From Deltaproteobacteria bacterium (GTDB taxonomy: Bacteria > Desulfobacterota > BSN033 > UBA1163), in NCBI GenBank assembly GCA_020059605.1, contig JAGVBT010000044.1, forward strand, positions 42,554-106,553: a stretch of 64,000 bases of DNA, in the 5' to 3' direction. Both the position numbers and the translations under genes were made by a program. Positions 1 through 64,000 of the stretch are shown piece by piece; within the stretch, counting starts at the first letter, position 1, and each line of letters opens with the position of its first letter. The notes below the pieces were generated by a model that was given only the letters and a program-made list of their open reading frames with translations, made no database searches and was not told the origin of the DNA.

Positions 1-971
1 AGCATACTGCTCCCGTAGACCCGGCCGTCCGGACCCAAACCTACGACAAAAACAAAAGCGCCCGAAGCCTCATGCCGGAGGGAGATCTCTTTTTCTTCCT
101 TCGTCGTCGGATTCAGGATTTTGAGCATACGGCCATCAATCAGATGGAACGTTCGGCCGTCCGAAAGACCTCTTTTAAGAAATGGAATCTCCTGCTCCGG
201 AACCTCGCGGAGATTCTTTCCATCTTCAATGCGATACCACTTGCCCGATGGAAGCTTCGCATAGACCTTCCCATCCTCTCCCCTGGTCAAGCTGAGCCAG
301 CCGGACCTTCTTTCCTCGAACGGAATAAGGGAAGCCCGGGACTCTTTGACCGGGTCGAAGACGACAATGTCCGTCTTCTCAAAACGGATGGCACAGTAGA
401 TCCGTCCGTCCCCGCCCGCGGTGGGATAACAGTAAAACTGTGTTTCATCCATCCGGCCGAAATTCTTTGTCTCGCCCGTTTTCGGATCAAAAGAGAAGAG
501 TTTGGCAGAGGGAAACGTCCCGCCCCAGATTTTTCCATCCGGAGAAACCGTGAGCGCGCAGATGAAGGATTCGCTTTCTCCCCCGGGTCGCCCTAAATCA
601 TCCCACTTTTCGGTCTTCGGATCGAAACGGAGGAGGCGGGCATGGTAGTAACTACCCAGGTAGATCCGGTTCTCCTGATCCACTGCAAATCCCCAGGAGC
701 CCATCTCATCAGGAAGGGGACCGTCATATTGACGGATCTCACCGGTATCGGGATGGACAGCCAACAGCGAGACGGATTCCTTATAACGGCCGAGAACGAT
801 GTAGATCGTGTCCTGGCTGCCGCTTTTCCCCGGACCCGCATAGACGCCCCAAGCGACCCCTTCCTTGACCGGCGCGCCGAGATTATGAAATGCAAAAGAA
901 CCCTCAGGCTGGAAACTGAGAGAGATGAAAAAGAGGATAGTAAAGAAATATTTTAAGAGGTGATGGTTCAT
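1..971 (-). CDS. Secreted beta-propeller repeat protein (partial; the 3' end runs off the left window edge)
   Basis: An uninterrupted minus-strand frame runs from the ATG at 969-971 to position 1. It is absent from the ORF track because there is no stop in the window. The N-terminus MNHHLLKYFFTILFFISLSF is a signal peptide, and SPDGKIWGG/GPDGRVYGS-type blade motifs recur. The plus-strand ORFs here (72..596, 642..956) lie in its shadow. Confidence 0.6.
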   Translation of the reverse strand, partial: MNHHLLKYFFTILFFISLSFQPEGSFAFHNLGAPVKEGVAWGVYAGPGKSGSQDTIYIVLGRYKESVSLLAVHPDTGEIRQYDGPLPDEMGSWGFAVDQENRIYLGSYYHARLLRFDPKTEKWDDLGRPGGESESFICALTVSPDGKIWGGTFPSAKLFSFDPKTGETKNFGRMDETQFYCYPTAGGDGRIYCAIRFEKTDIVVFDPVKESRASLIPFEERRSGWLSLTRGEDGKVYAKLPSGKWYRIEDGKNLREVPEQEIPFLKRGLSDGRTFHLIDGRMLKILNPTTKEEKEISLRHEASGAFVFVVGLGPDGRVYGSSM

Positions 972-1145
972 CAGAAATAACTCCCCCTTCGCTCCCTCTT
1001 AACATAAGAGGGGGGTATTCCTCTCCTTAAAATAAGTCGATCAGACCCGGCCACGGGGGGAGGATAGGAGGGGTTATGGGTCATGGTCTCGATACTTTCA
1101 ATGGATGAACTATCTTGAGACTTTTAATAACCATTGATCCATATT

Positions 1146-2084
1146 CTATATGACGGGTTCTGTGTCCGGAGCAGGGGGAACATTGGTGACGGAATTCGTT
1201 GCCTCCGTCGCGGCTACGGTCGCCTGGGGTTTTGGTTTCCTCTGGCGTGGCCGCCATCGGGATCTCTGGGTCTTTCTTTCTTTGACCTCCTTCTTCTCTT
1301 TCGGCTCCGCCGGCACGCCTTTCTTCCCTTCCTTCCCGAAACCGGCGATGACATAAGTCCCGCTTCGGGCATCGGTCCGGAGATGAATCACCCCTTCCTT
1401 TTCAGCATCCTCCAGGAGGTCACTGAAGGTCCGGTAGCCATGATAGGATTCATTGAAGGAAGGCTTCTTCCGCTTCATCGTTTCTTTGACCAGGGAGGAC
1501 CAGAGCACTTCTTTATTTTCTCGGACAAGAGCCACGACGGAATCCACCAGGAGCTGGAAGGCCTCTTTCTTCTTCTCAGGCATGTCTTTTTCAATTTTCG
1601 GGGGGGTGCCGATCGATCGTTCCAGGTCTTCATAGTAGATGAATTCGTCGCAGTTATCGACTAAAAGGTTGGAGCTGGATTCCTTCATTCCAAGGCCGAT
1701 CGCCCGTTTCCCGTTCTCCTTCAGCTTGGAGACTAAGGGAGAGAAGTCGCTGTCGCCGGAGACGATGACAAAGGTGTCGATATGTTCCTTCGAATAACAG
1801 AGGTCGATGGCATCCACGCAGAGGCGGATGTCTGCTGAATTCTTTCCGCTCAACGAACGCTTCGGAATCTCGATCAGTTCGATGGCCGCTTCGTGCAGGG
1901 GCCTTTTATATTCGGAATAATCGGCCCAATCGGCATAAGCCTTTTTCACGATGATCTTCCCTTTTTCGACCAGTCGTTCGAGGACTTTCTGAATATCGAA
2001 GCGTTTATCCTTCTTGCCTCTAAAACCGAGGGCAAGGTTCTCAAAATCGATAAAAACCGCCAGGGTATGTTCTGCTTCAGCCAT
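1146..2084 (-). CDS. NYN (LabA-like) nuclease-fold domain protein with a C-terminal OST-HTH/LOTUS domain
   Basis: The N-terminus AVFIDFENL...IVSGDSDFSPLV matches the NYN/LabA pattern. The C-terminal SYHGYRTFSDLLEDAEKEGVIHL resembles the OST-HTH RNA-binding domain, followed by a basic tail. Confidence 0.65.
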   Translation of the reverse strand: MAEAEHTLAVFIDFENLALGFRGKKDKRFDIQKVLERLVEKGKIIVKKAYADWADYSEYKRPLHEAAIELIEIPKRSLSGKNSADIRLCVDAIDLCYSKEHIDTFVIVSGDSDFSPLVSKLKENGKRAIGLGMKESSSNLLVDNCDEFIYYEDLERSIGTPPKIEKDMPEKKKEAFQLLVDSVVALVRENKEVLWSSLVKETMKRKKPSFNESYHGYRTFSDLLEDAEKEGVIHLRTDARSGTYVIAGFGKEGKKGVPAEPKEKKEVKERKTQRSRWRPRQRKPKPQATVAATEATNSVTNVPPAPDTEPVI

Positions 2085-2241
2085 ATGCTCTCCTTTCCCT
2101 AAAGCCTCCTACAATGAAACGACACATTTGTAAACCTCTTGGGAAACTGTGTCTAAATATCAAAAAACCTCATTCTAAATCTTTGGAGGCCGACGAGCTC
2201 TCCCCCTTTTCTTTTGGTTGCGACACAGTCTCTGGCAATGT

Positions 2242-2658
2242 TCATCTTCTCTTTCGAGGAGTCTGCCCGAGATAATCCCGGGGCCGGCAGATCTTTACTC
2301 CATTGACCGTATGTCCGAAATATCTTCCGGAATGGGTTCCATCGCCGGTCAGCAAATAATCGGCTTGAATCGAAATGGCAGCCATGAGCACGGGCCGATC
2401 TTTTTCCGGCAATTCAATCGGACAGGGAAGAGTGAGATCCACCTCAGGGACAATATGAACCTCGGACAAATAATCCTCCAGCCTTTTTGTTTGCTCGGGA
2501 CGAGAGAGGTTGCGATTCGCCTCCTCGACCACAAAGTGAGAAGCAAAGAGCATACAGCGCTTCTGCCGGGTGAGCTCCCATAACCGGTTCAAGCCGGAAC
2601 TTCCGTAAGCTACCGAGAACAGGATGTTCGCATCAAGAAAAAGCCGGTCGACGGTCAT
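2242..2658 (-). CDS. vapC: PIN-domain ribonuclease toxin VapC
   Basis: 138 aa with LFLDANILFS and an acidic PIN signature. It overlaps the upstream antitoxin gene by 4 nt. Confidence 0.75.
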   Translation of the reverse strand: MTVDRLFLDANILFSVAYGSSGLNRLWELTRQKRCMLFASHFVVEEANRNLSRPEQTKRLEDYLSEVHIVPEVDLTLPCPIELPEKDRPVLMAAISIQADYLLTGDGTHSGRYFGHTVNGVKICRPRDYLGQTPRKRR

Positions 2659-2951
2659 CGGCGCCTTGGTCTCTCGTGAAGAATGGTCTTAGGGTCGATC
2701 CCCAGTTTCTTAACCTCTTTAAGGGCGAATGCATAGTCCTCGCGAGTGACCGCATTATTTAAGAGGAATTCGGCCTTTCTTTCGGGGGTATATCTTTCCA
2801 TGGGCAGAGTCACCGCCGGTCGCAGGAGGACTCCTTCCTCCCGTGCCTCTGCGACCACCAGGGATCCTTCTTCAAGCCCGTACTGGCGGCGGAGGCCCGC
2901 CGGAATGACCACGGCCCCGCGTTTTCCGATTTTCGTCGTCTCGATGCGCAT
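2655..2951 (-). CDS. vapB: AbrB/SpoVT-family antitoxin VapB
   Basis: 98 aa. The N-terminus RIETTKIGKRGAVVIPAGLRRQYGLEEG is a swapped-hairpin AbrB fold. There is an ATGA overlap with vapC. Confidence 0.7.
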   Translation of the reverse strand: MRIETTKIGKRGAVVIPAGLRRQYGLEEGSLVVAEAREEGVLLRPAVTLPMERYTPERKAEFLLNNAVTREDYAFALKEVKKLGIDPKTILHERPRRR

Positions 2952-2986
2952 GGAGCACCACCTCTAATTTTCAGATTATCAGATAT

Positions 2987-3787
2987 TCAGACCTCTGTCA
3001 AGACGGACCGGACCCCTTTCTTCAGAAGTGTGATCCTTGGCATTCCCGAGATGGGATTTTCATCGACCCACACCCTGCAACCGTAAACCTTTTCGATATT
3101 TGCCCGGGTGATGACCTCGCGGGGTGATCCGATCTTAAAAATCGTTCCTCCCTGAAGAAGGATCAGCCGGTCACAATATTCGGAGGCGATGTTCAGGTCG
3201 TGGGACGCCATGGCGATCGTCAGTCCTTTTTCACGGTTGAGGTTCAGGATGAGTTCGAGAAAATCGACCTGGTGATGAATATCAAGGTTTGCCGTGGGTT
3301 CGTCCAGAAGAATCACCTCCGGTTCCTGGACCAGCGCCCTTGCGATAAAGACCCTCTTGCGCTCGCCCCCTGAAAGTTCATCAATCAATCTCTCGCCGAT
3401 CGGAAGGGTCTCCGTCCACTCCATCGCCTTTTTGGCAATTTCAAGATCCCTGGCCCCTTCGAACATAAGACGACCCAGGTGAGGCGATCTCCCCATCAGA
3501 ACCATTTCTATCACACGAAAGGGAAATAGGGAATAGGCTTCCTGGGGAACCACGGCGATCTTCCTTGCAATCTCTCCCTGGCTCATCTCCTTTAACGGAA
3601 CAAGGTCCAGGAGGATTTCTCCTTTTTGAGGAGTGAGGAGACGGCAAAGCGTTTTAAGAAGAGTGCTTTTACCGGATCCGTTGGGACCGATCACGCCGAT
3701 GAATTCCCCCTTCCGGATCTGGAAGGAGATCTCCCGGAGCACCCAGTCCTGTCGATAGCGGAAAGAGACGGAATGAAGATCGATCAC
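2987..3787 (-). CDS. btuD: ABC transporter ATP-binding protein (cobalamin/iron-siderophore type, BtuD/FepC-like)
   Basis: Walker A GPNGSGKST, the signature LSGGERKRV and Walker B ILLDEPT are present. The likely true start is GTG at 3785-3787, overlapping the permease stop (GTGA). The 80 N-terminal codons of the track ORF overlap the permease gene. It lies in the riboswitch-controlled operon. Confidence 0.8.
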   Translation of the reverse strand: MIDLHSVSFRYRQDWVLREISFQIRKGEFIGVIGPNGSGKSTLLKTLCRLLTPQKGEILLDLVPLKEMSQGEIARKIAVVPQEAYSLFPFRVIEMVLMGRSPHLGRLMFEGARDLEIAKKAMEWTETLPIGERLIDELSGGERKRVFIARALVQEPEVILLDEPTANLDIHHQVDFLELILNLNREKGLTIAMASHDLNIASEYCDRLILLQGGTIFKIGSPREVITRANIEKVYGCRVWVDENPISGMPRITLLKKGVRSVLTEV

Positions 3788-4815
3788 AGCGTCTTCACCA
3801 CCTTTCTCTTTCTCAGGAGGTAGATGAAGAAGGGGCCGCCAAAGGCCGCGGTGATCACACCCACGGGAAGCTCGACCGGCGCCAGGAGTGTCCTGGCAAG
3901 GGTGTCTGAGGCGATCAGAAAGGATGCGCCGATCAGGGCGGAAGCAGGCAGGAGAAGTCGGTGGTCCGGTCCGAAGAGGAGTCGAACCGAGTGAGGAATG
4001 ATCAGGCCCACGAAGCCGATCAGGCCGCACAGGGAGACCGAGGCCGCCGTCATCAGAGAAGCGGAGAGATAAGAGATGATCTTCAATCGCTCCACATCCA
4101 CGCCCAACTGCAGCGCGTTTTCTTCGCCCGAAAGAATCAGGTTCAGATGGCGTGATCTCCAGTAGAGCAGGAAAAAACCTGCCCCGATATAAGGAAGGAC
4201 GATGCCGATGGCCCGGGGATTTGCAAAACTGAAATTTCCCATCAGCCAGAAGAGGATCGTGTGGAGCTCCTCTTTCTGGGAGATCGAGAGTAAGAACATG
4301 ATGATGGCCGAGAGAAAGGACCCGGTGATGACCCCTGCGAGGAGCAGGACATTGGGATGAATCTTTCCTTCCTGTTTTCCGAAATAGAAGACCAGGGCAA
4401 TGGTGATGAGCGCGCCCGCAAACGAGGCCAGGGGGAGGCCAAAGGAGAGGGCGCTTAACCCCAGAAGGATGGCGATGATCGCACCCACGGCCGAGCCGCT
4501 GGAGACGCCGAGGATATAGGGATCGGCCAGGGGATTTCTCAGAAGGGCCTGAAACACAGCGCCCGAAACAGAGAGCCCGGCTCCAACCAACCCCGCCAGC
4601 AGGGCCCTCGGAAACCGGAGGGAGAGGATGATCGTCCTTTCCATCTCGGTCCCGGTCTCCGTCAGGCCCAGGAGCGACTGGACGAGGATAGAGACCGAAT
4701 GTTTGGGTTCAACTTTGACGCTCCCCACCATCACCGAGAAGAGAATGACCAACACCAGGAGAGCGGCAAGAAGAAAAGAGACGGTGATGACTTTTTTAAG
4801 AGTAAGGATCTTCAT
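3784..4815 (-). CDS. btuC: FecCD-family ABC permease (BtuC/FepD-like)
   Basis: 343 aa polytopic membrane protein. The conserved glycine-rich FecCD segments are present. Confidence 0.8.
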   Translation of the reverse strand: MKILTLKKVITVSFLLAALLVLVILFSVMVGSVKVEPKHSVSILVQSLLGLTETGTEMERTIILSLRFPRALLAGLVGAGLSVSGAVFQALLRNPLADPYILGVSSGSAVGAIIAILLGLSALSFGLPLASFAGALITIALVFYFGKQEGKIHPNVLLLAGVITGSFLSAIIMFLLSISQKEELHTILFWLMGNFSFANPRAIGIVLPYIGAGFFLLYWRSRHLNLILSGEENALQLGVDVERLKIISYLSASLMTAASVSLCGLIGFVGLIIPHSVRLLFGPDHRLLLPASALIGASFLIASDTLARTLLAPVELPVGVITAAFGGPFFIYLLRKRKVVKTL

Positions 4816-4827
4816 TCAAATCTCATT

Positions 4828-4879
4828 GCCCCCTCACCCCCTCCCTCTCCCCGTTGGGGAGAGGGGAAGGGTGAGGGGT
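4828..4879. repeat. Dispersed repeat family 1: GC-rich hairpin CCCTCTCCCC-N3-GGGGAGAGGG flanked by GGGTGAGGGG (full copy)
   Basis: CCCCTCACCCCCTCCCTCTCCCCGTTGGGGAGAGGGGAAGGGTGAGGGG is a near-perfect 23-bp-arm palindrome between btuC and btuF. Related copies are at 36961-36992, 37119-37150 and 63607-63646. Confidence 0.8.
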
Positions 4880-4886
4880 GCTAATT

Positions 4887-5867
4887 TTACATTGGTTTTT
4901 TAAATCGATCCGGGTGAATCAACCTTGCCATCTCCTCCAGTCCATTGATGATTCTCGGAGCGGGACGATCGATCAGGTCCGAATCGATCAGGTGAATCCT
5001 GCCATGCTTCACAGCCGGAATCGTCTTCCATCGTTTCCATTCCCGCAAGACCCTCTCGTAATCTCCTCCCGGGTTCATCGAACTGACGAGGATCACCTCC
5101 GGCGATCTCTTCAGAATCTCCTCCATTCCCAGCCGGGGATACATCTCTCGATCCTTTCCCGAAATATTTTCACCGCCTGCGAGCCGGATAAGATCGTCGG
5201 CAAAACTCCCCTTTCCGACCGTCACAATGGGCGCCTCTCCGATCTGGAGAAAGACTTTCGGGCGAGAAATGGACCGGATCTGATCGGCCACCCTCTCCCT
5301 CCGCCTCTTCATCTCCTCAATCATCGAGACAGCCTCCTTCTCCCGTGCAACGGCCTGGCCGAGGAGACGAATGCTCCGGAGAACGTCATCAAACCTCTTT
5401 GGAAAGATCACAAAGGTCGGAAACCCCAACCTCTCCAATCGTTCCACCATCTCCCGGGTATTTCCGGATCCCGTGGCAATCACCAGGTCGGGCTTCAGCG
5501 AGATAACCCGCTCATAGTCGATGTGAATATAGCTTCCCACCTTCACCCGGTTCTTCACCTTCTCGGGATAGTTGCAATGGATTGACACCCCCACAACCTC
5601 CTCATCAAGGCCCAGGCTGAAGAGGATTTCCGTGATATTGGGAGCCAGGGAGACAATCCGCCTCGGAGGATAAGGAAAGGTAACTTCCCTGCCCACTTCA
5701 TCCTTCAATGTGATGGCTGGGGAATATGAAACCGACGTGCAGGTGAGAATGAGTACTGAAAGCAGGGTCATTGCCGGCGCAAACAAACCGATCTTTTGGA
5801 GCGTATTGCCCCGGGGTTTCATCCCTTGCAATGACGTCTTCTTCATGCTCTTGATCCATGGAGACAT
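4887..5867 (-). CDS. btuF: Periplasmic cobalamin/Fe3+-siderophore binding protein (BtuF-like)
   Basis: There is a signal peptide, and the class III PBP pattern PRRIVSLAPNITEILFSLGL...VSIHCNYP is present. The start is ambiguous (M1, M8 or M16). Confidence 0.75.
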   Translation of the reverse strand: MSPWIKSMKKTSLQGMKPRGNTLQKIGLFAPAMTLLSVLILTCTSVSYSPAITLKDEVGREVTFPYPPRRIVSLAPNITEILFSLGLDEEVVGVSIHCNYPEKVKNRVKVGSYIHIDYERVISLKPDLVIATGSGNTREMVERLERLGFPTFVIFPKRFDDVLRSIRLLGQAVAREKEAVSMIEEMKRRRERVADQIRSISRPKVFLQIGEAPIVTVGKGSFADDLIRLAGGENISGKDREMYPRLGMEEILKRSPEVILVSSMNPGGDYERVLREWKRWKTIPAVKHGRIHLIDSDLIDRPAPRIINGLEEMARLIHPDRFKKPM

Positions 5868-5874
5868 GGGGATC

Positions 5875-6738
5875 TCACCGAAGCTGAAAGGTAACGGGGA
5901 TGTTCACCCAGACGAGGACCGGGGATTCATCCTTCTTCGCGGGGATAAACTTCCACTGTTTCACTGCCGAGATGGCGGAACGGTCCAGGATGTCATGGCC
6001 CGAGGAACGCCTTATCTCGATCTCTCCCACCCGGCCGCTTGAAAGCACTTCCACCCTCAACACGACCTCTCCTTCGTATCCCTTCTTCCTCGCCTCCCGG
6101 GGATAGAGGGGCTGGGGATTCTCGGCATACCGGGGTTGAGCAAAAACGATTTCATTTTTGTTGAAAGAAAGGTTTTTTGCCGCCGCCCCGGGTGGTTGGG
6201 GAGAACTGATTTGGGGAATGGATTGTGTGTCGTTTTCTGATAAGGACCGGGGCGACTCCCTGACAGAAGCGACCTTTGTTTCACTTGGAAGGAATGGAAC
6301 GGATAAAGGTTCTTCATCCCTTTCTTGTTTCTGGCTTGGTTTTGCAACTTCAACCCTCTCGACCTGGGTTGGTTTTCTCTCCTCTTCGGTTCGTACAGGC
6401 GCCGGATCTTCGATGATCGCCTCCCGTTTCTCGGCTGTTTGCAAGGGTTCTTTCTCTTTATTCGGCATGGCTGCAGGGAAAGGTTCCCACGGTTCTGACC
6501 GGTCCGATACCGGGATACCGTTCCCAACCGAACTCTGGACTTCCACCCTTCGGTTTAAGTTTCTCACTGGCTCTTTTTTTCCCACGGTTAGGGGGAGTAA
6601 GGACACCTTGATCGGATGGACCGGAACGGAGGAAAGCCTAGTGAGTGGGAAAAAGATGGAAAAAATGGAGAAGACCAGGACATGGCCCGCCAATGAGATG
6701 AATAAGAAGTGTTTCAGGTTCCGATCTCTGCTCATCAT
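5875..6738 (-). CDS. tonB: TonB-family energy transducer
   Basis: An N-terminal TM anchor, a Pro/Glu/Lys-rich spacer and the C-terminal TonB domain ...GYEGEVVLRVEVLSSGRVGEIEIRRSSGHDILDRSAISAVKQWKFIPAK are present. It is the first gene after the riboswitch. Confidence 0.8.
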   Translation of the reverse strand: MMSRDRNLKHFLFISLAGHVLVFSIFSIFFPLTRLSSVPVHPIKVSLLPLTVGKKEPVRNLNRRVEVQSSVGNGIPVSDRSEPWEPFPAAMPNKEKEPLQTAEKREAIIEDPAPVRTEEERKPTQVERVEVAKPSQKQERDEEPLSVPFLPSETKVASVRESPRSLSENDTQSIPQISSPQPPGAAAKNLSFNKNEIVFAQPRYAENPQPLYPREARKKGYEGEVVLRVEVLSSGRVGEIEIRRSSGHDILDRSAISAVKQWKFIPAKKDESPVLVWVNIPVTFQLR

Positions 6739-6751
6739 CTGTAGGATGCAA

Positions 6752-6790
6752 TAAAAAACCCGATCTTCGGGAGAAAGACCGGGGTCATAT
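6752..6790 (-). terminator. Riboswitch expression-platform terminator hairpin plus U-tract
   Basis: The minus-strand RNA ...GACCCCGGUCUUUCUCCCGAAGAUCGGGUUUUUUAU lies about 14 nt upstream of the tonB start codon. Confidence 0.5.
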
Positions 6791-6834
6791 CAACATCACC
6801 CTTCACAGCCTTCCACCGAAGACCTGTTGTGAAG

Positions 6835-7020
6835 TGCGTTCAGGCAGGTTTTCTGGCTTACGGATCATCCTAATCCCTGCCCCTTCCCATCCTTCGACCC
6901 TTCGATAAACTCAGGGCTCAGGACAGTGGTTGCCGGCAGGTTTCGTCCCCGATTACAGCGGCGTGGCCGTCCCCGATTTCCACGGGGTTCCCTTATTCTG
7001 GCTTGGCGCCACCTGAACGC
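6835..7020 (-). promoter_or_regulatory. Cobalamin (B12) riboswitch aptamer
   Basis: The minus-strand RNA reads GCGUUCAGGUGGCGCCAAGCCAGAAUAAGGGAACCCCGUGGAAAUCGGGGACGGCCACGCCGCUGUAAUCGGGG...CCACUGUCCUG...GGGAAGGGGCAGGG...AGCCAGAAAACCUGCCUGAACGC. This carries the conserved GGUG, AAGGGAA, GUGGAAAUC, CCGCUGUAA, CCACUG, GGGAAGG and B12-box GCCAGnnnACCUGCC elements. A 9-bp P1 stem (GCGUUCAGG/CCUGAACGC) closes the aptamer. Confidence 0.9.
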
Positions 7021-7155
7021 AGATCAATTGTTTATAAATTACCATAATATTCGGCTTAATGTCAAATTTATTGAGTTTACATTTAGCCTAAAATATTGTA
7101 GAAGGAAGATAATTGCAGGTTTTTTAGGGATGGCTTCACGGGAGAAGGAGGGCAT

Positions 7156-8124
7156 ATGAACTTTCCTCAATACCGGCCCAGAAGGTTACGAAAGGATGAT
7201 CTCTTCCGTAGAATGATCAGGGAGACTCACCTCCGGCCGGACGACCTCATCCTTCCCCTCTTTGTCCGTCCTGGCAAAGGGGTAAAAAAACCCATCTCCT
7301 CGATGCCCGGCCATTTCCAGTACTCCATCGATCTCCTGATCAAAGAGGTCAAGGAAGCTAAAGCCTTGGGGATTCTTGGCGTCATCCTCTTCGGTATCCC
7401 GGAAAAGAAGGATGAAGCGGGTTCGGAAGCCTACTCAGAGGACGGGATCATCCAGAGGGCAGTGAAACAGATCAAAGAGAAAGTGGATGGAATCCTTATC
7501 ATCACCGATGTCTGCCTCTGCGAATATACGAGCCATGGACATTGCGGCGTGGTAAGGGACGGAAGGATCCTGAACGATGAAACCCTTCAACGGCTTGCTT
7601 GCCAGGCCCTCTCGCATGCCGAGGCCGGTGCGGACATCGTCGCCCCTTCTGATATGATGGATGGGAGGGTGGGGGCCATCCGGAAAGTCCTTGACGAAAA
7701 TCAATTTGAAGAGACGCCTATCCTCTCCTATGCCGCAAAATATGCCTCCGGTTTTTACGGCCCATTTCGGGTTGCCGCTGAATCGAAACCCCAATTCGGT
7801 GACCGGAAATCGTATCAGATGGACCCGGCCAATGGAGACGAGGCCCTCAGGGAGGTCCGTCTCGACATCGAGGAGGGTGCGGATATGGTCATGGTCAAGC
7901 CCGCCCTTCCCTACCTGGACATCATTTACCGTGTGAAACAGGCCTTCAACATTCCTGTGGCTGCATACAATGTGAGCGGCGAATTCTCCATGATCAAGGC
8001 AGCCTCCAAGCTGGGCTGGGTTGATGGAGATCAGGTGATGATGGAATCCCTCACCGCCATTAAAAGAGCGGGGGCGGATCTGATCCTCACCTACTTCGCC
8101 AAAGAAGCCGCAAAAAAGTTATGA
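7156..8124 (+). CDS. hemB: Porphobilinogen synthase (delta-aminolevulinate dehydratase)
   Basis: 322 aa with the Cys-rich metal site [12 protein letters not shown] and the active-site Lys region typical of HemB. Confidence 0.9.
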
Positions 8125-8175
8125 GTGAAAACCGATGAGTTCTAAATTAAAAGGAAATAATCAAAAATTAAAAAC

Positions 8176-8204
8176 TCCGAACTCCGAACTCCGAACTCCG
8201 AACT
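8176..8204. repeat. Tandem heptamer (CCGAACT) x4
   Basis: CTCCGAACTCCGAACTCCGAACTCCGAACTT lies between hemB and the radical SAM gene. In the track ORF it translates as PNSELRTPNSELRTPNF. Confidence 0.9.
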
Positions 8205-8215
8205 TTCAACTGCGG

Positions 8216-9238
8216 ATGGTCGCCTGGGAGTTGATCCGGAGCTGTAATCTGGCTTGCGTCCACTGCCGCGCCTCTTCGGAAAGGGGACCCTACCCGGGCG
8301 AGCTAACCACGGAGGAATGCTTCAGGGTGATGGATGAGATGGCCACCATCGGCAAACCCGTCATCATCCTCACCGGTGGAGAACCCCTTCTTCGGGCTGA
8401 CATCTTTGATCTGGCCGGTTATGGAACGAGGAAAGGGTTCCGGATGGTGATGGCCACCAACGGCACCCTGATCACCCAAGAGAACGTAAAAGCGATGAAG
8501 GGCTCGGGGATCCAGAGGATCAGCATCAGCCTGGACGGCCCTGATGCAGAGACCCATGACGCCTTCCGCAAGGTGAAAGGCTCTTTTGAGGGATCGCTCA
8601 GGGGTATCGAGGTCGCCAGGAAAGAGGAACTTCCCTTTCAAATCAATACCACGATCACAAAGACCAACCTCCATCTGATCGAAAAGATCCTTGGCCTTGC
8701 CGTTGACCTCGGCGCCGTCGCCCATCACATCTTTTTGCTGGTCCCAACGGGGAGAGGAAAGGAACTTCAGGATCAGGAGATATCGGCCCTCGATTATGAA
8801 AAGACCCTCCACTGGTTTTACGAACAGAACGATCGGGTGACCCTCCAGCTCAAGGCTACCTGTGCTCCCCATTACTACCGCATCCTCCGGCAGAGGGCGA
8901 AAAAAGAGGGGAAAAAAATCACCCCTCAAACCCATGGCCTGGATGCCGTGACTCGGGGATGTCTTGGCGGCATCTCTTTCTGCTTTATTTCCCATGTAGG
9001 ACAGGTTCAACCCTGCGGTTATCTGGACCTGGACGGCGGAAACGTGAGGGAGAAACCCTTTCAGGAAATCTGGGCAAAATCCTCCATTTTCCAGGATCTT
9101 CGGAATTTCGATGGTTACCATGGGAAATGCGGACCATGTGAGTTCAGAAAGGTCTGCGGAGGCTGCCGGGCGCGGGCTTACGAAATCTCGGGAGACTATA
9201 TGGGGGAGGAACCCTATTGCGTCTATGAGCCGTCTTAA
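8216..9238 (+). CDS. Radical SAM/SPASM-domain protein, AhbD/NirJ/AhbC-like (alternative heme biosynthesis)
   Basis: CNLACVHC is a CxxxCxxC cluster motif, and the C-terminal CGPCEFRKVCGGCRARAY is a SPASM auxiliary cluster. It sits next to hemB. The preferred start is M28 (8216), because the 27 N-terminal codons of the track ORF are the tandem repeat. Confidence 0.65.
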   Translation: MVAWELIRSCNLACVHCRASSERGPYPGELTTEECFRVMDEMATIGKPVIILTGGEPLLRADIFDLAGYGTRKGFRMVMATNGTLITQENVKAMKGSGIQRISISLDGPDAETHDAFRKVKGSFEGSLRGIEVARKEELPFQINTTITKTNLHLIEKILGLAVDLGAVAHHIFLLVPTGRGKELQDQEISALDYEKTLHWFYEQNDRVTLQLKATCAPHYYRILRQRAKKEGKKITPQTHGLDAVTRGCLGGISFCFISHVGQVQPCGYLDLDGGNVREKPFQEIWAKSSIFQDLRNFDGYHGKCGPCEFRKVCGGCRARAYEISGDYMGEEPYCVYEPS

Positions 9239-10490
9239 ATCTTTCTTCCGTTTCCGGATCAGTTTGACCCTCAAGTTCCTCATGGCCATGATCTGCCTGG
9301 TCATCATCACCTCGGCTGCCTTCGGATGGTTCTTCATCGGGAGAGAAGCTTCCCAACTTCAAGGCCAGTTGGAGGAAAGCGTGTTTCAAGCGAGAATGTC
9401 CCAATTGAAGATGGATATCCTCTTTGTCACCCTGGGAGTCATCGGCATTGGATTTCTGCTCACTCTCATCTTCACCCGGATTCTCCTGAAACCGATCGAA
9501 GAATTAGCCTCGGCTACGGAGAAGATCGCAGAGGGCGATTTGTCCCAGGCCGTTCAAATTCGCTCCAGGGATGAGATCGGAGATCTCGCCAGGGCCTTCA
9601 ATCAGATGACCCTCCAGTTGAAAGACTCCAGAAATGAACTCGAAAGCAGGGTGGAGGAGCGGACCCGGCAACTGGAAGGAAACATCGCCGAACTCAACCA
9701 TGCCAGGACGGTAACGCTCAAAATGCTCGAAAACCTCCAGTCTGCCAAAATGGAACTGGAGAGAGTCAATCTTGAGTTAAAGGAGGCGGATGAAACCCGG
9801 ATGAAATTTATCGGAATGGCCTCTCACGAATTGAAAACCCCGCTCACTGCCATCAAAGCCAACATCGACTTCATTCTCTCCGGAAAAGGAGGAAGGGTGC
9901 CCGATGATTTGAAGTCCCATCTCCTCACCATCCAGAGAAACACCAACCGCATCCAGGGGACGATGGATCATATGCTTGACCTCACCCGGATCAAATCGGG
10001 TCACCTCCCTCTTGATCCTGAGCCCATTCTCCTCTCCGAAGTGGTCGGGGGATATATCCACGAGGTGAAACCGGTTGAGAAGAACATCACCATCCAGGTC
10101 GATATTCCTGGAGATCTTTTCGTCTACGCCGATCGAAACCGACTTCACGATATTTTTATCAATCTCCTTTCCAACGCCTTTAAATTTACACCGGAGGGCG
10201 GGAAGGTTTCGGTTTTTGCCAGTCAAAGGGACGATGAAATCCTCCATGAGGTTCGGGATACCGGCTTGGGTATTCCGGAGGATAAACTCCAGAAGATCTT
10301 TGAAGAATTCTACCAGGCCGAGGGGGGCAAATACGGTGGCACGGGGTTAGGTCTTTCCATTGCCAAAAGGGTGATCGAAGAACATGGAGGAAAGATCTGG
10401 GTGGACTCCCGTCCCGGAGAAGGGTCCGTTTTTTATTTTACTCTCCCCGCCGTTTTGGAGAAGGAAGATGGAAGATCAATCCGGTCATAA
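9225..10490 (+). CDS. Sensor histidine kinase (TM, HAMP, HisKA and HATPase_c domains)
   Basis: Two TM helices, the HAMP segment (ASATEKIAEGDLSQ), the H-box MASHELKTPL and the G-box GGTGLGLSIAKR are present. The start at 9225 overlaps the upstream stop. Confidence 0.8.
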   Translation: MSRLKSFFRFRISLTLKFLMAMICLVIITSAAFGWFFIGREASQLQGQLEESVFQARMSQLKMDILFVTLGVIGIGFLLTLIFTRILLKPIEELASATEKIAEGDLSQAVQIRSRDEIGDLARAFNQMTLQLKDSRNELESRVEERTRQLEGNIAELNHARTVTLKMLENLQSAKMELERVNLELKEADETRMKFIGMASHELKTPLTAIKANIDFILSGKGGRVPDDLKSHLLTIQRNTNRIQGTMDHMLDLTRIKSGHLPLDPEPILLSEVVGGYIHEVKPVEKNITIQVDIPGDLFVYADRNRLHDIFINLLSNAFKFTPEGGKVSVFASQRDDEILHEVRDTGLGIPEDKLQKIFEEFYQAEGGKYGGTGLGLSIAKRVIEEHGGKIWVDSRPGEGSVFYFTLPAVLEKEDGRSIRS

Positions 10491-11382
10491 AGAGACAAAG
10501 GGAAAGGTCTTGGTCGTTGACGATGCTCTGGATACCCGGGAGATCATTCAGAAGCTTCTTCGCTATGAAGGATACGAGGTCATGACGGTCTCCACCGGAG
10601 AGGAAGGGGTGAAGAAGACCGAAGAAGAAAAGCCGGATGTCATTCTGATGGATATCAACCTTCCCGGAATCGACGGAAACGAAGCTTTGAGACAGGTAAA
10701 AAAGAAAAATCCCATTCAATGCGTCATCATGCTCACCGCCTATGCCACGGTGGACAACGCCATCCGGGCACTCAAGGAAGGGGCTTCTGACTTTATTAAG
10801 AAACCCTTTGAGAACGAACATCTCATCCATATCGTCAACCAGACGATGGAACAGCATCTGACCCTCACGGAAAAAGAAAAACTGGAGGAGGAGGTTCGGA
10901 GGCTCTCGATCACCGATGACTTGACCGGCCTTTACAATCATCGTCATTTTTTTAAGACCCTCGACTCCGAATTGGTTCGGCTGAAGCGACAGAAGACGTC
11001 TCTCTCCCTTCTCATGTTCGATCTTGACAATTTTAAACGGTATAATGATCTCTATGGGCATCTCGAGGGGGACCGGGTGTTGCGGCAGGTCGGCGAGATT
11101 GTCAGACACTCCATCCGGAGCAATGTCGATTCCGGTTATCGCTACGGGGGGGACGAATTTGCCGCCCTTCTCATCGGCGCCGCGCGAGATCAGGCCCTCA
11201 ATATTGCCGAACGAATCCGTTCAACCATCGAGCAAGCCGGATTCGAAAAGATTACGGTCAGCATCGGACTGTCGGAGTTCAGGGAGCACTTCGATCTGGA
11301 GGGTCTTGTGAAATCGGCAGATGATGCCATGTATATGGCCAAACACTCGGGCGGGAACCGGGTTTACACATCGACTCACTGA
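10468..11382 (+). CDS. Response regulator with receiver and GGDEF diguanylate cyclase domains
   Basis: The REC phospho-acceptor context (VLVVDDA...DVILMDINLPG) and an intact GGDEF motif (RYGGDEFAALL) are present. The RBS GGAGAAGGAAG precedes the ATG at 10468. It is translationally coupled to the kinase. Confidence 0.8.
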   Translation: MEDQSGHKETKGKVLVVDDALDTREIIQKLLRYEGYEVMTVSTGEEGVKKTEEEKPDVILMDINLPGIDGNEALRQVKKKNPIQCVIMLTAYATVDNAIRALKEGASDFIKKPFENEHLIHIVNQTMEQHLTLTEKEKLEEEVRRLSITDDLTGLYNHRHFFKTLDSELVRLKRQKTSLSLLMFDLDNFKRYNDLYGHLEGDRVLRQVGEIVRHSIRSNVDSGYRYGGDEFAALLIGAARDQALNIAERIRSTIEQAGFEKITVSIGLSEFREHFDLEGLVKSADDAMYMAKHSGGNRVYTSTH

Positions 11383-11465
11383 GAGATAAAAGGTATAGGG
11401 CGTCACATCGTCTTTCAGACGACCATAAGACTACGCGGCCATATGACTATTAGACGATAACGTTT

Positions 11466-14126
11466 ATGTCTTCCCACCCCCGACTCTTTCTTATCGATGG
11501 TTCTTCTTACATCTACCGGGCCTTTTACGCCATACGACACCTCTCGAATTCAAAGGGTTTTCCAACCAATGCCATTTATGGCTTCACCCAGATGCTGCTC
11601 AAGGTGCTCAAAGACCATCGGCCCGAGTATCTTGCGGTTGTCTTCGATTCGAAGGCCCCCACCTTCCGGAGCGAGGCCTATCAGGCTTATAAGGCGAACC
11701 GGCCCACCATGCCGGAGGGATTGATTCCCCAGATTCCTTATATCAAGAAAATCGTCGAAGGTTATCGCATTGCCACGTTGGAGATGGATGGATACGAAGC
11801 AGATGATATCATCGGAACCGTAGCAAAAGGGTTGGAGTCGGAAGCCGATGTGGTGGTCATCACCGGAGACAAGGACATCCTTCAGCTGGTGGGCGAGCGG
11901 ATCCGGGTTTATGATACGATGAAAGAGAAATGGATGGGGCCGGAGGAGGTGAAGGAGCGCTTTGGTGTGACACCCGAACAGGTGGTGGAAGTGATGGGTC
12001 TGGCCGGAGATGCCATCGACAATATTCCTGGCGTCCCTGGAATTGGAGAGAAAACGGCGATTGAATTGATTAAAAAATTCGGATCGATCGAGAACCTCCT
12101 CAACCGTTTAGACGAGGTTCCCCAGGAGAAGTTAAAAGAGAAGCTGAAAAGTCACAAGGATCTGGCGCGGCTGAGCCGGCGGTTAGCGACGATCCGGATC
12201 GATGTCCCCATCGTCTACCGGAAAGAGGATTTCGTCCTCTCTTCTCCGGACCCGGGAGGCCTCAGGGGACTCTTTAAAGAATTGGAGTTCCATAAACTTC
12301 TCAGGGAATTTTCTGAAGAATCTCCGGAAGGAAAGCCGGACCGGGATTATCGTCTGATCATGGACCGGGATGTGTTCCTTTCATTGCTGCAAGACCTGAA
12401 GGAATCGAAATGCTTTGCCATCGATATCGAGACCACCTCCCTCTATCCGATGTGGGCCAAACCCGTTGGAATCAGCCTCTCCCATGCACCCCATCAAGCC
12501 TTCTATATCCCCGTCGGCCACATGAATGCCGGGCAACTCCCCCTCGACTGGGTACTGGAACAATTAAAGCCGCTTCTGGATGAGGAAGGGGTGAAAAAGG
12601 CCGGGCAAAACATCAAATATGACTGGATCGTCCTTAAACGCCTCGGTATCGACGTACGAGGGATTCTCTGCGATACGATGATTGCCTCCTACCTTCTCAA
12701 CCCCACAAAACACAACCATAACCTCGGTGAGATTGCCCGCGAGTACCTGGACCGGGAAGTGACCGAATACAAGGAAGTGGTGGGCGGAAAGGAAATGACC
12801 TTTGATCAAGTCGATCTTGACAGGGCGAGGGATTACAGTTGTGAAGATGCAGATGTAACCCTCCAGCTCTCCCATCTCCTCCTCCCGAAGTTGAAGGAAG
12901 GAGGGTTTGAAGAACTTTTCGGCAGGGTGGAGATGCCTCTTGCCGTTGTCCTGGCTAAGATGGAGATGAACGGTGTAAAGATCGACATCGATTTTCTAAG
13001 GGGATTTTCTAAGGAGATTGAAGGACAGCTCCTTGGGAAAATGGACCGGATCTACGGGCTCGCAGGGGAAGCCTTCAATATCAACTCTTCCCGGCAGCTG
13101 GGAAAGATCCTCTTTGATAAATTCAACCTGCCTGTGATCAAAAAAACCAAGACAGGAGTCTCGACCGATGTGGAAGTTCTCGAAAAACTTTCCCTTCATC
13201 ATGATCTTCCCCTCGAGATCCTGGGATATCGTAATCTCTCCAAACTCAAATCGACCTACATCGATGCCTTGCCCAAATTGGTTCATCCTGAAACAGGTCG
13301 TGTCCATACTTCCTACAATCAGACGGTCACGGCGACGGGAAGGCTCTCTTCCAGCGATCCGAATCTTCAGAATATCCCCATCCGCACAGAGGAAGGAAAC
13401 CGTATCCGTCAGGCCTTTATCCCTGAGAAGGGATACGTGATCGTCTCGGCGGATTACTCTCAGATTGAGTTGAGGATTCTCGCCCACCTTTCCAGGGATG
13501 AAGTGCTGGTTGAGGCCTTTGAAAAGAATGAAGACATTCATAGCCGGACGGCCTCTGAGATCTTCGGGGTTTCGATGGAAAAGGTGACCCCTGGCATGAG
13601 AAGGGAGGCCAAGGTGATCAACTTCGGCATCATCTACGGAATGAGCGCCTATGGCCTCTCCCAGCAGTTGAAAATAGAACCCAAAATCGCACAGGCCTAC
13701 ATCGACCAATACTTTCAAAAATATACCGGAGTTCAAACCTATATCCGGACAAGCCTCGAGGAAGCCAGGAAGAAAGGTTTTGTCATAACCCTTCTCAATC
13801 GGAGGCGTTACCTGCCCGAGATCAATTCTCCAACGGCCACCATCCGGCAGGCTTCCGAAAGGATGGCCATCAACACCCCCCTCCAGGGAACAGCCGCAGA
13901 TATGATCAAAGTGGCGATGATCCGGATACAGACCCGGCTGGAAAACCTTCATCTTTCAACGAAGATGATCATGCAGGTTCACGACGAACTGGTCTTTGAA
14001 GTCCCCGAAGGAGAGATCGAAAATGCTCTCCCGATGATTCGGACGGAGATGGAGGCGGTGATGGAACTGCTCGTTCCTCTCAAAGTTTCAATCAGTAGAG
14101 GCAACAATTGGGCCGAAGCCCACTAA
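11466..14126 (+). CDS. polA: DNA polymerase I
   Basis: 886 aa with the 5'-3' exonuclease N-terminus (LIDGSSYIYRAFYA), a 3'-5' exonuclease domain and the polymerase motifs RRxAKxINFGxxYG and QVHDELV. Confidence 0.95.
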   Translation: MSSHPRLFLIDGSSYIYRAFYAIRHLSNSKGFPTNAIYGFTQMLLKVLKDHRPEYLAVVFDSKAPTFRSEAYQAYKANRPTMPEGLIPQIPYIKKIVEGYRIATLEMDGYEADDIIGTVAKGLESEADVVVITGDKDILQLVGERIRVYDTMKEKWMGPEEVKERFGVTPEQVVEVMGLAGDAIDNIPGVPGIGEKTAIELIKKFGSIENLLNRLDEVPQEKLKEKLKSHKDLARLSRRLATIRIDVPIVYRKEDFVLSSPDPGGLRGLFKELEFHKLLREFSEESPEGKPDRDYRLIMDRDVFLSLLQDLKESKCFAIDIETTSLYPMWAKPVGISLSHAPHQAFYIPVGHMNAGQLPLDWVLEQLKPLLDEEGVKKAGQNIKYDWIVLKRLGIDVRGILCDTMIASYLLNPTKHNHNLGEIAREYLDREVTEYKEVVGGKEMTFDQVDLDRARDYSCEDADVTLQLSHLLLPKLKEGGFEELFGRVEMPLAVVLAKMEMNGVKIDIDFLRGFSKEIEGQLLGKMDRIYGLAGEAFNINSSRQLGKILFDKFNLPVIKKTKTGVSTDVEVLEKLSLHHDLPLEILGYRNLSKLKSTYIDALPKLVHPETGRVHTSYNQTVTATGRLSSSDPNLQNIPIRTEEGNRIRQAFIPEKGYVIVSADYSQIELRILAHLSRDEVLVEAFEKNEDIHSRTASEIFGVSMEKVTPGMRREAKVINFGIIYGMSAYGLSQQLKIEPKIAQAYIDQYFQKYTGVQTYIRTSLEEARKKGFVITLLNRRRYLPEINSPTATIRQASERMAINTPLQGTAADMIKVAMIRIQTRLENLHLSTKMIMQVHDELVFEVPEGEIENALPMIRTEMEAVMELLVPLKVSISRGNNWAEAH

Positions 14127-14776
14127 CCCCCTGTTAGGAGTAATGAGTTCGGAGTGAGGTTTTCATTAATGTCCTGGTCTGAAAAGATAAGGCTTTCTTC
14201 AACTGACTCCCTTGTTTCACCCGGGCCTCCCAGCAATAAAAATCCAAATCGCTTGATCCCCTGGCCGGATAAGACATCTGAAATTTGCCGCACCTCTTCC
14301 AGGGTAAATCTTTTGTTCATCTCCGTTAGGATTTGTTCAGACCCGCTTTCAAACCCGATGCTTGCTTGCTCGCATCCGGCTCTGGCCATCCATTCCGCAA
14401 GCTTTTCATCGATCTGCCTGGGGTAAAGGATGCCCCACCACTTAATGTCAAGGTCTTCTTTGACGAGTTTCCGACAGATTTCTTCGGCATAAGAGGGTGG
14501 GAGGTTGAAGGTATTGTCGACGAAGTAGAACCGATCAACCCCGGCCTTACGCCAACGAGCGATCCACTCGACCATCGTCTCCGGGGAATGTCTCCGTAAC
14601 TTCCGCCCTTCAATCGTCTTCATGAGAATAGACGGTCCATCTTTTTCAGCCATCAAATCTACGACGGCCACGTCATGGCCAGCCTTTTGAGTCGAAGCGG
14701 CCACACATGCCAGGCCCAGGGGCAGGGTGGGCATATTGATCTTTTCCGTGTTAGCAGAAAGGAGTAAGACTTTCAT
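14123..14776 (-). pseudogene. B12-binding radical SAM homolog, internally deleted and C-terminally truncated remnant
   Basis: The N-terminus MKVLLLSANTEKINMPTLPLGLACVAASTQKAGHDVAVVDL is the start of a B12-binding domain. The C-terminal half (VDRFYFVDNTFN...AGCEQASIGFESGSEQILTEMNKRFT...GGPGETRESVEES) matches the radical SAM core. The roughly 170 aa between them, including the CxxxCxxC cluster motif, are absent, and the protein is only 217 aa. It converges on polA with a 4 nt overlap. Confidence 0.45.
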
Positions 14777-14877
14777 GGCTTAAATCCGGTCACCCTCTCA
14801 AAAGAGAAAAACCTTCCGTTTTCATTTGTGATAGTAAAGTGAACAAATTCAAAGACGTCCCCTCGGGCCACGGCAAT

Positions 14878-15507
14878 CTAATAGGGGAGCTTTCGTTTCT
14901 TCAGGCCACACTTTGTTAGGAATTGTTCGAAAGCTTCGTAGGGCTGGAACCCGACAATTTCTCGCCGATCAATCAAAAATGTGGGCACCCCGGTAATCCC
15001 GAGTTCACGAGAACGGGACCAATCGGTATCGACCGCCTCCTTGAAGGTTCTCGATTCAAGGGCCGATCTTGCTCCCTTTTCTGGGAGGCCGATTCCACTG
15101 GCAAGCCTCACCAGTTCATCTATCTTGCCGATATTTCTTCCCTCGACAAAATAAGCGTGAAACATGGCCTCATGGAATGGATCGCCTTTCTGCTCCGATT
15201 CCGCCCATTTTGCCAACTCCTGAGCAAGACGGCTGTTGTAGGTCCGTTTCCGCTCGCCGAGAGGAAGGCCCACTTCATCCGCTGTCTTCCGTAACCGGAT
15301 AAGGAGTTTATTGATGTCTACGGAGCGTCCGGCAAAGAGTTCCTCAAGGCTGAGCCCTTCTTCAGGTGTTTCCGGATGAAGAGGAAAAGCCTTCCAGCGG
15401 ACCTCAATTTCGTAATTCTTCCGTAATTGATCAATACGCACGGTACTGAAATAACACCAGGGTCAGACATAATCGGAAAATACTTCAAGGATTGCTGCTT
15501 CAGTCAT
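14878..15507 (-). CDS. FrnE/DsbA-like thiol-disulfide oxidoreductase with an in-frame TGA (candidate selenocysteine) in the redox motif: U-P-W-C
   Basis: The track ORF starts at GTG 15441. The frame continues upstream through TGA (complement 15463..15465) to ATG at 15505-15507, giving MTEAAILEVFSDYV[TGA]PWCYFSTVRIDQL.... This is the canonical FrnE N-terminus, with TGA at the position of the first Cys of CPWC. A hairpin CCGUGCGUAUUGAUCAAUUACGG lies about 20 nt 3' of the UGA. Confidence 0.6.
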
Positions 15508-15857
15508 AAGTCCCTCCGGTCTGCATTCAAATGCTTCTCAATCTGTTACATGTGAGGGGACGTTGGTTCAAATACAACTTATCAATTTTTAAAGGCCATG
15601 GGATCAATCAATCCTAATAGAGTGCTTTCCGGGGGAGTTAGTTTTTCACTCAATCTTGAATTCTTTTGCTTCTGTTCCAATTACCCCCCGGAAGTTGACC
15701 TCTTTATACCAAAAATTTAATTTTATGGCAATTTTTGATGCGGGAAGACAAAGAAAAGATCAGCATCATGGGGAGGTGGGAAGAGAGGCAGATCTCAACC
15801 GGTAACGTCTGGCTCAAACCGAAGGAATGGTTCGGAGTGAACAATGAAAAATCAAAT

Positions 15858-15890
15858 CTCCGAACTCCGGACTAATTACTCCGAACTTTT
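15858..15890. repeat. CTCCGAACT-word repeat cluster
   Basis: CTCCGAACTCCGGACTAATTACTCCGAACTTTT overlaps the stop codon of the GHL-domain gene. It shares its word with the 8176 tandem repeat and with an inverted copy at 14137-14160. Confidence 0.6.
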
Positions 15891-17489
15891 CTTAGTTCCA
15901 CTCCACTTCCCTTTGAACTGGTGGAGGGGGAATTGATGGAGGTAGGGAACAAAGGCCAAACTGACCTCCCCTTGTTCCAAGATCCTTTCCAAAACCTCCC
16001 CAATCTCTTTCTGTGGGGCGAGTTCATAGCCCACCGCCTCGTTGCTCTTCCAATCGAGGATCCAGACCTTCATCAATACCCTGGAGGGGTCGCCTGCGGC
16101 CTTGACCGCTTTTCCTGCGGCTTCAGCCATCAGGTCAATGGACTCTTTTAATCCGATCTCCCTGCCTTTCATGGCCTGGCGATGATAGGCCATGATGGCA
16201 TAGTAGTCAAATCCTTTCTTGATGGCCCCGGGCAAGGTTTGTGAAAACCAGGCCACCCCGTTGGAATCGTTGAGAACGGCTTCGAAATAGAGGTTGATCG
16301 CAAACTGCAACTTTGGGTTGGACTCCCTGGCCGCCGCCATCAGTCTCTCGGCCACCCCCATCAGCTGGCGGTTCTTCCAGTTGGCCCACGTCCAGAACTG
16401 TTCCGTATATCCCTTGACATAATACTTTCCGGATTCGGATCGGTAAGGGTCGATATAGAAGATATCCGGATGGGGAGAGTATCCGAACTCTTTCAGGAAG
16501 GCCTTGTTGGCGTCAGCGCTGAAATCTTCATTGTGGCGGAGAATCAGATCGTCCTGAAAGAGGATGCCGTCAATGGAATAACGGCCGAGGTCTCTAAAAA
16601 GCCCTTCGAGCCGTTGTAGAACGTCCGGATGAAACAGGTTCAACCCTCTTCCGATCTCCATCTTCTTCGTTTCGAAATGATAGTTCCTGGACCGGTGGTC
16701 CGTCTGCTTTTCGATGCCGTAGGTGGCGTGACGCGTCGTCATCCAGGCAAAAAGATCCAGTCCGTTCCGCCGGGCAATCTCGGCGATCTTTCCCAAAATA
16801 TCATCGACGACGGGAGCCTGTTCGGTCTCAAAATAAACCCCTTCCTGATGACGTGCCCTCACAAATTTATAGATGGGGTCCCCTCGATTCTGAAAGACCC
16901 TGAAGATCAGCGTGTCCACGCCCGAATTTTTTAACTCCTTGATCCTTTTTTCCACCTCAACGAGGCTCCTGCCATCGATATACGAGATCTGGGCGCAGAT
17001 CCTTCTCTTCGCATATTGAGGCTCCGAAGCGTCCCGGGTTGCAGGTCCCGGTGAAGGGGCTTTCTCTTCTGCCTTCTTGGGCTTCCCCGGTGTGGGGCCC
17101 GTTTCCATCCCGGTTCCGCCGATTCTATTCTCTGGTCCGGATTTCTCCGTGGCCATTTTCAATCCCCGCTCTGATTCCTTGACACGGTCGCCCTCGGGAT
17201 AGGTTTTGAGATAGTATTCGAATGTCCGGGCAGCCTCCCCGTATTTTTCCATCATTAAAAAAGATTGACCCGTCATGTAGTGGGCATAGGAGACCAATCG
17301 ACTGGTTGGAAAAGACTGGATCAATTGTGAAAACGCTTCGATGGCTTTCTGATATCTTCCCTGATCGAAATGCCCCACGGCAGAATCATAAATCTCTCCG
17401 GAGCTGGCGGGCTTTTCCTGCCCCTGGATAAATGGGATAGAAAGAAAGATAATGAGGAGCCAAAACAACCCGATGGAAAATCTCCTCAT
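15876..17489 (-). CDS. Secreted TPR-repeat protein with a C-terminal GHL13/PgaB-C-like glycoside-hydrolase-like domain
   Basis: The start is at M25 (AGGAGG RBS, then the signal peptide MRRFSIGLFWLLIIFLSIPFIQG). N-terminal YbgF-like TPRs are present. The C-terminal roughly 350 aa are TIM-barrel-like (DTLIFRVFQNRGD...DGILFQDD...YYAIMAYH). Confidence 0.55.
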   Translation of the reverse strand: MRRFSIGLFWLLIIFLSIPFIQGQEKPASSGEIYDSAVGHFDQGRYQKAIEAFSQLIQSFPTSRLVSYAHYMTGQSFLMMEKYGEAARTFEYYLKTYPEGDRVKESERGLKMATEKSGPENRIGGTGMETGPTPGKPKKAEEKAPSPGPATRDASEPQYAKRRICAQISYIDGRSLVEVEKRIKELKNSGVDTLIFRVFQNRGDPIYKFVRARHQEGVYFETEQAPVVDDILGKIAEIARRNGLDLFAWMTTRHATYGIEKQTDHRSRNYHFETKKMEIGRGLNLFHPDVLQRLEGLFRDLGRYSIDGILFQDDLILRHNEDFSADANKAFLKEFGYSPHPDIFYIDPYRSESGKYYVKGYTEQFWTWANWKNRQLMGVAERLMAAARESNPKLQFAINLYFEAVLNDSNGVAWFSQTLPGAIKKGFDYYAIMAYHRQAMKGREIGLKESIDLMAEAAGKAVKAAGDPSRVLMKVWILDWKSNEAVGYELAPQKEIGEVLERILEQGEVSLAFVPYLHQFPLHQFKGKWSGTKKSSE

Positions 17490-17532
17490 AAGGCCTCCTA
17501 TTAAAAACTTATTATAAATTGAAAAATTAACA

Positions 17533-17569
17533 ATTAGCATTTTAAATTGATAAATTTTCAATGCTAATT
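17533..17569. promoter_or_regulatory. Palindromic operator-like site TTAGCATT-N20-AATGCTAA
   Basis: AATTAGCATTTTAAATTGATAAATTTTCAATGCTAATT lies in the AT-rich radA/GHL intergenic region. It overlaps the track ORF start at 17561, which supports the downstream start at 17489. Confidence 0.4.
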
Positions 17570-17582
17570 TTGCAATGATTCT

Positions 17583-18947
17583 TTAAAAAAGCTTTTCCAT
17601 CGCTTCCTGAACGCTCCTCACGCCGATTAATTCGATCCCTTGAATCCCTCTCAGTTTCTCCTGGTTTGCTCTCGGCAAAAGGCACCGCTGGAATCCCAGC
17701 CTTGCTGCTTCCTTCACCCTGATCTCCGACCGGTTGATCCCCCTCACCTCTCCTCCCAGCCCCACCTCCCCGAACATGACGAGGTCCGGTTCAACAGGCC
17801 GGTTCTTCACGCTGGAGGTGATCGAGGCTATCACGCCCAGATCCGCCCCCGGCTCTTCCACTCTGATCCCGCCCGCAATGTTGAGGAAAATATCCTGATT
17901 GAGCAGAGGGATACCCAGTCGCTTCTCCATCACCGCCACCAGGAGTGAAACGCGGTTCGCATCAACCCCCTGAGACGTCCTCCTCGGAACACCATAGTGG
18001 CCGGGAACGACCAGCGCTTGAAGCTCCACCAGGATGGGCCTTGACCCCTCTATGCTCGCGATGACCGCTGAACCCGAGGTCGCCCGGGTCCGTTCGGAAA
18101 GAAAGAATTCGGAGGGGCTGACCACCTCCACCAGCCCAGAATCCTTCATTTCAAAAATCCCGATCTCATTGGTGGAGCCGAAACGGTTTTTCACCGCTCT
18201 CAAAATCCTGAAGGCGTGATTGGCTTCCCCTTCGATATAGAGAACGGTATCCACCATATGTTCCAGCACCTTCGGGCCTGCGATGAATCCTTCCTTGGTG
18301 ACATGGCCGACAAGAAAGATAGGGATGGACAGATGCTTCGCCAGGTAAAGCAACCTGCTGGATGCCTCCCTCACTTGAGTGATCGATCCCGGCGTCGAAG
18401 GGAGATCGGAAGCATAAATGGTCTGGATCGAATCGACGACCACCGCGGAAGGTTTGAGCATCTGGATGTCTTGCAGGATCTTTTCAAGGGACGTCTCCGA
18501 GACGACAAAGAGGTGATTTGAAGAAACCCCGAGCCGGTCCGCCCTCATTTTGGTCTGCTGGAGGGATTCCTCTCCGGAAACATAAAGGACCTTCTTCCCC
18601 GTCGAGGTTAGATGGCTCATCATCTGGAGAAGAAGGGTCGATTTACCGATGCCCGGATCGCCTCCGACCAGGATCACCGATCCGAAAACGATCCCCCCTC
18701 CCAGGACCCGGTCGAATTCTCCTATGCCGACCTGGAACCTCCCTTTCTCCTCGCTGATAATCTCGGTGATGGCTGTTGGAACCGCCCCGGCTTCAAACCC
18801 AAGGAGATCCCGTTCCGGGGCTTTCTCCTCCATCACCCGTTCTTCAACGAAGGTGTTCCATGCCTGACACCCCGGGCACCGTCCCAGCCACTTCGGAGCC
18901 GGATATCCGCAGGACTGGCAGACAAATTGGGTTTTGGTTTTGGCCAT
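17583..18947 (-). CDS. radA: DNA repair protein RadA (Sms)
   Basis: The N-terminal zinc ribbon CQSCGYPAPKWLGRCPGCQAW, the RecA-like Walker A GDPGIGKST and the C-terminal Lon-like domain are present. Confidence 0.95.
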   Translation of the reverse strand: MAKTKTQFVCQSCGYPAPKWLGRCPGCQAWNTFVEERVMEEKAPERDLLGFEAGAVPTAITEIISEEKGRFQVGIGEFDRVLGGGIVFGSVILVGGDPGIGKSTLLLQMMSHLTSTGKKVLYVSGEESLQQTKMRADRLGVSSNHLFVVSETSLEKILQDIQMLKPSAVVVDSIQTIYASDLPSTPGSITQVREASSRLLYLAKHLSIPIFLVGHVTKEGFIAGPKVLEHMVDTVLYIEGEANHAFRILRAVKNRFGSTNEIGIFEMKDSGLVEVVSPSEFFLSERTRATSGSAVIASIEGSRPILVELQALVVPGHYGVPRRTSQGVDANRVSLLVAVMEKRLGIPLLNQDIFLNIAGGIRVEEPGADLGVIASITSSVKNRPVEPDLVMFGEVGLGGEVRGINRSEIRVKEAARLGFQRCLLPRANQEKLRGIQGIELIGVRSVQEAMEKLF

Positions 18948-19157
18948 AAGATAACAGCCTCTGGTTCAAGGGCTAAGGTAAAGATGCCGGTTTCGAAAAA
19001 GGGTTATGTTATGGGTCTTTAAAGCTTTAGCCCTAACCTCTTGACATTAAACTAAACCGGCTTCCTAACCCTCACCCAATGATCCATTCGAATTTGAATT
19101 GAAGGCATTTTAGCAGAAAGGATTCTTGAGGTCAAAAAAAAAGACGATGATCCGGGA

Positions 19158-20144
19158 TCAATACCTGAACAGGGTTGCTCCCCAGGTTAAGCCGGCGCCG
19201 AAAGAATTGACCAGGATGAGATCGCCCTTGCGGATTCGGCCGCTTCGGACTGCCTCATCGAAGGCAACCGGTATGGTGGCGGCCGAAGTGTTGCCATACT
19301 TATGGACGGTGACGATCACCTTTTCAGTAGGAATCCCCAATTTTTCCGCCACAACATCCATAATCCGGATGTTTGCCTGGTGAGGGATAAACCAGTCTAT
19401 CTCATCGCTCGTGATCCCCTGTTCGGCCATGATCTTACGAGCTGATCCGACCAGGGTGCGGACCGCATGTTTGAAGACTTCGTTGCCCTGCATCCTCACA
19501 TACTGAAGGCCCTTCTCAATCATTTCATGAGAAGCAGGAATTCGCGAACCTCCTCCGGGTACATGAATCAGGTGCCAGAGATCTCCATCGGACTCGATAT
19601 CCATCGCAAGGATCTCTCCGTCATCGTTTCCATTCGAATGTCCGAGAACCACTGCACCCGCTCCGTCACCGAAAAGAACACAGGTGGAGCGGTCTTTATA
19701 ATCGAGTCGATTCGAAACGATCTCCCCGCCTACCACCAAGGCCTTGCTATAGGAACCGTCCTGCATGAACTTTTGTGCGACGGCCAGCCCATAGATGAAC
19801 CCGGGGCAGGCCGCATTCACATCGAAGGCCACGGCTTTCTTCGCGCCCAAACGGTGTTGGACCATACAACCACAGGAGGGGCTGAGCATGTCGGCCGTCG
19901 AGGTTCCGATCACGATCAGATCCAGTTCGTCAGCGGAAAATCCTGCCATTTGAAGGGCGGATGCAGAAGCCAGTGTGGCGAGGTCAGACATGGCCTGACC
20001 TTTCTCGATCATCCGGCGCTCTTTTATTCCCGTTCGGGTTGTAATCCATTCATCGCTTGTGTCGATAATCGTCTCAAAATAGGAATTCGGGACAACCCGC
20101 TCCGGGGAACAGGATCCCGTCCCTTTAATGGCAATCTTTTTCAA
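19158..20144 (-). CDS. fabH: 3-oxoacyl-ACP synthase III
   Basis: 328 aa with the active-site Cys in AFDVNAACPGFIYGL and the C-terminal ...NSFGAGLTWGA. Confidence 0.9.
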   Translation of the reverse strand: MKKIAIKGTGSCSPERVVPNSYFETIIDTSDEWITTRTGIKERRMIEKGQAMSDLATLASASALQMAGFSADELDLIVIGTSTADMLSPSCGCMVQHRLGAKKAVAFDVNAACPGFIYGLAVAQKFMQDGSYSKALVVGGEIVSNRLDYKDRSTCVLFGDGAGAVVLGHSNGNDDGEILAMDIESDGDLWHLIHVPGGGSRIPASHEMIEKGLQYVRMQGNEVFKHAVRTLVGSARKIMAEQGITSDEIDWFIPHQANIRIMDVVAEKLGIPTEKVIVTVHKYGNTSAATIPVAFDEAVRSGRIRKGDLILVNSFGAGLTWGATLFRY

Positions 20145-20350
20145 AAAAATTCTTTCCTCCTGAATGTGGTTTTCCCCACCCCCACGGAATGGCTACGTTA
20201 TATCCTATTTCCTTATCATTTTCCAGCATCCGATCAGAATTTTCCCCGGATGTTTAACGGTCAGGCGGGTGTCGTGAGTCATAAATCCCTTTACAATCCG
20301 TTTGTGGTGAGCCCGTCGAACCATGAACAGAACCCTCTGAAATCGTTAAT

Positions 20351-20377
20351 CCTTCGACAGGCTCAGAGTGAACGGGG
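20351..20377. repeat. Dispersed repeat family 2 (CTTCGACArGCTCAGrGTGAACGGGG), single copy
   Basis: CCTTCGACAGGCTCAGAGTGAACGGGG lies in the fabH/yihY intergenic region. It matches the copies at 37005-37038 and 39587-39661. Confidence 0.6.
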
Positions 20378-20422
20378 CGCGTAAAGAAGTGTTAGACGGA
20401 GTGCACTAATTCCTCTTTTTCG

Positions 20423-21751
20423 TTAAACCTCTTTGATCATAACATTGCCTGGCGCTTTTTCGGCGGCGTCGGAGATATTTTTTAAATGAGTAAAAATATT
20501 CTCTGTCTGATCCGACGGAGGGACAGAGGGAGGGTGGACTCCACGGGACTCGTAGACATCGAGAACCTCTTTGATCGTTATGTGTTCAATGGTCCGTCCG
20601 GGTTGGAAGGTGACTTCATGGTCGGGTCCGCGGACGGTTTCAACAACAAGCCCGACATCCGTTAATTCGTGGAGGAGTCGCCGGACAAGTTGAACCGGAA
20701 TTTCCAATCGTTCCGCGATCTCGGCGATACTGAGAGGTTTTTCTCCTTGAGAAAATGTCCGGGTCAGCAGGTGAAAGATCTGAAGAACAAACCGCTTTTT
20801 TGAAGAGAGACTGATGTTGGAATATTCCGGTTGAAATCCGTATGTTTCATAATGCTCGTAGGCATGGGAAATCTCCGCTCCGAAAAGGACAATCATCCAG
20901 CTGAGTTGAAGCATTGCCAAGAAAAGGGGCAAGGCCGCAAAACTTCCGTAAATGGCCCCATAACTCGCCGCTCCGATCTGAAATTTAATATAGAGCCACT
21001 GAACAATCTGCATCAGGGTCCCGGCGAAGATCCCTCCTGCAATCGCCCCCCTGAGCGGAATTCGAGTGTTCGGCATGACCAGGTAGAGCATGGTTAACAG
21101 AACCCAGATGGAAACATAAGGCAGCAGGTTCAACAGGAAAAAGATCATTGGACCAAAAACACCCAGCAGGGCAATTTTTTTGACAATCATTTGCAACTGG
21201 CTTGCCACGAGGATGGTTGCACTGCTGGCGATGCTCAGGAGAACGGGAGCAAAGACAATGATCGCAATATAATCGCTAAATTTTCTTACGAGTGTCCTTG
21301 GCTTCTTGACTTCCCATATCTCATCGAGGGAGCCTTCTATTTTCCCCAGGATGGAGATCACCGTCCAGAAGAGCAAGACAACACCAACGCCTGCGATGAC
21401 TCCCCCCTTGGCCTGATCAAGCAGCTTGTGGGAAAACATCAGAATTTGGCTTGTGATCTCCGCCTGCCAATTTGCCTTATCCGCCATCTGAAGGATCTGT
21501 TTTTCGATCATTTTCTCAAGGCCGAAACCTTTTGAAATGGCAAACGCCACGGCTACAATTGGAACAACATTGAGGAGGGAATAATAGGTCAAAACCGAAG
21601 CCGTCTTTTGACACCGATCTCCCCAAAAACCTCGGATGGCCAAAAGAATAATGCGCAGATATTTAACGAAAAAGAACTTGATCGGATGCAAATCCTTTAA
21701 CCGGATTTCCCAGAGGTCGATATTGATAAAATGGACAATTTGTGAAAGCAT
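20423..21751 (-). CDS. YihY/BrkB-family inner membrane protein with a C-terminal winged-helix-like extension
   Basis: Six-TM YihY core (VLTYYSLLNVVPIVAVAFAISKGFG...). The C-terminal roughly 110 aa (LSIAEIAERLEIPVQLVRRLLHELTDVGLV) resemble a wHTH. Confidence 0.7.
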   Translation of the reverse strand: MLSQIVHFINIDLWEIRLKDLHPIKFFFVKYLRIILLAIRGFWGDRCQKTASVLTYYSLLNVVPIVAVAFAISKGFGLEKMIEKQILQMADKANWQAEITSQILMFSHKLLDQAKGGVIAGVGVVLLFWTVISILGKIEGSLDEIWEVKKPRTLVRKFSDYIAIIVFAPVLLSIASSATILVASQLQMIVKKIALLGVFGPMIFFLLNLLPYVSIWVLLTMLYLVMPNTRIPLRGAIAGGIFAGTLMQIVQWLYIKFQIGAASYGAIYGSFAALPLFLAMLQLSWMIVLFGAEISHAYEHYETYGFQPEYSNISLSSKKRFVLQIFHLLTRTFSQGEKPLSIAEIAERLEIPVQLVRRLLHELTDVGLVVETVRGPDHEVTFQPGRTIEHITIKEVLDVYESRGVHPPSVPPSDQTENIFTHLKNISDAAEKAPGNVMIKEV

Positions 21752-21897
21752 GGTGGCTTTCCATTTCTATTCGGAGTCAGCGAAAGGTCCGATGTTTTCC
21801 CCTCAAGACGTGGAAATTTTTATTCCTCATCCTTTAAGGGAAACAGGGAAAGTAGAGGTCGACAATGCATCCGTTTATTATTGTGCATCAGCGTTTC

Positions 21898-22356
21898 TCA
21901 ACCCACCTTCAATTCAGAAGTGCACTGAGGACAACGCGTTGCCTTGATCGGAATGGGACTAAAACAATAAATGCATTCTTTGGTCGTTTGCACAGGAGGC
22001 GGAGCCTCCTCTTGGCGTTTAAATCTATTAATATTTCGAATCAAAAGGAACACCGCGAAGGCCACGATCAAGAATGTGACGATCGTATTGATGAAAAGAC
22101 CATAGTTGATCGAGGTTGCTCCCGCAGCCTTGGCAGCCGTGAGGGATTCATACGGTGGAGGCGCCTTGGCCCCTTCCCTTAAAACGATAAATAGGTTTGA
22201 GAAGTCGATGTTCCCTAAAAGAAGACCAATCGGCGGCATAATCACATCGGCAACAAGAGAGTTGACGATGGTCCCAAAAGCAGCACCGATGATAATTCCC
22301 ACCGCCATATCCACTACATTTCCGCGCATGGCAAATTCCCTAAATTCTTTTAACAT
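21898..22356 (-). CDS. mscL: Large-conductance mechanosensitive channel MscL with a C-terminal CxxC...CxxC zinc-ribbon tail
   Basis: The start is at M16, with AAGGAGG 7 nt upstream. The MscL TM1 is [22 protein letters not shown]. The C-terminal [18 protein letters not shown] replaces the usual helical bundle. Confidence 0.8.
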
Positions 22357-22400
22357 GTGAGACCCTCCTTTCTGTCTATGGTCTGAATGGGGTTCTATCA

Positions 22401-25400
22401 TTATTTGAGTTTAAAATCAACGCGGCTATCTTTCAGCTTTTCCTTCTTTGCCGGTGTAAGAGATTTTGGTTCAAGGATGAATATTCTCTCGGGTTCAACC
22501 GGCCCGGATGTTACGATGGCCTCCTTGACTTTCATGGCCCGCTGGGAAGCGAGGGCCCGCAGGTCACTCTCCCTGATCTCCAAATGCGTCAGAATCAACT
22601 TTTCCATTTCCGGGGCGGGGATGTCTTTGGCTATTCCCAGAATATTTCTCGGTTTTGGAAATTTCTCTTCCTTATAGGCCATCTTCAAATATTTTTCGTA
22701 TTCCTGTTTTTCGATTTTCACCTCATCCACTGGAATAGGAGGCTGTCCTTTCTTGACCATCTCTTTCAGTTTCTGGGCCTTCAATTTTCTGTCGAATAAA
22801 TACTGTTTCAACCATTCCCTGTCTTTCTCCGGATCCACATAACCCTCAATATCCATCTTGAGTTGAGGTCGATTGAGCAGAGCCTTTGCTATGGTCTCAA
22901 GTTTTTTAACACTCGGCTCGGTGAGGGTGGCGCTTCCGTATTCAAACTCCACGAAACTCAGTTCTTCTCCTCCTCCGATGATCGCCCCGAGGAGTGAAAA
23001 GGGCGAGGTGGCGGCCTTCGCTATCAGATTGATGAGGATCTTCAGGATGATTCCCCAAACGCTGAATTTCGGGTCATCCAGGCTTCCGGTGACCGGGATG
23101 TCCAGTTTGATTTCTCCTTTTCGATCCTTCAAAAGGGAGATGGCAAGTTTGACAGGCAACTTGGTCGCATGAGGGCTTTCCACCTTCTCTCCCAGGTTGA
23201 ACTGGTCAATGAAGATTTGATTCTGGGATTCGAGCTTTCTCTGTTTGATCAAATATTTCAAGTCGAATGAGAGCTTTCCCTTCTCGACGGTGTACCCGAC
23301 ATATTTCCCCGCATAAGGGGTCGTCGGACTGAGTTCCATATCCTTAAATCTCGCTTTCAGATCCACATAAAGGTCTTCTTTCAACGGATTGATCTTGCCG
23401 GTAATTTCGAGAGGGGCATAATCATCGAGTTTTGCACGAAGCTCCAAATCCGCCAGAGTGGTTTCCTCGGAAGAAAGACCGGAGATTCGTCCCCCGATCT
23501 CGGTCAGCTTTGCCGAATAATCGGGTTGAATGGATCGGTCTGAGAAGTCAACCCTCCCTCCCTGCAGGGTGATTGTTTCAATCTTGATCGTACTGGGGGG
23601 GTCTGCTGTTTTCTTCCCGGGCGAAGAAGGGGGGGCGCTTTCTTTGGAGGGACGTGTTTCTTGTTTTTTTTCTTCTTTCCCGATGAGTTGCTGGACATTG
23701 AGCAGGCCGTCCGGGTGGATGATCACTTGGGCATAGAAATCGCTTAATGAAATTCCTTTGATGTCCAATAAAAATGGATCGGAGTCGAAACGGAGATCAT
23801 CCAATGCCAGGGATTCCACTTTCAGGAAATCGGTGGCATGCTGTTTGTCAATGGAAGCAAAATGGGTCAGGGAGGCTTTCCCACGGTAGGTGGACTTAAG
23901 CTCTTTTTTATCTGAAAATTCCAGAGCAAGATTACCGTTGGTCGAAACGGCGCCACCGGTGACGTTCACCTTCACTCTGTCCGTAAAGTAGGCCTGAAGG
24001 GGCTTGATGCCAATCTCTTTCAAGCTCACTTTCAAATTTGCGGAGAGAGGGTTGATTCCGACCGCTCCCTCAGTTGAAATCGTGCCCTTTTGGTTGAACC
24101 GGAAGGAAAGGGCGGCATTTCCCTTTTGGCCTTTGGCTGTTGAGAAACGTTCGGCTCTTAGCCGCAATTCATCCATCACCAGCGCCACCGGCTCGGCGGG
24201 GGTTAGATCTTCACCGTTGATCGTATAATCATCCACTGAAACCTTTCCCACTTTGATCAGCCATGGTTTTTTTTCCGTTTTCTCCTGTACGGGTGCGAGC
24301 TTTTCCGCTGTTTTTTCTTCCTTTTTTTCACTTTCTGGGAAAAGGGACTGGAGGTTGATTTTCCCATCTTTAAAGCGACGGACGGAGAGTGTCCCTTTTT
24401 GAGTTGAAACATCCCCGACAGCAACCTCTTTTTGATTCAGATCCAATCCGGTGTTGTTGATCGTCAGCAGGGGAATATCCGCGAAGGCTTCCTCTTCATC
24501 CCTTTTTTTTAATTTCAAGCCTTTGAATGAGGCCGAAAGACCCGAGAGCTTGGTGATAATGTCTTTCCCTGTTTTTCGGTATTGATAGTTGGTAAAAAAG
24601 TCGAGGTCTCCCCCATCGATATTGAAGAGGATGCTATCCTGATAGTAAGGGGCGTATTTATTTAAGACGATACGTTTGATCTCTAAGGAGCCTTCGATTC
24701 TCAAAGGGTCAAGGCCAATCGTGTTTTGGGTGGAAAGGACGCTTGTCTGGTCCAGCAGGAATGAAAGGGATAATTTCCCAAGGGCATTTTGGGCAGTGGA
24801 TATATTTTCACCCTTGAGGGTAATCTTTTCTCCGATCAGGACAGTGGGTTGTTGGGGGGCTTGGTCTCTCATGTTGACTGCATATTGATCAACGGAGATT
24901 TTTCTCAGGGCCACCACCCATTTTTTTTCTTCTCCCTTCCCTTTGCTCTGCACAGGAGACGATTTCTCAGGGGGAGAAGGAGGGAAGAGCTTCATCAAAT
25001 CGAGGTCCCCGTTTTTTAAGCGGGTTAAGGTCAGCACCCCCTTTTCCGTTGAGAAGGTCCCGATCGTCACTTGTGTCTGGGTCACATCCACGAGGGTATC
25101 TTTGACCGAAAGAAGAGGTATTTTAAGGAAATCTTCTTTTTCCTCCGGCCTTTTAAGCCTTAAGGAATTCAAAAGGACGGACATTGCCGACAAAGAAATT
25201 TCAGGTTCTTTCTCTCCCCTGGCATATTTGTAACGGGTTGAGAAGTCCAAGCGACCTTCCTCAAGGGTAAAAAGAATTTGATCCTGATAATAGGGTGAAT
25301 ATTTCATCAGAGGGATAGACCTGATCTCCAAATTGCCCTCTGCCCACAAAGGCTCTACGGAAAGCTCGCCCTCCACTTTGATATTTTCCTTGGCCTCAGA

Positions 25401-26645
25401 CGCAATGGAAAGGGAATAGTTAGTTTTTTTGCCTTTGCCGTTGCTGAAAGGAGCAACCCTTAATTCAATGGGGGCCAGGGTCGTCTTAAAAGGTTTCTTT
25501 GTTGACAAATCCGAAAATGAGACCTTTCCGCCAATCAACTGCACCTCATCAATATCAAGGGATAGGGTGGCCTGATCTTCCTTTTTTTCGGCCGCGGGGG
25601 GAGGCTGGGTTTCTTTCTTTTTAGGGAGTAACGATTCAATGTTCAAAGCTCCTTCCGGATTTCGCCTTACGTTAAGTTCGGGAGACTGAAGGGAGACCCT
25701 TGACAGATGAAAGACCATCTTGAGGGGTTCTGTCGGGGCAATTTCGATTTCAAGCAGAGGAAGCCTGAATAAAGGATTTTTCTTACCATCGTCCAGTGCC
25801 ACTTTTTTCAAGGAGACATTTCCTGTCATAGTCAAGGTAGGCTGTTCCTCTTTAGGCTGGATAAACGAAACCTTTGTCTGGACATCAAGAAAGGCGGAGA
25901 CGATCTTGAAATTTAATTTAACAGGAAGGTAGGCCAGGTAATGGGGGATATCCAGGTTCTGAATATGGATGTCAAAAACTGTCTCGAGGGTGTCGCGAAA
26001 AGGTTTTGTATTCCCTTCAAGCCGATAAGGGGTTTCGTTAATCTTGGCGAAAAAGGTGGGTTGAACAAAGATGTCAATATGAGAGGGAATATTGGATAAG
26101 AAAGGAACCCCGATATTCAACTCTTTTACAGTATGCTTGGTCTGTTTGGGACCATCCCAAAAATCGATGCTTCCGCTTTCGATAATGATGTTATTAAGGG
26201 AGAACCGGAGAGGTTTTGGTTTTTCCGTCGGCTTCTCCGGCGGGTGGGTCTCCTTTTTTTCGAGCAGGTCATCAAAATTATAGGACCCGTCTTCATCGCG
26301 ATGGATTCTGATGTAAGGCTGTTTTAACCTGATCTCTTTAAGAATGAGCGCCATTCTCAGGGCGGAAAGGCTCTGGAGGTTTAAGAAAAGCTCATCGAAG
26401 GATAAAAAAGGTTCCGGACGTCCGTGGTCCTTCACCTGAAATCCTCTGATGGTTAAAGAAAGGGTATAGGGGTTTGCCTTGATTTGAGTGATCGCCACCT
26501 CGCGATGGAGGTTTTCCGAAAGTTTCTTGGTCAAGATCGATTTGAGAATTGGGGGAAGGATCAAAAAACCGAAGAGGGTATAGACCGCTAAAGAAATGAT
26601 GACCCAGACGATCGTCTTTTTCAACCGTTTCATATATCCCCCCAC
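22401..26645 (-). CDS. DUF748/AsmA-like giant envelope protein (1414 aa)
   Basis: An N-terminal TM anchor, a long beta-rich body and an internal duplication (...[27 protein letters not shown]... versus ...[27 protein letters not shown]...) are typical of the AsmA/TamB-like lipid-transfer superfamily. Confidence 0.6.
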
Positions 26646-27358
26646 TATCTTCCGAAAACCTCTTTTAAAAGATCGGTCACGCGGGCGGCAGGATTGGTCC
26701 GGATCTTTCGCTCCTCTTCGCCCAGCACACGAAACAATCCGTCAAGCGCCTTGGTCACAACATAATGGTCGATATCGAAAGTCTCTTTCTTGACAAACGG
26801 GATAGTCTCATAGCGTCCTACCAGGTCCTTATATTGACGGGTGACACCGACGTCATTCATCGCTTTATCGACGATTGGTTTAAAAACGGTCACAAGTTGA
26901 TCAGAGGTCTTGCCCTTGAAATACTCTGTGGCCGCTGTCTCATGTCCTGAAAAGATTTTCCTCACATCCTGGAAGGTCATCTCGCCGATCGCATTCCAGA
27001 AAATCTCCTTGGCGAAGGGGGCGGCCTTCTCGGCCGCCCGGTTCATGCTGAGAACAAACTCATCCACTTGCGGGCCATAGCCCACGGTTCTCAGTCCCTT
27101 CTCAAGGGTCCTGAGTTTCTCAGGCATCAGGATCTTAATCGCCTGGTTTAGGAAATATCCATCCGTCTTTCCCGTCAAGGTTACCGTGTTTTCAGTGCCT
27201 ACCTTTAGCGCTTCCTTCAACCCCTCGCCGATCTTTGCATCGCTGAGCCCTTTCTGCCCGCCTACGCCAATGCCTTTAAGTAGCCGGTCAAGCTGGGCCG
27301 AGGCGGGGAAAGAGATAAAAAGAATCATCAGGCCGATGGCAACAATTCTGAGAAACAT
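26645..27358 (-). CDS. Secreted DUF4197-like protein
   Basis: 237 aa with a signal peptide. Its stop overlaps the start of the downstream AsmA-like gene. Confidence 0.45.
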
Positions 27359-27643
27359 AGGGTACCTCCTTCAAGTGTTCAAAGCGGGTGTGGAATTAAT
27401 TTTTTGAAAACCTTTAAATTCACTCTATGGCAGTTTTAAAAATAAGGCAATAGAAAAATTATACATAGCGACATAATAAATTTCGCATAACCTTTGAAAA
27501 ATGTTCGAAATGAAGGATTTATCAGCTATCAGGATGGGCAGAAATGAATGACGCCATGTATAATAACTTCTTTTCCTCAATAATGTTAGGAGGATCGATT
27601 CTTCTCTTTTAAACGGACTCCAACTATGGTATCAGTTTAAAGC

Positions 27644-28288
27644 ATGGAGACCGAAAATAGAGAACTACTCGTCAAGGGGGCAAGAGTATTTGGAATTGCT
27701 CTGGTTGAACAGCACGTTGAGGCCTTTGACCACTATCTCCGGCAGCTCCTCAAATGGAATGAGAAGATAAATCTCACGGCCATCCGGTCGGAAAAAGGAA
27801 TCGTCCTGAAGCATTTCCTCGATTCCCTGTCGCTCTTTCCTCATCTTCCGGCAATCTCCTCTCTCCTGGATGTCGGCTCAGGCGCAGGTTTTCCCGGAAT
27901 TCCTTTGAAAATGATTCAACCCTCCCTGAAGGTTATTCTGATCGATTCCGTTCGTAAAAAAATCGATTTCCAAAAACATGTCATTCGGACACTCGGGTTA
28001 AAAGGGATTGAAGCAATCCATGGGCGTGTCCAGGACCAGCAGGTCCTTGCCGACCTGGGTGGGCGGTTTGATGCAATTACTGCAAGGGCATTCTCGGATC
28101 TTGAGGCCCTCCTTCTTCTCAGCTATCCATTGTTGAAAAAAGGAGGAATCCTTTTGGCCATGAAAGGAGAAGAAATAGAACGTCTTTCTTTCATCGAGAA
28201 GGCACGGTATCGATTGCAAAGGTCTGTTCGGTTCTACCTCCCCTTCAGCTCGATCAAAAGGTCGATTCTGCTTTTCGAAAAAGAATAA
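27644..28288 (+). CDS. rsmG: 16S rRNA (guanine527-N7)-methyltransferase
   Basis: The GidB pattern ...LLKWNEKINLTAIRSEKGIVLKHFLDSL...LDVGSGAGFPGIPLK is present. Confidence 0.9.
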   Translation: METENRELLVKGARVFGIALVEQHVEAFDHYLRQLLKWNEKINLTAIRSEKGIVLKHFLDSLSLFPHLPAISSLLDVGSGAGFPGIPLKMIQPSLKVILIDSVRKKIDFQKHVIRTLGLKGIEAIHGRVQDQQVLADLGGRFDAITARAFSDLEALLLLSYPLLKKGGILLAMKGEEIERLSFIEKARYRLQRSVRFYLPFSSIKRSILLFEKE

Positions 28289-28402
28289 ATCAAGACTTTT
28301 CTTTATCATTCCCCTATTCCGAAATCCAAATGAGTGAAGCCAAGGTCAACCGAAATGTTTTGAGAAAGAAAAGGAGCTACCGGTCATGTGTTGAAGTGAG
28401 CC

Positions 28403-28430
28403 GTAAGTTGTTTTAGAACCAACGTCCCCT
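28403..28430. repeat. 28-nt element GTAAGTTGTTTTAGAACCAACGTCCCCT (copy 1)
   Basis: It is identical over 27 nt to 56049-56075. It is followed by GTCCCCTTTTTTATTGGGGGAC, a hairpin with a T-run, and lies upstream of priA. Confidence 0.7.
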
Positions 28431-28447
28431 TTTTTATTGGGGGACAT

Positions 28448-30907
28448 TTGACAAAACCAGTTAAAGGAGATAATTTGGGGTCGATGAAGACGATTGTCGA
28501 GGTGGCGGTCGGACTTCCTGTCTCAAGGACTTTTCACTACCTGATTCCCGAGCACATGAGAGGTTCCTTCCAGGTCGGAATGAGGGTGCTCGTTCCTTTT
28601 AAAGGGCGGAAGGTGACCGGCTTTGCCATCGATTTTTTAGACCGGCCCCCGGAAGGAATTGAAGAGAAGCTGAGAGAGGTGGAGGACCTCCTTGATGAAG
28701 CGCCCCTGATCGAACCGAAGATGCTCCGCTTCTACCGTTGGATTTCGGACTATTACCTCTATCCGCTGGGAGAGGTCATCAAGACCGGGCTTCCACCGGG
28801 GCTCCATTTAAAAAGCGAACTGATTTTAAGCCTGACCGCCGCCGGATTCGACTCTCTCCATCAGGGAAATTTAGGGCCGGCCGCGGAGAAGGTCCTGAGG
28901 GAGATCGCAAGATGCGGGAAGATTTCCTTGAAGGGGATACTAAAAACGTTTCCCAACTTTCCCTCGAGATCTCAACTCTTCTCCATGAAGAGAAAGGGAC
29001 TCCTCCATATGGAGGCAAGCCTGGAAGGCAAGGAAGTCAAGCCCAAACTCGAGAGAATTGTCCGTTATCAGGAGAGCGAATCTGTTCCACCGATCTCAAA
29101 AAAGGAGTCCGGGATCCTGAAATGGATAGAGGAGAGAAAAGAAATCTCTTATTCCGAATTGAATAAGAGATTCAAATCTCCTTCCAAATGCTTGCGGTCT
29201 CTCCAGGAAAAAAGACTCATTTCAATCATACCACGTGAGGTCTGCCGCAACCACTCGGTCCAATCCGAGCTCAATCCCTATCCAAAGCCCGAGCTCACTT
29301 CGGATCAGGAAAAAGTGCTCGGAGAGATCCTGAGGGGAATCGATTCGAAACGATACGCCCCCTTTCTCATCCACGGGGTCACAGGAAGCGGTAAGACGGA
29401 AGTTTACCTTCGGGCAATCGAAGCTGTTCTGCGCCAGGGAAGAGAGGCGATCATCCTTGTCCCGGAGATCTCGTTGACACCCCAGCTTCTTTCCCGTTTC
29501 AAGGACCGCTTCGAGGAGAACCTTGTTCTGCTCCACAGCGGGCTCGGAAGGGGGGAGCGCTACGACCAGTGGAGGAAGATCTGGAGGGGAGAGGCAAAGA
29601 TTGCCCTGGGGACGCGCTCCGCGATCTTTGCACCCTTTAAGAATGTGGGAATCATCATCGTGGACGAGGAGCATGATCCTGCCTATAAGCAAGAGGAAAA
29701 GTTGAAATATCATGCCAGAGATATTGCCGTCGTCAGGGTGAAAGAGGCCGAGGCGACACTTCTGCTCGGTTCAGCCACTCCTTCTTTGGAATCGTTCTAT
29801 AACGCGGAGAAGGGAAAATTCCGTCTGCTCGCTCTTCCCGAAAGGATCGAAGGAAAGTCCCTTCCGAAAGTGGAGGTGGTGGACATGAGGGGGGAGCAAG
29901 GCCTTCTCTCAGAGAAGTTGAAAGCGGCGCTCCGGAAGAATATCGAGGAGAAGAGGCAGAGCCTCCTCTTCCTTAACCGGAGGGGGTTTGCCAATTTTAT
30001 CCTCTGCCCGGAATGCGGCTTCACCTTCAAGTGTCCAAACTGCAGCGTCACACTCACCTACCATATGAGAGATCGCACCCTTCAGTGCCACTATTGCGAT
30101 TATCGAATCAAAGCGCCGGGGGACTGCCCGAAATGCGAAGGTCACCGTCTCCGGGGAATGGGAGTTGGAACGGAGCGCCTGGAACATGAGATAAAAGACT
30201 TATTTCCCGGAAAAGAGATAGGGCGGATGGATCGCGACACGACTACAAAGAGGCAATCTCATCAACAGATTCTTAAGGGGCTCCAGTCCGGGAAGACTGA
30301 CATCCTGGTCGGGACGCAGATGATTGTCAAAGGCCATGACTTCCCCAATGTGACCTTTGTCGGGGTGATCTCTGCCGATGCCTCCCTCCACTTCCCCGAC
30401 TTCCGCTCGGGCGAGAGAACCTTCCAGCTCCTCACGCAGGCGGCCGGGAGGGCGGGCAGAGGGGAAGCGGCCGGAGAGGTGGTGATCCAGACCCTTAACC
30501 CGGACCATTACAGCATCGTAAGGGCAAAGGATCATGACTTTGATGGATTCTACCGCGAAGAGATCGGATTCCGGAGATCCCTGGGTTATCCTCCTTTCTT
30601 CCGGTTCATCAATTTCAGGCTGACCGGAAACAGTGAGAAGGGAACCAAGACGCTGGCAGAGGAGATGGGAAGGATTGGACAGTCCCTCTTGAAAAGGGGG
30701 TTTGAAAAGGGAATTGAGCTTTTGGGCCCCAGTACAGCCCCATTTGTCAGGATGAAGGGCAAGTTCCGTATCCAGATGATAGCCAAAGGGGTAAACTCCC
30801 GGCTCCTTCATCAATTTGCCGAGGAGCTCGCCAAGAGGATGGAGGGTCAGATGAAGGGCCGGGGCATCCATCTGGATATTGATGTGGACCCGATCTTCCT
30901 CCTATAA
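28448..30907 (+). CDS. priA: Primosomal protein N' (replication restart helicase PriA)
   Basis: The N-terminal 3'-binding domain, the DEAH-box helicase motifs (GVTGSGKTEVY, DEEHD) and the Cys-rich zinc fingers CPECG...CPNC...CHYCDY...CPKC are present. The true start may be M13 (28484). Confidence 0.95.
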   Translation: MTKPVKGDNLGSMKTIVEVAVGLPVSRTFHYLIPEHMRGSFQVGMRVLVPFKGRKVTGFAIDFLDRPPEGIEEKLREVEDLLDEAPLIEPKMLRFYRWISDYYLYPLGEVIKTGLPPGLHLKSELILSLTAAGFDSLHQGNLGPAAEKVLREIARCGKISLKGILKTFPNFPSRSQLFSMKRKGLLHMEASLEGKEVKPKLERIVRYQESESVPPISKKESGILKWIEERKEISYSELNKRFKSPSKCLRSLQEKRLISIIPREVCRNHSVQSELNPYPKPELTSDQEKVLGEILRGIDSKRYAPFLIHGVTGSGKTEVYLRAIEAVLRQGREAIILVPEISLTPQLLSRFKDRFEENLVLLHSGLGRGERYDQWRKIWRGEAKIALGTRSAIFAPFKNVGIIIVDEEHDPAYKQEEKLKYHARDIAVVRVKEAEATLLLGSATPSLESFYNAEKGKFRLLALPERIEGKSLPKVEVVDMRGEQGLLSEKLKAALRKNIEEKRQSLLFLNRRGFANFILCPECGFTFKCPNCSVTLTYHMRDRTLQCHYCDYRIKAPGDCPKCEGHRLRGMGVGTERLEHEIKDLFPGKEIGRMDRDTTTKRQSHQQILKGLQSGKTDILVGTQMIVKGHDFPNVTFVGVISADASLHFPDFRSGERTFQLLTQAAGRAGRGEAAGEVVIQTLNPDHYSIVRAKDHDFDGFYREEIGFRRSLGYPPFFRFINFRLTGNSEKGTKTLAEEMGRIGQSLLKRGFEKGIELLGPSTAPFVRMKGKFRIQMIAKGVNSRLLHQFAEELAKRMEGQMKGRGIHLDIDVDPIFLL

Positions 30908-30920
30908 TGAGCGAATCAAC

Positions 30921-31050
30921 ACCATCCATTGGAATGATGGAATGTTGGAAAAATGGAATAATGGGTTGCAGGAAATAAAGGACTATATCGATGTTTTTTC
31001 TATTAAACCCATCATTCCAATATTCCATTATTCCACCATTCCAGTCCATT
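30921..31050. repeat. AT-rich TGGAAT/ATTCCA word repeats forming an imperfect palindrome
   Basis: CCATTGGAATGATGGAATGTTGGAAAAATGGAATAATGGG ... CCCATCATTCCAATATTCCATTATTCCACCATTCCAGTCCATTG lies in the priA/paaK-like intergenic region. Confidence 0.8.
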
Positions 31051-31062
31051 GAGGAGATCATG

Positions 31063-32340
31063 ATGATCGATCGGAGACATGGCTATTACAATGAAGGTCA
31101 GGAGACGATGTCAAAGGAGAAGAGGGAAGCCTATCAGGGGGAGAAGCTCTCTGAAATCCTGATGCATGGGTATCGCCATTCAAAGGCGATCCGCTCGGGG
31201 TTTGAAAGGGTGGGGTTAAAACCCGACGCAATACGAGATTTGAAAGATCTGGAGAAACTCCCCATCACCAAAAAGCCCGATCTGGTGAACGCCCAGAAGG
31301 ACACCCTTCCCTTTGGAGGGTTCGAGGTTCTTCCAGAGGAAGGCGTTCGAAGAATCTACGTTTCACCCGGACCGGTTTATGAACCCGGGGAATGGGATTA
31401 TGAAGATTTTCGCTGGGCGCAAGCCCTCTTTGCCTGCGGGATAAGAAGAGGCGATATCGCTCTCAACACCTTCAACTACCATCTCACGCCCCTGGCCCTC
31501 ATGCTGGACGAATCGCTCCGGATGCTCAAGGCCACGGTCGTCCCTGCGGGTCCCGGAAATATCTCGATGCAGATCAACCTGATGAGGCAGCTCCGGGCCA
31601 CAGCCTATATCGGGACCCCCAGTTTTCTCATGGCGATCATTGAGGCAGCGGAGGGAATGCATCTTGATCTGAAGAAGGATCTTCATCTGCAGGCCACCTT
31701 TGTCGGCGCGGAGATGTTTCCGGAATCGCTCCGTCAAAAGCTCGAGTCCAAGCTCGCTCTCCTCGTCCGGCAGGGCTATGGCACGGTGGATGTGGGCTGC
31801 CTTGGATTTGAATGCCCTGAGATGAAGGGGATGCACATTCCCGAGGATGTGATCGTGGAAATCGTCGATACGGAGACCGGAAAGGAGCTCGAGATCGGGG
31901 CGACCGGGGAGATCGTAGCCACCAATTTCAGCAAAGTCTTCCCGATGCTTCGCTTTGCCACAGGAGACCTCTCCTACCTGATCGAAGAACCCTGCGCCTG
32001 TGGCCGGACCTCGATGCGCCTTGGAAAAATCATGGGGCGGACGGACCAGGTGACCAAGGTCTGGGGAATCTTCATCCATCCTTGGCAGGTGGATGAGCTC
32101 ATGGCCAGGTTTCCGGTCATCGCCAACTACCAGGTGGTGGTGACGAGAAAAGATTACAAAGATGAGATGGCGATTTACATCGAATTGAAAGAGGAGATTG
32201 GGGATAAGATCGACCTGAAGAGGAGGCTGGAGAAAGAGGTCCGTGAAACCCTTAAGGTGATCTCCGATGTGATCTTTACCGCCAAGGGAGGAATTCCGGA
32301 CCGGGCCAAAAAGATTGATGACCGGCGGATCTGGGAGTAA
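31063..32340 (+). CDS. Phenylacetate-CoA ligase family protein (PaaK-like adenylate-forming enzyme)
   Basis: The PaaK-like AMP-binding core (...FNYHLTPLALM..., ...ATGDLSY...) is present. The start is placed at the second ATG, 6 nt after GAGGAG. Confidence 0.75.
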   Translation: MIDRRHGYYNEGQETMSKEKREAYQGEKLSEILMHGYRHSKAIRSGFERVGLKPDAIRDLKDLEKLPITKKPDLVNAQKDTLPFGGFEVLPEEGVRRIYVSPGPVYEPGEWDYEDFRWAQALFACGIRRGDIALNTFNYHLTPLALMLDESLRMLKATVVPAGPGNISMQINLMRQLRATAYIGTPSFLMAIIEAAEGMHLDLKKDLHLQATFVGAEMFPESLRQKLESKLALLVRQGYGTVDVGCLGFECPEMKGMHIPEDVIVEIVDTETGKELEIGATGEIVATNFSKVFPMLRFATGDLSYLIEEPCACGRTSMRLGKIMGRTDQVTKVWGIFIHPWQVDELMARFPVIANYQVVVTRKDYKDEMAIYIELKEEIGDKIDLKRRLEKEVRETLKVISDVIFTAKGGIPDRAKKIDDRRIWE

Positions 32341-32846
32341 TGGGGAACGAAGTTAAAATCAAAGTGGGGGGCATCATGGCGGCTACCGGTCTGTCGACGG
32401 TGAGCATCCTTTCGTTGCCCGACCGGCCCGATGTCCCGGGGATGGTCCTCCATGCAATGGGGGGCCATACGATCAATATCGAATTTGTCGTCCACAATAT
32501 CGATATCGACGGAAATGGAAATATGACCTTCTGTATCGACCAGAAGAATCTGGAGGCGGCCCTCGAGGTGTTAGAAGGGGTCAAGCCCCTGATCGACGCA
32601 AAAGGAATCTCATACCACCCCAATGTGGCCACGGTCAGCGTTTTCGGCCCCCACTTCAGGGAGAGGCCGATGATCTCCGGCCTGATGTTCAGTGCCCTGG
32701 GGACGGCCGGGATCAATGTCATGGCGATCAGCACCTCGATCTCCAGTTGCTCCTGTGTGATCGAGGCCAATCAGATCGAGGATGCCATGAGGGTCTTACA
32801 CGAAACCTTTGAGGCCCCCCATCAAGTTACCAAGTTTGCACCCTGA
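32340..32846 (+). CDS. Tandem ACT-domain protein
   Basis: 168 aa with two ACT-like ligand-binding repeats. There is a TAATG overlap with the ligase gene, the common PaaK-ACT pairing. Confidence 0.7.
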   Translation: MGNEVKIKVGGIMAATGLSTVSILSLPDRPDVPGMVLHAMGGHTINIEFVVHNIDIDGNGNMTFCIDQKNLEAALEVLEGVKPLIDAKGISYHPNVATVSVFGPHFRERPMISGLMFSALGTAGINVMAISTSISSCSCVIEANQIEDAMRVLHETFEAPHQVTKFAP

Positions 32847-32849
32847 TAA

Positions 32850-33125
32850 ATGAAAGAGGGAATTTTTATGGAAAAGGCTCTTGAGAAGCTGGCTGAACAG
32901 ATCCTTGCTTTTGACGAAGCTTCCCTCTCCAGCCTGAGGGAAAAGTACCGGCTGAGGATAGAACAGTTTGACGGAACAAGGGATTGGGAGAGGGCAATGA
33001 TCATCTATTCCATCATCAATGCCGTCAGTCTCAAGAACAACCTCTTCAATGACAACGTATTGAAGACAAGGAAGGGGATGGAAAAACGGGCCCCCAAACG
33101 ACCGGGCTTAAAAAGGGTGAAATAG
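32850..33125 (+). CDS. Small hypothetical protein (91 aa)
   Basis: The ORF runs in the same direction, 3 nt after the ACT gene. No recognisable motif. Confidence 0.35.
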   Translation: MKEGIFMEKALEKLAEQILAFDEASLSSLREKYRLRIEQFDGTRDWERAMIIYSIINAVSLKNNLFNDNVLKTRKGMEKRAPKRPGLKRVK

Positions 33126-33139
33126 CGAGGAAAAGATCG

Positions 33140-34312
33140 ATGATATTGAGGTCCCAGGCACTCTGCCCTATCCCCCCCCTTTTCATCTTCTGGTGTCTCT
33201 GGTATCTTAACTTTTCGACCCGGACGATCTTCTCACCCATTCTCCCCCTCATTGAAGACAGTCTTCTACTTTCCCATGGAAAGGCCGGGGGGCTCTTCAT
33301 CTCTCTTTCGGTCGGATATAGCCTTGCCCTCCTGGCCACCGGCCGTCTGATCCCTGTCTGGGGTTACAAGAGAACCGTGGTCATTGGTTTTTGGGGTGTG
33401 AGCCTCGTCTTCTTCGGATTTCAGTTTGCGGAGAGTTATGTTTCTTTCCACCTTCTCTTCTTTCTTCTTGGCATGGCCACAGGAACTTACATCCCCGGCA
33501 TTCTCCCCATCATCACCAACACCTATGAGTTTAGAAATTGGGGGAAGGCCATCGGCTTTCATGACTCCGCTGCAAGTTTTTCAATCTTCTCCATTCCCAT
33601 TCTGATGGCTTTTGGGTTGCAGTTCTTTTCCTATAAAACCCCTCTCCTCCTTTTAGGAATCGCTTCCCTGATCTTCCCCCTCTTTTTCTGGAAAGTATCG
33701 GTGGAGCCTGAAAAAGAGCCACTCCAAAAGGGAGAGGGGTATCTTAGCCTCTTTGGAAAGAGGACGATCTGGATCATGATCCTTTTCTGGATATTATCCT
33801 CAGGGTCCAGCATGGGGGTTTATTCCATCCTTCCTCTTTATCTCATCAAAGAGAGGGGGATTGACTTCAATTTAGCTAATAATCTACTGGGGATCTCCAG
33901 GGCGGGCGGAATGGCTGTGCCCATCCTTATCGGCTTTCTGGTCGATCGCTATGGGTACCGGACTATCCTTTTCCTGAGCCTTCTTCTGACCGGATTGAGC
34001 ACGATTGGACTCTCCCTATCGTCCCACCTGAGCCTCATTTTTATCTCCCTCATCCTCCAGTCCGTCTTCTCCCTGGGATTCTTTCCGGTAGCCCTGGCCA
34101 CGATTTCAAAGTTAACCCCCCTTTCCAGCCGGTCGATGGTACTCGGGGTGATCATGTCGGTCGGTGTTGGGTTTGGAATGGGAGTTACTCCCTTTCTTCT
34201 CGGATTGACCGCTGACCATTTCAACTTCAGAGTCGGGATGTTCTGGCTGGGTATATTAACCTCCCTTTCCTCCCTTTCAGTTCATCTTCTTAAGGAAGAG
34301 AGAACCGGATAG
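33140..34312 (+). CDS. MFS transporter
   Basis: 390 aa with 12 predicted TM helices and the MFS loop signature. Confidence 0.75.
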   Translation: MILRSQALCPIPPLFIFWCLWYLNFSTRTIFSPILPLIEDSLLLSHGKAGGLFISLSVGYSLALLATGRLIPVWGYKRTVVIGFWGVSLVFFGFQFAESYVSFHLLFFLLGMATGTYIPGILPIITNTYEFRNWGKAIGFHDSAASFSIFSIPILMAFGLQFFSYKTPLLLLGIASLIFPLFFWKVSVEPEKEPLQKGEGYLSLFGKRTIWIMILFWILSSGSSMGVYSILPLYLIKERGIDFNLANNLLGISRAGGMAVPILIGFLVDRYGYRTILFLSLLLTGLSTIGLSLSSHLSLIFISLILQSVFSLGFFPVALATISKLTPLSSRSMVLGVIMSVGVGFGMGVTPFLLGLTADHFNFRVGMFWLGILTSLSSLSVHLLKEERTG

Positions 34313-34411
34313 GCTATCACAATAGCTTGTGAAAGAATTTGATTGTTCGACTTGACAAAGGGGGGTTTTTCATGTTAACCTTGTGAAAACTTGTTACAAG
34401 GAGGTCGCAAC

Positions 34412-35047
34412 ATGGAATTAAAGGAGCCGCTGATACGGACGGGGCATCCTCCCCATTCCTTAAAACTAAAAAGAAGTGGATTTGGCTTCCGCAGTCTTCT
34501 CCCGAAAATCATCCTGGTCATCCTCATCTCCTCTCTCACCATACACCTCCCCAACTTCACAATCCAGACCACGAAAGGGGAGCTGGCTATCCGGGAGATT
34601 ACGGGGATACTGGAGAGATACTCGATCGATATCGACCATGTGACCAGAATCGAGCTGGCAGAAGCGATCTACGAGGAGTCGGTCCGGTATAACCATGATC
34701 CCAAGTTTATTCTGGCGCTCATTGCCATTGAGAGTTCCTTTCGAAACGGATCTGTCTCCGAAAAGGGCGCTAAGGGGCTGATGCAACTTATGCCCTACGT
34801 AGCGGAGTCGCTTGCCCAGGAACTGGGCATTGAGTGGAACGGAGATCCCACTCTTTTCAACCCCTTACTGAACATAAAGATGGGAATTCATTACCTTTCC
34901 CGGCTCATCCTTGACTTTAATGATGTCAGGGTTGCCCTGGTAGCATACAATTATGGACCCACCTATGTCAGAAGCCTTATCGACAGGAAGCAGAGAATTC
35001 CCTCCAACTACTATCATAAGGTCATCAACGCCTACCAGACCCTTTGA
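34412..35047 (+). CDS. Lytic transglycosylase (SLT domain) protein
   Basis: The SLT motifs ALIAIESSF and GAKGLMQLMP are present, with an N-terminal membrane anchor. Confidence 0.75.
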   Translation: MELKEPLIRTGHPPHSLKLKRSGFGFRSLLPKIILVILISSLTIHLPNFTIQTTKGELAIREITGILERYSIDIDHVTRIELAEAIYEESVRYNHDPKFILALIAIESSFRNGSVSEKGAKGLMQLMPYVAESLAQELGIEWNGDPTLFNPLLNIKMGIHYLSRLILDFNDVRVALVAYNYGPTYVRSLIDRKQRIPSNYYHKVINAYQTL

Positions 35048-35177
35048 TTTGCTATGCTCCCAATAGCATTCCCCGCGCCTTTGTGATAAGGTAGGATTGA
35101 ATTAAAAATGAAAGCTGGCCTCTCCTTATCCTTATCCAACCCAAAAACCATTTAGATGATCCGCAGGTGACTTTAAA

Positions 35178-36083
35178 ATGGCTTTTGTCCCTTCTTATAT
35201 CGGCTTTTACCAAAAAGGGGAGCTCGGTAAGAGAATCGGACTCCTCATGGATATTCTCAAGGAGTGCCGGCTCTGCCCGAGGGAGTGCCGGATCAACCGG
35301 TTGAGCGGGGAGGTTGGCTATTGCAAGGCGCCCAAGGAGCTGATGATCTCAAGCGCATTTCCCCATTTTGGCGAAGAACCCCCCCTGGTCGGATACCACG
35401 GGTCAGGGACGATCTTTCTCACCCACTGCAGCCTCCGATGCCTCTTCTGCCAGAATTATGATATCAGCCACGAGGGAAGTGGCGAGCGTGTCACCCCCTC
35501 TGATATGGCCCGGGCCATGAAGAGGCTTCAGGAGATGGGCTGCCATAACATCAACTTCGTCACTCCCACCCATTATACCCCTCAGATCATAGCCTCTCTT
35601 CCCGAGGCGATTGAGATGGGACTTCATCTCCCCATTGTCTACAATTGCTCCGGTTATGAATCGATGGAGGTGATTCAGCTCCTTGACGGGATTGTGGACA
35701 TCTATATGCCTGATGCGAAGTATATGGATGAGAAGCATGCCCGGAGGTATTCCAATGCTCCGGACTACCCGGAGGTCCTTAAAAAGATTCTCAAGGAAAT
35801 GCACCGCCAGGTAGGAGACCTGAGAATGAATTCCGCAGGAATTGCTGAAAGGGGACTTCTCATCCGGCACCTGGTGATGCCAAATGGGGTCGCTTCCTCT
35901 GAAGCGCTCCTGAAGTTCATCGCCGAGGAGGTCTCCGCTGACTCCTATGTTAACATCATGGCTCAGTACCGGCCTGAATACCGGGCTTTCGATCATCCAG
36001 AGATCAGTCGGAGAATTGCCCAGAAGGAGTATGCGGAGGCGATCCAGATTGCAAAACGCTTCCATCTCTATCGGGGTTTTTAG
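35178..36083 (+). CDS. Radical SAM protein of the PflX family (PFL-activase-like)
   Basis: The C-x3-C-x2-C motif is in THCSLRCLFCQNYD. The rest matches the COG1313-like pattern. Confidence 0.7.
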   Translation: MAFVPSYIGFYQKGELGKRIGLLMDILKECRLCPRECRINRLSGEVGYCKAPKELMISSAFPHFGEEPPLVGYHGSGTIFLTHCSLRCLFCQNYDISHEGSGERVTPSDMARAMKRLQEMGCHNINFVTPTHYTPQIIASLPEAIEMGLHLPIVYNCSGYESMEVIQLLDGIVDIYMPDAKYMDEKHARRYSNAPDYPEVLKKILKEMHRQVGDLRMNSAGIAERGLLIRHLVMPNGVASSEALLKFIAEEVSADSYVNIMAQYRPEYRAFDHPEISRRIAQKEYAEAIQIAKRFHLYRGF

Positions 36084-37034
36084 GTGAAATTGCAGGAAGC
36101 CTTTCGAGAGATTCAATGCCTTAAAAAGAGAGTCCGATCCCTTACCAAAGAGATTGAATCCATCAGGGGGATCTCGATAGAAGGGCCGTCTCCCGTGGAG
36201 GGGTTGCTTAGGATGAGAGGGATTCGGGTCTTCAGAAAAAATCCCGGCGATCGGCTCTTCTTCCCTTCCGACCTATCCGGATCCTGTCAAACCCGATTCT
36301 ATGAGATGATGAAGAGGTACTCCTTCCGGCTCGTGCTCCGGGATATGATCAAGAACCAGGATGGGTTTCGCATCCGGGATTTGACCCACTACTGCTCTTC
36401 AGAAGTCGTCCGGCGGTATTGTCAGATTCTCTGTGATATGGGAGTGATCATAAAGAGCGGAAGGGCGAGTTACCGGACCGGCGTCAGGCCCCTTTACAGT
36501 TTCGGGCCGACCTTAGAGTGGTTCATTGCCGAGATGTTTAAAAGGGAGTTCGCTTCCCCTGCCCTTTATGGAGTGAGCGTGAAGAAGACCCGCTCCGGCG
36601 GAGATTACGATGTAATGGGCTCCTGGAATCAGAGACTGGTCTATGCGGAGGTGAAGTCCTCCCCTCCCAAAGGGGTTGAACAGGCTGAGATCTCCACCTT
36701 CTTCTCAAGGCTGGAAGACCTCTTGCCCGATGTGGCCATCCTCTTCAATGATACTCAATTGAGGATGAAGGATAAACTGGTGGTGATGTTTGAGGAGGCA
36801 CTGAGCCGAAGATATGGAGAGGAGTCGAAAAAGCTTTATGCTGTGGAGAGGCTGATCGGAGAACTCTTCCATATCCAGCACCGTATCTTCATCGTCAACA
36901 GCAAAAAAGATGTGGCGGAAAATTTTGGGATCTGCCTCAGGGATTATCTGAGACACGGAACCCCTTCTCCCTCTTCTCGCCCCGTTGGGGTGGTGTCACA
37001 ATTAACCGTTCGCCCTGAGGTTCTCGAAGGGTGA
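36084..37034 (+). CDS. Hypothetical protein, with a predicted winged-helix domain followed by a PD-(D/E)xK-like motif
   Basis: GTG start overlapping the PflX stop. A coiled-coil N-terminus and a wHTH-like segment (RFYEMMKRYSFRLVLRDMIKNQDGFRIRDL) are present. GGDYDVMGSWNQRLVYAEVKS fits a D...E-x-K nuclease core. The last roughly 25 codons are encoded by dispersed repeats. Confidence 0.4.
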   Translation: MKLQEAFREIQCLKKRVRSLTKEIESIRGISIEGPSPVEGLLRMRGIRVFRKNPGDRLFFPSDLSGSCQTRFYEMMKRYSFRLVLRDMIKNQDGFRIRDLTHYCSSEVVRRYCQILCDMGVIIKSGRASYRTGVRPLYSFGPTLEWFIAEMFKREFASPALYGVSVKKTRSGGDYDVMGSWNQRLVYAEVKSSPPKGVEQAEISTFFSRLEDLLPDVAILFNDTQLRMKDKLVVMFEEALSRRYGEESKKLYAVERLIGELFHIQHRIFIVNSKKDVAENFGICLRDYLRHGTPSPSSRPVGVVSQLTVRPEVLEG

Positions 37035-37153
37035 ACGGTTTGCTCAGCCTCCGGCTCAGAGAGCCTCTGGCTCGGAGAGGAGAGGCTCTGTCGAACCGAG
37101 AGGGACTTGCGACACAACCTCCCCTGCGGGGAGAGGGTCGGGGTGAGGGGCGA
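36961..37153. repeat. Composite cluster of dispersed palindromic repeats (family 1 half-copies plus a family 2 hairpin plus an extra hairpin)
   Basis: 36961-36992 CCCCTTCTCCCTCTTCTCGCCCCGTTGGGGTGG is a family-1 left arm. 37005-37038 AACCGTTCGCCCTGAGGTTCTCGAAGGGTGAACGGTT is a family-2 hairpin. 37046-37082 CAGAGAGCCTCTGGCTCGGAGAGGAGAGGCTCTG is a hairpin. 37119-37150 CCCCTGCGGGGAGAGGGTCGGGGTGAGGGG is a family-1 right arm. Confidence 0.7.
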
Positions 37154-37173
37154 ATCTTCAAAAGGTAAGTAAG

Positions 37174-38886
37174 GTGAAAAATAAAGAACTCGCTGACCTC
37201 TTCGATAAGATGGCGGATATCCTTGAATTCAAAAACGAGAATCCTTTCAAGACCAACGCCTATCGAAAGGCCTCGCGGGTTCTGGGCGATCTCACGCAGG
37301 ATATCGAAGGGGTTTCGGAGAGAGGGGAACTGAAAAAGATTTCAGGAATTGGCGAGGGAATCGCCCAAAAGATTGAAGAGTACCTAAAGACCGGAAAGGT
37401 CTCCAAATTTGAAGAGGTGAGAAAAGGGGTCGGGGATGAATTGATCGCCTTGATGGGTATACCGGGAATGGGACCGAAAACGCTTTCCCTCATTCATAAA
37501 GAGAAGGGGATTAAAAACTTATCCCAACTTGAAAAGGCCGTGAAGAATGGTTCCCTCATCGATCTTCCCGGGATGGGTGAGAAGAAGGTTGAAAACATCA
37601 AGCGGGGCATCCAGCTCCTCAAACAGAGTAAAGGAAGGATGAACCTGGGAATGGCCTTTCCCGTGGCAAAACGGATTGTTGAGTCCATGAGAGAGAGGAC
37701 AGGTTCAGAGAAGATCGAATGGGCAGGTTCCCTCCGGAGGATGAGGGAAAACATCGGAGACATCGACATCTTAGCCACTGGCCCCGACCATGAGAAGATC
37801 GTTCATGCCTTCACCCATCTCCCTGAAGTCAAAGAGGTCTTAACCTCCGGAGAAACAAAGGCTTCTATCATTGTTGAGGGAGGAATTCAGATTGACCTCC
37901 GGGTGGTGGAAGAGGGTTCCTATGGAGCGGCCCTTCAGTATTTCACAGGATCAAAAGCTCATAACATCCATCTCAGAGGAATTGCCAGGGCAAGAGGGAT
38001 TAAGATCAATGAGTACGGTGTTTTCAAAGGTGAGAAGAAGATCGGTGGCAAAGAAGAGAAGGATGTTTATAAAGCTCTTGGAATGGTTTGGATCGAACCT
38101 GAACTTCGGGAAGATCGGGGAGAGATCGAGGCGGCACAGAATCAGAACCTTCCCAAACTGATTGAGGAGTCTGAAATCAAGGGGGACTTTCATGTCCATT
38201 CCAACTGGAGCGACGGATCTTCTTCGATTGAAGAGGTCGCCAGGGCAGCTCAAAAGAAGGGCTATCAGTATATAGCGATCTGCGATCACTCCAAATCGTT
38301 AAAAATTGCCCACGGACTCGATGAGACAAGGCTGATAAAGCAGATGGAGGAGATCGACCGTCTCAATGAGAAGATGAAAGGATTTCAGATTTTAAAAGGA
38401 ACCGAAGTCGACATCCTGAGCGACGGAAGGTTAGATATTTCGGACAAGGTTCTGGAAAAACTCGATATTGTTGTTGCCTCTATCCACAGCGGTTTCAAGC
38501 AGGATAAGGAGAGGATGACCAAACGAATCCTAAAGGCTTTAGAGAATCCTTATGTCCACGTTCTCGGACACCCTACCGGCAGGCTTTTAGGAGCCAGGGA
38601 CCCCTATCAGGTTGAGATGGACGAGGTGATGAAGGCAGCCAGGAAATACGGAAAGGCGCTGGAGATCAATGCCTATTTCGAGCGCCTCGATCTGGATGAC
38701 CTCCACTGCCGGAAGGCAAAGGAGATGGGAATTCGAGTGGCCATCGGGACCGATTCCCACCATCTGGATCAGATGTGGGTGATGAGCCTTGGAATCGCGG
38801 TGGCCAGAAGAGGCTGGCTCGAAACTCAGGATGTCCTTAATGCCTTATCGCTTAAAGAATTCCTGAAGTGGTGTCACAAAAAATGA
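37174..38886 (+). CDS. Family X DNA polymerase with a C-terminal PHP phosphoesterase domain (PolX)
   Basis: The Pol-beta-like HhH and palm (GSLRRMRENIGDIDIL) and the PHP domain (HVHSNWSDG...) are present. Confidence 0.85.
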   Translation: MKNKELADLFDKMADILEFKNENPFKTNAYRKASRVLGDLTQDIEGVSERGELKKISGIGEGIAQKIEEYLKTGKVSKFEEVRKGVGDELIALMGIPGMGPKTLSLIHKEKGIKNLSQLEKAVKNGSLIDLPGMGEKKVENIKRGIQLLKQSKGRMNLGMAFPVAKRIVESMRERTGSEKIEWAGSLRRMRENIGDIDILATGPDHEKIVHAFTHLPEVKEVLTSGETKASIIVEGGIQIDLRVVEEGSYGAALQYFTGSKAHNIHLRGIARARGIKINEYGVFKGEKKIGGKEEKDVYKALGMVWIEPELREDRGEIEAAQNQNLPKLIEESEIKGDFHVHSNWSDGSSSIEEVARAAQKKGYQYIAICDHSKSLKIAHGLDETRLIKQMEEIDRLNEKMKGFQILKGTEVDILSDGRLDISDKVLEKLDIVVASIHSGFKQDKERMTKRILKALENPYVHVLGHPTGRLLGARDPYQVEMDEVMKAARKYGKALEINAYFERLDLDDLHCRKAKEMGIRVAIGTDSHHLDQMWVMSLGIAVARRGWLETQDVLNALSLKEFLKWCHKK

Positions 38887-38955
38887 ATTTCGGAATGCGG
38901 ATTGCGGAAAGCAGAATGCAGAAGGGAGAAGCAAACAGAAGGACTAGTAAGCGCA

Positions 38956-39234
38956 CTAAAGCCTCTTTATATATCGATCTGCCTCTTTTTTGCTGATAAC
39001 CCTGAGGATGACGATTTTCATAGACTGAATTTCGAAGAAGGCCCGAAACTTATCAATTCTCAGTCTGTAAAAAGTAGTCTTTTTACCTTTAATCTTCTTG
39101 ATCAATTTTCCCCTTGGGAAAGGGTTTTCTTTAAGGATCTTTAAATCCGAAACTACTTTTGTAACGATCCCCATTCCCAAATCATCCAGGTCCCTTGAGG
39201 CTGCCGGTGAGAGTTCGATCTTGAACCTATCCAT
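38956..39234 (-). CDS. RelE/ParE-family type II toxin
   Basis: 92 aa with the ...FYRLRIDKFRAFFEIQSMKIVILRV... RelE-like C-terminal pattern. It overlaps the upstream antitoxin. Confidence 0.65.
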   Translation of the reverse strand: MDRFKIELSPAASRDLDDLGMGIVTKVVSDLKILKENPFPRGKLIKKIKGKKTTFYRLRIDKFRAFFEIQSMKIVILRVISKKEADRYIKRL

Positions 39235-39490
39235 GCTTTGACTTTCTCTTTTTCAGATATTCATCGATTTCTATACCGCCAAGCTCCAGATATTCCTCTC
39301 TCGCTTTCTCCAGGGCGGCCTGAAACCTGGGATTGTTTTCAAGTAAGTAGTCTTCAAAATCGTCCTCTGAAATGCCTTTGATAATAGCCGTCGGTTTTCC
39401 CCTGGAGGTTACAACGACCTCCTCCTTTTCAGCCACTTTCAAAATTTCCGAAGTTTTGTTCTTAAGTTCCCTGACATTTGCAAATCTCAT
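39227..39490 (-). CDS. Phd/YefM-family antitoxin
   Basis: 87 aa with the Phd-like N-terminus MRFANVRELKNKTSEILKVAEKEEVVVTSRGKPTAII. There is an 8-nt overlap with the toxin gene. Confidence 0.7.
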   Translation of the reverse strand: MRFANVRELKNKTSEILKVAEKEEVVVTSRGKPTAIIKGISEDDFEDYLLENNPRFQAALEKAREEYLELGGIEIDEYLKKRKSKHG

Positions 39491-39586
39491 GGTTTTCTCC
39501 TTGTAGCTATATTCGTAGCTACAATATAAATCAATTATTTATTTCCGTCAAGCAAATTCCCCCCTTACCCCAATGCTCTTCACTTA

Positions 39587-39661
39587 AGCCGTTCGTGCTG
39601 AGCTTGTCGAAGCATGAACGGCTTAGCGACACACCCTTCGACAAGCTCAGGGTGAACGGGG
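39587..39661. repeat. Two inverted copies of the family-2 repeat forming a long composite palindrome
   Basis: GCCGTTCGTGCTGAGCTTGTCGAAGCATGAACGGC and CCCTTCGACAAGCTCAGGGTGAACGGGG. In the shadow ORF 39478..39738 it translates as ...LSLSKHERLSDTPFDKLRVNGD.... Confidence 0.7.
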
Positions 39662-39772
39662 ACAGCCTAACTGAACAGCACCACCCCTTACCCTCTTTTC
39701 TAAAGGGGGGATTGCAAACAAATATATGCTCTGAGTAATAAAAGAGAAAATTTGAACCCTCCCCCGATTTAT

Positions 39773-40705
39773 CTAAGATAAAAAATCTATGGCCAGCTTG
39801 TTGAACTTCTCCGGATACTCTTCGTGCGGGCTGTGTCCGGCCTTATCAAAGATCACCAATTTTGATCCATTCCAAAGACCATTTAATTTTTGTGACCGAT
39901 CTAAGGGAACGGCTTTATCCTCCCTACCGTGAATGATTAAGGTCGGTATGCTCATTTTGGACAAAAGGTTGGCTTCTTTTTCAACATACGGCTCTTTTAA
40001 GACATTACGTAGGATAAACATAAAACCAGCGGAAGATCCTTTGATACAAAGCGGCTGCAAGACTTCTTTACAATACTCCTCGGTTACCTTGTTTTTATCG
40101 TAGAACCATATCGTTTTAATATTGTTCTTCATCAAAGCATCTCCGGGAATGGCATTCATAAATTCACCAATAAAAGGGAACTGATAAATCTTGCCAATTG
40201 TCGTCATCGGCTGAGGGATAACGGTTGGGTCAACTAAAATAAGCCGATCAACCCTTCCGGGATGATGGGCAGCCACATAAACTGAAATCCCTCCACCCAT
40301 GGATTGTCCCACAAGAGTGGCTTTTTTGATATTCAGGGCATCCATGAATCCCACGATCTGTTTTCCATATCGTTCGAAGCTGTATTCCTTTTCCCCCAAT
40401 CTTTCGCTATACCCCCATCCCCAGAGGTCGATTGCGTAGACCTTAAATTTTTCGGCCAGGGCATCAATATTTTTCTTCCACATGACCGTATGATAGAGAA
40501 AGCCATGAATCAGTATGATGGGCGGGCCATTCCCGGCTTCCACATAGTGGACCTTTTTGCCATCTACGGTGACAAATTTCCCCTTGGCAAATTTTTGGAC
40601 AGCTTCCTCATAGGTACAGGTTTCTTTAGATGTCAATTGTGGGAGAATGATGATGAATAATACCAATGCGCCGACGATAATTAATAATGTGATGAATAAT
40701 TTCAT
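39773..40705 (-). CDS. Alpha/beta hydrolase-fold protein, membrane-anchored or secreted
   Basis: An N-terminal TM or signal segment and the nucleophile elbow GQSMGGG are present. The segment is AT-rich. Confidence 0.75.
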   Translation of the reverse strand: MKLFITLLIIVGALVLFIIILPQLTSKETCTYEEAVQKFAKGKFVTVDGKKVHYVEAGNGPPIILIHGFLYHTVMWKKNIDALAEKFKVYAIDLWGWGYSERLGEKEYSFERYGKQIVGFMDALNIKKATLVGQSMGGGISVYVAAHHPGRVDRLILVDPTVIPQPMTTIGKIYQFPFIGEFMNAIPGDALMKNNIKTIWFYDKNKVTEEYCKEVLQPLCIKGSSAGFMFILRNVLKEPYVEKEANLLSKMSIPTLIIHGREDKAVPLDRSQKLNGLWNGSKLVIFDKAGHSPHEEYPEKFNKLAIDFLS

Positions 40706-40916
40706 GGTTTCCTCCTTCTTTTCATTATGAACTGAGTCTTATCGGCTTGTCATTCCGGGGTTGAGTTAGCCTGCCCCGTACTCGATACGGGGGAATCCAG
40801 TGTTTTCCGGGATTTCCGCTTTCTCGGGAATGACGCCTTTTGCTACGATAAATGTCGCTGTGTATAATTCCTGTAATTTATTCCGAATTATTTTAAATTT
40901 GAACCCGTCCCCGATT

Positions 40917-40955
40917 TTACTATGGCTTTGCCGAGATTCTCATGTTAATTGGCAC
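40917..40955 (-). pseudogene. Degraded duplicate of the 3' end of the cyclase-STAND gene (fragment 1)
   Basis: The reverse complement encodes HENLGKAI..., matching the C-terminus of the 42476..45844 product ([14 protein letters not shown]...). Confidence 0.6.
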
Positions 40956-41031
40956 CTGTCTTTAATCCCATATTTGACAATTGTTACAAATGGGATTATC
41001 ATTGTAAACAAAACAAATTGGAGAAATCGAC

Positions 41032-41307
41032 ATGGCTGAAACTAAAATCTTGAAAACAGATTCGAGGGGACGAGTCGTTCTCCCTCCTCCTTTTCGAAGG
41101 GAATCTTTGTTCGAATATGCCGTTAAGGGTGATCAGATCATCCTCTATCCAGTCCGGACAGTCCGAAGATACCCCGATATGTCAGACCTGCCTGAAGAGG
41201 TTCTCTCCCCGGATTGGGTTGAAAGAGAGAAGAAAATTAATGCAGATACGCGACCCGGAATCGTTGCTCCAACCCCTTCAAAGGCGCTCAGAAAAAAGAA
41301 GAAATGA
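41032..41307 (+). CDS. AbrB/MazE/SpoVT-family antitoxin
   Basis: KILKTDSRGRVVLPPPFRRE is a swapped-hairpin motif. It is followed 6 nt later by the toxin gene. Confidence 0.6.
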   Translation: MAETKILKTDSRGRVVLPPPFRRESLFEYAVKGDQIILYPVRTVRRYPDMSDLPEEVLSPDWVEREKKINADTRPGIVAPTPSKALRKKKK

Positions 41308-41313
41308 CTTTCT

Positions 41314-41625
41314 ATGCCAGCGAAACCATTTCTCTTTGAACTCCACTTCGAAATCATCTTCTTGGAAAGCTATTCCCATTTGAAACCGGGTGAACAAAAA
41401 GCGATTGATAAAGCGGTCAGGTTTCTCAGTGCAAATCCTCGACATCCATCCCTCAATGTTCATAAGGGGAAAAACGTCAAAGGAAAGTATGCCGAGGGAG
41501 GAAATGATGTCTTCATCGCATATGCTTCGAAAAGTTTAAGACTCACCTTTGAATACGGTCCTCAACCGGGCATGATCGCCCTACGCAATTGTGGGCATCA
41601 TGAATCATGCGAAAGAAAAATGTGA
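41314..41625 (+). CDS. RelE/ParE-superfamily toxin (probable)
   Basis: 103 aa. The pattern ...KGKNVKGKY...DVFIAY..SLRLTFEY is RelE-like. It pairs with the AbrB-like gene. Confidence 0.45.
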   Translation: MPAKPFLFELHFEIIFLESYSHLKPGEQKAIDKAVRFLSANPRHPSLNVHKGKNVKGKYAEGGNDVFIAYASKSLRLTFEYGPQPGMIALRNCGHHESCERKM

Positions 41626-41649
41626 ACCCTCCCTAATTTCTTACAAAAG

Positions 41650-41760
41650 GGCTAACATTTCTTTTTCATATTTTTCGACCCAGCCGTCGGCGCCGCATTC
41701 TTTCAAGATTTCTATGGCTTTGCCGAGATTCTCATGTAGATTGGAACCCTTCTTTAATTT
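41650..41760 (-). pseudogene. Degraded duplicate of the 3' end of the cyclase-STAND gene (fragment 2, with its own stop)
   Basis: The reverse complement encodes ...[38 protein letters not shown]. The authentic end is ...[32 protein letters not shown]. The identical run TCGACCCAGCCGTCGGCGCCGCATTCTTT starts the copy here (41673-41701) and at 42510-42538. Confidence 0.75.
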
Positions 41761-41801
41761 CTACTCTTGACGTAATCAAAAAATTACGCTATTTTGATAG
41801 G

Positions 41802-42122
41802 GTGATTAAGCCAGACCCCTCTCTTGAGCCCGATTGGGATGAGGACAATATTGACCATATTGCCGAACATGGTCTTCGGCCGGAACAGGTTGAAGAAGTC
41901 TATTATGGTGAAGGGCCATTTCCTACTCTCGCTCTTAAAACTAAAAAACAAAAGGGTCGAGTTGCCGAGTATCGTTATCGGTTATGGGGGACTGATGCAT
42001 CGGGAATGTATATCGAAGCCATTATTGCCCCATACCCTGAATTTAGGCTTTGGAGGTGTGTTACCGCATTCCCCATGTCACCCTCCACACAGAAAGCCTA
42101 TTTAAGGAGAATCAAAAAATGA
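41802..42122 (+). CDS. BrnT-family (DUF497) ribonuclease toxin
   Basis: 106 aa. ...WDEDNIDHIAEHGLRPEQVEEV... is the BrnT pattern. Confidence 0.6.
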   Translation: MIKPDPSLEPDWDEDNIDHIAEHGLRPEQVEEVYYGEGPFPTLALKTKKQKGRVAEYRYRLWGTDASGMYIEAIIAPYPEFRLWRCVTAFPMSPSTQKAYLRRIKK

Positions 42123-42406
42123 AGAAAATTCCTCTCAAAATCAAAAAGAAGCTAAAAAGCGAGGCTAAAACATGGGATTCTTCTATTTCTCAAGAGAAGC
42201 CCAAAGAGGTATCCAGGCTGATCGAAAAAGCAGATTTATTTGTCGCCTACCGGCCTCCTCGGCAACCCGTTTCAGTGCGCTTAGATCCCTTCGACCTTGC
42301 ATTATTAAAGCGGATTGCCCGTAATAAAGGACTCCCTTTCACCCAGCTTATGTCCATGTGGCTGCACGAAAAAGTTGAGCAGGAGAAAACCAGAGTCGGA
42401 GCTTAA
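42119..42406 (+). CDS. BrnA-family antitoxin
   Basis: The start is at ATG 42119, with an ATGA overlap on the BrnT stop. The C-terminal RHH-like ...VSVRLDPFDLALLKRIARNKGLPFTQLMSMWL is present. Confidence 0.55.
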   Translation: MKKIPLKIKKKLKSEAKTWDSSISQEKPKEVSRLIEKADLFVAYRPPRQPVSVRLDPFDLALLKRIARNKGLPFTQLMSMWLHEKVEQEKTRVGA

Positions 42407-42475
42407 GTATATGCTCCTGAATCCCATTAATCCTCTAATGTAAACCCATCCCCAATTTCTACTATTCCGCTAATT

Positions 42476-45400
42476 TCACAAAGGCTGAGCCAATACTTTC
42501 TCGTACTTCTCGACCCAGCCGTCGGCGCCGCATTCTTTGAGAATCTCTATGGCCTTGCCGAGATTCTCCTGGGCTTTTAATCTATCCCCTTTTCGTTTAA
42601 ACAACTCTGCATAAAGAGCATAATCATTTCCCAGGTGGAACATCGTTCGATTTCTCTGATCGGCTTCAATGGCCTTCTGAATCCAATACTCTGCTTCAGA
42701 TAAGTGCTGGTCATCAATGTTAAGCAGAATCTCTCCGATAAGTCTTTGCATCCCACCTTCGGCTGCCTTTACTTTATTGTTTCGTGAATGCACATACAAA
42801 GATTCCAAATCCACACCCTTTTCTTTATTCATCACTTTCGATCTTGCTATAGCAACTCTTCCCCACCCCACCCAGGAAGGCCATAAACGATTGCGCTCGA
42901 AAGCCGAAATCCCTTTTTCGAAACGTTCTTTAGAGCCCTGGAAATTTCCCATTTCAAAATAGGTATCTCCCAGGTGATATTGGTTTCCCGCATCCCAGCC
43001 AGAAATATTAATCTTTTCACAAAATTCGAACCCCTTCAGCAGGTATTTTTCAGCTTCTTCAAGCAATCCTTTCCCATAGCAGGAAGTTCCGTGACTTGAA
43101 TATGCTATTGCCTTTGAATAAATATCACCGCTCTCTTCAGCAATCTGGAGGCCTTCATTCGAAGTCTTGAATTGCAGATCTATTCTCCCATGGTACCAAT
43201 GAGAAAAATAGGCCAAATTACTCATCGTTACCGCAATGCCCCAAAAATTTTTTGCTGCCACATTAATATCAATAGCTCTTTGTGAAAATTTAATTGCTCT
43301 TTCAAATTCGCAGTTCGCCCCTAAAGCATATCCAAACCAGCTACTTGCTAAAACTAAACTAACAATATCTTTTATCTCTTCCGATATTTTTAGGGCTTCC
43401 TCAAATGCTTTAAATGCCTCTGGATAATTTTCTTCTCCAGACCAATAGTATGTTCCGAGAATCATGTATATGTGAGAAAGTCTCCTTTTATAATCACGTT
43501 TGATGGCCAAATCAATAATTGGATCTATGGCTTCTTTGGCCTCAACAAAATGGTTCATTTGAGCGATATAAAGTCCAAGAACCGTCCTGGCATCGACAAT
43601 CTGTTTTTCAATATTCGCTGCCTGGGTTAATCGCTCAAGAGATGCTATTCTCGTCTTTGCATAAGCAATCGCATCATTAAACGAAGCTGTCTTCTCGGCC
43701 CTCCTGCTTGCCAACCTCGAATACTCAGCGCATTTTGAATAATTCTCACTCAAGAGGTAGTGTCCGGATAATACTTCATAACATTCACTTAAATTATCCT
43801 TGTAAAGTTCCTCGATATTGTTCCCAATCTCCTCATGAAGTTTCTTCTTCCTTTTGGCCAAGATGGAATTATAAACCACCTCACGAGTTAAAGCGTGTTT
43901 GAAGACATAATTCGATTGAGGGTATATGCCTCTTTCATAAAGAAGTTCTGAGTCTTTAAGGATAGAAAGGTAAGAGAGCAGGTCTTTTTCTGGGAGGCCC
44001 ATAATGCGGTTTATCAATGGATAACTAAACTCTCTCTCAATGACAGACCCGCTTTGGAGCACCTCTTTTGCCCTCTCAGGTAAGGAATCTACTCTTGCCA
44101 TAATCACATCCTGGAGTGTTAAAGGAATGGTCAGCTCATGGATATCTTTTGATAAACGAAATTTGTTATCTTCTCTCTCTATGATTCTTAATTCTCTCAG
44201 GGACTGTATAAACTCTTCAATGAAAAAAGGGACTCCTTCTGTCTTCTCCAGGATCAATTCCTCAAGTGATTTTTCAATCTCTTTTGTCCCTAAAATATGG
44301 GTTGCCATCTCAAGGCTCTCCCTATTCGAGAGCCGATGCAACGTTAATTGATTGTGATAAGACTTTGCGCCCCAGGTGTGTAAAAACTCAGGCCGGTAGG
44401 TAAATATTAATAACACCCTTGCTCCCGGGATGCTCTCCAAATTGTTTCTTAATACGTCCTCTGAACTCTTATCCAGCCAGTGCAGGTCTTCAAATGCCAT
44501 CACCAGAGGCCGTATCTCAGACCCTCTAAGAATGATCCGTTTTATTGATTCAATAATCCTATCTTTCTTTGATTCAGGGCTCATGGAAATCTGTTCGATC
44601 CCACTATCCTTGACTGAGAGAAGCTCAAGGAGATATGGGAGAGTCGAGGCTTCATCGACTCCTATTAATCTCAACCCTCTTGTGACTTTTTCTTTGATTT
44701 CCTGGTCCCCTTCTCCTTCATGAATATCGAAGTTTGACTTCAGGATGTCTATCACCGGGTGATAAGCTACCCCCCTGCTGTAGGAGAGGCATTTCCCTTC
44801 CAAAAAGGTTACATTTTCGTTGACTATTGCCTTCCTGAATTCATACAAAAGCCTCGATTTACCACAACCGGCCTCAGATACAATAGAAAACGCCTGGCCC
44901 TTTCCTGATTTGGCTCTCGTAAATCCATCGAGCAGAAGCTCAAGCTCACGTTCCCTTCCAACAAAGGGAGTCAGCCCGCGCTCAGCACTGACATCAAATC
45001 TTGTCCTTCTCGTGCTGGGAGCGATCACCTGAAAAACCTTTATGGGTTCTTCCTTGCCCTTAACATTTTTTTTCCCCAAAGCCTCAAACCTAAAAAACCC
45101 CTCCGTGAGTTTGAAGGTATCTTCGGTCACATAGGTTGTTCCTGGTTCTGCCAAGCCTTCCATTCGGGATGATAGATTCACCGTATCTCCAACCGCCTTG
45201 AACTCAACCCGAAGATCATTACCCAAGCTACCCACCACCACAGGACCTGTGTGAATACCAATACGCATCTTAATTGGCGTTATTCTGCTTTCGATTTTGA
45301 GCTGATCGCTGAACTTGCTCATCTCCCGATGGATGGTTAATGCAGATCGAATTGCACGCTGTGGAGCGTCCTCCAGAGCAATCGGCGCCCCAAAAAGAGC

Positions 45401-45844
45401 CACAATCCCATCACCGGTTAATTCGTTGACAGTCCCTTCATAATCATGGACCTTGTGGATGAGGATTTCGTAAACCTGATCCATCATGGAGTAAGCTTCC
45501 TCAGGACCGAGCTTTTCGGTAAGTCCCGTATACCCCTCCATGTCACAGAACATCACCGTGACCTGTTTGCGTTCACCTTCAATTCGGTCGCGTTGAGATA
45601 AGATTTTTTCGGTTAGACCCCCGGGAAGGTATTTTTGAATCTTGGCTATCTTCTCATCAAAGGAAAGTTCTCTGGTGAGCGGTTTTGAAGGAAGGGTTAA
45701 GTCGTGGCCACACTCACCACAGAATTTGAATTGAGGAGGGTTTGAAGAATTGCAATGGGGACAGATCTTTTCTAATTTGGCACCACACTCCCCACAAAAC
45801 TTCAAGTTTTCGGGATTTTCAGTCTGACATTTTGGGCATTTCAC
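42476..45844 (-). CDS. Multidomain signalling protein: double zinc ribbon, class III adenylate/guanylate cyclase, STAND-type AAA ATPase and TPR repeats
   Basis: The N-terminal CPKCQ...CGECG / CPHCN...CGECG is a double zinc ribbon. The cyclase core has [10 protein letters not shown]...[11 protein letters not shown]...[10 protein letters not shown]. The Walker A is [11 protein letters not shown]. The C-terminal roughly 450 aa are TPR-like. The gene is AT-rich. Confidence 0.8.
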
Positions 45845-45983
45845 TCTTTTCCCCCTTCAATTGCATGATACTAAATAAATTGGGTGCCCCTAATTTTATT
45901 CGGCTGGCGGAAGGGTCTTCATCCGAAACGCCTTGCTCTATAGGTTTCCAGCACTGAAAAGATAGTCATCCTTGATACGTTCC

Positions 45984-47378
45984 TCATCGATTAGCATCTG
46001 TTCCATGAGCAGGCATACCCAAAAACTCACCCGTGATGCGTAGCACAGCATCCGCATCACCAAAGAAAGGCATATGAATACTTCCTTCTAATGGAACGAA
46101 GCGAGAGTTTGGAATCAAAGATGCCATCTCCCTCCCAAGATGGAATGGCATAGCCTTGCAACCCTTACGATGAATCACCAATGTAGGAACATGTAATCTG
46201 GGGAGAAGGTCTGTCACATCAAGGTCATATGTAAGATCTAACAATTTTGCAGCCATTTCTGCAGTAGCTGCCTCACGCTGTAAACGGATAACCCATTTGA
46301 GGGTAGAAACATCAGCGCCGGGTAAGAACATATCAGCCAAGGCCTTAGAACCAACTCCCCAGGCAGAACGAATCAGGGATGTAAAAGACTCCTTGAATTC
46401 CTTTGTAGTTATTGCCTCACCATTAGCATAAGAATCGAATAAGATTAAATGTGAAACACGTCTTGGATACTTAATTGCATAAGCGATGGCAACAGGACCA
46501 CCACAAGAAAATCCACACAATGCGAAACGTTTGAGCTTAAGATGGTCAATAACAGCCTCCAATGACCGAACCTCCGACTCTAATGTAAATTCTGTTCTGT
46601 TCCGTTCAGAAAGGCCACAGCCGTGTCTATCGTAAAGTACAAAGGTTTGATTACGAGTTCCTTTCTCTAAGTATTCACGTGTAAATGGATGTTCCCATTG
46701 TAACTGTAAATGACTGACCCATGCCGGAGGAAAAACCAAAAATGGTCCTTGGCCTACCACGGAGTAAGCGATGCGGACTCCATCAACGGTAGTGCAGAAT
46801 TGAATATGCTGGTCTATCACCTCCGCTGGAGAAAAAGTTCCACGCCCTATCAATACTCGATAAACCCTCACCGGCTTTGCAATATTCTTAACCGTTTGTT
46901 CGCCAAGATTCTCATAGCTTAACCCAAGTTTACCCTCAACTTGATCATAAGCTGTTCCTGAGATGCAGATCCCTCCGCCATTGGCCAGGCTCTGAACCCG
47001 AGCGGTGACATTGACTCCGTCACCGTAGATCCGCTCCCCTTCCTCAACAACATCTCCAAGATTGATCCCGATTCGAAATTCCATCCTGCTCTTTTCAGGT
47101 AGCTCAGCATTCTTTAGTTTGAGTTCCTTTTGGATTTCCACTGCACATTGCACAGCCTCTACGACACTAACAAATTCAGCTAAAAGATTATCTCCAGGGG
47201 AATCTACGACGCGCCCTTTGTGCTGTCTGATGAAGTTGGCCATGATTTCTCTATAAGTGGTTAGAGTCCGGATGGTCTCAATTTCATTCTCCTCCATGAG
47301 GCGGCTGTAACCTTTAACATCTGCACTGAAAATGGCAGCAAGCTTACGTTTAACCTCTTGGCTGTTCATGAAATTCAC
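45984..47378 (-). CDS. Class III adenylate/guanylate cyclase fused to an alpha/beta hydrolase domain
   Basis: The cyclase core has FSADVKGYSRLM...GDNLLAEF...RIGINLGDVV. The hydrolase part has GFSCGG (GxSxG) and downstream catalytic residues. Confidence 0.75.
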   Translation of the reverse strand: MNFMNSQEVKRKLAAIFSADVKGYSRLMEENEIETIRTLTTYREIMANFIRQHKGRVVDSPGDNLLAEFVSVVEAVQCAVEIQKELKLKNAELPEKSRMEFRIGINLGDVVEEGERIYGDGVNVTARVQSLANGGGICISGTAYDQVEGKLGLSYENLGEQTVKNIAKPVRVYRVLIGRGTFSPAEVIDQHIQFCTTVDGVRIAYSVVGQGPFLVFPPAWVSHLQLQWEHPFTREYLEKGTRNQTFVLYDRHGCGLSERNRTEFTLESEVRSLEAVIDHLKLKRFALCGFSCGGPVAIAYAIKYPRRVSHLILFDSYANGEAITTKEFKESFTSLIRSAWGVGSKALADMFLPGADVSTLKWVIRLQREAATAEMAAKLLDLTYDLDVTDLLPRLHVPTLVIHRKGCKAMPFHLGREMASLIPNSRFVPLEGSIHMPFFGDADAVLRITGEFLGMPAHGTDANR

Positions 47379-47559
47379 CCTCTAAAGGTTCTTAGGTTGG
47401 AAGAAGAGAACGCTGAAGAAAATATGAATCCGTCCTCAGTTGTGAATGATATAGGTTTATCGAGATGATCCACCTAACAGAACAAGAGGTTCTATTAAGT
47501 GGCAGATAGGCACATTTTGAGGCTCTTTCTCATTTAGAATACTGTGGTAACGGTGTCCA

Positions 47560-47994
47560 TTACTGAATTACTGACCCTGTCTCAGCTTTTCGAAAATACT
47601 GGCAGAGGGAGATCAGGATCTTTCTCTGGAGGCCCGGAACCGTATCAAGCAAATGGTCAAAAGATTTGCTGTTTACGATCAACAGGGTCATATCAGTTTC
47701 AGCAATGACCGTTGCGGTTCGGGGGCCCCTGTCAATGAGGGAGACCTCGCCAAAAAAGTCGCCTGAAGCCAGACGGTTTATCACCTTACCGCCTTTCTCG
47801 ACTCGGGTTTTACCCTCTAAGATGAAAACGAATTCCCATCCCATATCCCCCTGCTCGGCCAGGACCTTGCCAGCTTTGACCGACAACTGATCTGCATACT
47901 TGGCAATCTCGTTCAGATGGCGGTTGCTAAGATTACTAAACATGGGTACCTTTTTAAGGAGTTCGACCTTTTCGGAACGCCGGCGGAGTAGCAT
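47560..47994 (-). CDS. Standalone cyclic-nucleotide-binding domain protein
   Basis: 144 aa. The CAP-like cNMP pocket is ...FGEVSLIDRGPRTATVIA.... There is no output domain. Confidence 0.7.
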   Translation of the reverse strand: MLLRRRSEKVELLKKVPMFSNLSNRHLNEIAKYADQLSVKAGKVLAEQGDMGWEFVFILEGKTRVEKGGKVINRLASGDFFGEVSLIDRGPRTATVIAETDMTLLIVNSKSFDHLLDTVPGLQRKILISLCQYFRKAETGSVIQ

Positions 47995-48095
47995 CCTTCT
48001 CCTCCTTTATGAAATGATTTCTTTTTAGGTAATGGGTTCTGATGGAAGTGTAATATGATGGAAATGTATCAAAATTCATTCACCAAAGTCAAGGA

Positions 48096-48914
48096 TTAAA
48101 ACCAGCCGAGAGCCTTTTTGATCTCGTCGGCAAATTGGGGGAAGGGGGAAGGAGTAAAGGAGAGGAAGAAGACCAGGAACATGAAGCCCCCGATCACTTT
48201 TCGCTTTCCATCGATAGGGGTTTGATCATCGAGCGGCATGGGGTGGCGGAAACCAAAGAGGATCATGAGGATGAGCAGGAGAATCCATCCGGGATTGTAG
48301 AAGATCGTGATAAAGCCCATGACTGCAATGGCGATGAGGAAGATGGCGCGGCTCCTTTTTCCGAAGAGGGCATAGGCGATGTGGCCCCCGTCCAATTGTC
48401 CCACCGGAATCAGATTGAGGGCGGTGACGAAGAGACCGACCCATCCGGCATATCCGATCGGATGGAGCAAAACATCAAAGCCTTCCGGAACCTTTCCCAT
48501 CACCAGTTTCTGAATAAATGCAAATAGAAAAGGGTCCGCAAGGTGGATGGTCCCTTCTCTCAGATGGGAGGTTGGGATGACTTCGGAAAGCTTTAAGCCA
48601 ATAGCGATGGCGGGAATGCTCAAGATGAGGCTGACCAGTGGGCCTGCCACTCCCGTGTCGAAGAGTGCTTTCCTTGAGGAGAGGTGGCCTTCCATCCGGA
48701 TAACAGCCCCCAGCGTTCCAAAAGGCGACAGAGGGAAAGGCAGAAAGAAGGGCAACGTGGCTTTTATCCCATGCCTCCGGGACATGAAGTAGTGACCCAT
48801 TTCATGTCCCAGGAGGATGAGGATAATGGCAATGGAGTAACCCGGTCCTCCGGTCATCCAGGTGGAGGCCACCGTCAGGATGAAGAGAAGGAGATGGATG
48901 GCTTTCCGGCGCAT
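48096..48914 (-). CDS. Site-2 protease family (M50) intramembrane metalloprotease
   Basis: HEMGHY (HExxH) sits in a TM helix. It is a multi-TM protein with a second conserved LDGG motif. Confidence 0.75.
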   Translation of the reverse strand: MRRKAIHLLLFILTVASTWMTGGPGYSIAIILILLGHEMGHYFMSRRHGIKATLPFFLPFPLSPFGTLGAVIRMEGHLSSRKALFDTGVAGPLVSLILSIPAIAIGLKLSEVIPTSHLREGTIHLADPFLFAFIQKLVMGKVPEGFDVLLHPIGYAGWVGLFVTALNLIPVGQLDGGHIAYALFGKRSRAIFLIAIAVMGFITIFYNPGWILLLILMILFGFRHPMPLDDQTPIDGKRKVIGGFMFLVFFLSFTPSPFPQFADEIKKALGWF

Positions 48915-48923
48915 GAAAAAGGG

Positions 48924-49016
48924 TTATTTCTTCTTCTTGTGACGATCCCGGTCTAATTGCTTTTTGTGTTTATGCTTACGCATCTTCTTTCGTCTCTTTT
49001 TGACAACACTTCCCAT
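48924..49016 (-). CDS. Small basic protein resembling ribosomal protein bS22 (DUF1713-like), 30 aa
   Basis: It translates as MGSVVKKRRKKMRKHKHKKQLDRDRHKKKK, the MGSV-KKRRK-M-K-KHKK pattern of bS22-type proteins. It lies 9 nt upstream of the S2P gene. It is below the ORF-track length cutoff. Confidence 0.5.
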   Translation of the reverse strand: MGSVVKKRRKKMRKHKHKKQLDRDRHKKKK

Positions 49017-49049
49017 AGGCTGTTCTCCTTCGTTGGTTTAGACCGGGGG

Positions 49050-49283
49050 TTAATCGACAATCACATTCGTCTGGGTCCTTAAAACGCCCGAAAGCCCCTG
49101 GATTTTGGTGACGATGAAATCGCCAAGGATATTGATATCCGGTGCCTCCACCAGAGCGATCACGTCATAGGGACCCGTTGTTGCATTCGCCCGCTTCACT
49201 CCCTGGATCTTGGTGGCCTCTCTGGCCACATCCCTGGCAGTCCCTGCGGTGCATTCAATAAAAACATAAGCAGAGATCGGCAT
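49050..49283 (-). CDS. Lrp/AsnC-type standalone ligand-binding (RAM) domain protein
   Basis: 77 aa with the ...VFIECTAG...VKRANATTGPYDVIALVEAPD... fold pattern. Confidence 0.6.
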   Translation of the reverse strand: MPISAYVFIECTAGTARDVAREATKIQGVKRANATTGPYDVIALVEAPDINILGDFIVTKIQGLSGVLRTQTNVIVD

Positions 49284-49424
49284 ACGATCACCTCCTTTGA
49301 GGATTAAATTATCCCAATTCGCTTACAATTTCAAGTCGAAAAGAGGATCAAAAGGAAAAGGGGGCTTAGAAAATCATTGGACAACCCCGGGAGGAAGGTC
49401 CAGAGGTTGAAGTTATACCCATAT

Positions 49425-50261
49425 TTATTTTAGCTTCTCCAATTCTTTTTGGTCGATGTGGAAACTGTGCTGGTCTGCCGGAAACTTTTCCTTAAACACT
49501 TCCTCCCTGTAGGTTTCGAAGGCATTGAGAATCACTTCGCTCAGGTTGACATACCGTTTGGCAAACCTGGGCGTGAAGCGATCGAAGAGGCCGAGCATGT
49601 CGTGGACGACCAAAACTTGTCCGTCGCAATGGACCCCGGCGCCGATTCCGATCGTTGGAACGGTCAGCCGCTCGGTTACCCTCTTCGCAATCGGGGCGGG
49701 AACGGCCTCGAGAAGGACGCAAAACGCACCGGCGTCTTCCAGTAAAAGGGCGTCATCGATTATTTTTTGAGCGGCCTGGGCATCCTTTCCCTGGACCTTG
49801 AATCCTCCGAGCATGGAAATCGTTTGGGGAGTCAAGCCGATATGACCCATCACCGGAATGCCTGCTTTCACAATGGCCCTGACAATATCCCTGACGCTTG
49901 CCCCGCCCTCTAACTTCACAGCATCGGCCTTTGCCTCTTTCATAAACCGACCGGCGTTGAGGATCGCATCCCGCTCCGAGGTGTTATATGACATGAAAGG
50001 CATATCGCCAAGGATGAGGGCATACTTGGCCCCCCGGGCCACCGCCTTCGCATGGTGGATCATCTCTTCCATGGTGACAGGAATCGTATTCTCATAACCC
50101 AGGACCGTCATTCCCAGGGAATCCCCGACCAGGATGATTTCAATCCCCGCCCGGTCTTCGAGCAGGGCCATGGGATAGTCATAGGCCGTGAGCATCGTGA
50201 TCTTTTTCCCTTCTTTCTTCATCGCCTGGATATCGACAGGAGTTATTTTTTTACGGTCCAT
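49425..50261 (-). CDS. panB: 3-methyl-2-oxobutanoate hydroxymethyltransferase
   Basis: 278 aa. ...LTAYDYPMA...VGDSLGM...VKLEGG... is the PanB signature. Confidence 0.9.
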   Translation of the reverse strand: MDRKKITPVDIQAMKKEGKKITMLTAYDYPMALLEDRAGIEIILVGDSLGMTVLGYENTIPVTMEEMIHHAKAVARGAKYALILGDMPFMSYNTSERDAILNAGRFMKEAKADAVKLEGGASVRDIVRAIVKAGIPVMGHIGLTPQTISMLGGFKVQGKDAQAAQKIIDDALLLEDAGAFCVLLEAVPAPIAKRVTERLTVPTIGIGAGVHCDGQVLVVHDMLGLFDRFTPRFAKRYVNLSEVILNAFETYREEVFKEKFPADQHSFHIDQKELEKLK

Positions 50262-50366
50262 CTTCCTTCTCCTTCTTCGTGGTGGTGAATGGTGTTGGTG
50301 GCTCGTTAATGATCACCCCTAAAGGGCTGAGTTACGATATCGGGGTATTGAACGTAACTCAAGGCT

Positions 50367-51287
50367 TTAGCCTTGATGGAACCCTTTTTCTATGACTTTG
50401 ATCAAATCCGTGATCATCAGGTTATAGGGCACGGAGATGCCTAAACGTTTTGCTTCTTTCACCACTGCGCCGTTGATGGCATCGATCTCGGTTTTTCGTT
50501 TGTAGTCAAGGTCCTGCCCCATGGAGCAGCGGTTTTCCCGGGTCGCTTCGACCACCGCTTTCACCCTATCCATTGGGTTTCCCTCGATACGAATTCCTTT
50601 TTTTTTGGCTATTTCGATGGCTTCATTGACAAGGGCTTCCATCAATCTTAATGTTTCGGGATGATCTAAAAGTTGGCCGTTCTTAAATTCAAGAAGGGCG
50701 GCCAGGGCATTGATACCAACATTGACCAAGAGTTTCTCCCAGACAAGGTCATGGATACGGAAGGAGACATCTGTTTCAATCTCAACCTTACGAAACATTT
50801 GAGCTACCCGGTTTAGTCGATCCGTGATCTTCCCGTCCAGTTCGCCCACAGAGGTTTTGCCCCATCCGGCATGGCGAATACTTCCGGGTCCCAATAAGGT
50901 TGCTCCCTGCCCCGTAACCCCCAGAATCACCTTTTTCCGATCCACCTGCTTACAAATGATCTCTTCGTTCCCAAGACCGTTCTGGAGGGTGAGAAAAAGG
51001 GTATCCTCTTTTTCGAGGACCAAAGAGTCCTTGACGGCCTTTTCCGTGTGATAGGTTTTAACAAAATAGAGGACGAGGTCTGCTTTTCCTATGGACCGGG
51101 CATCCGTGGCGGCATTGACAGAAATGTTCCGTGTCTCTCCTTTCTCCTCGATGGCAAGACCTTTTGAGCGAATGGCATCGATATGTTCTTTCCAGACATC
51201 CACCAGCCAGACCTCCTCTCCCGATAGAGTGAGGTGACCTCCAAAAAGACTTCCCATCGCTCCAGCCCCGATGATAACTGTCTTCAT
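50367..51287 (-). CDS. panE: 2-dehydropantoate 2-reductase
   Basis: The Rossmann motif IIGAGAMGS and the ApbA C-domain are present. It is in an operon with panB. Confidence 0.85.
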   Translation of the reverse strand: MKTVIIGAGAMGSLFGGHLTLSGEEVWLVDVWKEHIDAIRSKGLAIEEKGETRNISVNAATDARSIGKADLVLYFVKTYHTEKAVKDSLVLEKEDTLFLTLQNGLGNEEIICKQVDRKKVILGVTGQGATLLGPGSIRHAGWGKTSVGELDGKITDRLNRVAQMFRKVEIETDVSFRIHDLVWEKLLVNVGINALAALLEFKNGQLLDHPETLRLMEALVNEAIEIAKKKGIRIEGNPMDRVKAVVEATRENRCSMGQDLDYKRKTEIDAINGAVVKEAKRLGISVPYNLMITDLIKVIEKGFHQG

Positions 51288-51458
51288 CTCTTCCTATTTT
51301 CCGTACTGAGCAGTTGAGAATGGATTGAAAAACTATCACATAATAGGATGAAAATCAAGTTTTTCGCCAAACCGTGTGCGACCTTTTTTAAAACCATTTT
51401 TTTCTTGTCCGTTTAGGTCAGATATATTATAAAATAATTGAAGAAACGGGAGAAGAAG

Positions 51459-52007
51459 ATGATTGAGATCCGGTTTCATGGAAGGGGGGGACAGGGAGCG
51501 GTGGTGGCTTCCAAGGTGTTGGCCGTTGCCTTTTTTCATGAAGGGCTCTATGTCCAATCTTTTCCTGCCTTTGGAGTGGAGAGGCGCGGGGCGCCTGTGA
51601 TGGCCTTCTTGCGGTTGGATAAGGAGCCCATCCTATTAAGGGTGAACATCTATAAACCCGATCACATCATCGTTTTAGATCCCACCCTGATCAGAGCCGT
51701 GGATGTCACCTCCGGCCTGAAACCCAACGGATGGATTCTGATCAATTCAGGTCATTCTCCTGAAACATTTAATGATCTGAAGGATTTTAGAATCGCCACC
51801 GTCGATGCAACCTCCATTGCAATCCGAAATGGTTTGGGTTCCCGAACAAACCCGATTGTCAATACAGCCATCTTAGGAGCCTTCTCAAAGGCGAGTGGGC
51901 TGGTGGGAATTGATTCCATTGCCCTGTCGATCCGTGAAGAGACTCCCGGAAAGAAGAATGAGAATGCCAAGGCAGCAAGAGAAGCGTATGAGGAAGTGAA
52001 ATTCTGA
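51459..52007 (+). CDS. 2-oxoacid:ferredoxin oxidoreductase, gamma subunit
   Basis: [19 protein letters not shown]...[14 protein letters not shown] is the gamma-subunit motif. The RBS GGGAGAAGAAG is present. Confidence 0.85.
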
Positions 52008-52106
52008 GGAATGTCAAATGTCAAAATCCAAATACCAAATGAATGTCAAATTTCAAAAATAGGAATTTTGATATTTGAGCTTTGGATTTGATTTGACATT
52101 TGAACT
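52008..52106. repeat. AT-rich TGTCAAAT/CCAAAT word repeats forming a long imperfect palindrome
   Basis: GAATGTCAAATGTCAAAATCCAAATACCAAATGAATGTCAAATTTC ... TTTGGATTTGATTTGACATTTGAACTTTGTCATTTGGCATTGACAT lies between the gamma-subunit gene and the fused oxidoreductase gene. Confidence 0.8.
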
Positions 52107-52157
52107 TTGTCATTTGGCATTGACATCTGTCAGATCAATCAGGGACAAGAGGAGAGG

Positions 52158-53903
52158 ATGTCCAAACAATTCCAATTCAAGAGTGTTTCTGAGATGCCCA
52201 TGATCTCTGTTTCGCTGGGGGATATGGAATGGAACAAAACGGGGGCATGGAGAACGCAGCGCCCTTTTTATGAAGATAAGACCCCTCCGTGCAGTGCGGC
52301 CTGTCCGGCAGGAAATGATATCGTTGCATTCATCCAAAAAATTGCAAAGGGAGATTTTGAGGGAGCCTGGAATATCATCAAGGAGGAGAACCCCTTTCCA
52401 GGAGTCTGCGGCAGAGTCTGTTTTCATCCCTGCGAGTCAAAATGTAACCGGGGATCCTTCGATGAACCCATTGCGATTCATGCTCTGGAGAGGTTTGTAG
52501 CGGGCTTTGGTTCCCGCCTGAGCAAGAACACCGGAAAGTCCGGAGAGAAAAGGAAGGAGAAGGTTGCCATTATCGGCTCCGGGCCAGCCGGGATGAGCTG
52601 CGCCTATCATCTTGCAAGGCTCCATCACGATGTGACGGTCTTCGAATCCTTACCCCTTGCAGGCGGCATGCTCAGGATGGGCATTCCCTCCTACCGGTTG
52701 CCCAGGGAGGTCCTGGACAGAGAACTCTCAGGGATTGAAGCCCTGGGAGTAAAAATCCAAACAGGGGTTGCTCTGGGGGAGGATGTAAGGTTAGAGGACT
52801 TGAAGAACTATCGGGCCATCTTCATCAGCACAGGGGCTCACCGGAGCAGAGGTCTTCAGATTCCAGGAGAAAAAGAGAAGGGTATCCTGGGTGGTCTTGA
52901 TCTGCTGAAGAGGATGAACCTGGGCAAAAGAATGAAGCTGGGCGACAAGATTGCCATCATCGGCGGGGGAAATACGGCGATCGATGTGGCCCGGTCAGTG
53001 ATCCGGCTCGGTAAAAAAGCAACGATTCTCTATCGTCGTTCAAGGGAGGAGATGCCGGCCTTTGCAGAAGAGATTACGGAGGCTCTCGAAGAGGGGGTAA
53101 AGATCAGATATCTGGTCAATCCCATCCGCCTTCAACAGAAAGATGGTCTTAAACGATTGGAGTGCCTCCGCATGGAGCTGGGGGAGCAGGATGAGAGTGG
53201 CCGGAGAAAGCCGGTTCCCATCCCCAATTCCAATCTCCGCATCGATGTGGATCATGTGATCGTTGCGGCAGGAGAGGAGATCGAAGCCTCCTTTCTTCCG
53301 GAGGGGTTGGAGAAGAAAGAGGGGATCGTTCTCACCCGGAGAGACGCAAGCACCGGCATCAAAGGGGTCTTTGCCGGAGGAGATCTCACCTCCACCCAGC
53401 GAACTGTAGCCCATGCCATTGGTTCGGGCAAGAAAGCTGCAATGGCGATCGATGCCTTCCTGGAGGGGAAGGATACGGAAGAGGCGATTGTTCAACATCT
53501 GGTAGGAGAGGGCCCATCCCTCTCCATCTTTAGATATCTCCATCCGGGGGAGAGGCCCAGGAATCCTCATATCGTACCTTTTGAAGAATTGAATATGGAC
53601 TACTTCGAACTTGCGAAAAGACAGGAAGAATCGAAAAGGAGGGTGAAGGAGAGAATCAGGGACTTCAATGAGGTCACCTCCACCCTTACCGAGGACGCTG
53701 TCCTCGAGGAGGCCGGGCGGTGTTTCGGTTGCGGGACCTGTAATGAATGTGAGAATTGTTATGTCTTCTGCCCCGATGTCTCCATCTTAAAGTCAGGGGG
53801 AATCCTCTCCCATCAGGTCGATTATGATTATTGTAAGGGCTGTGGCATCTGTTTCACCGAATGTCCTCGGGGCGCCATCTCTCTAAAAGAGGAGGCTAAA
53901 TGA
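52158..53903 (+). CDS. GltD/SudA-like NAD(P)H-dependent FAD oxidoreductase fused to a C-terminal PorD-type 2x[4Fe-4S] ferredoxin domain
   Basis: The N-terminal Cys cluster region is CSAACPAGNDI...CGRVCFHPCESKCNRG. The FAD/NAD GxGxxG motifs (IIGSGPAG, IIGGGNTA) are present. The C-terminal CFGCGTCNECENCYVFCPD...CKGCGICFTECP is PorD-like. It sits in the slot where a delta subunit normally lies. Confidence 0.7.
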   Translation: MSKQFQFKSVSEMPMISVSLGDMEWNKTGAWRTQRPFYEDKTPPCSAACPAGNDIVAFIQKIAKGDFEGAWNIIKEENPFPGVCGRVCFHPCESKCNRGSFDEPIAIHALERFVAGFGSRLSKNTGKSGEKRKEKVAIIGSGPAGMSCAYHLARLHHDVTVFESLPLAGGMLRMGIPSYRLPREVLDRELSGIEALGVKIQTGVALGEDVRLEDLKNYRAIFISTGAHRSRGLQIPGEKEKGILGGLDLLKRMNLGKRMKLGDKIAIIGGGNTAIDVARSVIRLGKKATILYRRSREEMPAFAEEITEALEEGVKIRYLVNPIRLQQKDGLKRLECLRMELGEQDESGRRKPVPIPNSNLRIDVDHVIVAAGEEIEASFLPEGLEKKEGIVLTRRDASTGIKGVFAGGDLTSTQRTVAHAIGSGKKAAMAIDAFLEGKDTEEAIVQHLVGEGPSLSIFRYLHPGERPRNPHIVPFEELNMDYFELAKRQEESKRRVKERIRDFNEVTSTLTEDAVLEEAGRCFGCGTCNECENCYVFCPDVSILKSGGILSHQVDYDYCKGCGICFTECPRGAISLKEEAK

Positions 53904-55054
53904 AGAGGGTCATCACAGGAAACCAGGCAGTGGCCTACGGCGTCATCTTGAGCCGTGTGGATGTCATCTCCGCATACCCCATCACACCCCAGACGACGAT
54001 TGTGGAAGAGCTTTCAGAACTGATTGCAAGCGGCCGCCTGAAGACAAAATTCCTGAAGGTAGAATCAGAACATTCCGCCATGGCCGCACTGATCGGAGCC
54101 TCCACCGGAGGGGTTAGAACCTTTACGGCTACATCCTCTCATGGATTAGCCTATATGCATGAGATGCTCCACTGGGCTTCCGGAGCGAGGCTTCCCATTG
54201 TTCTGGTCAATGTCAATCGGGCCCTTGGCGCACCTTGGAATATATGGGGCGATCAGAGTGATTCTCTCTCCCAGCGGGATACGGGATGGATTCAACTCTA
54301 TTGCGAAAATAATCAGGAGGTCCTCGATACCATTGTTCAGGCTTATCTGATCGCAGAAACGGTGAGACTTCCTGTGATGGTTGTCCTCGATGCTTTTGTC
54401 CTTTCCCACACCGCTGAGGCTGTTGAAATTCCAAGCATCGAGGAGGTGGACTCCATCTTGCCGCCTTTCTGTCCGGATTATCCGATCGACACCCAGGAAC
54501 CGAGAGCCTATTCCGTGATCACCACCCCTGATTATTTTTTGGAGTTTCGTTACAAGGTCCAGAAGGCCATGGAGCAGGTCCCAGAGGTTGCCAAGAAGGT
54601 GGATGATGAATTCAAAGCCCGGTTTGGCCGGGGTTATGGAGCGATTGAAAGATATGGAAAAGAAGGGGCCAAAGTGTTGTTGATGACCTCTGGAACGGTC
54701 ACCAGCACGTCAAGAACAGTGATCAAGAAGCTGGTGGAGAAAGGTTTAAGCGTTGCCGGAATCAAGATCAAACGGTTCAGACCCTTTCCCTCCGAAGAGA
54801 TTTGCGAAGCGATTCAGGGGGCAAAGAAGATCGCTGTCATCGACCGGAACCTTTCTGCCGGAGTGGGTGGCATCTTTGCACAGGAGTTAAGAGCCTCTTT
54901 GTATTCTCGGGAGGAGAGGCCTCCTGTCTTCGGATTCGTTTCCGGATTGGGTGGACGAGATATTACTCCGGAACTGATCGAAGAAGCGATTCAATATACA
55001 ATGGAGCACCCTCAGCCCGAAGGAGATATTGTGTGGCTAGGACTGAAAAGATAA
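53900..55054 (+). CDS. 2-oxoacid:ferredoxin oxidoreductase, alpha subunit
   Basis: 384 aa with the PorA/VorA-like domains I and II. It overlaps the upstream stop by 4 nt. Confidence 0.85.
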   Translation: MKRVITGNQAVAYGVILSRVDVISAYPITPQTTIVEELSELIASGRLKTKFLKVESEHSAMAALIGASTGGVRTFTATSSHGLAYMHEMLHWASGARLPIVLVNVNRALGAPWNIWGDQSDSLSQRDTGWIQLYCENNQEVLDTIVQAYLIAETVRLPVMVVLDAFVLSHTAEAVEIPSIEEVDSILPPFCPDYPIDTQEPRAYSVITTPDYFLEFRYKVQKAMEQVPEVAKKVDDEFKARFGRGYGAIERYGKEGAKVLLMTSGTVTSTSRTVIKKLVEKGLSVAGIKIKRFRPFPSEEICEAIQGAKKIAVIDRNLSAGVGGIFAQELRASLYSREERPPVFGFVSGLGGRDITPELIEEAIQYTMEHPQPEGDIVWLGLKR

Positions 55055-55059
55055 ATTTC

Positions 55060-55125
55060 TAAATTCGAATTTCGAAATTGTTTCGAGTTTCGATATTCGG
55101 ATTTCGGATTTTAGAGATCCCAAAA
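55060..55125. repeat. AT-rich TTTCGA/TTCGGA word repeats including the perfect palindrome AATTTCGAAATT
   Basis: TTCTAAATTCGAATTTCGAAATTGTTTCGAGTTTCGATATTCGGATTTCGGATTTTAGAG lies between the alpha and beta subunit genes. Confidence 0.8.
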
Positions 55126-55137
55126 AATGAGGCTTAG

Positions 55138-56016
55138 ATGAATAAAGTAAAGGTCCCTATTGCGGAGAATCTTGGTCATGGTCATCTGGCCTGTGCTGGA
55201 TGCGGGGCTGCGGTTGCCATGCGGTTAACATTGAAGGCCCTCGGTGAGAAGACAGTCATGGTCTTTCCTGCCTCGTGCTGGTCAATTGTCCCCGGATTCT
55301 GGCCCTATTCCAGTTACAAGATTACAGCTGTCCATGCCGGGTTTGTCACAGGAGCTGCGACTGCGTCAGGAGTCAGGGCCGCCCTGGATGTTCGAGGGGA
55401 CGATGAAACCCTGGTGGCGGTGTGGGCGGGAGATGGTGGGACTTTTGATATTGGGCTTCAGGCTCTCTCCGGCGCAGCGGAGAGAAATGAAGATTTGCTC
55501 TATATCTGTAATGATAATGAAGGGTATATGAATACAGGCACTCAGAGAAGTTCAGCCACACCGCTTCTTGCCTGGACAACGACCACTCCGGTGATGCAGC
55601 CCAAAGAGAATCCAAAGAAAGATATTATGGCCATCATGGCTGACCACCATATTCCCTATGCGGCAACAGCAACGATCGCCTACCCGGAAGACCTCATCCG
55701 AAAACTGGAGAAAGCAAGAAGCATCCGTGGAACTCGGTTCATCCATCTTTTCTCTCCTTGTCCGCCGGGATGGAAGATGCCCTCCGAACAGACCATCAAA
55801 ATTTCGAGGCTTGCCGTCCGCTCAAGGATCTTTCCCCTTTATGAGATTGAGAATGGAAGATTCTATACGATTCAGGAAGAAACCCGTGTTGTCTCTGTGA
55901 AAGAGTATTTAAAAATCCAGGGTCGATTCAGCCACCTCACTGAAAAAGATATCGAGATGACTCAAAGAAATACGGACGATGCCTGGGAACGCCTTCAGAG
56001 AAAAGCCCGTTGCTGA
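55138..56016 (+). CDS. 2-oxoacid:ferredoxin oxidoreductase, beta subunit (TPP-binding)
   Basis: The Cys ligands of the proximal cluster (CAGCG...C) and the TPP motif GDGG...NN are present. Confidence 0.85.
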   Translation: MNKVKVPIAENLGHGHLACAGCGAAVAMRLTLKALGEKTVMVFPASCWSIVPGFWPYSSYKITAVHAGFVTGAATASGVRAALDVRGDDETLVAVWAGDGGTFDIGLQALSGAAERNEDLLYICNDNEGYMNTGTQRSSATPLLAWTTTTPVMQPKENPKKDIMAIMADHHIPYAATATIAYPEDLIRKLEKARSIRGTRFIHLFSPCPPGWKMPSEQTIKISRLAVRSRIFPLYEIENGRFYTIQEETRVVSVKEYLKIQGRFSHLTEKDIEMTQRNTDDAWERLQRKARC

Positions 56017-56024
56017 TTTCCTAT

Positions 56025-56046
56025 CGATAGGTTTTTAACTTCTTGG
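56025..56046 (+). terminator. Weak intrinsic terminator after the oxidoreductase operon
   Basis: CCTATCGATAGG is a palindrome followed by TTTTTAA, 10 nt after the beta-subunit stop. Confidence 0.35.
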
Positions 56047-56048
56047 AA

Positions 56049-56075
56049 TAAGTTGTTTTAGAACCAACGTCCCCT
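56049..56075. repeat. 27-nt element TAAGTTGTTTTAGAACCAACGTCCCCT (copy 2)
   Basis: It is identical to 28404-28430. Confidence 0.7.
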
Positions 56076-56088
56076 AAATTCTAAACGG

Positions 56089-57345
56089 TTAAATCATCTG
56101 AATCAGAAGGAGGATGCTGAAGCCTATCAAGAGAACCGTTGTTGTCCAGGCGATGATGTTGAAGACGGGGCCATTGGTGTACTGCATCATCAGTTTTTTG
56201 TCATTGACGAGCAGGAGGATAAAGACGAGGATGAATGGAAGCACGATCCCATTGACCACCTGCGAGACGTACATGATGGCGATGAGAGGAAGGTCCGGAT
56301 AGAGGATGATCCCTGCTCCCAGGAAGATGATCAGGGAATAGATTCCGTAGAACTGGGGGGCTTCGACAAACTTCTTGTCGATCCCCACCTCCCAGCCTAA
56401 CCCCTCGCAGATGAGATAGGTTGTGGAAAGAGGGAGGATCGAGGCCGCAAAGAGGGAGGCATTGACCAGCCCGAAGGCAAAGAGATAGGTGCAGTATTTT
56501 CCTGCAAGGGGCGCCAGGGAGAGAGCTGCATCCTTTGCTGTTTCGATTCTCACCCCGGTTTTGAAGAGCGTCTCCGCACAGACCAGAATGATGAAGAAGG
56601 CGACGATGTGGACAACGACGGATCCCATGACCACATCGAATCGTGCGAACTTATATTCTTCTATCTTGATTCCTTTTTCAACGATTGAAGCCTGAAGATA
56701 GAACTGCATCCAGGGAGCGATCGTGGTCCCCACGAGGCCGATCACCATCGCCATCTCCGAAGGCTGGAGGCTCAATTGAGGGTTTAAAAATTGTTCGGCC
56801 ACATGGTTCCAATCGGGCCTCACGATGATGCCGGTGATGATGTAGGAGATGTAAAAGACGCAGGCGACCAGGAAGGCCTTTTCCACCGACTTATAAGTCC
56901 CCTTGACGACCATCCACCAGACGAGAAATGCGCTAAGGGGAACGGAGATGAATTTGTCGACCCCAAAGATTTCCATTCCTGCAGCCACGCCTGCGAAGTT
57001 GGAGATGGCATTGCCCATATTGGTCAAAAACATACCAATCATCAAGTAGAAGGTGATCCTAGCTCCAAATTTTTCGCGGATCAGGTCCGAAAGTCCTTTG
57101 CCCGTCACCACTCCCATCCGGGCGCACATCTCCTGGACCACGATCAGGACAATCATGATGGGGACAAGAGACCAAATGAGTTTCAGTCCGAATTCCGCAC
57201 CGGCGAGCGAGTAGGTGGTGATACCACCGGCGTCATTATCCACATTGGAAGTAATGATGCCCGGTCCCATCAGAATGAAGAAGAGACCGACCGTCCTCCA
57301 GAGGGACCGTCTTGAGCTGGAAAACCAATTTTTATAATCGGTCAT
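56089..57345 (-). CDS. mntH: NRAMP-family divalent metal (Mn2+/Fe2+) transporter
   Basis: 418 aa with 11-12 TM helices and the NRAMP motifs (...GPGIITSNVDNDAGGITTYS..., ...MGNAISNFAGVAAG...). Confidence 0.85.
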   Translation of the reverse strand: MTDYKNWFSSSRRSLWRTVGLFFILMGPGIITSNVDNDAGGITTYSLAGAEFGLKLIWSLVPIMIVLIVVQEMCARMGVVTGKGLSDLIREKFGARITFYLMIGMFLTNMGNAISNFAGVAAGMEIFGVDKFISVPLSAFLVWWMVVKGTYKSVEKAFLVACVFYISYIITGIIVRPDWNHVAEQFLNPQLSLQPSEMAMVIGLVGTTIAPWMQFYLQASIVEKGIKIEEYKFARFDVVMGSVVVHIVAFFIILVCAETLFKTGVRIETAKDAALSLAPLAGKYCTYLFAFGLVNASLFAASILPLSTTYLICEGLGWEVGIDKKFVEAPQFYGIYSLIIFLGAGIILYPDLPLIAIMYVSQVVNGIVLPFILVFILLLVNDKKLMMQYTNGPVFNIIAWTTTVLLIGFSILLLIQMI

Positions 57346-57351
57346 GTTTAT

Positions 57352-57425
57352 TCTTTATCCACGAATCATGCAAAGAATACCCAATCACCAAATAATAACC
57401 AATATCCAAATTCCAATGATTTTAT
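57352..57425. repeat. AT-rich CCAAT/CCAAAT word repeats in the mntH leader
   Basis: ACCCAATCACCAAATAATAACCAATATCCAAATTCCAATGATT. Confidence 0.6.
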
Positions 57426-57605
57426 TTAAATCGCATCTAAAAACCCCTTCCTGTGGACGGGGATGAAAGATACGTCTGCTGAAAGCAGAAAAAACCCAAC
57501 CAGATGCTGAAACAAGTTCAGCATGACAAGAGGGTTTGGTTCTGGTGTTTTTGTCATCCCGAACTTGTTTCGGGATCCCGGTTTTGGATTTAGAATTTAG
57601 GTTTT

Positions 57606-57640
57606 TAAGCCCCTCCCTGTTGGCGGGGCTTTTTATTGAT
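57606..57640 (+). terminator. Terminator-like hairpin on the plus strand in the mntH leader region
   Basis: AAGCCCCTCCCTGTTGGCGGGGCTTTTTATTG. A related hairpin, CCCCTTCCTGTGGACGGGG at 57446-57466, reads on the minus strand as CCCCGUCCACAGGAAGGGGUUUUUA. Confidence 0.35.
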
Positions 57641-57721
57641 GATTGGTCATTGAACTATTGGAATTTATTTGGTGTTTGCCTGCCTGCCGCAGGCAGGGAA
57701 TTTGGTTATTGGAGCTTTAAA

Positions 57722-59005
57722 TTATCCGGCATCGGGGGCAAGCACATCGAGGACGCTTCGAAAACTGATCACGCCTCTCAAACGGTTTTCGTCGTCCAAG
57801 ACGGGCAAGGCCCTGAATCCATACTTGGCGAAGGCATCCACCACCTTATTCTGGTCCTCGTCCTGTTTGACGCTAACCACCCTCGGAGTCTGGATTTCGG
57901 AGAGGGGCTTCTGGGAATGGGCCGTGAGAAGGTCCCGGATGCTGATCACTCCCTGAAGCGCTTCTTCCTCATCCACCACATAGATGTAATCGATGATATC
58001 CAGATTTGGAGCTTCCGACTTTAACCGCGAAATGGCGGCCTCCACCGTGATATCCGGTGTCAGGCTGAGATAAGCCGTGGTCATCAAGCCTCCAGCGGAC
58101 TCATCGGGATGGACAAGCAGTTCTCTCACGTCTTCGGCCCTCTCTTGTTCCATCCCTTCAAGGATTTCTTCAGCCCTCTCTTCTGAGAGATCGCCCAGAA
58201 GATCAGCCGCATCGCTGGGCGACATCTCCTCCACAATATCCGATGCCTTCTCCAGGGGAGTGGTCTCGATGAGGGCCTTCTGAATTTTGGGATCGATCTC
58301 CTCGAGGGTTTCAGCCGCCGTCTCGGGGTCCAGGGCATGGAAGATGGCGGACCGCTCGCGACCGCTCAAGTCCTCGATGATATCGGCCAGGTCCGCGGGA
58401 TGCAGGTGCGACAATTTCTTCTGGGAGACGCTGAGATGGAGCAGGTCCGAGCCGGAGAGGAGTTGAACGTATTTCCAGGAGATGAATTGATTGGGAAGCT
58501 TGTAGGAGAAGAGCCATTCGAGGATCCGATCGACCGGCTTCTCCCATCCCACCCGTCTCATCAATCCCCGGAATCCCACGTCGACATGAACCAGCCTTAA
58601 CCGGGAGTCGATTTTTAAGACATGGAGATCGTTGACCCTCACCACTTTCGCACCATAGGTGTCGACGATCTGTTTGTCCATCACCTCGTCTCGAAGCAGG
58701 ACCACGTCCCTTCCAGAGAGAAAGGCGTTAAGATCGACAAGGTTTCCCTCGGGCAGGATGATTCTAGGTTCGATTTGAATCGCTTTCTCCCAGGGGAGGT
58801 AAAATTTCTTCCTCCCTGCCCGGATCACCATTCCGAGGATCATCGGATACGGCTCGATCCGCTCGGCCACGAAGTCAACGATCTTTCCCGCTTTCTTCCC
58901 CGAGTGGGAATAGACCTTCCGGTTCAAGAAATCGCTAAAAAAATAAAACTCTTTAAGGTTCTGATTCATAGGCCTGTTCTTTCGATGCCTGCCAAAACTG
59001 CTCAA
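57722..59005 (-). CDS. Soluble MgtE-N plus tandem-CBS domain protein with an N-terminal PRC-barrel-like domain and no MgtE membrane domain
   Basis: The central region matches the MgtE N-domain (...DLADIIEDLSGRERSAIFHAL...AADLLGDL...). The C-terminal CBS pair is present (GVISIRDLL, GVISFRSVL). The protein ends right after the CBS pair, with no TM helices. Confidence 0.6.
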   Translation of the reverse strand: MSSFGRHRKNRPMNQNLKEFYFFSDFLNRKVYSHSGKKAGKIVDFVAERIEPYPMILGMVIRAGRKKFYLPWEKAIQIEPRIILPEGNLVDLNAFLSGRDVVLLRDEVMDKQIVDTYGAKVVRVNDLHVLKIDSRLRLVHVDVGFRGLMRRVGWEKPVDRILEWLFSYKLPNQFISWKYVQLLSGSDLLHLSVSQKKLSHLHPADLADIIEDLSGRERSAIFHALDPETAAETLEEIDPKIQKALIETTPLEKASDIVEEMSPSDAADLLGDLSEERAEEILEGMEQERAEDVRELLVHPDESAGGLMTTAYLSLTPDITVEAAISRLKSEAPNLDIIDYIYVVDEEEALQGVISIRDLLTAHSQKPLSEIQTPRVVSVKQDEDQNKVVDAFAKYGFRALPVLDDENRLRGVISFRSVLDVLAPDAG

Positions 59006-59034
59006 GCCACTTTATAACGATTTCAGGGAGGGTG

Positions 59035-59928
59035 TCAAACGATTAGCGTTTTCACCGTTCCTTCCTCCATCTCATCGAGGGTTTTTTTCATCAAATCAAG
59101 CAGGCCGCCCTCGAGCTCTCTGGAGGAATGGATGGCGATCAGGATGCATTTGAGCGTTGAGAGCGTTTCGGTCTCCAACAAGCGCCGAAACACCCTCTCC
59201 AGCTCCGCGGGATTCACTTCTTTCAAATGGGCAAGCAGTCCGTGAAGTTCATCTTGGGTATACCGTTCGAGGATATCATGCTCCCGCAATCTGATTCGTG
59301 AATAGACCTCGTCCAGGAGGCCCGCTTTCCCCCTGATGCAAAACAGGGTGAGGTACCGAACTTGCCCCTCATCGACTTTCCGTCTTTCTGCGATGTCCGG
59401 ATCGGTGGGGATTTCGTAATCCAGCTCGTTCAGAATCCGAAGGTTCCTCATGAAAATAGCTTGATGGTCCCTGGAGTGAAACCACTGAAAGGGAAAGCCC
59501 TTCTGTGCCGCCCTGGAGATTTCTTCTTCCTTTTTCTTGGCTAGGGCTTGTTTTTGAAGGAGGATATATTCAAATTTGGAATAGAGGTTCTTTGTGAGAA
59601 ATCCGAATTCCGTAATCGATTTGTCGCGCAGGGAATCCCGACGATAGTACTGCCTGTATTTCCCCTGGAGGAGTTGCTGGATGGCTTTGATTTCTGCGAG
59701 GCGATCGCGGATTTCTTTGTAGAGCTGCCGGATATCGACGATGATATCCTGGGGCGTATGTTTTTCAGGGGTAACAACCAGACAGAGCGCCTTGAAATCC
59801 TCGACCATTTCCTTCAGATGGCTGTAGTTATGCTGAACCGTTTTTTCCAGGCTTTCGGCATACCTTTGCATCGCATCCTTCGGCATAAACGGCTCTCCAG
59901 AAACTATTATATACTTAATCCCCTTCAC
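59035..59928 (-). CDS. Hypothetical protein (297 aa), no recognisable domain
   Basis: A long ORF in the same direction in a tight gene string. It is helical and charged in composition. Confidence 0.4.
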   Translation of the reverse strand: MKGIKYIIVSGEPFMPKDAMQRYAESLEKTVQHNYSHLKEMVEDFKALCLVVTPEKHTPQDIIVDIRQLYKEIRDRLAEIKAIQQLLQGKYRQYYRRDSLRDKSITEFGFLTKNLYSKFEYILLQKQALAKKKEEEISRAAQKGFPFQWFHSRDHQAIFMRNLRILNELDYEIPTDPDIAERRKVDEGQVRYLTLFCIRGKAGLLDEVYSRIRLREHDILERYTQDELHGLLAHLKEVNPAELERVFRRLLETETLSTLKCILIAIHSSRELEGGLLDLMKKTLDEMEEGTVKTLIV

Positions 59929-59952
59929 TCTCCAGGATAGAAAAACCCTGCC

Positions 59953-60354
59953 TTAGATGAACCCTTCTCCGGAGGAACTCATCCGGCTTCGAACCGGTTC
60001 ATCCGCAGGGGACATGGCCAACCGGTTTAATTCCTCTAAACCGACCCAACGGAGATCCTGGCATCCGATGGGTTTCGGAACGCCCTTCTTGATGCGGCAG
60101 CGATAGGCGAGCAGGAGGATTGGATATTCCGGATACGAATGAAAGACGACCTCGAGAATCCCCTCCGGTTCCACATCGATATCCAGCTCCTCTTTCAACT
60201 CCCTTCGCAGGGCATCCCTCGGGTCTTCACCCTCCCTCGCCTTGCCTCCCGGAAATTCCCAGAGCCCGCCGCGGTGAGACCCCTCTTTTCTCTTGGCCAC
60301 AAGGACTTTCTTCTGTTCAATAATCACGCCTGCAGTGACGATGACCGTTTTCAT
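59953..60354 (-). CDS. NUDIX hydrolase (MutT-like)
   Basis: The Nudix box is GGLWEFPGGKAREGEDPRDALRRELKEELDI. The start is taken at M22 (MKTVIV). Confidence 0.75.
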   Translation of the reverse strand: MKTVIVTAGVIIEQKKVLVAKRKEGSHRGGLWEFPGGKAREGEDPRDALRRELKEELDIDVEPEGILEVVFHSYPEYPILLLAYRCRIKKGVPKPIGCQDLRWVGLEELNRLAMSPADEPVRSRMSSSGEGFI

Positions 60355-60355
60355 C

Positions 60356-61387
60356 TCACCCCTCGATGCGGTTGCGGCCGGTCTTTTTGGCGCGGTAGAG
60401 GGCATGGTCGGCTTCACGGATCAGATCGGTGAGGGTCGGGGTGGAGGAGGAAAACGTGGCCACGCCAATGCTCACCGTTAGATCTCCATTGGGCTGTTCC
60501 TTCTCATTGGGAAACCGGGTTTCGGAGACGAGCCTCCTCACCCTTTCTGCGATCTCTCTGGCTTCCTCCTTTCCCGCCTTGATCAGGATGGCGGCAAACT
60601 CCTCTCCACCGTACCGGGATACGATATCGCTTTGCCGGACTCCATGCTGGATGAGAATGGCGATCGCCTTCAACACCTCGTCTCCGGCTAAATGCCCATT
60701 GCGGTCATTGTAATGTTTAAAATAGTCGATATCGATCATGAGAAGGGAGAGGGGAACGGGATATCGTTTCTGTCGTTCTACTTCCACGGTCAGTTGTTGA
60801 ATGAAAAAACGGTGGTTATAGATTTGGGTGAGGTCGTCGATATAAGAGAGCAGCATGGCCTCCTCTCTCATCTTCTCAACCTCCTTCACCTTCTCCTTGA
60901 AGAGGTCTTTCATGGCTTGAAGTTCCCTGGCGTATTGATCCCTTTCCCGAATCTTCTCCAGGAACTGTTTTTTCGAGCTCTCCCACTCCTCTTCAAGCCG
61001 TATCCGTTCCCTCAGATCCCTCAGAGTGATCCAACAGGTCTCTCCACGGAGGGCGGCAGAGCATTCCACAGGGATTTCTTCCCTGCGCCGGTTGACGACA
61101 CGGAGGTTCAGATGGATCTCGCGCCCTTTCTCCATCTCGTCGAAGGCCTCCCTCACCGCGTTGAGATCGTCGAGAGCCACCACCTCCATGAAAACCGTCT
61201 GCCGGAGTTCTTCCGCAGAGTAGCCCAGCAGATCCGTTCCCTTCGGGTTTATCTTCAAGAATTCTCCCCTTCGATTGAGCATGAAGAAAGGGTCATGGAT
61301 CAACTCAAAGATGGTGCTGAGGAGATAAACCTCTCTCTCGAGTGCTTCCACCTTCATCCGGATCTCTTTTAGAGAAGAAGCGTTCAT
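60356..61387 (-). CDS. PAS-GGDEF diguanylate cyclase
   Basis: An N-terminal PAS-like segment and a C-terminal GGEEF site (RYGGEEFAAIL) are present. Confidence 0.75.
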   Translation of the reverse strand: MNASSLKEIRMKVEALEREVYLLSTIFELIHDPFFMLNRRGEFLKINPKGTDLLGYSAEELRQTVFMEVVALDDLNAVREAFDEMEKGREIHLNLRVVNRRREEIPVECSAALRGETCWITLRDLRERIRLEEEWESSKKQFLEKIRERDQYARELQAMKDLFKEKVKEVEKMREEAMLLSYIDDLTQIYNHRFFIQQLTVEVERQKRYPVPLSLLMIDIDYFKHYNDRNGHLAGDEVLKAIAILIQHGVRQSDIVSRYGGEEFAAILIKAGKEEAREIAERVRRLVSETRFPNEKEQPNGDLTVSIGVATFSSSTPTLTDLIREADHALYRAKKTGRNRIEG

Positions 61388-61401
61388 ATCTATGAAATGA
61401 G

Positions 61402-62082
61402 TTATACCATCTCTTGGACGGTCTTTTCCATCTCCTTCAGGACTTTCGGGTCGTAAGGGAGGGCTTTTTTAAGCGCGGGGTCCAGCGGATCCTCCGGGTT
61501 GAAATTCTGGAGGATCAACCTTGGCCCCGCTCTCAACTGCTTGCCCAGGATTCGGACCTCTTCCTCGCTATGGAGTGTAGGGACAACGGTCATTCGAAAT
61601 TGATACCCCACCTTCTCCCCCTTGAGGATCTCAATCGACCTGGAGATGAGGGAAAGGTCAACGGGAAGCCCGGCTGCTCTCCGGTAACTGAAGGAATCCA
61701 GGGGACCCTTCACATCCATGGAGACGAAATCGACCCTTCCTTCTTCAATCAGTTTTCCCAACATCTCTGGCCGGGAGCCATTTGTGTCGAGCTTGACTGA
61801 AAATCCGCCTTCTTTTATCTTCTGAATCAGAAGAGGAAGATCCTCGTGCAGGGTCGGCTCGCCGCCCGTGATGCAAACCCCGTCAATCCAACCCCTGAAG
61901 GCGTAAAGCCGCGAAAGGACTTCTTCCAGGGGAATGGAGGTCAACCGCGCGGGGGAAAAGACCAGGGGATGGTTATGGCAGTAAGGACAACGGAAGTTGC
62001 AGCCGGGGAGGAAAAGGACGGAGCAGATCTTCCCGGGCCAGTCCAAAAAGGAAGTCTCTAAAAATCCCTTGATCTCGATCAT
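61402..62082 (-). CDS. Radical SAM activating enzyme of the NrdG-like (anaerobic RNR activase-like) family
   Basis: IKGFLETSFLDWPGKICSVLFLPGCNFRCPYCHN is the characteristic N-terminus with CxxxCxxC. The start is taken at M18. Confidence 0.65.
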   Translation of the reverse strand: MIEIKGFLETSFLDWPGKICSVLFLPGCNFRCPYCHNHPLVFSPARLTSIPLEEVLSRLYAFRGWIDGVCITGGEPTLHEDLPLLIQKIKEGGFSVKLDTNGSRPEMLGKLIEEGRVDFVSMDVKGPLDSFSYRRAAGLPVDLSLISRSIEILKGEKVGYQFRMTVVPTLHSEEEVRILGKQLRAGPRLILQNFNPEDPLDPALKKALPYDPKVLKEMEKTVQEMV

Positions 62083-62250
62083 GGTTCTTCTTAAAGGCGC
62101 GGATGCTGTTTTCGGACACTCGTTCAGGCCCATTCATCCGTTGGTTATTAATTTTCCGGGTATATGTTGTTTATATATAAGTCCCATCCAATAATCAAGT
62201 AAAAAGAACGGCTTGAATGTATATCCATACCAAATTAGAATGAAGGGGAG

Positions 62251-62928
62251 ATGAGCATTTCAATCATCATTCCGGTCTTAAATGAAGCTCCGGGAATTGT
62301 CCAGGCTCTCGTTGCCCTTGGGCCTTTGCGCCAGGCAGGTCATGAAGTAATCTTGATTGACGGCGGAAGCCGCGATGATACCATCCTCCTTTCCGAGGCT
62401 TATGCCGACCAAATCATTCGGGCCCCGCGCGGCAGGAGTGTTCAGATGAATGCCGGTGCAAAACTGGCCGGAGGCGAGATTCTCCTTTTTCTCCATGGCG
62501 ATACCTTTCTGCCCAAAGGAGCTGACCGGTTGATCATTGAGGGCATGGACCGGAAGGGAACGAAATGGGGTCGTTTTGATGTGACATTGTCGGGAGTCCA
62601 TCTCTTGCTTCGCCTCATCGAGTTTCTGATGAACTGGCGGTCCCGACTCTTTCAGATCGCCACAGGAGACCAGGCCATCTTTGTAAAAAGAGACCTCTTT
62701 GAGGCCATCGGTGGTTTCCCGGAAATTGACCTGATGGAAGATATCGCCTTATCCAGGATTTTAAAAAAACATGGCCGCCCCCTCTGTCTCCGGCAACGGG
62801 TGGTCACTTCCAGCCGCCGCTGGGAGGAGAAGGGTTTATTCCGTACGATCTTTCTCATGTGGTTTTTAAGGCTGGCCTATTTTTTCAACATAAACCCGAA
62901 ACGACTGGCAAAGCTTTATTATCCGTAG
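62251..62928 (+). CDS. Family 2 glycosyltransferase (TIGR04283-like)
   Basis: IIIPVLNEAPGI...GGSRDDT is a GT-A fold with a DxD-like region. Confidence 0.6.
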   Translation: MSISIIIPVLNEAPGIVQALVALGPLRQAGHEVILIDGGSRDDTILLSEAYADQIIRAPRGRSVQMNAGAKLAGGEILLFLHGDTFLPKGADRLIIEGMDRKGTKWGRFDVTLSGVHLLLRLIEFLMNWRSRLFQIATGDQAIFVKRDLFEAIGGFPEIDLMEDIALSRILKKHGRPLCLRQRVVTSSRRWEEKGLFRTIFLMWFLRLAYFFNINPKRLAKLYYP

Positions 62929-62933
62929 CTCGA

Positions 62934-63572
62934 ATGACACGAATGAAATCGAATTTCGCGGATTGCCGCATCATCGTTCTTTCCAGGGCGCCCATCGCGG
63001 GAGAGGTGAAGACACGCCTGCTCTCCTCCATGGATCCCCAAACCGTTACAATCCTGCATGAACAACTCGTGTTGCATTCATTGAATACGGCGGTGGACTC
63101 GAAAGCGGGTCCTGTTGAGCTCTGGTGTTCGCCCTCGAAGGAACATCCCTTCTTTCTTCGATGCGCTGAAATGTTCCGGCTCGAGCTCCATCAACAGGTA
63201 GAAGGTGATCTTGGCAGAAGGATGGCCCTGGCCTTTGATGAAACATTGAAAAGGTCCCGCGCGGCCCTGCTGATGGGAACGGATTGCCCCTCTCTCAGCC
63301 GTGACGATCTGTCGGAGGCCAAACAAAACTTAATGGAGGGCGTCCCGGCGGTGGTCTCTCCTGCGGAGGATGGAGGCTATGTCCTGATCGGTCTTCGCCG
63401 ATATGAACCATCCCTTTTCGAGGGAATCTCCTGGGGGACCGGCTCTGTCCTGGAGGAGACCAAGGAGCGGCTTGGCCGCCTAAGATGGAAGTGGAAGGAA
63501 CTCCCCGTTCGGTGGGATGTGGACCGTCCCGAAGACGTGGGAAGATTAAGAAGAGAAGGCTTGATAGAATGA
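62934..63572 (+). CDS. DUF2064/TIGR04282-like nucleotidyltransferase-fold protein, partner of the glycosyltransferase
   Basis: ...RIIVLSRAPIAGEVKTRL...LLMGTDCPSLS...GVPAVVSPAEDGGYVLIG... is the family pattern. The start is ambiguous (62934 or 62943). Confidence 0.55.
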   Translation: MTRMKSNFADCRIIVLSRAPIAGEVKTRLLSSMDPQTVTILHEQLVLHSLNTAVDSKAGPVELWCSPSKEHPFFLRCAEMFRLELHQQVEGDLGRRMALAFDETLKRSRAALLMGTDCPSLSRDDLSEAKQNLMEGVPAVVSPAEDGGYVLIGLRRYEPSLFEGISWGTGSVLEETKERLGRLRWKWKELPVRWDVDRPEDVGRLRREGLIE

Positions 63573-63949
63573 AATTGAAAATCGATTGGATAAACATTCA
63601 AAAGGGCCTCCCTCTCCCCTGGTGGGAGAGGGCTGGGGTGAGGGGGAAATGGAAATATTCACCCCCACCTTCACCCATCAATGTTTTTTCCATCATCCTG
63701 TTTCTCATGTTCCCTCTATCAGCATCCCCTCAACCCCAGACCATCATCGAAGTGGGGAAATTCTCAGGTGAAAAAATAGAAAACAAAACTCCTTCGGATT
63801 GGAAACCTCTGACCTTTAAAAAGATCGAACGCCAGACAGCTTATTCCCTTGTAAAAGAGGGAGGGACAGTGGTAGTGAAAGCCGTTTCCGAATCTTCAGC
63901 CTCGGGACTGGTCCGGGAGATCAAAATCGATCCGGATTTGATGTATTGA
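63569..63949 (+). CDS. Hypothetical exported protein
   Basis: ATGA coupling to the upstream gene and the RBS AAGAGAAGG. A hydrophobic segment (FSIILFLMFPLSA) is present. Codons 13-27 (LPLPWWERAGVRGKW) are encoded by a family-1 dispersed repeat. Confidence 0.4.
   Translation: MKLKIDWINIQKGLPLPWWERAGVRGKWKYSPPPSPINVFSIILFLMFPLSASPQPQTIIEVGKFSGEKIENKTPSDWKPLTFKKIERQTAYSLVKEGGTVVVKAVSESSASGLVREIKIDPDLMY
63607..63646. repeat. Dispersed repeat family 1 copy inside coding sequence
   Basis: CCTCCCTCTCCCCTGGTGGGAGAGGGCTGGGGTGAGGGGG. Confidence 0.7.
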
Positions 63950-64000
63950 TGTGTGCCAGGTCAAGCCTTAGTTTTGCCGCTTCCTCTCCCTGCCTGCTTC

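Follow-up and report, generated by a model that had tools for sequence, protein, structure and literature searches.

A FrnE-like thiol-disulfide oxidoreductase gene with an in-frame UGA, probably decoded as selenocysteine, in a deltaproteobacterial metagenome contig

A stretch of 64,000 nucleotides from a deltaproteobacterial contig (JAGVBT010000044.1; hereafter the window, meaning the whole stretch at its full length) carries an open reading frame (ORF), called mechanically at 14878..15441, that encodes 187 amino acids and starts at an internal GTG. Upstream of that GTG, in the same frame, lies what reads as the N terminus of a FrnE-type oxidoreductase, interrupted by a TGA exactly where the first redox cysteine is expected. 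The question raised by this locus is whether the UGA is a genuine stop, an error or a decoded codon and, if decoded, as which amino acid. The initial annotation, made from the sequence alone, favored recoding to selenocysteine (Sec) over a chance nonsense mutation, and the comparative evidence below supports that choice. We give a probability of approximately 0.92 to the reading in which 14878..15507 encodes a cytoplasmic DsbA-family thiol-disulfide oxidoreductase belonging to the FrnE branch, with Sec inserted at the UGA (15465..15463) and a hairpin at +17..+35 (counted from the U of the UGA) serving as the SECIS element.

The complete frame comprises 209 codons including Sec and runs along the minus strand from an ATG at 15507..15505 to a TAG at 14880..14878. 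In translation it reads MTEAAILEVFSDYV, then the TGA at 15465..15463, then PWCYFSTVRIDQL and onward, with the TGA as the sole interruption. The frame proposed in the initial annotation, ATG through TGA to PWCYFSTV with the TGA on the first redox Cys, is therefore confirmed by translation, and equally by the Pfam match and the FrnE alignment described below. Its start codon is present as proposed, but position 15505, given for the ATG, is only the last base of that codon. The features of the gene are as follows.

14878..15507, minus strand: coding sequence of the predicted FrnE/DsbA-like selenoprotein, identified by translation, by a Pfam DSBA match over residues 7–197 and as a relative of Deinococcus radiodurans FrnE.
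15513..15517, minus strand: Shine-Dalgarno sequence GGAGG, 5 nt 5′ of the ATG at 15507, read from the sequence.
15463..15465, minus strand: in-frame TGA, predicted Sec residue 15 and first position of the U-P-W-C redox motif, placed by orthologues, the FrnE alignment and Cys homologues.
15454..15456, minus strand: TGT encoding Cys18, the second (resolving) residue of U-P-W-C, which is Cys in 80/80 sequences.

With Cys set at the TGA, the translation matches Pfam DSBA (PF01323) from residue 7 to 197 against profile positions 2–190 of 191 (E = 8.9e-36; 123.9 bits against a cut-off of 25.6). A match of this strength, running straight through the TGA, is far beyond chance, and, because it begins at residue 7, the 14 codons 5′ of the TGA form part of the domain. 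The redox motif occupies residues 15–18, preceded only by the first β-strand (ILEVFSD), and this leaves no room for a signal peptide; the product is therefore predicted to be cytoplasmic. Apart from Cys18, no cysteine is conserved in the 80 sequences. The start is an ATG in 78/80 orthologous sequences and lies exactly 14 codons ahead of the TGA in 67 of these 80, and an SD-like motif precedes the start in 75/80. The tryptic peptide that spans the UGA would be TEAAILEVFSDYV-X-PWCYFSTVR, where X is U in the selenoprotein reading. A promoter scan of the minus strand found no σ70 consensus upstream of the gene, and the only feature that it detected was a terminator-like site at 15871..15859, after the preceding gene.

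Conservation of the TGA was assessed in the DNA of 80 relatives taken from species-representative genomes, with 54–77% identity to the window gene, 79 of which reach the TGA site. The lineages sampled were Thermodesulfobacteriota (including “delta proteobacterium” metagenome-assembled genomes [MAGs]), Syntrophorhabdales, Syntrophaceae, Desulfobacteraceae, Nitrospiraceae, Dissulfurispiraceae and Ca. Abyssobacteria. These 79 loci each represent a different species, and every one has TGA at the same codon; TGC or TGT occurs in none of them (0/79, relatives with at least 54% identity). Three further metagenome loci (L081–L083) have the same TGA. On the 5′ side of the TGA, the peptide LE[IV]FSDY[VI] is preserved across the 80-sequence alignment while third codon positions vary freely, which indicates that this stretch is translated in this frame.

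Cysteine versions of the protein lie somewhat further away. The initial annotation had recommended an alignment search for Cys orthologues, and homologues with CPWC were indeed recovered at 35–51% identity (P0127, with SDIACPWCYF; P0129; P0131; P0134; P0141; and others); TGC or TGT also occupies the site in 77 FrnE-type metagenome loci. The three additional TGA loci (L081:643, L082 and L083; WNFL01326185.1, Ga0137435_1008638 and Ga0316628_100118012) make up a second Sec subclade with the local sequence FSDFV-U-PWCYLVTGRVEKL. Their nearest relative is the Cys form P0127, at 46–49% identity, so Sec and Cys forms are interleaved at approximately 50% identity.

Bacterial Sec insertion calls for a SECIS element in the mRNA, and the initial annotation had pointed to a hairpin about 20 nt downstream of the UGA. 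The hairpin it named, CCGUGCGUAUUGAUCAAUUACGG (+23..+45, CCGU/ACGG), is not conserved: it is 43% paired in the orthologues, no better than slid controls, and was rejected. A hairpin that overlaps it is conserved.

15431..15449, minus strand: SECIS-like hairpin, +17..+35 from the U of the UGA, identified by pairing and covariation in orthologues.

This hairpin has a 7-bp stem (UCAGUAC/GUAUUGA) and a 5-nt loop (CGUGC, 15442..15438). The distance from the UGA is 20 nt to the loop and 13 nt to the stem, the latter near the 11-nt spacing of the minimal SECIS of E. coli fdhF. Across the orthologues it is 93% paired, compared with 16%–53% for slid controls; both sides change in 4/7 of its pairs, its covariation score was reached by 0/500 shuffles, and RNAalifold independently predicts the same helix. 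The composition of four pairs among the orthologues is as follows.

Pair 19–33: AU 64, GC 9, GU 2, UG 1.
Pair 21–31: UA 71, CG 5.
Pair 23–29: CG 75, UA 1.
Pair 20–32: GU 31, GC 7, UG 2, unpaired 36.

The weak point of the stem is pair 20–32, where about half of the orthologues have a U·U mismatch. Some of the covariation couples a first codon position that changes the amino acid with a third position that is synonymous, as where [A/G]NU at a Ser/Ile/Gly/Ala/Val codon pairs with AU[U/C] at an Ile codon. Mean third-codon-position entropy is 0.36 bits within the hairpin versus 1.38 bits outside it, and positions +18 and +30 are invariant (80/80). The second loop position, G25, is also invariant, followed by G in 47 sequences and U in 33. 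The called GTG start (15441..15439) is G25-U26-G27 and thus sits within the apical loop of this hairpin.

The published bSECIS model specifies a loop of 3–9 nt, a stem of 4–16 bp, a UGA-to-loop distance of 16–37 nt, a minimum free energy (MFE) of −7.5 kcal/mol or lower and a G among the first two loop nucleotides, as a rule with G or U after it; not every genuine bSECIS element passes this model (PMC13188914). In geometry (loop, stem, loop G and spacing), the +17..+35 hairpin agrees with this model. It also resembles the bacterial prototype from E. coli fdhF as an in-ORF stem-loop just 3′ of the UGA, with a 5-nt loop, a 7-bp stem and a loop G followed by G or U. It differs in being less stable than the cut-off, quite apart from the mismatch in about half of the orthologues: folded alone, the window hairpin has −5.7 kcal/mol, against a median of −5.6, and 11/80 sequences reach −7.5, a value published with no statement of the span folded. 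The longer segment +1..+63 has an MFE of −10.7, in a fold that takes in an unrelated helix, and the fold of ±35 nt around the UGA in the single sequence (z = −0.13) is uninformative by itself. No Rfam SECIS family matched 15300..15560 even at E ≤ 10, where the only hits were chance snoRNA-type matches.

The pairing follows the TGA. In Cys-form loci, an average of 3.8 of the 7 pairs are in register and position +30 varies freely (1.68 bits), in a control set that is not peptide-matched: it consists mostly of distant FrnE types (SDIACPWCYIGKRR) from a metagenome scan with P0127, and the downstream peptide differs in all of them. The second Sec subclade also has another local peptide (U-PWCYLVTGRVE), and there 6/7 hairpin pairs are in register; in L081, the only locus of the three read base by base, two pairs are compensatory (A-U to G-C and U-A to C-G). 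From these comparisons, the +17..+35 hairpin is judged to be SECIS-like and specific to the TGA forms, with neither the pairing nor the frozen synonymous sites present in the Cys forms. Sec decoding is thus supported by three lines of evidence together: a strictly conserved TGA with coding sequence on both sides, Cys homologues and a covarying hairpin found only with the TGA.

A second hairpin in the same region is nearly as well paired.

15439..15461, minus strand: competing hairpin, +5..+11 with +21..+27, 92% paired.

Six of its seven pairs are dictated by the codons for Pro-Trp-Cys and Thr-Val/Gly, and the one pair that covaries is open in 23 sequences, among them that of the window. It shares bases with the +17..+35 hairpin, and the two are mutually exclusive. 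It also abuts the UGA and departs from the bSECIS model in both spacing and loop G. As the mRNA channel of the ribosome is understood, this hairpin would be unable to form with the UGA in the A site. The competing hairpin could be functional or could be a mere by-product of the P-W-C and T-G/V codons. We considered that the two exclusive hairpins might form a structural switch that sets the balance between Sec insertion and termination according to, say, the selenium supply or the spacing of ribosomes; this idea is speculative and we think it improbable. If it were true, the weak, mismatch-bearing SECIS would be deliberately tunable and not just degenerate.

Among the alternatives to Sec, the one that survives best is that the UGA is recoded as something else, either by genome-wide reassignment (to Trp or Gly, as in codes 4 and 25) or by near-cognate suppression that inserts Trp or Cys. 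It draws some support from the databases. A search over 5.8 billion proteins was carried out, and the best 120 relatives (P0001–P0120; 64–100% identity) were examined; the three that are annotated as full length, P0010, P0014 and P0103, read FSDY[VI]-W-PWCYF, with Trp at the site. This Trp is the TGA as translated by a gene caller, and, given the chemistry of the thioredoxin fold, a CXXC enzyme would lose its activity if Trp replaced its nucleophilic Cys. Reassignment is also contradicted by TGA usage: TGA is the stop codon of 19/49 long ORFs in the window and of 33/80 of the orthologous genes themselves. A single mRNA then contains one UGA that is read and another that terminates; this excludes reassignment of the code and makes the recoding site specific. 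Suppression would have no need of a conserved hairpin with a G[G/U] loop at the published SECIS distance, which Sec insertion does need, and the lineages concerned are those reported to be richest in selenoproteins (PMC13188914). We therefore regard non-Sec recoding as very unlikely.

The remaining point in favor of non-Sec recoding is that no Sec machinery was observed in the 64-kb window. As the initial annotation had stated, selA, selB and selD are missing from this stretch, in agreement with Pfam scans of its suitably sized ORFs, and the window contains no tRNA at all. The search for tRNA-Sec in 60 related loci was likewise negative, and a screen of the window for long frames broken by just one TGA returned no other convincing selenoprotein gene. 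Absence of the machinery from the genome would nevertheless be hard to explain alongside a conserved TGA and a predicted covarying SECIS in more than 80 genomes.

The next alternative takes the UGA as a true stop, so that the locus would encode a 14-residue leader peptide and a separate 187-residue DsbA fragment from the GTG at 15441. This is the model that gene callers give for 117 of the best 120 database relatives, which are N-terminally truncated (approximately 182–199 aa, with approximately 88% query coverage), begin at an internal start and lack the redox motif; the hairpin, moreover, could in principle serve translational coupling. The model fails, however, at the start codon itself: the position of the window's GTG reads GGG in 47/80 orthologues, and, because GGG cannot initiate, the called internal start is not conserved. 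Within the seven codons between the TGA and this GTG, P-W-C-Y is invariant, and both the Pfam domain and the FrnE alignment continue through the TGA. The truncated product would lack the first β-strand and the whole redox motif, and the Shine-Dalgarno sequence sits ahead of the upstream ATG. On this evidence, termination at the UGA is highly improbable.

The third alternative, that TGC or TGT became TGA by chance in a dead gene or through an assembly or sequencing error in a true Cys gene, can appeal to the single base that separates these codons and to the metagenomic origin of the contig, but it is effectively refuted by TGA in 79/79 independent species-level assemblies and three metagenome contigs, by the lack of TGC or TGT in any relative of at least 54% identity, and by purifying selection on the peptide on either side of the TGA together with the covarying hairpin 3′ of it.

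Sec decoding at the conserved UGA thus being the preferred reading, we compared the gene with known selenoproteins. The initial annotation had noted that DsbA/FrnE-like selenoproteins are known in Deltaproteobacteria, and the literature bears this out (PMC1794560; PMC1088965). A “DsbA-like protein” family of selenoproteins (COG2761, UXXC) was first recognized by Zhang, Fomenko and Gladyshev in 2005 in data from the Sargasso Sea (PMC1088965), and DsbA-like selenoproteins were reported in Anaeromyxobacter dehalogenans, Desulfovibrio desulfuricans and Desulfotomaculum reducens by Zhang et al. in 2006 (PMC1794560). A review of 2026 lists a “DsbA-like protein form 1, PF01323, UxxC” (PMC13188914). 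The window gene shares with form 1 the Pfam family, the UxxC motif with Sec for the first Cys and an in-ORF SECIS just 3′ of the UGA; in both cases Cys homologues are widespread and the hosts include anaerobic Deltaproteobacteria. We see no fundamental difference between them, in a comparison based on the described features of the published family, of which AACY01178397 and NIP15863.1 are examples. The window clade, FSDY[VI]-U-PWCYF, was sampled here from MAGs of Thermodesulfobacteriota, Nitrospirota and Ca. Abyssobacteria that derive from soil, sediment and groundwater, whereas the original papers dealt with marine and cultured genomes. The gene is accordingly a further member of the DsbA-like selenoprotein family published since 2005, ordinary except for its routine mis-annotation.

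FrnE proteins are cytoplasmic oxidoreductases of the DsbA family with a CP(W/F)C motif (PMC8945050). The best PDB matches of the window protein are FrnE and SCO1869, and the best solved relative is D. radiodurans FrnE (drFrnE; DR_0659; PDB: 5cnw, 5cp1 and 5e59; cd03024), which aligns over residues 6–189 with E = 1.3e-25. The C-P-W-C of drFrnE, with Cys22, aligns exactly with U-P-W-C, placing the TGA on the first Cys. With the motif starting at residue 22 in drFrnE and at residue 15 in the window protein, neither has room for a signal peptide. drFrnE isomerizes disulfides and reduces insulin, and its mutant shows sensitivity to cadmium and to diamide; the active site of drFrnE is regenerated by a C-terminal CXXXXC tail, a feature that many FrnE proteins have but some lack (PMC8945050). 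The window protein, in contrast, is approximately 50 residues shorter, ends at residue 209 and does not have this tail, and its only C-terminal cysteine, C200, is found in 14/80 orthologues. With no CXXXXC tail and only U15 and C18 conserved, re-reduction must differ from that of drFrnE; a tail-less regeneration route has been proposed for FrnE of S. roseofulvus and D. maricopensis.

Similarity to periplasmic DsbA of the E. coli type is more general and consists of the thioredoxin fold with a helical insertion, a CXXC-type motif and the Pfam family. E. coli-type DsbA has PH within the motif where the window protein has PW, and the window protein has no signal peptide. The DsbA chains 4pwp and 4pwo match only its C-terminal half (E around 1e-6), and no DsbB-like partner was found among the neighboring domains of the gene or its orthologous loci. 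Membership in the Rcas_1661 family of thioredoxin-like (seleno)lipoproteins (NF041057) was rejected: the match is confined to the C-terminal 88 residues and scores 39 bits, where the cut-off is 190. This was the sole NCBIfam match, and no NCBIfam model captures the family.

If the preferred reading is correct, the active site would be Sec15-Pro-Trp-Cys18. The hairpin at 15449..15431 would recruit SelB-GTP-Sec-tRNA(Sec) to a ribosome with the UGA in its A site, where delivery of Sec would compete with release factor 2. The enzyme would then cycle between a selenol/thiol and a selenenylsulfide (U15-C18) state and could reduce or isomerize disulfides of cytoplasmic substrates, as Cys-type FrnE does. 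SelB binding, the incorporation of selenium, a Sec machinery in this genome and the kind of physiological substrate are inferred.

The genes nearby encode a radical-SAM fragment, a TPR/GHL13 protein, RadA, FabH and PolA. None of these window neighbors recurs beside the gene in other species. In the set of 80 loci there is no recurrent neighbor either, and the one neighbor cluster of any size is an antisense ORF over the gene itself; the context therefore gives no functional clue. The radical-SAM relative (14123..14776, minus strand; 217 aa) lies 101 nt downstream of the selenoprotein gene, in the same orientation, and its 3′ end overlaps the stop of the convergent polA by 4 nt. Its Pfam match begins at profile position 22, and its translation contains no CxxxCxxC, which suggests that a short N-terminal stretch is joined straight to the post-cluster radical-SAM core in an internally deleted or degenerate gene.

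Elsewhere in the window, a cobalamin riboswitch (6826..7031, minus strand; 101.9 bits) was the sole Rfam match at the gathering threshold. The minus-strand cluster 3′ of it (ORFs 5875..6738, 4887..5867 and 2987..4030) encodes a TonB C-terminal domain protein, a Peripla_BP_2 (BtuF-like) periplasmic binding protein and an ABC ATPase and probably forms an uptake operon under B12 control. BtuF figures among the listed selenoprotein families (PMC13188914), but the single-TGA ORF screen found no in-frame TGA in the window copy. On the plus strand, 52107..56016 encodes a 598-aa protein with Fer4_20, Pyr_redox_2 and Fer4 domains that resembles NfnB or the small subunit of glutamate synthase, and after it the POR_N/PFOR_II and TPP_enzyme_C subunits of a predicted 2-oxoacid:ferredoxin oxidoreductase. 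These genes show no in-frame TGA, and such a set fits an anaerobic lifestyle. Two very long ORFs are also present on the minus strand, at 22401..26645 (1414 aa) and 42476..45844 (1122 aa).

These results change no concept, and their practical value lies in annotation. The true product would be a 209-residue selenoenzyme and not the 187-residue database protein without a redox centre, and the same error affects essentially the whole clade. The 80-sequence alignment defines a covariation-supported SECIS for this clade and could seed a covariance model with which such genes would be recovered automatically. For the organism itself, the gene would be one more marker of selenium use in an uncultured representative of the Thermodesulfobacteriota.

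Follow-up and report, generated by a model that had tools for sequence, protein, structure and literature searches.

A radical SAM (rSAM) gene in the 64,000-nt stretch of DNA that we analyzed (the window) is followed, without a single intervening nucleotide, by a gene for a conserved protein with a predicted nuclease fold, and then by a gene for a PolX-family DNA polymerase (Table 1). We tentatively read rSAM, partner, and PolX as a chromosomal DNA-processing or repair module, a reading that we lean toward as a serious possibility. PflX-type and AmmeMemoRadiSam rSAMs are widespread and have no known substrate, and the links of the partner to PolX and RarA offer a testable pointer to nucleic acids.

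Table 1. Features of the rSAM-partner-PolX region, in window coordinates
Feature	Position	Strand	Details and basis
SLT-domain lytic transglycosylase	34391..35047	+	Pfam SLT 2.9e-25
rSAM gene, PflX-type, activase-like	35178..36083	+	301 aa, ATG start; ORF and Pfam Radical_SAM
Four-cysteine motif C30-x2-C33-x3-C37 ... C49, N-terminal in rSAM	35265..35324	+	rSAM alignment
rSAM cluster motif C84-x3-C88-x2-C91, then QN	35427..35450	+	Translation; invariant in rSAM alignment
Junction TAG/GTG	36081..36086	+	...TTT TAG GTG AAA...; rSAM TAG at 36081-36083, partner GTG at 36084-36086; 0-nt spacer; the two ORFs share one reading frame
Partner protein: long helix, winged helix, PD-(D/E)xK domain	36084..37034	+	316 aa, GTG start; AlphaFold model
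N-terminal long helix, residues 2-32	36087..36179	+	AlphaFold model
Winged helix-turn-helix region, residues ~60-135, including YSFRL with invariant R82	36261..36488	+	
PD-(D/E)xK nuclease-fold domain, residues 141-292	36504..36959	+	
Putative catalytic motif GGD174-Y-D176-V ... Y-A-E189-V-K191	36597..36656	+	Alignment
Non-conserved C-terminal tail, residues 293-316, and stop codon	36960..37034	+	Length and sequence vary among close relatives; pLDDT <50
REP-like GC-rich palindromic element	37112..37150	.	Inside the 139-nt partner-PolX spacer
PolX-family DNA polymerase with PHP domain, third gene of the conserved block	37174..38886	+	570 aa; Pfam HHH_8, DNA_pol_B_thumb, PHP

The radical SAM gene

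Both open reading frames described in an earlier note on this DNA are present, and Pfam supports the first as an rSAM enzyme: it scored 46.7 bits against the Radical_SAM superfamily (PF04055; cut-off, 29.5) and carries the cluster motif. Against NCBIfam, it gave weak matches to the AmmeMemoRadiSam rSAM, NrdG, and PFL-AE models, all well under their cut-offs, and even the best of them (TIGR04337) was weak. Activase models overall scored 13-26 bits against cut-offs of 131-496, and those for glycyl-radical activases were not reached (TIGR02493, 24.4 vs. 231.75 bits; TIGR02494, 19.3 vs. 174.35; TIGR02495, 25.9 vs. 131.15). Relatives 78-93% identical to the window rSAM bear the JGI product name “putative pyruvate formate lyase activating enzyme,” which we take to be that of K04070 (the PflX orphan group, COG1313 / K04070). 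Neither the operon nor the other scanned genes included a cognate glycyl-radical enzyme, and a literature search on PflX radical SAM, COG1313, and AmmeMemoRadiSam found no report of function.

The N-terminal four-cysteine motif was invariant in our alignment across PflX-type, type-2, and bona fide AmmeMemoRadiSam rSAMs, and is putatively an auxiliary cluster or zinc site. We discounted an antisense ORF (35403-36116) as a mere shadow ORF of the conserved rSAM gene. PriA is encoded 4.3 kb upstream of rSAM in the window.

The rSAM-partner junction

The gene order is conserved, and the junction between rSAM and partner is tight and has a non-ATG start. The earlier note had the partner's GTG overlapping the rSAM stop codon; instead, the GTG abuts the TAG. 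Among the 125 loci with both genes, the spacer measured -4 to +1 nt in ~94 (~75%), where the partner invariably started with GTG or TTG, and in 67 of these ~94 tight junctions, GTG or TTG, never ATG, directly followed the stop. By contrast, the start was ATG at loci where an insert of 35-290 nt separates the two genes. Because non-ATG partner starts are confined to abutting junctions, the coupling appears to be selected, and this switch in start codon makes the pair a clear natural example of termination-reinitiation coupling. Programmed read-through was also considered, as only one stop codon separates the two in-frame ORFs. It was rejected because the stop varies (TAG 26, TAA 24, TGA 17), 4-nt overlaps elsewhere shift the partner to another frame, and the matches included no fused proteins.

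Conservation of the gene block

Where the partner was ≥55% identical, the rSAM gene lay directly upstream of it in 81 of 84 loci; the figures were 19 of 30 at 45-55% identity and 0 of 14 below 45%. A genome scan supplied 80 loci, which are biased to close relatives because a narrower alignment was used, the diverse one being too variable. The “fixed pairing” of the earlier note is an overstatement: the pair is near-universal in one Thermodesulfobacteriota clade and absent from the other partner clades. All genomes in which the pair occurred were uncultured; the cultured Desulfacinum hydrothermale DSM 13146 has a partner that stands alone. In a neighbor-joining tree, the rSAM-linked partners formed one contiguous block; since most of the evidence comes from this one monophyletic block, the pairing can be reckoned as roughly one evolutionary event kept by vertical descent. 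The rSAM family (at least 8000 matches at E ≤ 1e-10) greatly outnumbers the partner family, which means that most PflX-type enzymes work without the partner.

The pair was kept, with its 0-nt junction, where the flanking SLT and PolX genes are gone. The SLT gene was found at position -2 in 69 loci and is absent from the 45-55% clade that retains the pair; it reflects conserved synteny in the closer relatives and probably lies outside the module.

Conservation of PolX downstream is an additional feature of the locus that the earlier note missed. PolX was immediately downstream in 60 of the 68 loci with a partner ≥55% identical and was gone from most of the 45-55% clade. The partner-PolX spacer was ≤20 nt, or the genes overlapped, in 40 of 81 other loci (4-nt overlap in 27/81 and 11-nt overlap in 8/81). 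The REP-like element in the window's own spacer occurs three times in the window, at dispersed positions (4840, 37112, and 63607). No + strand terminator-like site was found between rSAM, partner, and PolX, and promoter and terminator scans performed at chance level.

Related rSAM systems beside distant partners

An rSAM or Memo neighbor was absent at ~21 of 30 informative distant loci (about two-thirds), where the partner was alone or beside DtxR/FeoB, Pat-like acetyltransferases, or unrelated genes. One partner clade follows Fur, FeoB, and DtxR genes, and in a clade without rSAM, RarA overlaps the partner by 16 nt. Related rSAM systems nonetheless recur beside distant partner clades. A type-2 rSAM gene was directly downstream of the partner in a Gemmatimonadota MAG and in locus L095, and three genes downstream in L088 and L096; AmmeMemoRadiSam protein B was at +1 of the partner in five loci; and the cluster of locus L094 includes a bona fide TIGR04337 rSAM (286 bits; cut-off, 220). 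In three separate clades, the partner family is found next to members of this rSAM branch. In two of these, other than the Thermodesulfobacteriota block, the gene order differs and the neighbors are paralogous rSAMs or AmmeMemoRadiSam genes, so that repeated chance adjacency is unlikely. This recurrence strengthens the earlier suggestion that the pairing is a functional clue.

These patterns bear on an alternative in which the adjacency is inherited synteny, with rSAM and partner working in unrelated processes and sharing a transcript in one lineage. The single tree block, the many distant partners that stand alone, and the much larger rSAM family would all be expected under it, and the wider neighborhood (PriA, PaaK-like ligase, ACT, SLT, rSAM, partner, PolX) is also syntenic in close relatives. 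However, the pair outlasts its SLT and PolX flanks with the junction intact, non-ATG starts occur only where the genes abut, and the two other clades have their own rSAM or AmmeMemoRadiSam neighbors. We therefore regard inherited synteny as unlikely.

The partner protein and its predicted active site

The partner sequence had no significant match in Pfam, NCBIfam, PADLOC, or the PDB, and a partner-family profile run against the PDB gave a marginal ArsR match only. Relatives are plentiful (1892 at E ≤ 1e-3, the best 120 at 70-92% identity), and the family comprises 424 clusters at 50% identity and at least 564 representative species. The protein is conserved from residue 1 at its N-terminus. 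On sequence grounds, the partner is a real, strongly conserved gene. Although the family has no Pfam or NCBIfam model, its fold assignment, which comes from structure prediction, is confident: with a diverse 42-sequence alignment as input, AlphaFold returned a model with a pLDDT of 91.4 and a pTM of 0.85, while an alignment of 20 close relatives gave a pLDDT of only 57.

The earlier note had proposed a coiled-coil-like N-terminus, a winged helix, and a D...(D/E)xK nuclease fold, and the model contains counterparts of all three: a helix over residues 2-32, a winged helix, and a core with an invariant D...ExK. In the helix, hydrophobic residues recur three to four positions apart (L3, F7, I10, L13, V17, L20, I24, I27), and it is possibly a coiled-coil dimerization element; this segment is missing from many distant relatives. 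The winged helix is ArsR-like. The core has the alpha-beta-beta-beta-alpha-beta arrangement and, by model and alignment together, bears the invariant signature. The stretch quoted in the earlier note, GGDYDVMGSWNQRLVYAEVKS, corresponds to residues 172-192 of the second ORF and falls at this signature. Across 42 relatives sharing 23-53% identity with the window partner, G173, D174, D176, E189, and K191 were invariant, as were R209 and D223, and E145 in helix 1 was nearly so. D174 and D176 begin strand 174-181 and E189-V-K191 ends strand 184-191, the placement found in PD-(D/E)xK enzymes. The best structural matches were Can2/Card1-type nucleases, and the best full-length ones were active nucleases. 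The model therefore presents a nuclease fold with an intact, invariant predicted catalytic signature. The complete invariance of D...ExK, with the helix-1 Glu, at such low identity argues that catalysis has been retained. Of the two refuting outcomes that the earlier note had named, neither was seen: gene-neighborhood comparison recovered the pairing in other genomes, and structure prediction returned a nuclease-like fold.

Could the partner instead be the protein substrate of the rSAM enzyme, with a radical or modification, for example at its L-x-x-R45-G46-[FILY] turn, switching the nuclease on? The nearest families of the rSAM act on proteins (PFL-AE and NrdG, with weak scores), translational coupling would give a fixed stoichiometry, and in the 42 relatives G46 is invariant and R45 nearly so. 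However, all activase models scored far under their cut-offs, and G46 is equally invariant in clades without a nearby rSAM. The turn runs from helix to strand in the model, a position at which structure alone can keep a glycine conserved, and it only loosely resembles the glycyl-radical signature RVxG[FWY]. We consider this role quite unlikely.

It is less probable still that the partner is mainly a winged-helix transcription regulator whose nuclease-like domain serves as a sensor or oligomerization module controlling the operon. Such a role would suit the ArsR-like winged helix, the basic protein (pI 9.6), and the clade that follows Fur, FeoB, and DtxR genes. Yet the invariant D...ExK and helix-1 Glu, across 23-53% identity, speak for catalysis, the best full-length structural resemblance is to active nucleases, and we judge a mainly regulatory role very unlikely.

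Mobility and defense

Signals of mobile elements or defense were absent. PADLOC defense models gave no match for the partner and only a weak match of the rSAM to prokaryotic viperins (E 0.0033, 15 bits). No relatives were found in plasmids, phages, or IMG/VR contigs, and there was no methyltransferase in the operon. At the loci examined, the genes that were called or scanned included no cas genes; the neighbors there were SLT, rSAM, PolX, PriA, and similar genes. The core-genome position is stable, the G+C content of the operon matches its flanks, and sequence conservation is 70-90%. Given this combination, with no mobile relatives, the partner resembles a housekeeping gene. The restriction- or modification-like role raised in the earlier note finds no backing here. 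It is highly improbable that the pair is a system for defense or restriction-like functions, or that the partner is a Can2-like effector nuclease activated by a small molecule that the rSAM makes: the closest solved structures are CRISPR ancillary nucleases and the viperin match exists, but the partner has no CARF or other known sensor domain, and the PADLOC, cas, methyltransferase, mobile-element, and genome-context results all stand against it.

Proposed function

In the DNA-processing or repair module that we tentatively favor, the three genes would form a chromosomal, vertically inherited operon (rSAM, partner, PolX) of one anaerobic Thermodesulfobacteriota lineage, with the partner translated by termination-reinitiation at the rSAM stop codon. 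The partner, a basic and probably dimeric protein, would use its winged helix to bind DNA and would cleave that DNA by a metal-dependent endonuclease activity. Because the two proteins would be made in a fixed ratio, an rSAM-partner complex is probable, and both may act in one DNA-processing or repair step, whose product PolX would then trim and refill. The rSAM might act on DNA, at a lesion or a modified base, or possibly on RNA. To our knowledge, there is no known radical SAM DNA-repair enzyme in this branch.

A broader and more doubtful proposal is that the partner family is the nucleic-acid-facing part of the orphan PflX/AmmeMemoRadiSam rSAM branch. This would imply an anaerobic radical pathway acting on lesions or modifications in DNA or RNA, with chemistry by the rSAM, incision by the partner, and resynthesis by PolX. 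Burroughs et al. reportedly predicted a nucleic-acid base modification role for the AmmeMemoRadiSam system in 2019. If the broader proposal is true, two widespread rSAM groups of no known function, one of them with human homologues (MEMO1, AMMECR1), would gain their first concrete substrate class.

Comparison with known systems

The partner's closest structural likeness is to the CARF nucleases Can2, Card1, and VC1899 (DUF1887), with which it shares the nuclease fold. It differs in having no CARF domain: residues 1-135 are modeled as a long helix, a short strand, and the winged helix, with no Pfam match at E ≤ 1. Identity to Can2/Card1 is 10-14%, with no similarity at the sequence level. The type III CRISPR context of those nucleases is absent at the loci examined. 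The partner gene is on the chromosome and shows housekeeping-like conservation.

For the rSAM, one point of comparison is the AmmeMemoRadiSam system (TIGR04335/04336/04337: AMMECR1, Memo, radical SAM), for which comparative work has predicted a role in nucleic-acid base modification (PMC2034487). The window rSAM shares the C-x2-C-x3-C...C motif and the CxxxCxxC-QN motif with this system but scored 27.6 bits against the TIGR04337 cut-off of 220, and a tblastn search with the Memo protein of locus L094 found no Memo (protein B) in the 64-kb window. It appears to belong to the same rSAM branch as PFL-AE, NrdG, and the “PflX” orphan group of KEGG and COG, and its close relatives carry the JGI activase name. 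It differs from PFL-AE and NrdG by the extra N-terminal four-cysteine motif and by having no glycyl-radical enzyme in the operon.

The third comparison is with PolX-centered repair. In about half of the loci, PolX either abuts the nuclease-fold gene or overlaps with it, a layout that would fit incision followed by end-cleaning and gap filling. We know of no described PolX pathway in which a radical SAM enzyme or a member of this nuclease family takes part. Spore photoproduct lyase belongs to another rSAM branch, works without a nuclease partner, and serves here as an analogy only; it is a precedent for radical SAM chemistry carried out directly on a DNA lesion.

The radical SAM enzyme and its junction with the partner

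The rSAM-partner block, comprising a PflX-type radical SAM enzyme (rSAM) gene and that of a winged-helix, PD-(D/E)xK-fold partner, has an operon structure, a coupling signature, a defined fold and an invariant catalytic signature; PolX, a PHP-domain DNA polymerase, follows as third gene. The rSAM scored 46.7 bits against Pfam PF04055 and carries the cluster motif C84-x3-C88-x2-C91, with an extra motif near its N-terminus (C30-x2-C33-x3-C37...C49). Because its NCBIfam scores were weak (27.6 bits vs. a cut-off of 220 for AmmeMemoRadiSam rSAM, 25.9 vs. 131 for NrdG, and 24.4 vs. 232 for PFL-AE) and JGI labels relatives sharing 78-93% identity as "putative pyruvate formate lyase activating enzyme", "PflX-type, activase-like orphan" is a fair description. 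This rSAM family has at least 8000 members (E<=1e-10).

Features discussed in the text (window positions unless a locus is named)
Feature	Location	Strand	Details
rSAM ORF	35178-36083	+	301 aa, ATG start
rSAM stop, partner start	36081-36086	+	TAG then GTG, ORFs in same frame
Partner ORF	36084-37034	+	316 aa, GTG start
REP-like element copies	4840-4878, 37112-37150, 63607-63645		copy at 37112 inside partner-PolX spacer
Cobalamin riboswitch	6826-7031	-	101.9 bits
CTCCGAA tandem runs	8150-8220, 15833-15889		7-nt unit
Small overlapping ORFs	38956-39234, 39227-39490	-	just 3' of PolX
Repeats	40917-42593	-	~50-80 nt, spacing 792-835 nt
Second small radical SAM protein	61402-62133	-	242 aa
RarA gene	L075 83-2229		overlaps partner start
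Nucleotidyltransferase ORF	L094 2303-2584		small, MntA/HalB-like
Pat-like genes	L085 3718-5967, L116 1463-4207, L087 3079-5001		upstream of partner

The earlier note had the partner's GTG overlapping the rSAM stop. The two abutting plus-strand ORFs and the GTG start stand, but the overlap does not, since the spacer is 0 nt and no base is held in common (TTT TAG GTG). Spacers of -4 to +1 nt were found in approximately 94 of the 125 loci having both genes. The stop directly adjoined the start in 67 of these, where the stop varied (TAG, TAA, or TGA) and the start was GTG or TTG every time (67/67); ATG starts occurred where 35-290 nt were inserted. Such a pattern fits translation of the partner by reinitiation after rSAM termination, and would imply coupled production of the two proteins. 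A low-level read-through fusion is possible but without any support, and no fused rSAM-partner proteins were seen among the homologue matches. Of 81 partner-PolX junctions, 27 overlap by 4 nt and 8 by 11 nt. The 139-nt partner-PolX spacer of the window holds a REP-like element, and our scan found no plus-strand terminator-like sites between the three genes.

The partner family and its predicted fold

Sequence searches of Pfam, NCBIfam, PADLOC, and PDB gave no match for the partner. Its relatives number 1892 at E<=1e-3, the best 120 sharing 70-92% identity; searching the 50%-identity representatives exhaustively gave 424 partner clusters (88 at E<=1e-30), and at least 564 carriers appeared in a scan with one genome per species. 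Conservation begins at the first N-terminal residues, which supports the GTG start, and the last ~24 residues are variable. Across 42 relatives 23-53% identical to the window protein, G46, R82, G141, G173, D174, D176, E189, K191, R209, and D223 are invariant and T143-L-E145-W nearly so. Judged by this conservation, the partner represents a genuine, well-conserved family, new and unnamed inside a known fold class.

A model built from close relatives was poor (pLDDT 57), and one from a diverse alignment reached pLDDT 91.4 and pTM 0.85. In the latter, a helix runs across residues 2-32, and near R45-G46 come a short helix and a strand. A winged-helix region (~residues 60-135) and a core of PD-(D/E)xK topology (H141-156, E160-167, E174-181, E184-191, H200-213, E217-222) complete the model, which so upholds the domains earlier read from the sequence. 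E145 lies in the first core helix, D174 and D176 open strand 2, and E189-x-K191 sits within strand 3. The protein is basic (pI 9.6; winged helix alone 9.7). We suggest that the partner acts as a metal-dependent endonuclease guided by its winged helix, and probably as a dimer. Set beside this fold and catalytic signature are two other readings, in which the partner would be a protein substrate of the rSAM or a regulator.

How far the pairing holds

We collected 174 loci from look-ups and genome and metagenome scans. Genes were called in 169 of them and in the window segment; the partner turned up in 162 of this set, and the genes around it were clustered. Where the partner was >=55% identical to the window protein, a same-strand rSAM lay immediately upstream in 81/84 informative loci and PolX immediately downstream in 60/68. 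These counts were 19/30 and 2/26 at 45-55% identity, and 0/14 and 0/11 at 35-45%. The tight junction persists in the 45-55% group without the flanking lytic transglycosylase (SLT) and PolX genes, and neighbour-joining gathers the rSAM-linked partners into a single contiguous block, inside which those linked to PolX make up a sub-block. The pairing is therefore old and stably retained in one Thermodesulfobacteriota clade; it is universal for neither family. The fixed pairing raised in the earlier note is thus too strong a description: the pair is nearly universal inside that clade, less regular at 45-55% identity and absent at 35-45%.

Pure synteny could also explain the adjacency. By our own count, about 9 of the 30 distant loci that were informative had an rSAM or Memo neighbour; further distant clades had unrelated neighbours. 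An activase-like rSAM of a second group (type-2; 381 aa) starts within 12 nt after the partner in L086, a Gemmatimonadota genome, and stands at position +1 in L095 and +3 in L088 and L096. AmmeMemoRadiSam protein B (Memo; TIGR04336, 317-323 bits) comes next after the partner in five loci, overlapping it by 8 nt in three, and the L094 cluster, with partner homologue and protein B, also has a bona fide AmmeMemoRadiSam rSAM (286 bits vs. a cut-off of 220). The PflX-type, type-2, and AmmeMemoRadiSam enzymes share no more than 19-25% identity, yet all have an N-terminal four-cysteine motif and CxxxCxxC-QN. These repeated links are the strongest argument for functional association over mere inherited synteny, because they recur in different gene order with paralogous rSAMs. 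One partner clade (L075, L123) has no rSAM neighbour; there the gene for recombination factor RarA (best E 1.9e-173 to NCBIfam AAA ATPase/RarA models) shares 16 nt with the start of the partner gene, an independent tie to DNA replication or repair. The recurrent neighbours are DNA metabolism genes (PolX, RarA) and rSAM systems.

Several other arrangements were observed. The L094 nucleotidyltransferase ORF lies between protein B and rSAM in the cluster that a partner homologue heads; in L089 the corresponding position is taken by an NTP_transf_2/HepT gene. In another partner clade (L076, L077, L079, L080, and L081), the order is without exception Fur-like gene, FeoB, DtxR/MntR-family regulator, partner, and a gene for a secreted PEP-CTERM-like protein. 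Directly 5' of the partner in three genomes or contigs, one being Desulfacinum hydrothermale, acyl-CoA synthetase/CoA-transferase-like domains are fused to GNAT, resembling the protein acetyltransferase Pat.

A further reading makes the partner a defence or signal-activated nuclease. Given that it has no PADLOC match, no relatives among 72,556 plasmids and 50,697 records of phages and none among contigs of IMG/VR, flat G+C through the region, and surrounding core genes (RsmG, PriA, PaaK-like ligase, ACT-domain protein, MFS transporter, SLT) whose order recurs in relatives, a restriction or defence role is unlikely, and the restriction/modification-like role once suggested was not borne out.

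Other features of the window

The GC-rich palindromic REP-like element (...CCTCCCC-N-GGGGAGAGGG...GGGGTGAGGGG) has three copies, and akin inserts occupy partner-PolX spacers in other genomes. Variable C-terminal tails of partner homologues (e.g., ...SPLP.G.R...) give the impression of read-through into these inserts. The cobalamin riboswitch was the sole Rfam match above gathering threshold. Judged by eye from their sequences, the ORFs 3' of PolX resemble a toxin of the RelE/ParE type and an antitoxin of the Phd/YefM type. The second radical SAM protein (Radical_SAM 76.7 bits, Fer4_12) adjoins a PAS-GGDEF gene; it may be an anaerobic ribonucleotide reductase activase, since its 254-aa counterpart in related contigs L173 and L174 (Radical_SAM and Fer4_12, beside a GGDEF gene) sits near an NrdD gene. 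The minus-strand repeats point to two or three small paralogous genes in tandem, the last copies overlapping the 3' end of a same-strand gene for a 1122-aa protein (zinc-ribbon, cyclase, AAA_16, TPR). The CTCCGAA runs occupy two distant sites.

Interpretation and comparison with known systems

The earlier observation was thus confirmed save for the junction detail, and its interpretation only in part. We propose that partner and rSAM would work together on a nucleic-acid substrate, the product of which PolX may process. As comparative genomics, it gives two orphan rSAM groups a solid lead towards a putative function. We found no described system matching PflX-type rSAM, partner, and PolX, and none is known to us. 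Can2/Card1 possess a CARF domain and CRISPR context, whereas the partner has neither. Burroughs et al. in 2019 reportedly put forward that the AMMECR1-Memo-rSAM system acts in modifying RNA or nucleotide bases. The four-cysteine and CxxxCxxC-QN motifs of the AmmeMemoRadiSam rSAM are also present in the window rSAM. Comparative work (PMC2034487) has likewise proposed that AMMECR1, Memo and their rSAM serve to modify such bases, which fits with the nucleic-acid link of the partner.

Follow-up and report, generated by a model that had tools for sequence, protein, structure and literature searches.

The region 38887-48095 is most probably a variable accessory islet of 9.2 kb that is not self-mobile and that occupies a recombination hotspot between the convergent genes for PolX and S2P. 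In the window, that is, the whole stretch of 64 kb analysed, homology to alleles without the island ended at 38873 and resumed exactly at 48096. The left neighbour on the forward strand is the gene for the DNA-repair polymerase PolX (37174-38886; Pfam HHH_8, DNA_pol_B_thumb and PHP), a family X DNA polymerase with a PHP domain, in which homology to the relatives L005 and L009 reached 38873. The right neighbour on the reverse strand is the gene for the S2P/M50 membrane metalloprotease (48096-48914; Pfam Peptidase_M50), at the stop codon of which (48096) homology to L005 picked up again. The earlier note had delimited an island of about 8.5 kb (38890-47400) with a cNMP-binding gene to its right. 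While its low-GC block was recovered, homology to island-free relatives shifted the right edge to 48095 and placed the cNMP-binding gene (47560-47994) inside the island, with S2P as the true neighbour. Neither outer edge in the window carries an S2P-tail relic, a copy of the REP repeat described below or direct repeats; the signature of insertion is seen in relatives only.

The host is an uncultured Thermodesulfobacteriota bacterium, a relative of sulfate reducers. In six relatives (L005, L009, L011, L115, L117 and L125; PolX 66-85% identical) the convergent S2P gene comes directly after PolX, within ~60-120 bp, the adjacency that had been predicted beforehand. At least ten other relatives hold different subsets or orders of the island modules: L142 is devoid of the alpha/beta hydrolase and the AbrB-RelE pair, L197 of the cNMP-binding and cyclase-hydrolase genes, L164 has two toxin-antitoxin (TA) pairs in reversed order, in L002 and L084 a PIN-RHH pair replaces ParE/Phd, the cyclase gene of L081 is broken, and extra genes encode an FMN oxidoreductase (L001 and L081) or a nitroreductase (L006). 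Because the closest relatives differ in module subsets, replacements and orders, acquisition in several steps, as read earlier from the window, fits and gains support. Furthermore, relics of the S2P 3' tail, ending before the stop in PAPFPEFADQIKQTFNRF in L008 and in FAEEIKQTFNRF in L002, L084 and L085, sit between PolX-proximal genes and the REP of the hydrolase. The duplicated S2P tail beside PolX in these two allele types shows insertion into the S2P 3' end and not loss elsewhere, S2P being the target gene whose 3' tail became duplicated. In the PolX tree, the three deepest lineages keeping PolX-S2P synteny (L011, L009 and L115) are free of the island and the island-bearing alleles form the crown, while unrelated genes lie downstream of PolX in L010 and L086, which likewise fall outside the crown. 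This tree is poorly resolved and the island-free L005, L117 and L125 nest within its island-bearing crown, therefore clean losses or allele replacements must be assumed for them. The comparison of alleles shows an ancestral arrangement with PolX adjoining S2P, an insertion of DNA into the S2P 3' end that left a duplicated S2P tail by PolX in some alleles, and a content altered since then, module by module.

The composition of the block deviates from that of its surroundings, as had been expected of a GC and tetranucleotide scan. The GC content is 43.4% in 38890-47400 versus 50.7% in the remaining window (43% over the redefined island), and the lowest-GC 8.5-kb stretch of the entire 64 kb begins at 38955. 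GC3 is 0.48 for the island ORFs, compared with 0.61 in the 45 ORFs beyond it (p = 9e-6, Mann-Whitney), and the correlation of tetranucleotide usage with that of the remaining window drops to 0.81 in the island from 0.89-0.96 elsewhere. The contrast noted earlier was therefore genuine, but its values (~55% GC in the flanks, 36-45% in the block) were not, with ~48-53% in the flanks and 37-48% in the block in 300-nt windows. The islands of relatives likewise have 41-45% GC versus 47-50% in their core. Composition alone is nevertheless weak evidence, since ordinary genes for envelope and housekeeping functions also occupy a second, milder GC-poor stretch at 20-28.5 kb (44-49% GC). Moreover, divergence at four-fold degenerate sites was lower for the TA genes than for the core (0.10 versus 0.28 for L002, p = 7e-4; 0.16 versus 0.30 for L001, p = 0.04) and core-like for the hydrolase (0.24-0.41). 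As part of the island is thus old, its low GC does not indicate recent arrival. The horizontal acquisition proposed in the earlier note is shown for exchange within the clade only; no foreign donor and no plasmid or phage record matching the island was found.

An origin of the region before the clade, followed by repeated deletion, is unlikely; its low GC would then be due to weakly expressed accessory genes and not to a foreign origin. The core-like divergence of the hydrolase, the nesting of L005, L117 and L125 among island-bearing alleles and the ordinary genes of the other GC-poor stretch agree with such a history, and deletions could be driven by direct REP repeats. The deeper lineages L011, L009 and L115 are however without the island, the S2P-tail relic by PolX is what insertion predicts, the core is older than the TA pairs, and module order is permuted among the alleles.

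With regard to gene content, Pfam and tblastn searches bore out the description given earlier of three TA modules, an alpha/beta hydrolase and two cyclase proteins. The first TA pair, on the reverse strand, comprises the ParE/RelE-superfamily toxin ParE1 (38956-39234; 92 aa; Pfam ParE_toxin 30.2 bits, cut-off 23), the gene of which overlaps by 8 nt that of the upstream Phd/YefM antitoxin Phd1 (39227-39490; 87 aa; Pfam PhdYeFM_antitox 34.8 bits, cut-off 29.8; NCBIfam TIGR01552). The two remaining pairs are encoded on the forward strand, and both of these assignments (AbrB-type/RelE-like and BrnT/BrnA) are based on sub-threshold profile matches. An AbrB/MazE-type antitoxin (41032-41307; 91 aa; Pfam MazE_antitoxin 22 bits, below the cut-off of 24.7) is preceded by a promoter-like site at 40974-41002 with 11 of 12 matches, overlapped by a palindrome at 40963-40998. 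It is paired with the RelE/ParE-like toxin ParE2 (41314-41625; 103 aa; Pfam ParE-like_toxin 17.5 bits, below the cut-off of 28), which has 378 homologues, several of them carrying the name RelE at JGI and one the name 'cytotoxin' at NCBI. The BrnT-like toxin (41802-42122; 106 aa; Pfam BrnT_toxin E = 0.027, below cut-off) is 32% identical over 91% of the query to a plasmid-encoded protein of Deinococcus gobiensis with the annotation 'BrnT family toxin' (tblastn, E = 5e-4), and is followed by a BrnA-like ribbon-helix-helix antitoxin of the CopG type (42119-42406; Pfam CopG_antitoxin 20.7 bits and DUF6290, both below cut-off), the start of which is probably the ATG at 42119 that overlaps the BrnT stop as ATGA. 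Judged from their domains, the three type II TA pairs may be selfish or stabilising modules. The hydrolase (39773-40705, reverse strand; 310 aa; Pfam Abhydrolase_1, E = 1e-35) has a hydrophobic N-terminal segment and the nucleophile elbow GQSMG; it is present in most island alleles and missing in L142, with breakpoints at REP copies.

The right half of the island encodes, on the reverse strand, two class III nucleotide cyclases and a stand-alone cNMP-binding protein, which as a set may serve accessory cyclic-nucleotide signalling, as their domains suggest. The large cyclase (42476-45844; 1122 aa) combines, according to Pfam, a double zinc ribbon, a class III cyclase domain, an AAA_16 NTPase and TPR repeats; its gene diverges fastest of all (65-83% aa identity). 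The closest solved structures to its cyclase domain are CyaB (3r5g) and Cya2 (2w01), a Glu replaces the substrate-specifying Lys of adenylate cyclases, and the protein has a Walker A motif (GCGKS). The second protein (45984-47378; 464 aa; Pfam Guanylate_cyc and Abhydrolase_1) is a fusion of a class III cyclase with a C-terminal alpha/beta hydrolase, with the 'adenylate/guanylate cyclase/hydrolase' 3mr7 as best solved match (E = 8e-38); its gene is missing in L197 and differently positioned in L190. The cNMP-binding protein (47560-47994; 144 aa; Pfam cNMP_binding E = 1e-18) retains an intact phosphate-binding cassette, GEVSLIDRGPRTA, and its gene is missing in all six island-free alleles and in L197. 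The same domain sets as in the two cyclases occur in mycobacterial multi-domain class III cyclases (Rv0386, cyclase-NTPase-TPR; the hydrolase-cyclase LipJ/Rv1900c) and in PDB 3mr7, although the domain order of LipJ is reversed, the cyclase being N-terminal in the island fusion, and the island differs by the N-terminal double zinc ribbon and by Glu or Asp where the adenylate-specifying Lys is expected.

A cyclase gene adjoining a cNMP-binding protein gene is also the layout of the Pycsar anti-phage system. The island could accordingly be read as a defence island, composed of a Pycsar-like set, or of a cyclase effector coupled to a STAND-type sensor, along with TA pairs acting in abortive infection; we consider this improbable. 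Both cyclases are hit by PADLOC PycC profiles (E = 4e-20 and 4e-7) and the 144-aa protein by the portion of the PycTIR profile that covers cNMP binding (E = 5e-15), neither cyclase has the adenylate-specifying Lys, the NTPase-TPR body belongs to the fastest-diverging gene, and TA clusters are frequently found alongside defence genes. The Pyc matches are however domain-level only, limited to the common cyclase and cNMP-binding domains, and the generic Pfam cyclase model scores better (87.5 versus 70 bits). Unlike in Pycsar, the cNMP-binding domain is fused to no effector, be it TIR, transmembrane or other, none of the other eight island proteins scanned matches any PADLOC model, and ordinary bacterial signalling cyclases have the same cyclase-NTPase-TPR and cyclase-hydrolase architectures.

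The borders of the TA and hydrolase modules carry copies of a 22-nt repeat and two of them additionally copies of the cyclase 3' tail. This 22-nt repeat is identified as the REP element of the lineage, since it flanks genes for REP-associated tyrosine transposases (RAYT) elsewhere. As in REP/REPIN systems with their RAYT (HUH Y1 family), a dispersed 22-24-nt motif, gAAATYGGGGACGGGTTCA(C/A)ATTt, occurs in many unrelated contexts (on at least 120 metagenome stretches with unrelated flanks), after stop codons (abutting one in 28 of 110 copies) and frequently in inverted doublets, the inverted partner lying downstream in 31 of 110 copies and upstream in one; at seven loci inverted copies bracket a full-length RAYT-like gene. 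The single copy is by contrast non-palindromic, the four island copies are singlets in one shared orientation, and the RAYT-like proteins score slightly below the NCBIfam cut-off (77 versus 80 bits). No RAYT gene is present in the window.

All four REP copies lie on the reverse strand. Copy b (39749-39770), right after the hydrolase stop codon, is an exact match to AAATYGGGGRNGGGTTYAMATT, and homology to the PIN-RHH allele L002 starts within it, at 39760. Copy a (40896-40917; exact motif match) is the left breakpoint (40917/40918) of the AbrB-RelE insertion relative to L008, the right breakpoint of which (41763/41764) does not coincide with a REP. A degenerate copy with four mismatches (41619-41640) directly follows relic 2, and copy c (42437-42458; exact motif match) lies 18 nt past the cyclase stop codon; none was found between the cyclase and cNMP-binding genes of the window. 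The presence or absence of the hydrolase is also REP-bounded. The final ~100 nt of the large cyclase gene are the source of two relics on the reverse strand with an identical inner junction. Relic 1 (40918-40966; direct-repeat family D1 and alignment) is a truncated tail with full-length versions at the equivalent position in L001 and L002, and relic 2 (41646-41763; repeat family D2) is a full tail of ~30 codons plus stop, with 85% identity over 81 nt to 42491-42571 (91.5% over 59 nt by blastn); in L006 it is collinear with BrnTA. Direct repeats of 'cyclase tail + REP' thereby flank the AbrB-RelE pair as well as the BrnTA pair, and these tail repeats are 85-92% identical, whereas the cyclase gene body is just 72-80% identical between species. 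An ORF at 40800-41039 ('orf79') was rejected as a gene because it overlaps an opposite-strand relic of the cyclase 3' tail. REPs usually settle right behind stop codons, and their position at module borders could reflect a location in intergenic DNA rather than a cause of rearrangement.

The composite 'family-2' palindrome at 39585-39661 (24-nt arms, 88% complementary, and a nested 15-nt pair) folds as DNA with -24.8 kcal/mol (z = -6.1), and related half-sites occur at 20352, 37006 and other loci. It was proposed earlier to mark the left edge; the palindrome is real, but its place is 700 nt inward of that edge, and the segment 39567-39690 is missing from the otherwise collinear L001 and L142. 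It is thus a small, separate and later insertion and not an edge marker.

The repeats also invite a reading as a self-mobile integrative element or its remnant (genomic island, integrative mobilisable element or prophage remnant), site-specific at the S2P 3' end and using its own or a trans-acting integrase, with the TA pairs as a tandem stack of miniature elements whose attachment site consists of cyclase tail and REP. Integrase-mediated insertion classically leaves a duplicated 3' tail of the target gene, and such duplicates exist of the S2P tail (L008 and L002) and of the cyclase tail (the window, L001, L002, L006 and L164); direct repeats lie on both sides of each TA pair, and TA pair order varies among alleles. 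We nevertheless regard this reading as decidedly unlikely. No integrase or transposase domain occurs in the island ORFs, and neither these nor the scanned ORFs of the flanks at 34-51 kb include an integrase, excisionase, relaxase, transposase or phage gene. Furthermore, the window has no tRNA gene, plasmid and phage records gave no match, its outer edges are without direct repeats, and the divergence of the hydrolase keeps pace with that of the core genome. Integrative elements can accumulate in tandem at a single attachment site, as in the ICE/CIME arrays of streptococci, and the island shares the layout of gene, repeat, module, repeat, module, repeat, with the 3' end of the target gene included in the repeat; its modules are however just 0.7-0.8 kb, the repeat includes REP, and we know of no integrase for them. 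An integron-type array of attC-separated cassettes without its integrase is the least probable: small promoter-bearing TA cassettes with a recurring boundary sequence and a content and order that differ among relatives recall TA-bearing integron arrays, but no attC-like structure was found, the boundary units as single strands fold no better than shuffled ones (z = -0.8 to +0.45), the boundary motif is the fixed 22-nt REP of a RAYT family, unlike the structure-conserved attC, modules lie on both strands, and no IntI-like gene was seen.

The accessory islet in a recombination hotspot most resembles the variable regions between conserved core genes that are often rich in type II TA modules: two conserved convergent core genes enclose it, close relatives may have or lack it, and it has a mosaic content with atypical GC and codon usage, several TA pairs and no mobility genes. 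It differs from them by its host, an uncultured Thermodesulfobacteriota lineage, by the REP copies at its TA and hydrolase borders, two with duplicated 3' tails of a resident gene, and by a hydrolase as old as the clade. Modules of this island, which would have no mobility genes of its own, may enter, leave or swap places through recombination at the REP and cyclase-tail repeats, either by single-crossover (Campbell-type) integration of circular fragments carrying tail and REP, or by allele exchange in which related strains recombine across the conserved flanks. Exchange would have affected the TA pairs most recently, and the hydrolase would be a long-standing component. Thus, while islets of this kind are an ordinary feature of bacterial genomes, the internal anatomy of this one is instructive.

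We compared the low-GC block between the convergent PolX and S2P/M50 genes with homologous loci from the metagenome assemblies of relatives (designated L001, L002 etc.). PolX homologues with 79-93% identity come from metagenome-assembled uncultured "Deltaproteobacteria", Syntrophaceae, Syntrophorhabdus or Thermodesulfobacteriota. Exact look-ups of the window's PolX protein and of a second protein (P0001) gave no hit, and a third (P0002) led only to a 3.3-kb fragment of the window's own genome. In loci L005, L009 and L011, and also in L115, L117 and L125, the convergent S2P gene lies within about 60-120 bp of PolX, so that PolX adjacent to S2P exists in six island-free alleles; the earlier note had expected relatives with PolX next to the cNMP/S2P genes. 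Homology of L005 or L009 to the window ends at 38873, in the last PolX codons, and for L005 it restarts precisely at the stop codon of S2P (48096). The island therefore spans 38887-48095 and contains the cNMP-binding gene, which the earlier note had placed in the flank by setting the right edge at 47400. Its presence is sporadic at this one fixed site, with at least ten variable island alleles besides the six island-free ones. In PolX trees the deepest lineages keeping PolX-S2P synteny (L011, L009, L115) are without the island and the island-bearing alleles form the crown; the island-free L005, L117 and L125 nest within the crown, where the branching is poorly resolved. On the left, PolX (37174-38886, +; Pfam HHH_8, DNA_pol_B_thumb, PHP) is separated from a radical SAM gene by a 316-aa ORF without a Pfam match (36084-37034, +), whose position is kept, with 54-89% identity, in relatives whose contigs reach there. 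On the right, S2P/M50 (48096-48914) is followed by panB and panE. The S2P-panB gap measures ~0.5 kb in the window (48915-49424), L005 (10873-14204) and L009 (12602-16879) carry 3.3-4.3 kb extra there, encoding in L005 a TRAP transporter (DctP, DctQ, DctM), and L197 has about 4.4 kb at this site. This is a second presence/absence difference adjoining the island, and its borders hold no copies of the 22-nt motif described below.

The low base composition from which the island had been suspected is real, with GC at 43.4% in 38890-47400 vs 50.7% in the remainder of the window (49.7% overall), and the lowest-GC 8.5-kb stretch of the entire 64-kb sequence begins at 38955. In 300-nt steps the block varies from 37% to 48%, but the flanking genes have 48-53% GC and not the 55% first assumed. 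With the contrast drawn between the island and the 64-kb window, mean GC3 is 0.48 for island ORFs vs 0.61 for 45 ORFs elsewhere (Mann-Whitney p = 9e-6), and in 4-kb steps the tetranucleotide correlation with the remaining sequence comes to 0.81 inside the block vs 0.89-0.96 elsewhere. The islands of relatives are GC-poor too (41-45% vs 47-50% in adjacent core DNA). A second, milder GC-poor stretch at 20000-28500 (GC 44-49%, tetranucleotide correlation 0.89-0.93) holds ordinary-looking genes (BrkB/YihY-Rrf2, MscL, a 1414-aa AsmA/DUF748 protein, DUF4197, RsmG), and therefore low GC alone is no proof of foreign origin here.

Pfam and other scans bore out most of the gene list of the earlier note, although two of its three toxin-antitoxin (TA) pairs score below Pfam cut-offs. 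Next to PolX lie a predicted ParE toxin (38956-39234, -; ParE_toxin 30.2 bits, cut-off 23) and a Phd antitoxin (39227-39490, -; PhdYeFM 34.8 bits, cut-off 29.8), small adjacent genes with an 8-nt overlap and the antitoxin first, both above the family-profile thresholds, followed by an alpha/beta hydrolase (39773-40705, -; Abhydrolase_1, E = 1e-35). The second, putative pair consists of an AbrB/MazE-type antitoxin (41032-41307, +; MazE_antitoxin 22 bits, below the cut-off of 24.7) and a RelE/ParE-like toxin (41314-41625, +; ParE-like_toxin 17.5 bits, below the cut-off of 28), homologues of which JGI names RelE; the two genes stay together in at least six loci, and upstream of them is a promoter-like site that a palindrome overlaps. 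In the third pair, also putative, a BrnT-like toxin (41802-42122, +; Pfam BrnT_toxin E = 0.027), which is 32% identical to an annotated BrnT toxin across 91% of the query (tblastn, E = 5e-4), precedes a BrnA-like ribbon-helix-helix antitoxin (42119-42406, +; CopG_antitoxin 20.7 bits, short of the cut-off, 28), and the sequence reads toxin first with an ATGA overlap. Searches of solved-structure sequences with the RelE-like toxin, BrnT and the transposase discussed below gave nothing useful. The right part encodes a large zinc-ribbon/cyclase/AAA_16/TPR protein of 1122 aa (42476-45844, -; Pfam), a cyclase/alpha/beta-hydrolase fusion of 464 aa (45984-47378, -; Pfam and PDB 3mr7) and a cNMP-binding protein of 144 aa with an intact phosphate-binding cassette (47560-47994, -). 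The ORF called "orf79" (40800-41039) matched no family and lies across a cyclase-tail relic of the other strand; it was rejected as a gene and this false ORF was removed from the annotation.

The large cyclase has its metal-binding Asp residues and an intact Walker A motif, and carries Glu in place of the adenylate-cyclase Lys, like the guanylate cyclase Cya2; the fusion cyclase, which resembles the cyclase/hydrolase protein of PDB 3mr7, has Asp at that position. The ATP-specifying Lys of class III adenylate cyclases is thus missing in both ("NELTGD", residues ~140-150 of the large protein; "VVDSPGD", ~55-62 of the fusion), and judging from these residues the products may be other than cAMP. 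Membership in the Pycsar defence system was considered, as PADLOC reports PycC and PycTIR, and rejected, since only single domains match: the cNMP-binding protein covers positions 30-139 of the 288-position PycTIR profile, has no other domain and thus no TIR or transmembrane effector domain. Therefore the domains are most economically read as an accessory cyclic-nucleotide signalling set, and less economically as genes with a defence role.

Relatives record how the site was entered. Between PolX-proximal DNA and the hydrolase, L008 carries a reading frame ending in PAPFPEFADQIKQTFNRF and a stop codon, and L002, L084 and L085 carry one ending in FAEEIKQTFNRF and a stop codon at the same position; both are diverged copies of the S2P C-terminus (PSPFPQFADEIKKALGWF before the stop). 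The two copies have a common derived ending and common downstream bases, so they record one ancestral event, and such S2P-tail relics beside the hydrolase argue that the island entered the S2P 3' end with duplication of the tail. The relic is present in L008 and L002/L084/L085 and not in the window, where the ParE/Phd module with its flank has apparently taken its place. Neither the island ORFs nor the genes around the island at 34-51 kb have a Pfam domain of an integrase or other mobility gene. Searches of plasmid and phage DNA with 8 kb of the island gave no match, and neither did a search of plasmids with BrnA.

The island alleles are mosaics. L001 and L081 share PolX, ParE-Phd, hydrolase, an FMN oxidoreductase and AbrB-RelE, after which L081 continues with a broken cyclase and unrelated genes; L002 and L084 have PolX, PIN-RHH, the S2P relic, hydrolase, AbrB-RelE and cyclase; L003 has ParE-Phd, hydrolase, an unknown ORF with PIN, and cyclase; L006 has a nitroreductase, BrnTA and cyclase; and L008 has RHH, the S2P relic, hydrolase, BrnTA and cyclase. 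ParE-Phd, BrnTA and cyclase without hydrolase and without AbrB-RelE make up L142, the order of BrnTA and AbrB-RelE is swapped relative to the window in L164, S2P is followed directly by the large cyclase in L197, and L190 has additional cyclase/hydrolase genes in a differing order. In L081 (15458-17161) and L082 the large cyclase gene lies in 439-aa and 119-aa pieces, and on the downstream side a DUF4143 fragment and AllF/AllG/AllH stand where S2P is expected, a state of decay and rearrangement of the islet. In L099 (1574-2594) an AbrB-type antitoxin is directly followed by BrnT-BrnA with no RelE-like toxin between, which looks like a hybrid or partly deleted form of the two cassettes.

Breakpoints between these alleles coincide in part with repeats inside the island. 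The C-terminal segment of the large cyclase (24 protein letters not shown) and its stop codon are encoded by the final ~100 nt of the gene. A complete relic of this tail lies at 41646-41763 and a truncated one at 40918-40966; whether compared between copies or between species, the tails have 85-92% identity, vs 72-80% for the gene body. A 22-nt motif, AAATYGGGGRNGGGTTYAMATT, follows the cyclase gene tail (42437), both relics (41619, degenerate, and 40896) and the hydrolase stop codon (39749), all on the - strand, and within the 64-kb window it is confined to the island (three exact matches vs 0.11 expected by chance). AbrB-RelE and BrnTA are therefore each flanked by "tail + motif" direct repeats. 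Moreover, the presence or absence of the hydrolase (L008 vs L142) is bounded by two motif copies, and the right breakpoint of the ParE-Phd/PIN-RHH swap, 39760, falls within a motif copy. Compared with L008, the inserted AbrB-RelE segment begins at 40918, right after a motif copy, and its other end (41763/41764) is without the motif. The palindrome at 39585-39661 that the earlier note had put at the left edge is real and stable, but it does not mark an edge: the segment carrying it (39567-39690) is absent from the collinear alleles L001 and L142, and the exact element was found only in the window and in L207, a fragment of the same genome. The palindrome is a small insertion that the island received later. 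Single half-sites of this "family-2" palindrome (CTTCGACAAGCTCAGSRYGAACGG) occur sporadically, in the window at 20352-20375 and 37006-37029 and also in L007, L129, L161, L001 and L002; the one at 37006 falls in the final codons of the 316-aa gene that precedes PolX, where L002/L084 keep it as well.

The motif is not island-specific, as it occurs in at least 120 stretches among the metagenomes scanned, most with unrelated flanks, and the 165 copies of the fetched loci and the window fall into 134 left-flank clusters. Its conserved block is gAAATtGGGGACGGGTTCACATTt. A single unit is not self-complementary and the four island copies are singlets, but an inverted partner lies within 130 nt downstream in 31 of 110 copies (upstream in 1/110). 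Copies stand within 30 nt after an ORF end in 48/110 cases, with the stop codon beginning within 5 nt of the motif in 28/110. Pfam Y1_Tnp matches four of the 148 motif-adjacent ORFs, and proteins of ~230 aa resembling REP-associated tyrosine transposases (RAYT), in which an HVH motif can be read, match NCBIfam REP_Tyr_transpos with E = 1e-21 and 77 bits (cut-off 80). A full-length RAYT-like gene lies between inverted motif copies in seven loci: L094 (1563-2341), L101, L106, L146, L176, L183 and L200. The window itself holds no RAYT gene. Dispersal and RAYT bracketing therefore identify the motif as the REP that belongs to a RAYT family of this lineage; its inverted doublets would correspond to REPINs. 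A literature search for the motif sequence returned nothing relevant (one unrelated plant paper). In some relatives REP doublets stand in intergenic spacers around PolX (L196:5208-5345; L115:7886-8008; L117:3314-3357), and in the island-free L115, L117 and L125 a REP doublet makes up the entire PolX-S2P spacer, touching both stop codons.

Taken in order, the islet probably inserted into the S2P 3' end and was then remodelled stepwise at REP and gene-tail repeats, and we infer that these repeats actively drive the turnover. In a census of flank recombination, cases with the same right and a different left flank were mostly REPIN or RAYT insertions, and only two clusters bear on the island. In a more far-reaching reading, "gene tail + REP" units would serve as working attachment sites for an exchange of cassettes, small TA cassettes being excised and re-inserted at host-gene 3' ends via REP by RAYT or another recombinase. 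We regard such a system as improbable. An integron would be its functional parallel, the proposed system being built on REP elements; an actual integron cassette array was rejected, as the boundary units show no attC-like folding, being no more stable as single strands than shuffled sequence (z = -0.8 to +0.45), and no IntI integrase occurs among the scanned ORFs of the island or its flanks. Insertion targeted to a tRNA gene was dismissed because the window has none (its only Rfam match, far from the island, is a cobalamin riboswitch, RF00174, at 6826-7031, -, 101.9 bits), and reading the motif as a tRNA T-arm, which it resembles (GGGTTCAAAT), was abandoned once the RAYT association was found.

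The age of the parts was assessed from divergence at four-fold degenerate sites, each time with the window set against a single partner genome for island and core genes alike. For the TA genes it is 0.10 against L002 and 0.16 against L001, compared with 0.28 (Fisher p = 7e-4) and 0.30 (p = 0.04) for the core (PolX and radical SAM); against L003, L006 and L008 it is below the core without significance. The hydrolase gives 0.24-0.41 against L001, L002, L004 and L008, with 0.31-0.45 for PolX alone. These values point to an old islet in which TA modules were swapped more recently among related lineages. The suspicion of an accessory island was correct, and the mosaic alleles fit its acquisition in several steps; the islet is real, of an ordinary kind and without mobility genes of its own.

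The corrected borders keep the cNMP-binding gene from being annotated as core, and the lineage-specific REP and its RAYT, now defined, will be encountered again in further windows of these genomes. If the REP and tail repeats are active recombination sites, REP elements would be tied to gene-cassette turnover; otherwise the finding is an ordinary one. The locus offers an example of the growth of an accessory islet in a lineage represented by metagenomes only, in which the target 3' end was probably duplicated on insertion and modules were then added, replaced and reordered, the TA pairs being the youngest.

Follow-up and report, generated by a model that had tools for sequence, protein, structure and literature searches.

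A hypervariable islet of toxin–antitoxin cassettes and gene-end stubs beside a cyclase-STAND gene

The segment at 38.9–42.5 kb of the window (the whole 64-kb stretch of DNA that was analysed) is a hypervariable cassette islet, with the 3′ terminus of a multi-copy cyclase-STAND gene on one side and a convergent PolX gene on the other. The explanation we prefer, to which we give about an even chance, is that modules made of a gene end plus a cassette are shuffled and stacked by recombination within the conserved 3′ end of STAND genes, together with paralog decay. In L001, an independent contig from JGI with 96% identity, BrnT, copy B of the gene end, the AbrB/RelE cassette, copy A and a hydrolase gene follow one another as in the window, which shows that the layout is not an assembly artefact. 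Among relatives, the interval between STAND and PolX holds from zero (L007) to six (L080) units in permuted order. The order of events rests on at most about ten genomes, mostly MAG or metagenome contigs, several of which end at the critical place.

The cyclase-STAND gene (42476..45844, minus strand) encodes 1122 aa with Pfam matches to a double zinc ribbon, a class III cyclase, AAA_16 and TPR. It belongs to a very large paralog family (>7,897 homologues at 77–86% identity, with a conserved C-terminus), with tandem paralogs at many loci. Its live end (42476..42571, minus strand) consists of the core GAGAATCTCGGCAAGGCCATAG together with the C-terminal codons and stop. Three occurrences of the 22-nt core CTATGGCYTTGCCGAGATTCTC, at 40920, 41712 and 42547, stand against 0.00 expected from shuffled sequences, and two positions, 41675 and 42510, carry the 29-nt run TCGACCCAGCCGTCGGCGCCGCATTCTTT. 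Copy B (41656–41736) is 85% identical to the live gene end across 81 nt, and copy A retains 50 nt. The original prediction had described these segments as degraded duplicates of the gene end, with the 29-nt run intact in the nearer one; the similarity is indeed beyond random, and both copies are true gene-end duplicates, not independent genes. Stub B (41641..41733, minus strand) comprises the core (41712–41733), C-terminal codons and stop (41641–41643) and has no start codon. Stub A (40920..40941, minus strand) is reduced to the core by a deletion that removed the remainder of the gene end as far as the boundary element M5 described below; its full-length form is present in L014, L080 and L082. 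Copy A is copy B shortened by an internal deletion, which extends from GCCATAG as far as the post-stop motif.

Both cassettes next to these gene ends are type II toxin–antitoxin (TA) pairs and differ from each other, as had been predicted. The BrnT/BrnA cassette (41764..42463, plus strand; BrnT 41802–42122, BrnA 42119–42406) was delimited by the extent of DNA homology to L027, L080, L105 and L110. The TA proteins of the window themselves fall below Pfam thresholds, and their antitoxins have sub-threshold AbrB/MazE and RHH/BrnA/RelB matches. For BrnT (106 aa), 27 of 30 remote homologues match PF04365 (BrnT_toxin), and the protein is a divergent BrnT; matches of RHH/BrnA type were obtained for BrnA. 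The AbrB/RelE cassette (40961..41630, plus strand) encodes an AbrB-type antitoxin (41032–41307) and a RelE/ParE-fold toxin (41314–41625) behind the operator palindrome (40963–40998). The model of this 103-aa toxin (pLDDT 84) matches RelE, YafQ, YoeB and ParE structures (Foldseek E 3e-5, TM 0.66–0.76), and a RelE/ParE fold is predicted accordingly. Its cassette limits were defined from three unrelated contexts: nucleotide identity to L083–L100 is 78–87% across exactly 40961..41630, with no gene end or M motif there. At unrelated loci, both cassettes are found with no gene end beside them, so the gene end does not belong to an obligate element. The remaining units are an alpha/beta-hydrolase gene (39773..40705, minus strand; Pfam), which is a unit of the array here and the native downstream neighbour of a STAND gene in L002 and L061, and a Phd/YefM-ParE cassette (38956..39490, minus strand), which is replaced by a DUF6364/PIN pair in L014 and in L001, where the flanks are 96% identical.

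Between 47.4 and 39.7 kb, most unit boundaries carry M, a motif of about 25 nt (TAG-AAATYGGGGAYGGGTTCAMAT in gene sense) with copies at 39750, 40897, 41620, 41734 and 42438 and weaker ones at 45871 and 47418; the distal side of the Phd/ParE cassette has none. This motif accounts for the related short sequence that had been noted 3′ of the gene-end copies. All copies have one orientation and they are clustered, with seven in 8 kb and none convincing in the remaining 56 kb. M1 (42438..42461, minus strand; nhmmer E 0.002) lies 3′ of the STAND stop, just beyond the BrnA stop, and also follows BrnA in the STAND-free loci L110–L114. M3 (41620..41643, minus strand; found by nhmmer) is composite: stub B contributes the 5′ half (stop plus GAAATTAGGGA), and the AbrB/RelE cassette, which splits a single M element, ends with the 3′ half, GGGTTCACAT. 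M5 (40897..40922, minus strand; nhmmer E 9e-6) lies upstream of the hydrolase unit and is kept in L006, L080 and L082, and M6 (39750..39775, minus strand) begins at the hydrolase stop, at the edge of the swapped cassette. The weaker copies are M0 (45871..45897, minus strand), spotted by eye 27–53 nt upstream of the STAND start, and an element at 47418–47439 (minus strand; nhmmer E 0.22) upstream of a cyclase-hydrolase gene.

These positions raise the possibility that M is the recognition sequence of a RAYT or an IS200/IS605-type Y1 HUH transposase acting in trans, which would excise and insert M-bounded units and carry gene-end stubs along as such units. The one orientation of M at most boundaries, its retention at the end of BrnTA in a STAND-free locus and the position of the AbrB/RelE cassette inside an M are consistent with this, as is L067, where a RAYT-type gene (Pfam Y1_Tnp 4.8e-14; NCBIfam REP_Tyr_transpos 5.7e-21) stands directly at a STAND stop between an inverted M pair (28 nt, 93% complementarity). 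However, that association was found only once, the window holds no RAYT gene, M shows no hairpin by eye, unlike REPs and IS200/IS605 ends, and the AbrB/RelE cassette lacks M in three other contexts. M could instead be a native inter-paralog spacer or a STAND-type regulatory site, because it also lies 30–50 nt upstream of STAND starts. We therefore regard M-dependent mobilisation as quite improbable, the least probable of the explanations weighed. The comparison system, REP sequences and REP-associated tyrosine transposases (PMC3390384, PMC5581495), likewise has short extragenic repeats, as M is just past stops, and the inverted pair around the RAYT-type gene of L067 is a further likeness; unlike REPs, M is not palindromic, forms direct repeats and is clustered at one locus rather than dispersed.

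Copies A and B share a 25-nt left arm (plus strand CATGTWRATTGGMACCYKTCTTTAAT; 40942–40966 and 41734–41763) that is missing from the live gene, and thus have the same junction. In stub B the arm (LA′, or M2; 41734..41763, minus strand) is an M-type element plus CTACAT fused straight to the core, a junction kept in L001 and L101; in stub A (LA, or M4; 40942..40966, minus strand) it is the 3′ part of a split M plus TAACAT, and the LA|core junction is also found in L014, L080, L081 and L082. LA′ resembles most of the M elements, with p ≤ 0.003 for M1, M3 and the M5 of L080 and 0.008–0.04 for three other copies, but not significantly M0, whose similarity to LA is not significant either; it is not similar to STAND coding sequence. 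LA|core is followed by four different partners, namely the deleted end plus M5 in the window, the hydrolase in L014, BrnTA in L080 and, in L082, a cassette X. LA′|core has two partners, AbrB/RelE in the window and, in L101, a nitroreductase gene. One junction with several downstream partners means that crossovers occurred inside the gene end of about 100 nt. The stub and cassette X of L082 are colinear with the intact gene end and X of L006, and the stub and nitroreductase of L101 with the intact gene ends and nitroreductase of L009 and L056. Stubs joined to native neighbours are exactly what is predicted if an old end is left behind, and they are consistent with the entry of new DNA on the upstream side of an older end.

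The same junctions could reflect what was originally proposed, serial site-specific integration of small non-autonomous elements (a TA operon plus a replacement gene end) into an attachment core in the STAND 3′ end, catalysed by a recombinase, of the tyrosine or serine type, whose gene lies in another part of the genome. In its favour, two modules of different cargo have an identical left-arm|core junction, which is kept in at least five genomes, stubs remain on native neighbours, single-step insertions at the core explain L014, L080, L082, L101 and the window with few events, and homology begins 3 nt before the 9-nt inverted repeat (12-nt spacer) of the core. This repeat (42539–42547 and 42560–42568 in the live end), however, consists of codons for ENL and EIL and is not intact in stub B or in most paralogs, and synonymous-site variability at the gene end is only slightly below that of the body (0.74 vs. 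0.89 bits). Gene-end haplotypes are also mosaics: the core haplotype GCGATAGAACTCTT is common to L080 Sa and L014, the tail GAAATGTT to L080 Sa and the stub B of the window, and the tail TTGGCTCAG to the window gene and L027. They imply several crossover positions, which argues against a single fixed crossover. In L080, L027 and L105, moreover, the expected attR is missing after BrnTA, and a paralog that is either complete or deleted in a different way stands there instead. The 64 kb contain no integrase or transposase gene, and a structure check of the stub sequences gave no attC-like fold, in agreement with the original prediction. Given the lack of a recombinase in the window, the swapped order in L080 and the cassettes that occur without gene ends, integration into one attachment site is not the most likely mechanism, and we rate it as rather unlikely. 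The original interpretation is partly supported: accretion at the gene end is real, and different TA cassettes accumulate there, with zero to six units in relatives and stubs on native neighbours.

In L080, AbrB/RelE precedes BrnTA, the reverse of the window order, and a full STAND paralog comes after BrnTA, at the place of stub B in the window. Tandem arrays of paralogs are common, and so are deletion stubs (L004, L027, L058/59, L061, L105–108); STAND 3′ stubs with other junctions (L027, L004, L058, L105, L061) are plainly internal deletions of tandem paralogs. Paralog decay might be the whole explanation, with an ancestral tandem array of alternating STAND paralogs and TA cassettes leaving stubs as deletion remnants and neither insertion nor movement of modules taking part. 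L010, L080 and L105 do have tandem arrays with TA cassettes in between, deletion stubs with varied junctions are frequent, some keeping N-terminal codons or the 5′ spacer, and the paralog in L080 stands at the very place of stub B. Yet two independent deletions would not yield one junction with a homologous 25-nt left arm, its different downstream partners require recombination, and the two cassette orders are not derivable from each other by deletions alone. In more distant relatives, STAND directly adjoins the hydrolase (L002, L061), nitroreductase (L009, L056) or PolX (L007), which suggests that the simple state is ancestral. Decay alone is, in our estimation, unlikely, a little more so than integration at one site.

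Several known systems resemble the islet in part. IMEs, CIMEs and genomic islands accrete at the 3′ end of tRNA or protein genes, for example PAISt at bacA (PMC4057263; reviewed in PMC5704250 and PMC5812530). There too, DNA enters at a gene 3′ end, the gene is restored by incoming DNA, older ends persist as direct repeats between inserts, and non-autonomous units can be stacked. The array differs in that it has no recombinase in the window, its units are just 0.7–0.8-kb TA operons, its target is a multi-copy paralog family, and its other-junction stubs and mosaics point to homology-driven events and deletions, not one fixed crossover. The small dif modules of Acinetobacter, many of which hold TA pairs, BrnT/BrnA among them, lie between XerC/XerD sites of 28 bp (PMC13141974, PMC6449649). 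Short repeated sites delimit modules in both cases, and the enzymes that shuffle dif modules are encoded outside them; M, in contrast, has no 11-6-11 dyad, its copies in the window all form direct repeats, and the array lies on the chromosome. Sedentary chromosomal integrons share the linear series of small, TA-rich cassettes with their own promoters and repeated sequence in between, but the window lacks intI, neither attI nor Pc was identified, and the repeats are coding-gene ends that do not fold as attC. TA-only islets, described in the cited parts of a Photorhabdus survey as small high-turnover spots between core genes (PMC13617665), are similar in clustering several type II TA operons without an MGE signature gene and in varying among close relatives, here by the exchange of Phd/ParE for DUF6364/PIN between nearly identical flanks. 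Those parts of the survey report no stacking footprint, unlike the gene-end copy before each cassette and the 25-nt boundary motif seen here.

Recombination at the gene end, our preferred explanation, has points against it. The gene-end homology is short (about 100 nt at 85–93% identity, the longest perfect run being 29 nt) and thus a poor RecA substrate. A site-specific system would equally produce a junction shared by two modules of different cargo at the edge of the 9-nt inverted repeat. No circular or empty-site forms were observed among the relatives compared, and the explanation does not account for what M does. Identity to L027 rises from 77–78% in the gene body to 87.5% at the gene end, 94% in the M1 flank and about 90% in BrnTA, so that the live end plus cassette (87–94%) stands above the body; this step could equally reflect concerted evolution or faster evolution of the STAND body. 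On the other side, this rise in identity, the variable architectures and the stubs on native neighbours support the preferred explanation. Non-orthologous STAND bodies precede one and the same cassette (L014 and L080 Sa, 73.8% identical), and the STAND body of the window matches S0 of L002, not S1. Homologous recombination at flanking genes has already been proposed for TA-only islets in the cited parts of the Photorhabdus survey (PMC13617665).

We infer that the recombination is homology-driven, that it may pass through a circular intermediate and that events followed the order given here. TA operons would insert in or beside the short M-containing spacer 3′ of STAND stops, and internal deletion would often reduce STAND paralogs in arrays to 3′ stubs. 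Stubs A and B would descend from a single propagated ancestral junction, because both have M plus NNACAT fused to the core. The conserved stretch of ~100 nt that ends a live gene or a stub would then serve as portable homology. Recombination there, whether through gene conversion, unequal exchange or the looping out of a circle with one gene end and one cassette and its Campbell-type re-entry, may move, duplicate, stack and reorder modules of a gene end and its downstream cassette. At each event, the incoming end would complete the live gene and the older end would stay on its old neighbour.

The original prediction placed two degraded copies of the 3' end of the cyclase-STAND gene (42476..45844, minus strand, 1122 aa; live gene end 42476..42571) upstream of that gene, and the alignment of the gene-end segments bore this out well beyond what shuffled sequence yields. 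The 22-nt core shared by the copies (CTATGGCYTTGCCGAGATTCTC) occurred exactly three times in the 64 kb, at 40920, 41712, and 42547, against 0.00 occurrences expected from shuffles. Copy B (41641-41733) was 85% identical to the live gene end over 81 nt and, as predicted, carried an intact 29-nt run, found twice in the window; copy A (core at 40920-40941) kept 50 nt of gene end. Each insert was flanked by direct repeats equal to the 3' end of the target gene. An independent JGI contig (L001, 96% identical) had the same order of BrnT, stub B, AbrB/RelE, stub A, and hydrolase, and the arrangement is therefore not a misassembly. Exact-protein look-ups led from the RelE-like toxin to a sister contig and returned no match for the STAND protein or BrnA.

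More than 7,897 STAND homologues were found; the best 120 were 77–86% identical and nearly all approximately 1122 aa long. Named relatives came from Syntrophaceae and Thermodesulfobacteriota MAGs, and several paralogs per genome, often in tandem, were common. The C-terminal end was conserved across the homologues, with L or F at one position, so the gene end is ancestral coding sequence and the fragments are duplications of gene ends rather than independent genes, as had been claimed. Third-codon (synonymous-site) entropy was modestly lower in the gene end (0.74 bits) than in the body (0.89 bits), a signal too weak for us to retain DNA-level constraint on the gene end.

The related short sequence noted earlier 3' of the copies resolved into a motif of approximately 25 nt, here called M (TAG-AAATYGGGGAYGGGTTCAMAT), present at 39750, 40897, 41620, 41734, and 42438 and, in weaker form, at 45871 and 47418. 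Within the 64-kb window, M was confined to 39.7–47.4 kb, and every copy was oriented as the STAND gene, all being direct repeats. Both copies, A and B, carry a common 25-nt left arm (gene sense, ATTAAAGAMRGGTKCCAATYWACAT) ahead of the core; the live gene does not, which means that both stubs have the same junction. For most M copies, similarity to the left arms was significant (p ≤ 0.003 in the best cases); for M0, the upstream element at 45871, it was not. A reading of the left arm as degraded STAND coding sequence (KLKKGSNL versus KRKGDRLKA) was rejected, as alignment scores were no better than those of shuffles (p 0.05–0.9). It could plausibly derive from a paralog's 5' UTR through fusion at the ATG-AGA start codon or at a CATG microhomology; no paralog with the left arm as its 5' UTR was found. 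On inspection, M lacked the hairpin of a terminator and the GG-N10-GC spacing of a sigma-54 promoter. The core contains a 9-nt inverted repeat (42539-42547 and 42560-42568) that is formed by the ENL and EIL codons and was disrupted in stub B and most paralogs. A metagenome scan for the M/core junction yielded three contigs only.

Both inserted cassettes had been described as type II toxin-antitoxin (TA) pairs, and this description held at the level of fold and remote homology, while the window proteins themselves fell below Pfam thresholds. PDB sequence searches with both toxins returned no match, and identities were taken from a fold search and transitive Pfam matches instead. The toxin of the pair at 41032-41625 (AF2 model, pLDDT 84) is predicted to have a RelE/ParE fold: its top Foldseek matches were RelE, YafQ, YoeB, and ParE (E 3e-5 to 1e-3, TM 0.6–0.77), with a sub-threshold match to Pfam ParE-like_toxin (17.5 bits, cutoff 28). 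An AbrB-type antitoxin gene lies directly upstream, the two ORFs being 6 nt apart, and its product matched MazE_antitoxin at 22 bits (cutoff 24.7). Upstream of the pair is a candidate operator, an 18-nt palindrome at 40963-40998. Sequence and model together point to a type II TA module with a RelE/ParE superfamily toxin and an AbrB/MazE-type antitoxin, with predicted toxicity and neutralisation. In the second pair (41802-42406), the BrnT-like protein scored 15.2 bits against PF04365 BrnT_toxin (E 0.027, cutoff 34.5), and 27 of its 30 remote homologues matched PF04365 (best 2.8e-16); because the window protein itself is sub-threshold, the BrnT assignment is one of transitive homology. The BrnA gene follows with a 4-nt overlap; its product, a putative RHH antitoxin, had weak matches to CopG_antitoxin, DUF6290, RelB, and BrnA (E 5e-4 to 2e-2). 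The pair was retained in 198 homologue clusters.

Comparison with other loci defined the cassette limits. The AbrB/RelE pair recurred, together with its operator, in three unrelated chromosomal contexts at 78–87% nucleotide identity; the shared DNA was exactly 40961-41630, from operator palindrome to toxin stop, and neither gene end nor M was present beside the pair in these contexts. Within the window, the AbrB/RelE cassette interrupts a single M: GAAATTAGGGA remains on one flank and GACAGGTGCCAAT-TAACAT, leading into the core, on the opposite flank; the M rejoined across the insertion shows homology to the stub B left arm. For the BrnTA cassette, the DNA common to other loci was 41764-42452 (to 42463 in L110), and in the STAND-free loci L110-L114 an M-like element was retained beside BrnA. 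From these limits and the similarity of left arm and M, the spacer unit that repeats is M plus NNACAT, then core, C-terminal codons, stop, and M. Elsewhere, in L091-L100, AbrB/RelE homologues sat in a variable island adjoining a UPF0158 gene, with neighbours differing per contig (HEPN_AbiV, SduA_C, DpnII-MboI, methylases, and IS66 and IS4-type transposases among them, and a phage-type integrase in L098); the island is a hotspot of the defence type, with no relation to STAND genes.

The STAND gene encodes zinc-ribbon, class III cyclase, AAA_16, and TPR domains. An alpha/beta-hydrolase gene (39773-40705) and a third TA pair, Phd/ParE (38956-39490), separate stub A from the convergent PolX gene; the window neighbours are housekeeping genes (PolA, RadA, PriA, GidB, PanB/E, POR, and similar). 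Upstream of the STAND gene (45984-47994) are genes for a cyclase/alpha-beta-hydrolase fusion (464 aa), itself preceded by a weak M-like copy, and a cNMP-binding protein (144 aa), which, together with the cyclase of the STAND gene and the stand-alone hydrolase, make up a cyclic-nucleotide signalling cluster. A MITE-like inverted-repeat element of approximately 85 nt (GTCATTCCGGGG...CGGGAATGAC) occupies 40749-40834, between the M copy at 40897 and the hydrolase start, and similar elements interrupt spacers in L014 (1320-1400) and L101 (6355-6435). The interval from the Phd gene to the hydrolase stop contains a second palindromic element (GCTGAGCTTGTCGAAGC...CTTCGACAAGCTCAGGG) at 39597-39652. Its weak Rfam match to AaHKsRNA41 (39591-39657, both strands, 23 bits; gathering score 97) is most likely due to chance, and no known RNA family was found.

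Across related loci, listed in the sense of the STAND gene, the region between STAND and PolX held from zero to six units. The simplest arrangements were STAND, PolX (L007); STAND, hydrolase (L002 and L061); and STAND, nitroreductase (L009 and L056). L006 had STAND, a VapBC-like pair, hydrolase, Phd-ParE, PolX; L014 (= L081) had STAND, AbrB/RelE, stub, hydrolase, DUF6364-PIN, PolX; L082 had AbrB/RelE, stub, VapBC-like pair, hydrolase, Phd-ParE, PolX; and L101 had stub, BrnTA, stub, nitroreductase, PolX. The window itself reads STAND, BrnTA, stub B, AbrB/RelE, stub A, hydrolase, Phd-ParE, PolX, and L080 reads STAND_a, AbrB/RelE, stub, BrnTA, a full STAND_b, VapBC-like pair, hydrolase, DUF6364, PolX, so that the two TA cassettes stand in reverse order in these loci. 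Relatives thus showed the site empty, with one unit, and with several, and the units in permuted order. The stub and VapBC-like pair of L082 were colinear with the intact gene end and pair of L006, and the stub and nitroreductase of L101 with their intact counterparts in L009 and L056; these stubs are old gene ends still attached to their native neighbours. Comparison with relatives supports the accretion of cassettes at the STAND gene end, in which older ends stay behind, as in the original prediction.

In the window, L006, and L082, the PolX-proximal cassette was Phd/ParE; L001, L014, and L080 had DUF6364/PIN instead. Between the window (38910-39749) and L001 (243-1180), this cassette was swapped within flanks 96% identical on the hydrolase side and 89% at the PolX end, the limits being the M copy at 39750 and a point approximately 20 nt past the PolX stop. 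Copies of M in the same orientation also followed nitroreductase and short-chain dehydrogenase genes (L009 6985, 7868, and 12782; L056 9306), so M also bounds units other than TA cassettes.

Stubs in other loci had a variety of junctions. The L027 stub kept the BrnTA-to-STAND_b spacer of L080, fused to STAND C-terminal codons; that of L004 joined N-terminal FCGECGA to C-terminal ECGADGW; those of L058/59 and L105-108 comprised approximately 20 N-terminal codons plus the gene end; and that of L061 came immediately after the hydrolase stop. In L004 (398-520), L105 (5918-6060), and L058 (9144-9316), approximately 20 N-terminal codons were joined to the last 15–35 codons. At the L004 junction, ECGA occurs both in the zinc ribbon at the N-terminus (FCGECGA) and in KECGADGW at the C-terminus, and this motif may be a recurrent microhomology. 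The differing junctions indicate that 3' stubs in the STAND family often arise by internal deletion within tandem paralogs. That deletions only produced the array we regard as quite improbable; the gene ends also carried signs of recombination.

From genome to genome, one and the same junction of left arm and core led into different downstream partners, which places crossovers downstream of the junction, inside the gene end of approximately 100 nt. Gene-end haplotypes were patchworks: one core haplotype was common to L080 STAND_a and L014, one tail to L080 STAND_a and window stub B, and another tail to the window gene and L027, both then followed by BrnTA. Identity between the window and L027 was 77–78% in the body, 87.5% in the gene end, 94% in the flank of the M copy at 42438, and approximately 90% in BrnA/T. 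Upstream of the same cassette, STAND bodies were non-orthologous: that of L014 was 92.7% identical to L067 and only 73.8% to L080 STAND_a. Over the last 1 kb, the window STAND body shared 87% identity with L002 S0, a gene located upstream of the cyclase-hydrolase gene, versus 75% with S1, which holds the equivalent position to the window gene. (The comparison was of window 42476-45844 with L002 84-3164 and 4773-8144; like S1, the window gene lies between the cyclase-hydrolase gene and the hydrolase.) STAND paralog bodies have thus undergone exchange or conversion.

Serial site-specific integration by a dedicated system, as originally proposed, was not supported. No recombinase or transposase domain, including Phage_integrase, was found in any ORF >150 aa of the 64-kb window, in agreement with the earlier remark that no integrase is visible there; this covers cognate tyrosine and serine recombinases and integron integrases. 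The boundary of the left junction was identical in two modules and at least five genomes, as an integrase acting in trans could produce, yet the end haplotypes were mosaic and the junctions of other stubs differed, and we consider such an enzyme unlikely.

Integrons carry an intI integrase with attI/Pc beside the array, and their attC sites are imperfect palindromes that form hairpins on one strand. No intI was found next to the array among ORFs >150 aa of the 64-kb window, and the inter-cassette units of 74–149 nt folded no better than shuffles on either strand (z −0.9 to +1.15), consistent with the earlier statement that no attC-like site is visible; the array thus differs from an integron cassette array in its defining features. 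Xer sites are 11-6-11 dyads with an ATAA-N6-TTAT core, and dif modules are bounded by 28-bp XerC-spacer-XerD sites. Inspection of the M alignment against this consensus revealed neither dyad nor core, all copies being direct repeats, and M was rejected as a dif site; the module logic is like that of Acinetobacter dif modules (PMC13141974), from which M differs in lacking the Xer site. The array also resembles tandem accretion of integrative elements (PMC5704250, PMC4057263).

The only enzyme tied to any part of the system was a RAYT-type Y1_Tnp gene (230 aa) at 1993-2751 of L067, directly after the STAND stop, in a relative and not in the window. It lies between M and an inverted M (28 nt, 93%), the only M-flanked RAYT case found; ligA follows on the other strand. 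REP elements are imperfect palindromes, scattered between genes in tens to hundreds of copies per genome. The inverted repeat flanking the RAYT gene is like that of classical REP/RAYT systems, but M has no internal stem, and M-containing units folded no better than shuffles. Mobilisation by M and RAYT, for which the bracketed L067 gene offers a concrete, testable case, strikes us as very doubtful. It would be a long shot that M is the recombination site of a previously undescribed Thermodesulfobacteriota cassette system, in which a RAYT-type Y1 HUH transposase in trans cuts and joins M-bounded units, be they TA operons, STAND genes, fragments of gene ends, or individual enzymes. If true, this would mean integron-like arrays without integron integrase or attC hairpins.

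The most economical account, to which we give an even chance of being correct, combines TA insertion, paralog decay, and gene-end recombination. TA operons would insert in or beside the M-containing spacer, tandem STAND paralogs would decay to 3' stubs, and recombination between conserved gene ends would propagate and reorder modules of gene end plus cassette. One study describes the mechanisms by which TA operons enter and build up in MGE-free chromosomal islets as poorly characterised (PMC13617665). The array fits the TA-only, high-turnover islets of poorly understood formation portrayed there (PMC13617665), and the locus offers a readable footprint, with a copy of the conserved end of a neighbouring gene before each cassette. 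If gene-end recombination is the driver, multi-copy families would serve as built-in landing pads, spreading addiction modules within and between genomes, and stubs would be a simple bioinformatic marker of past insertions.
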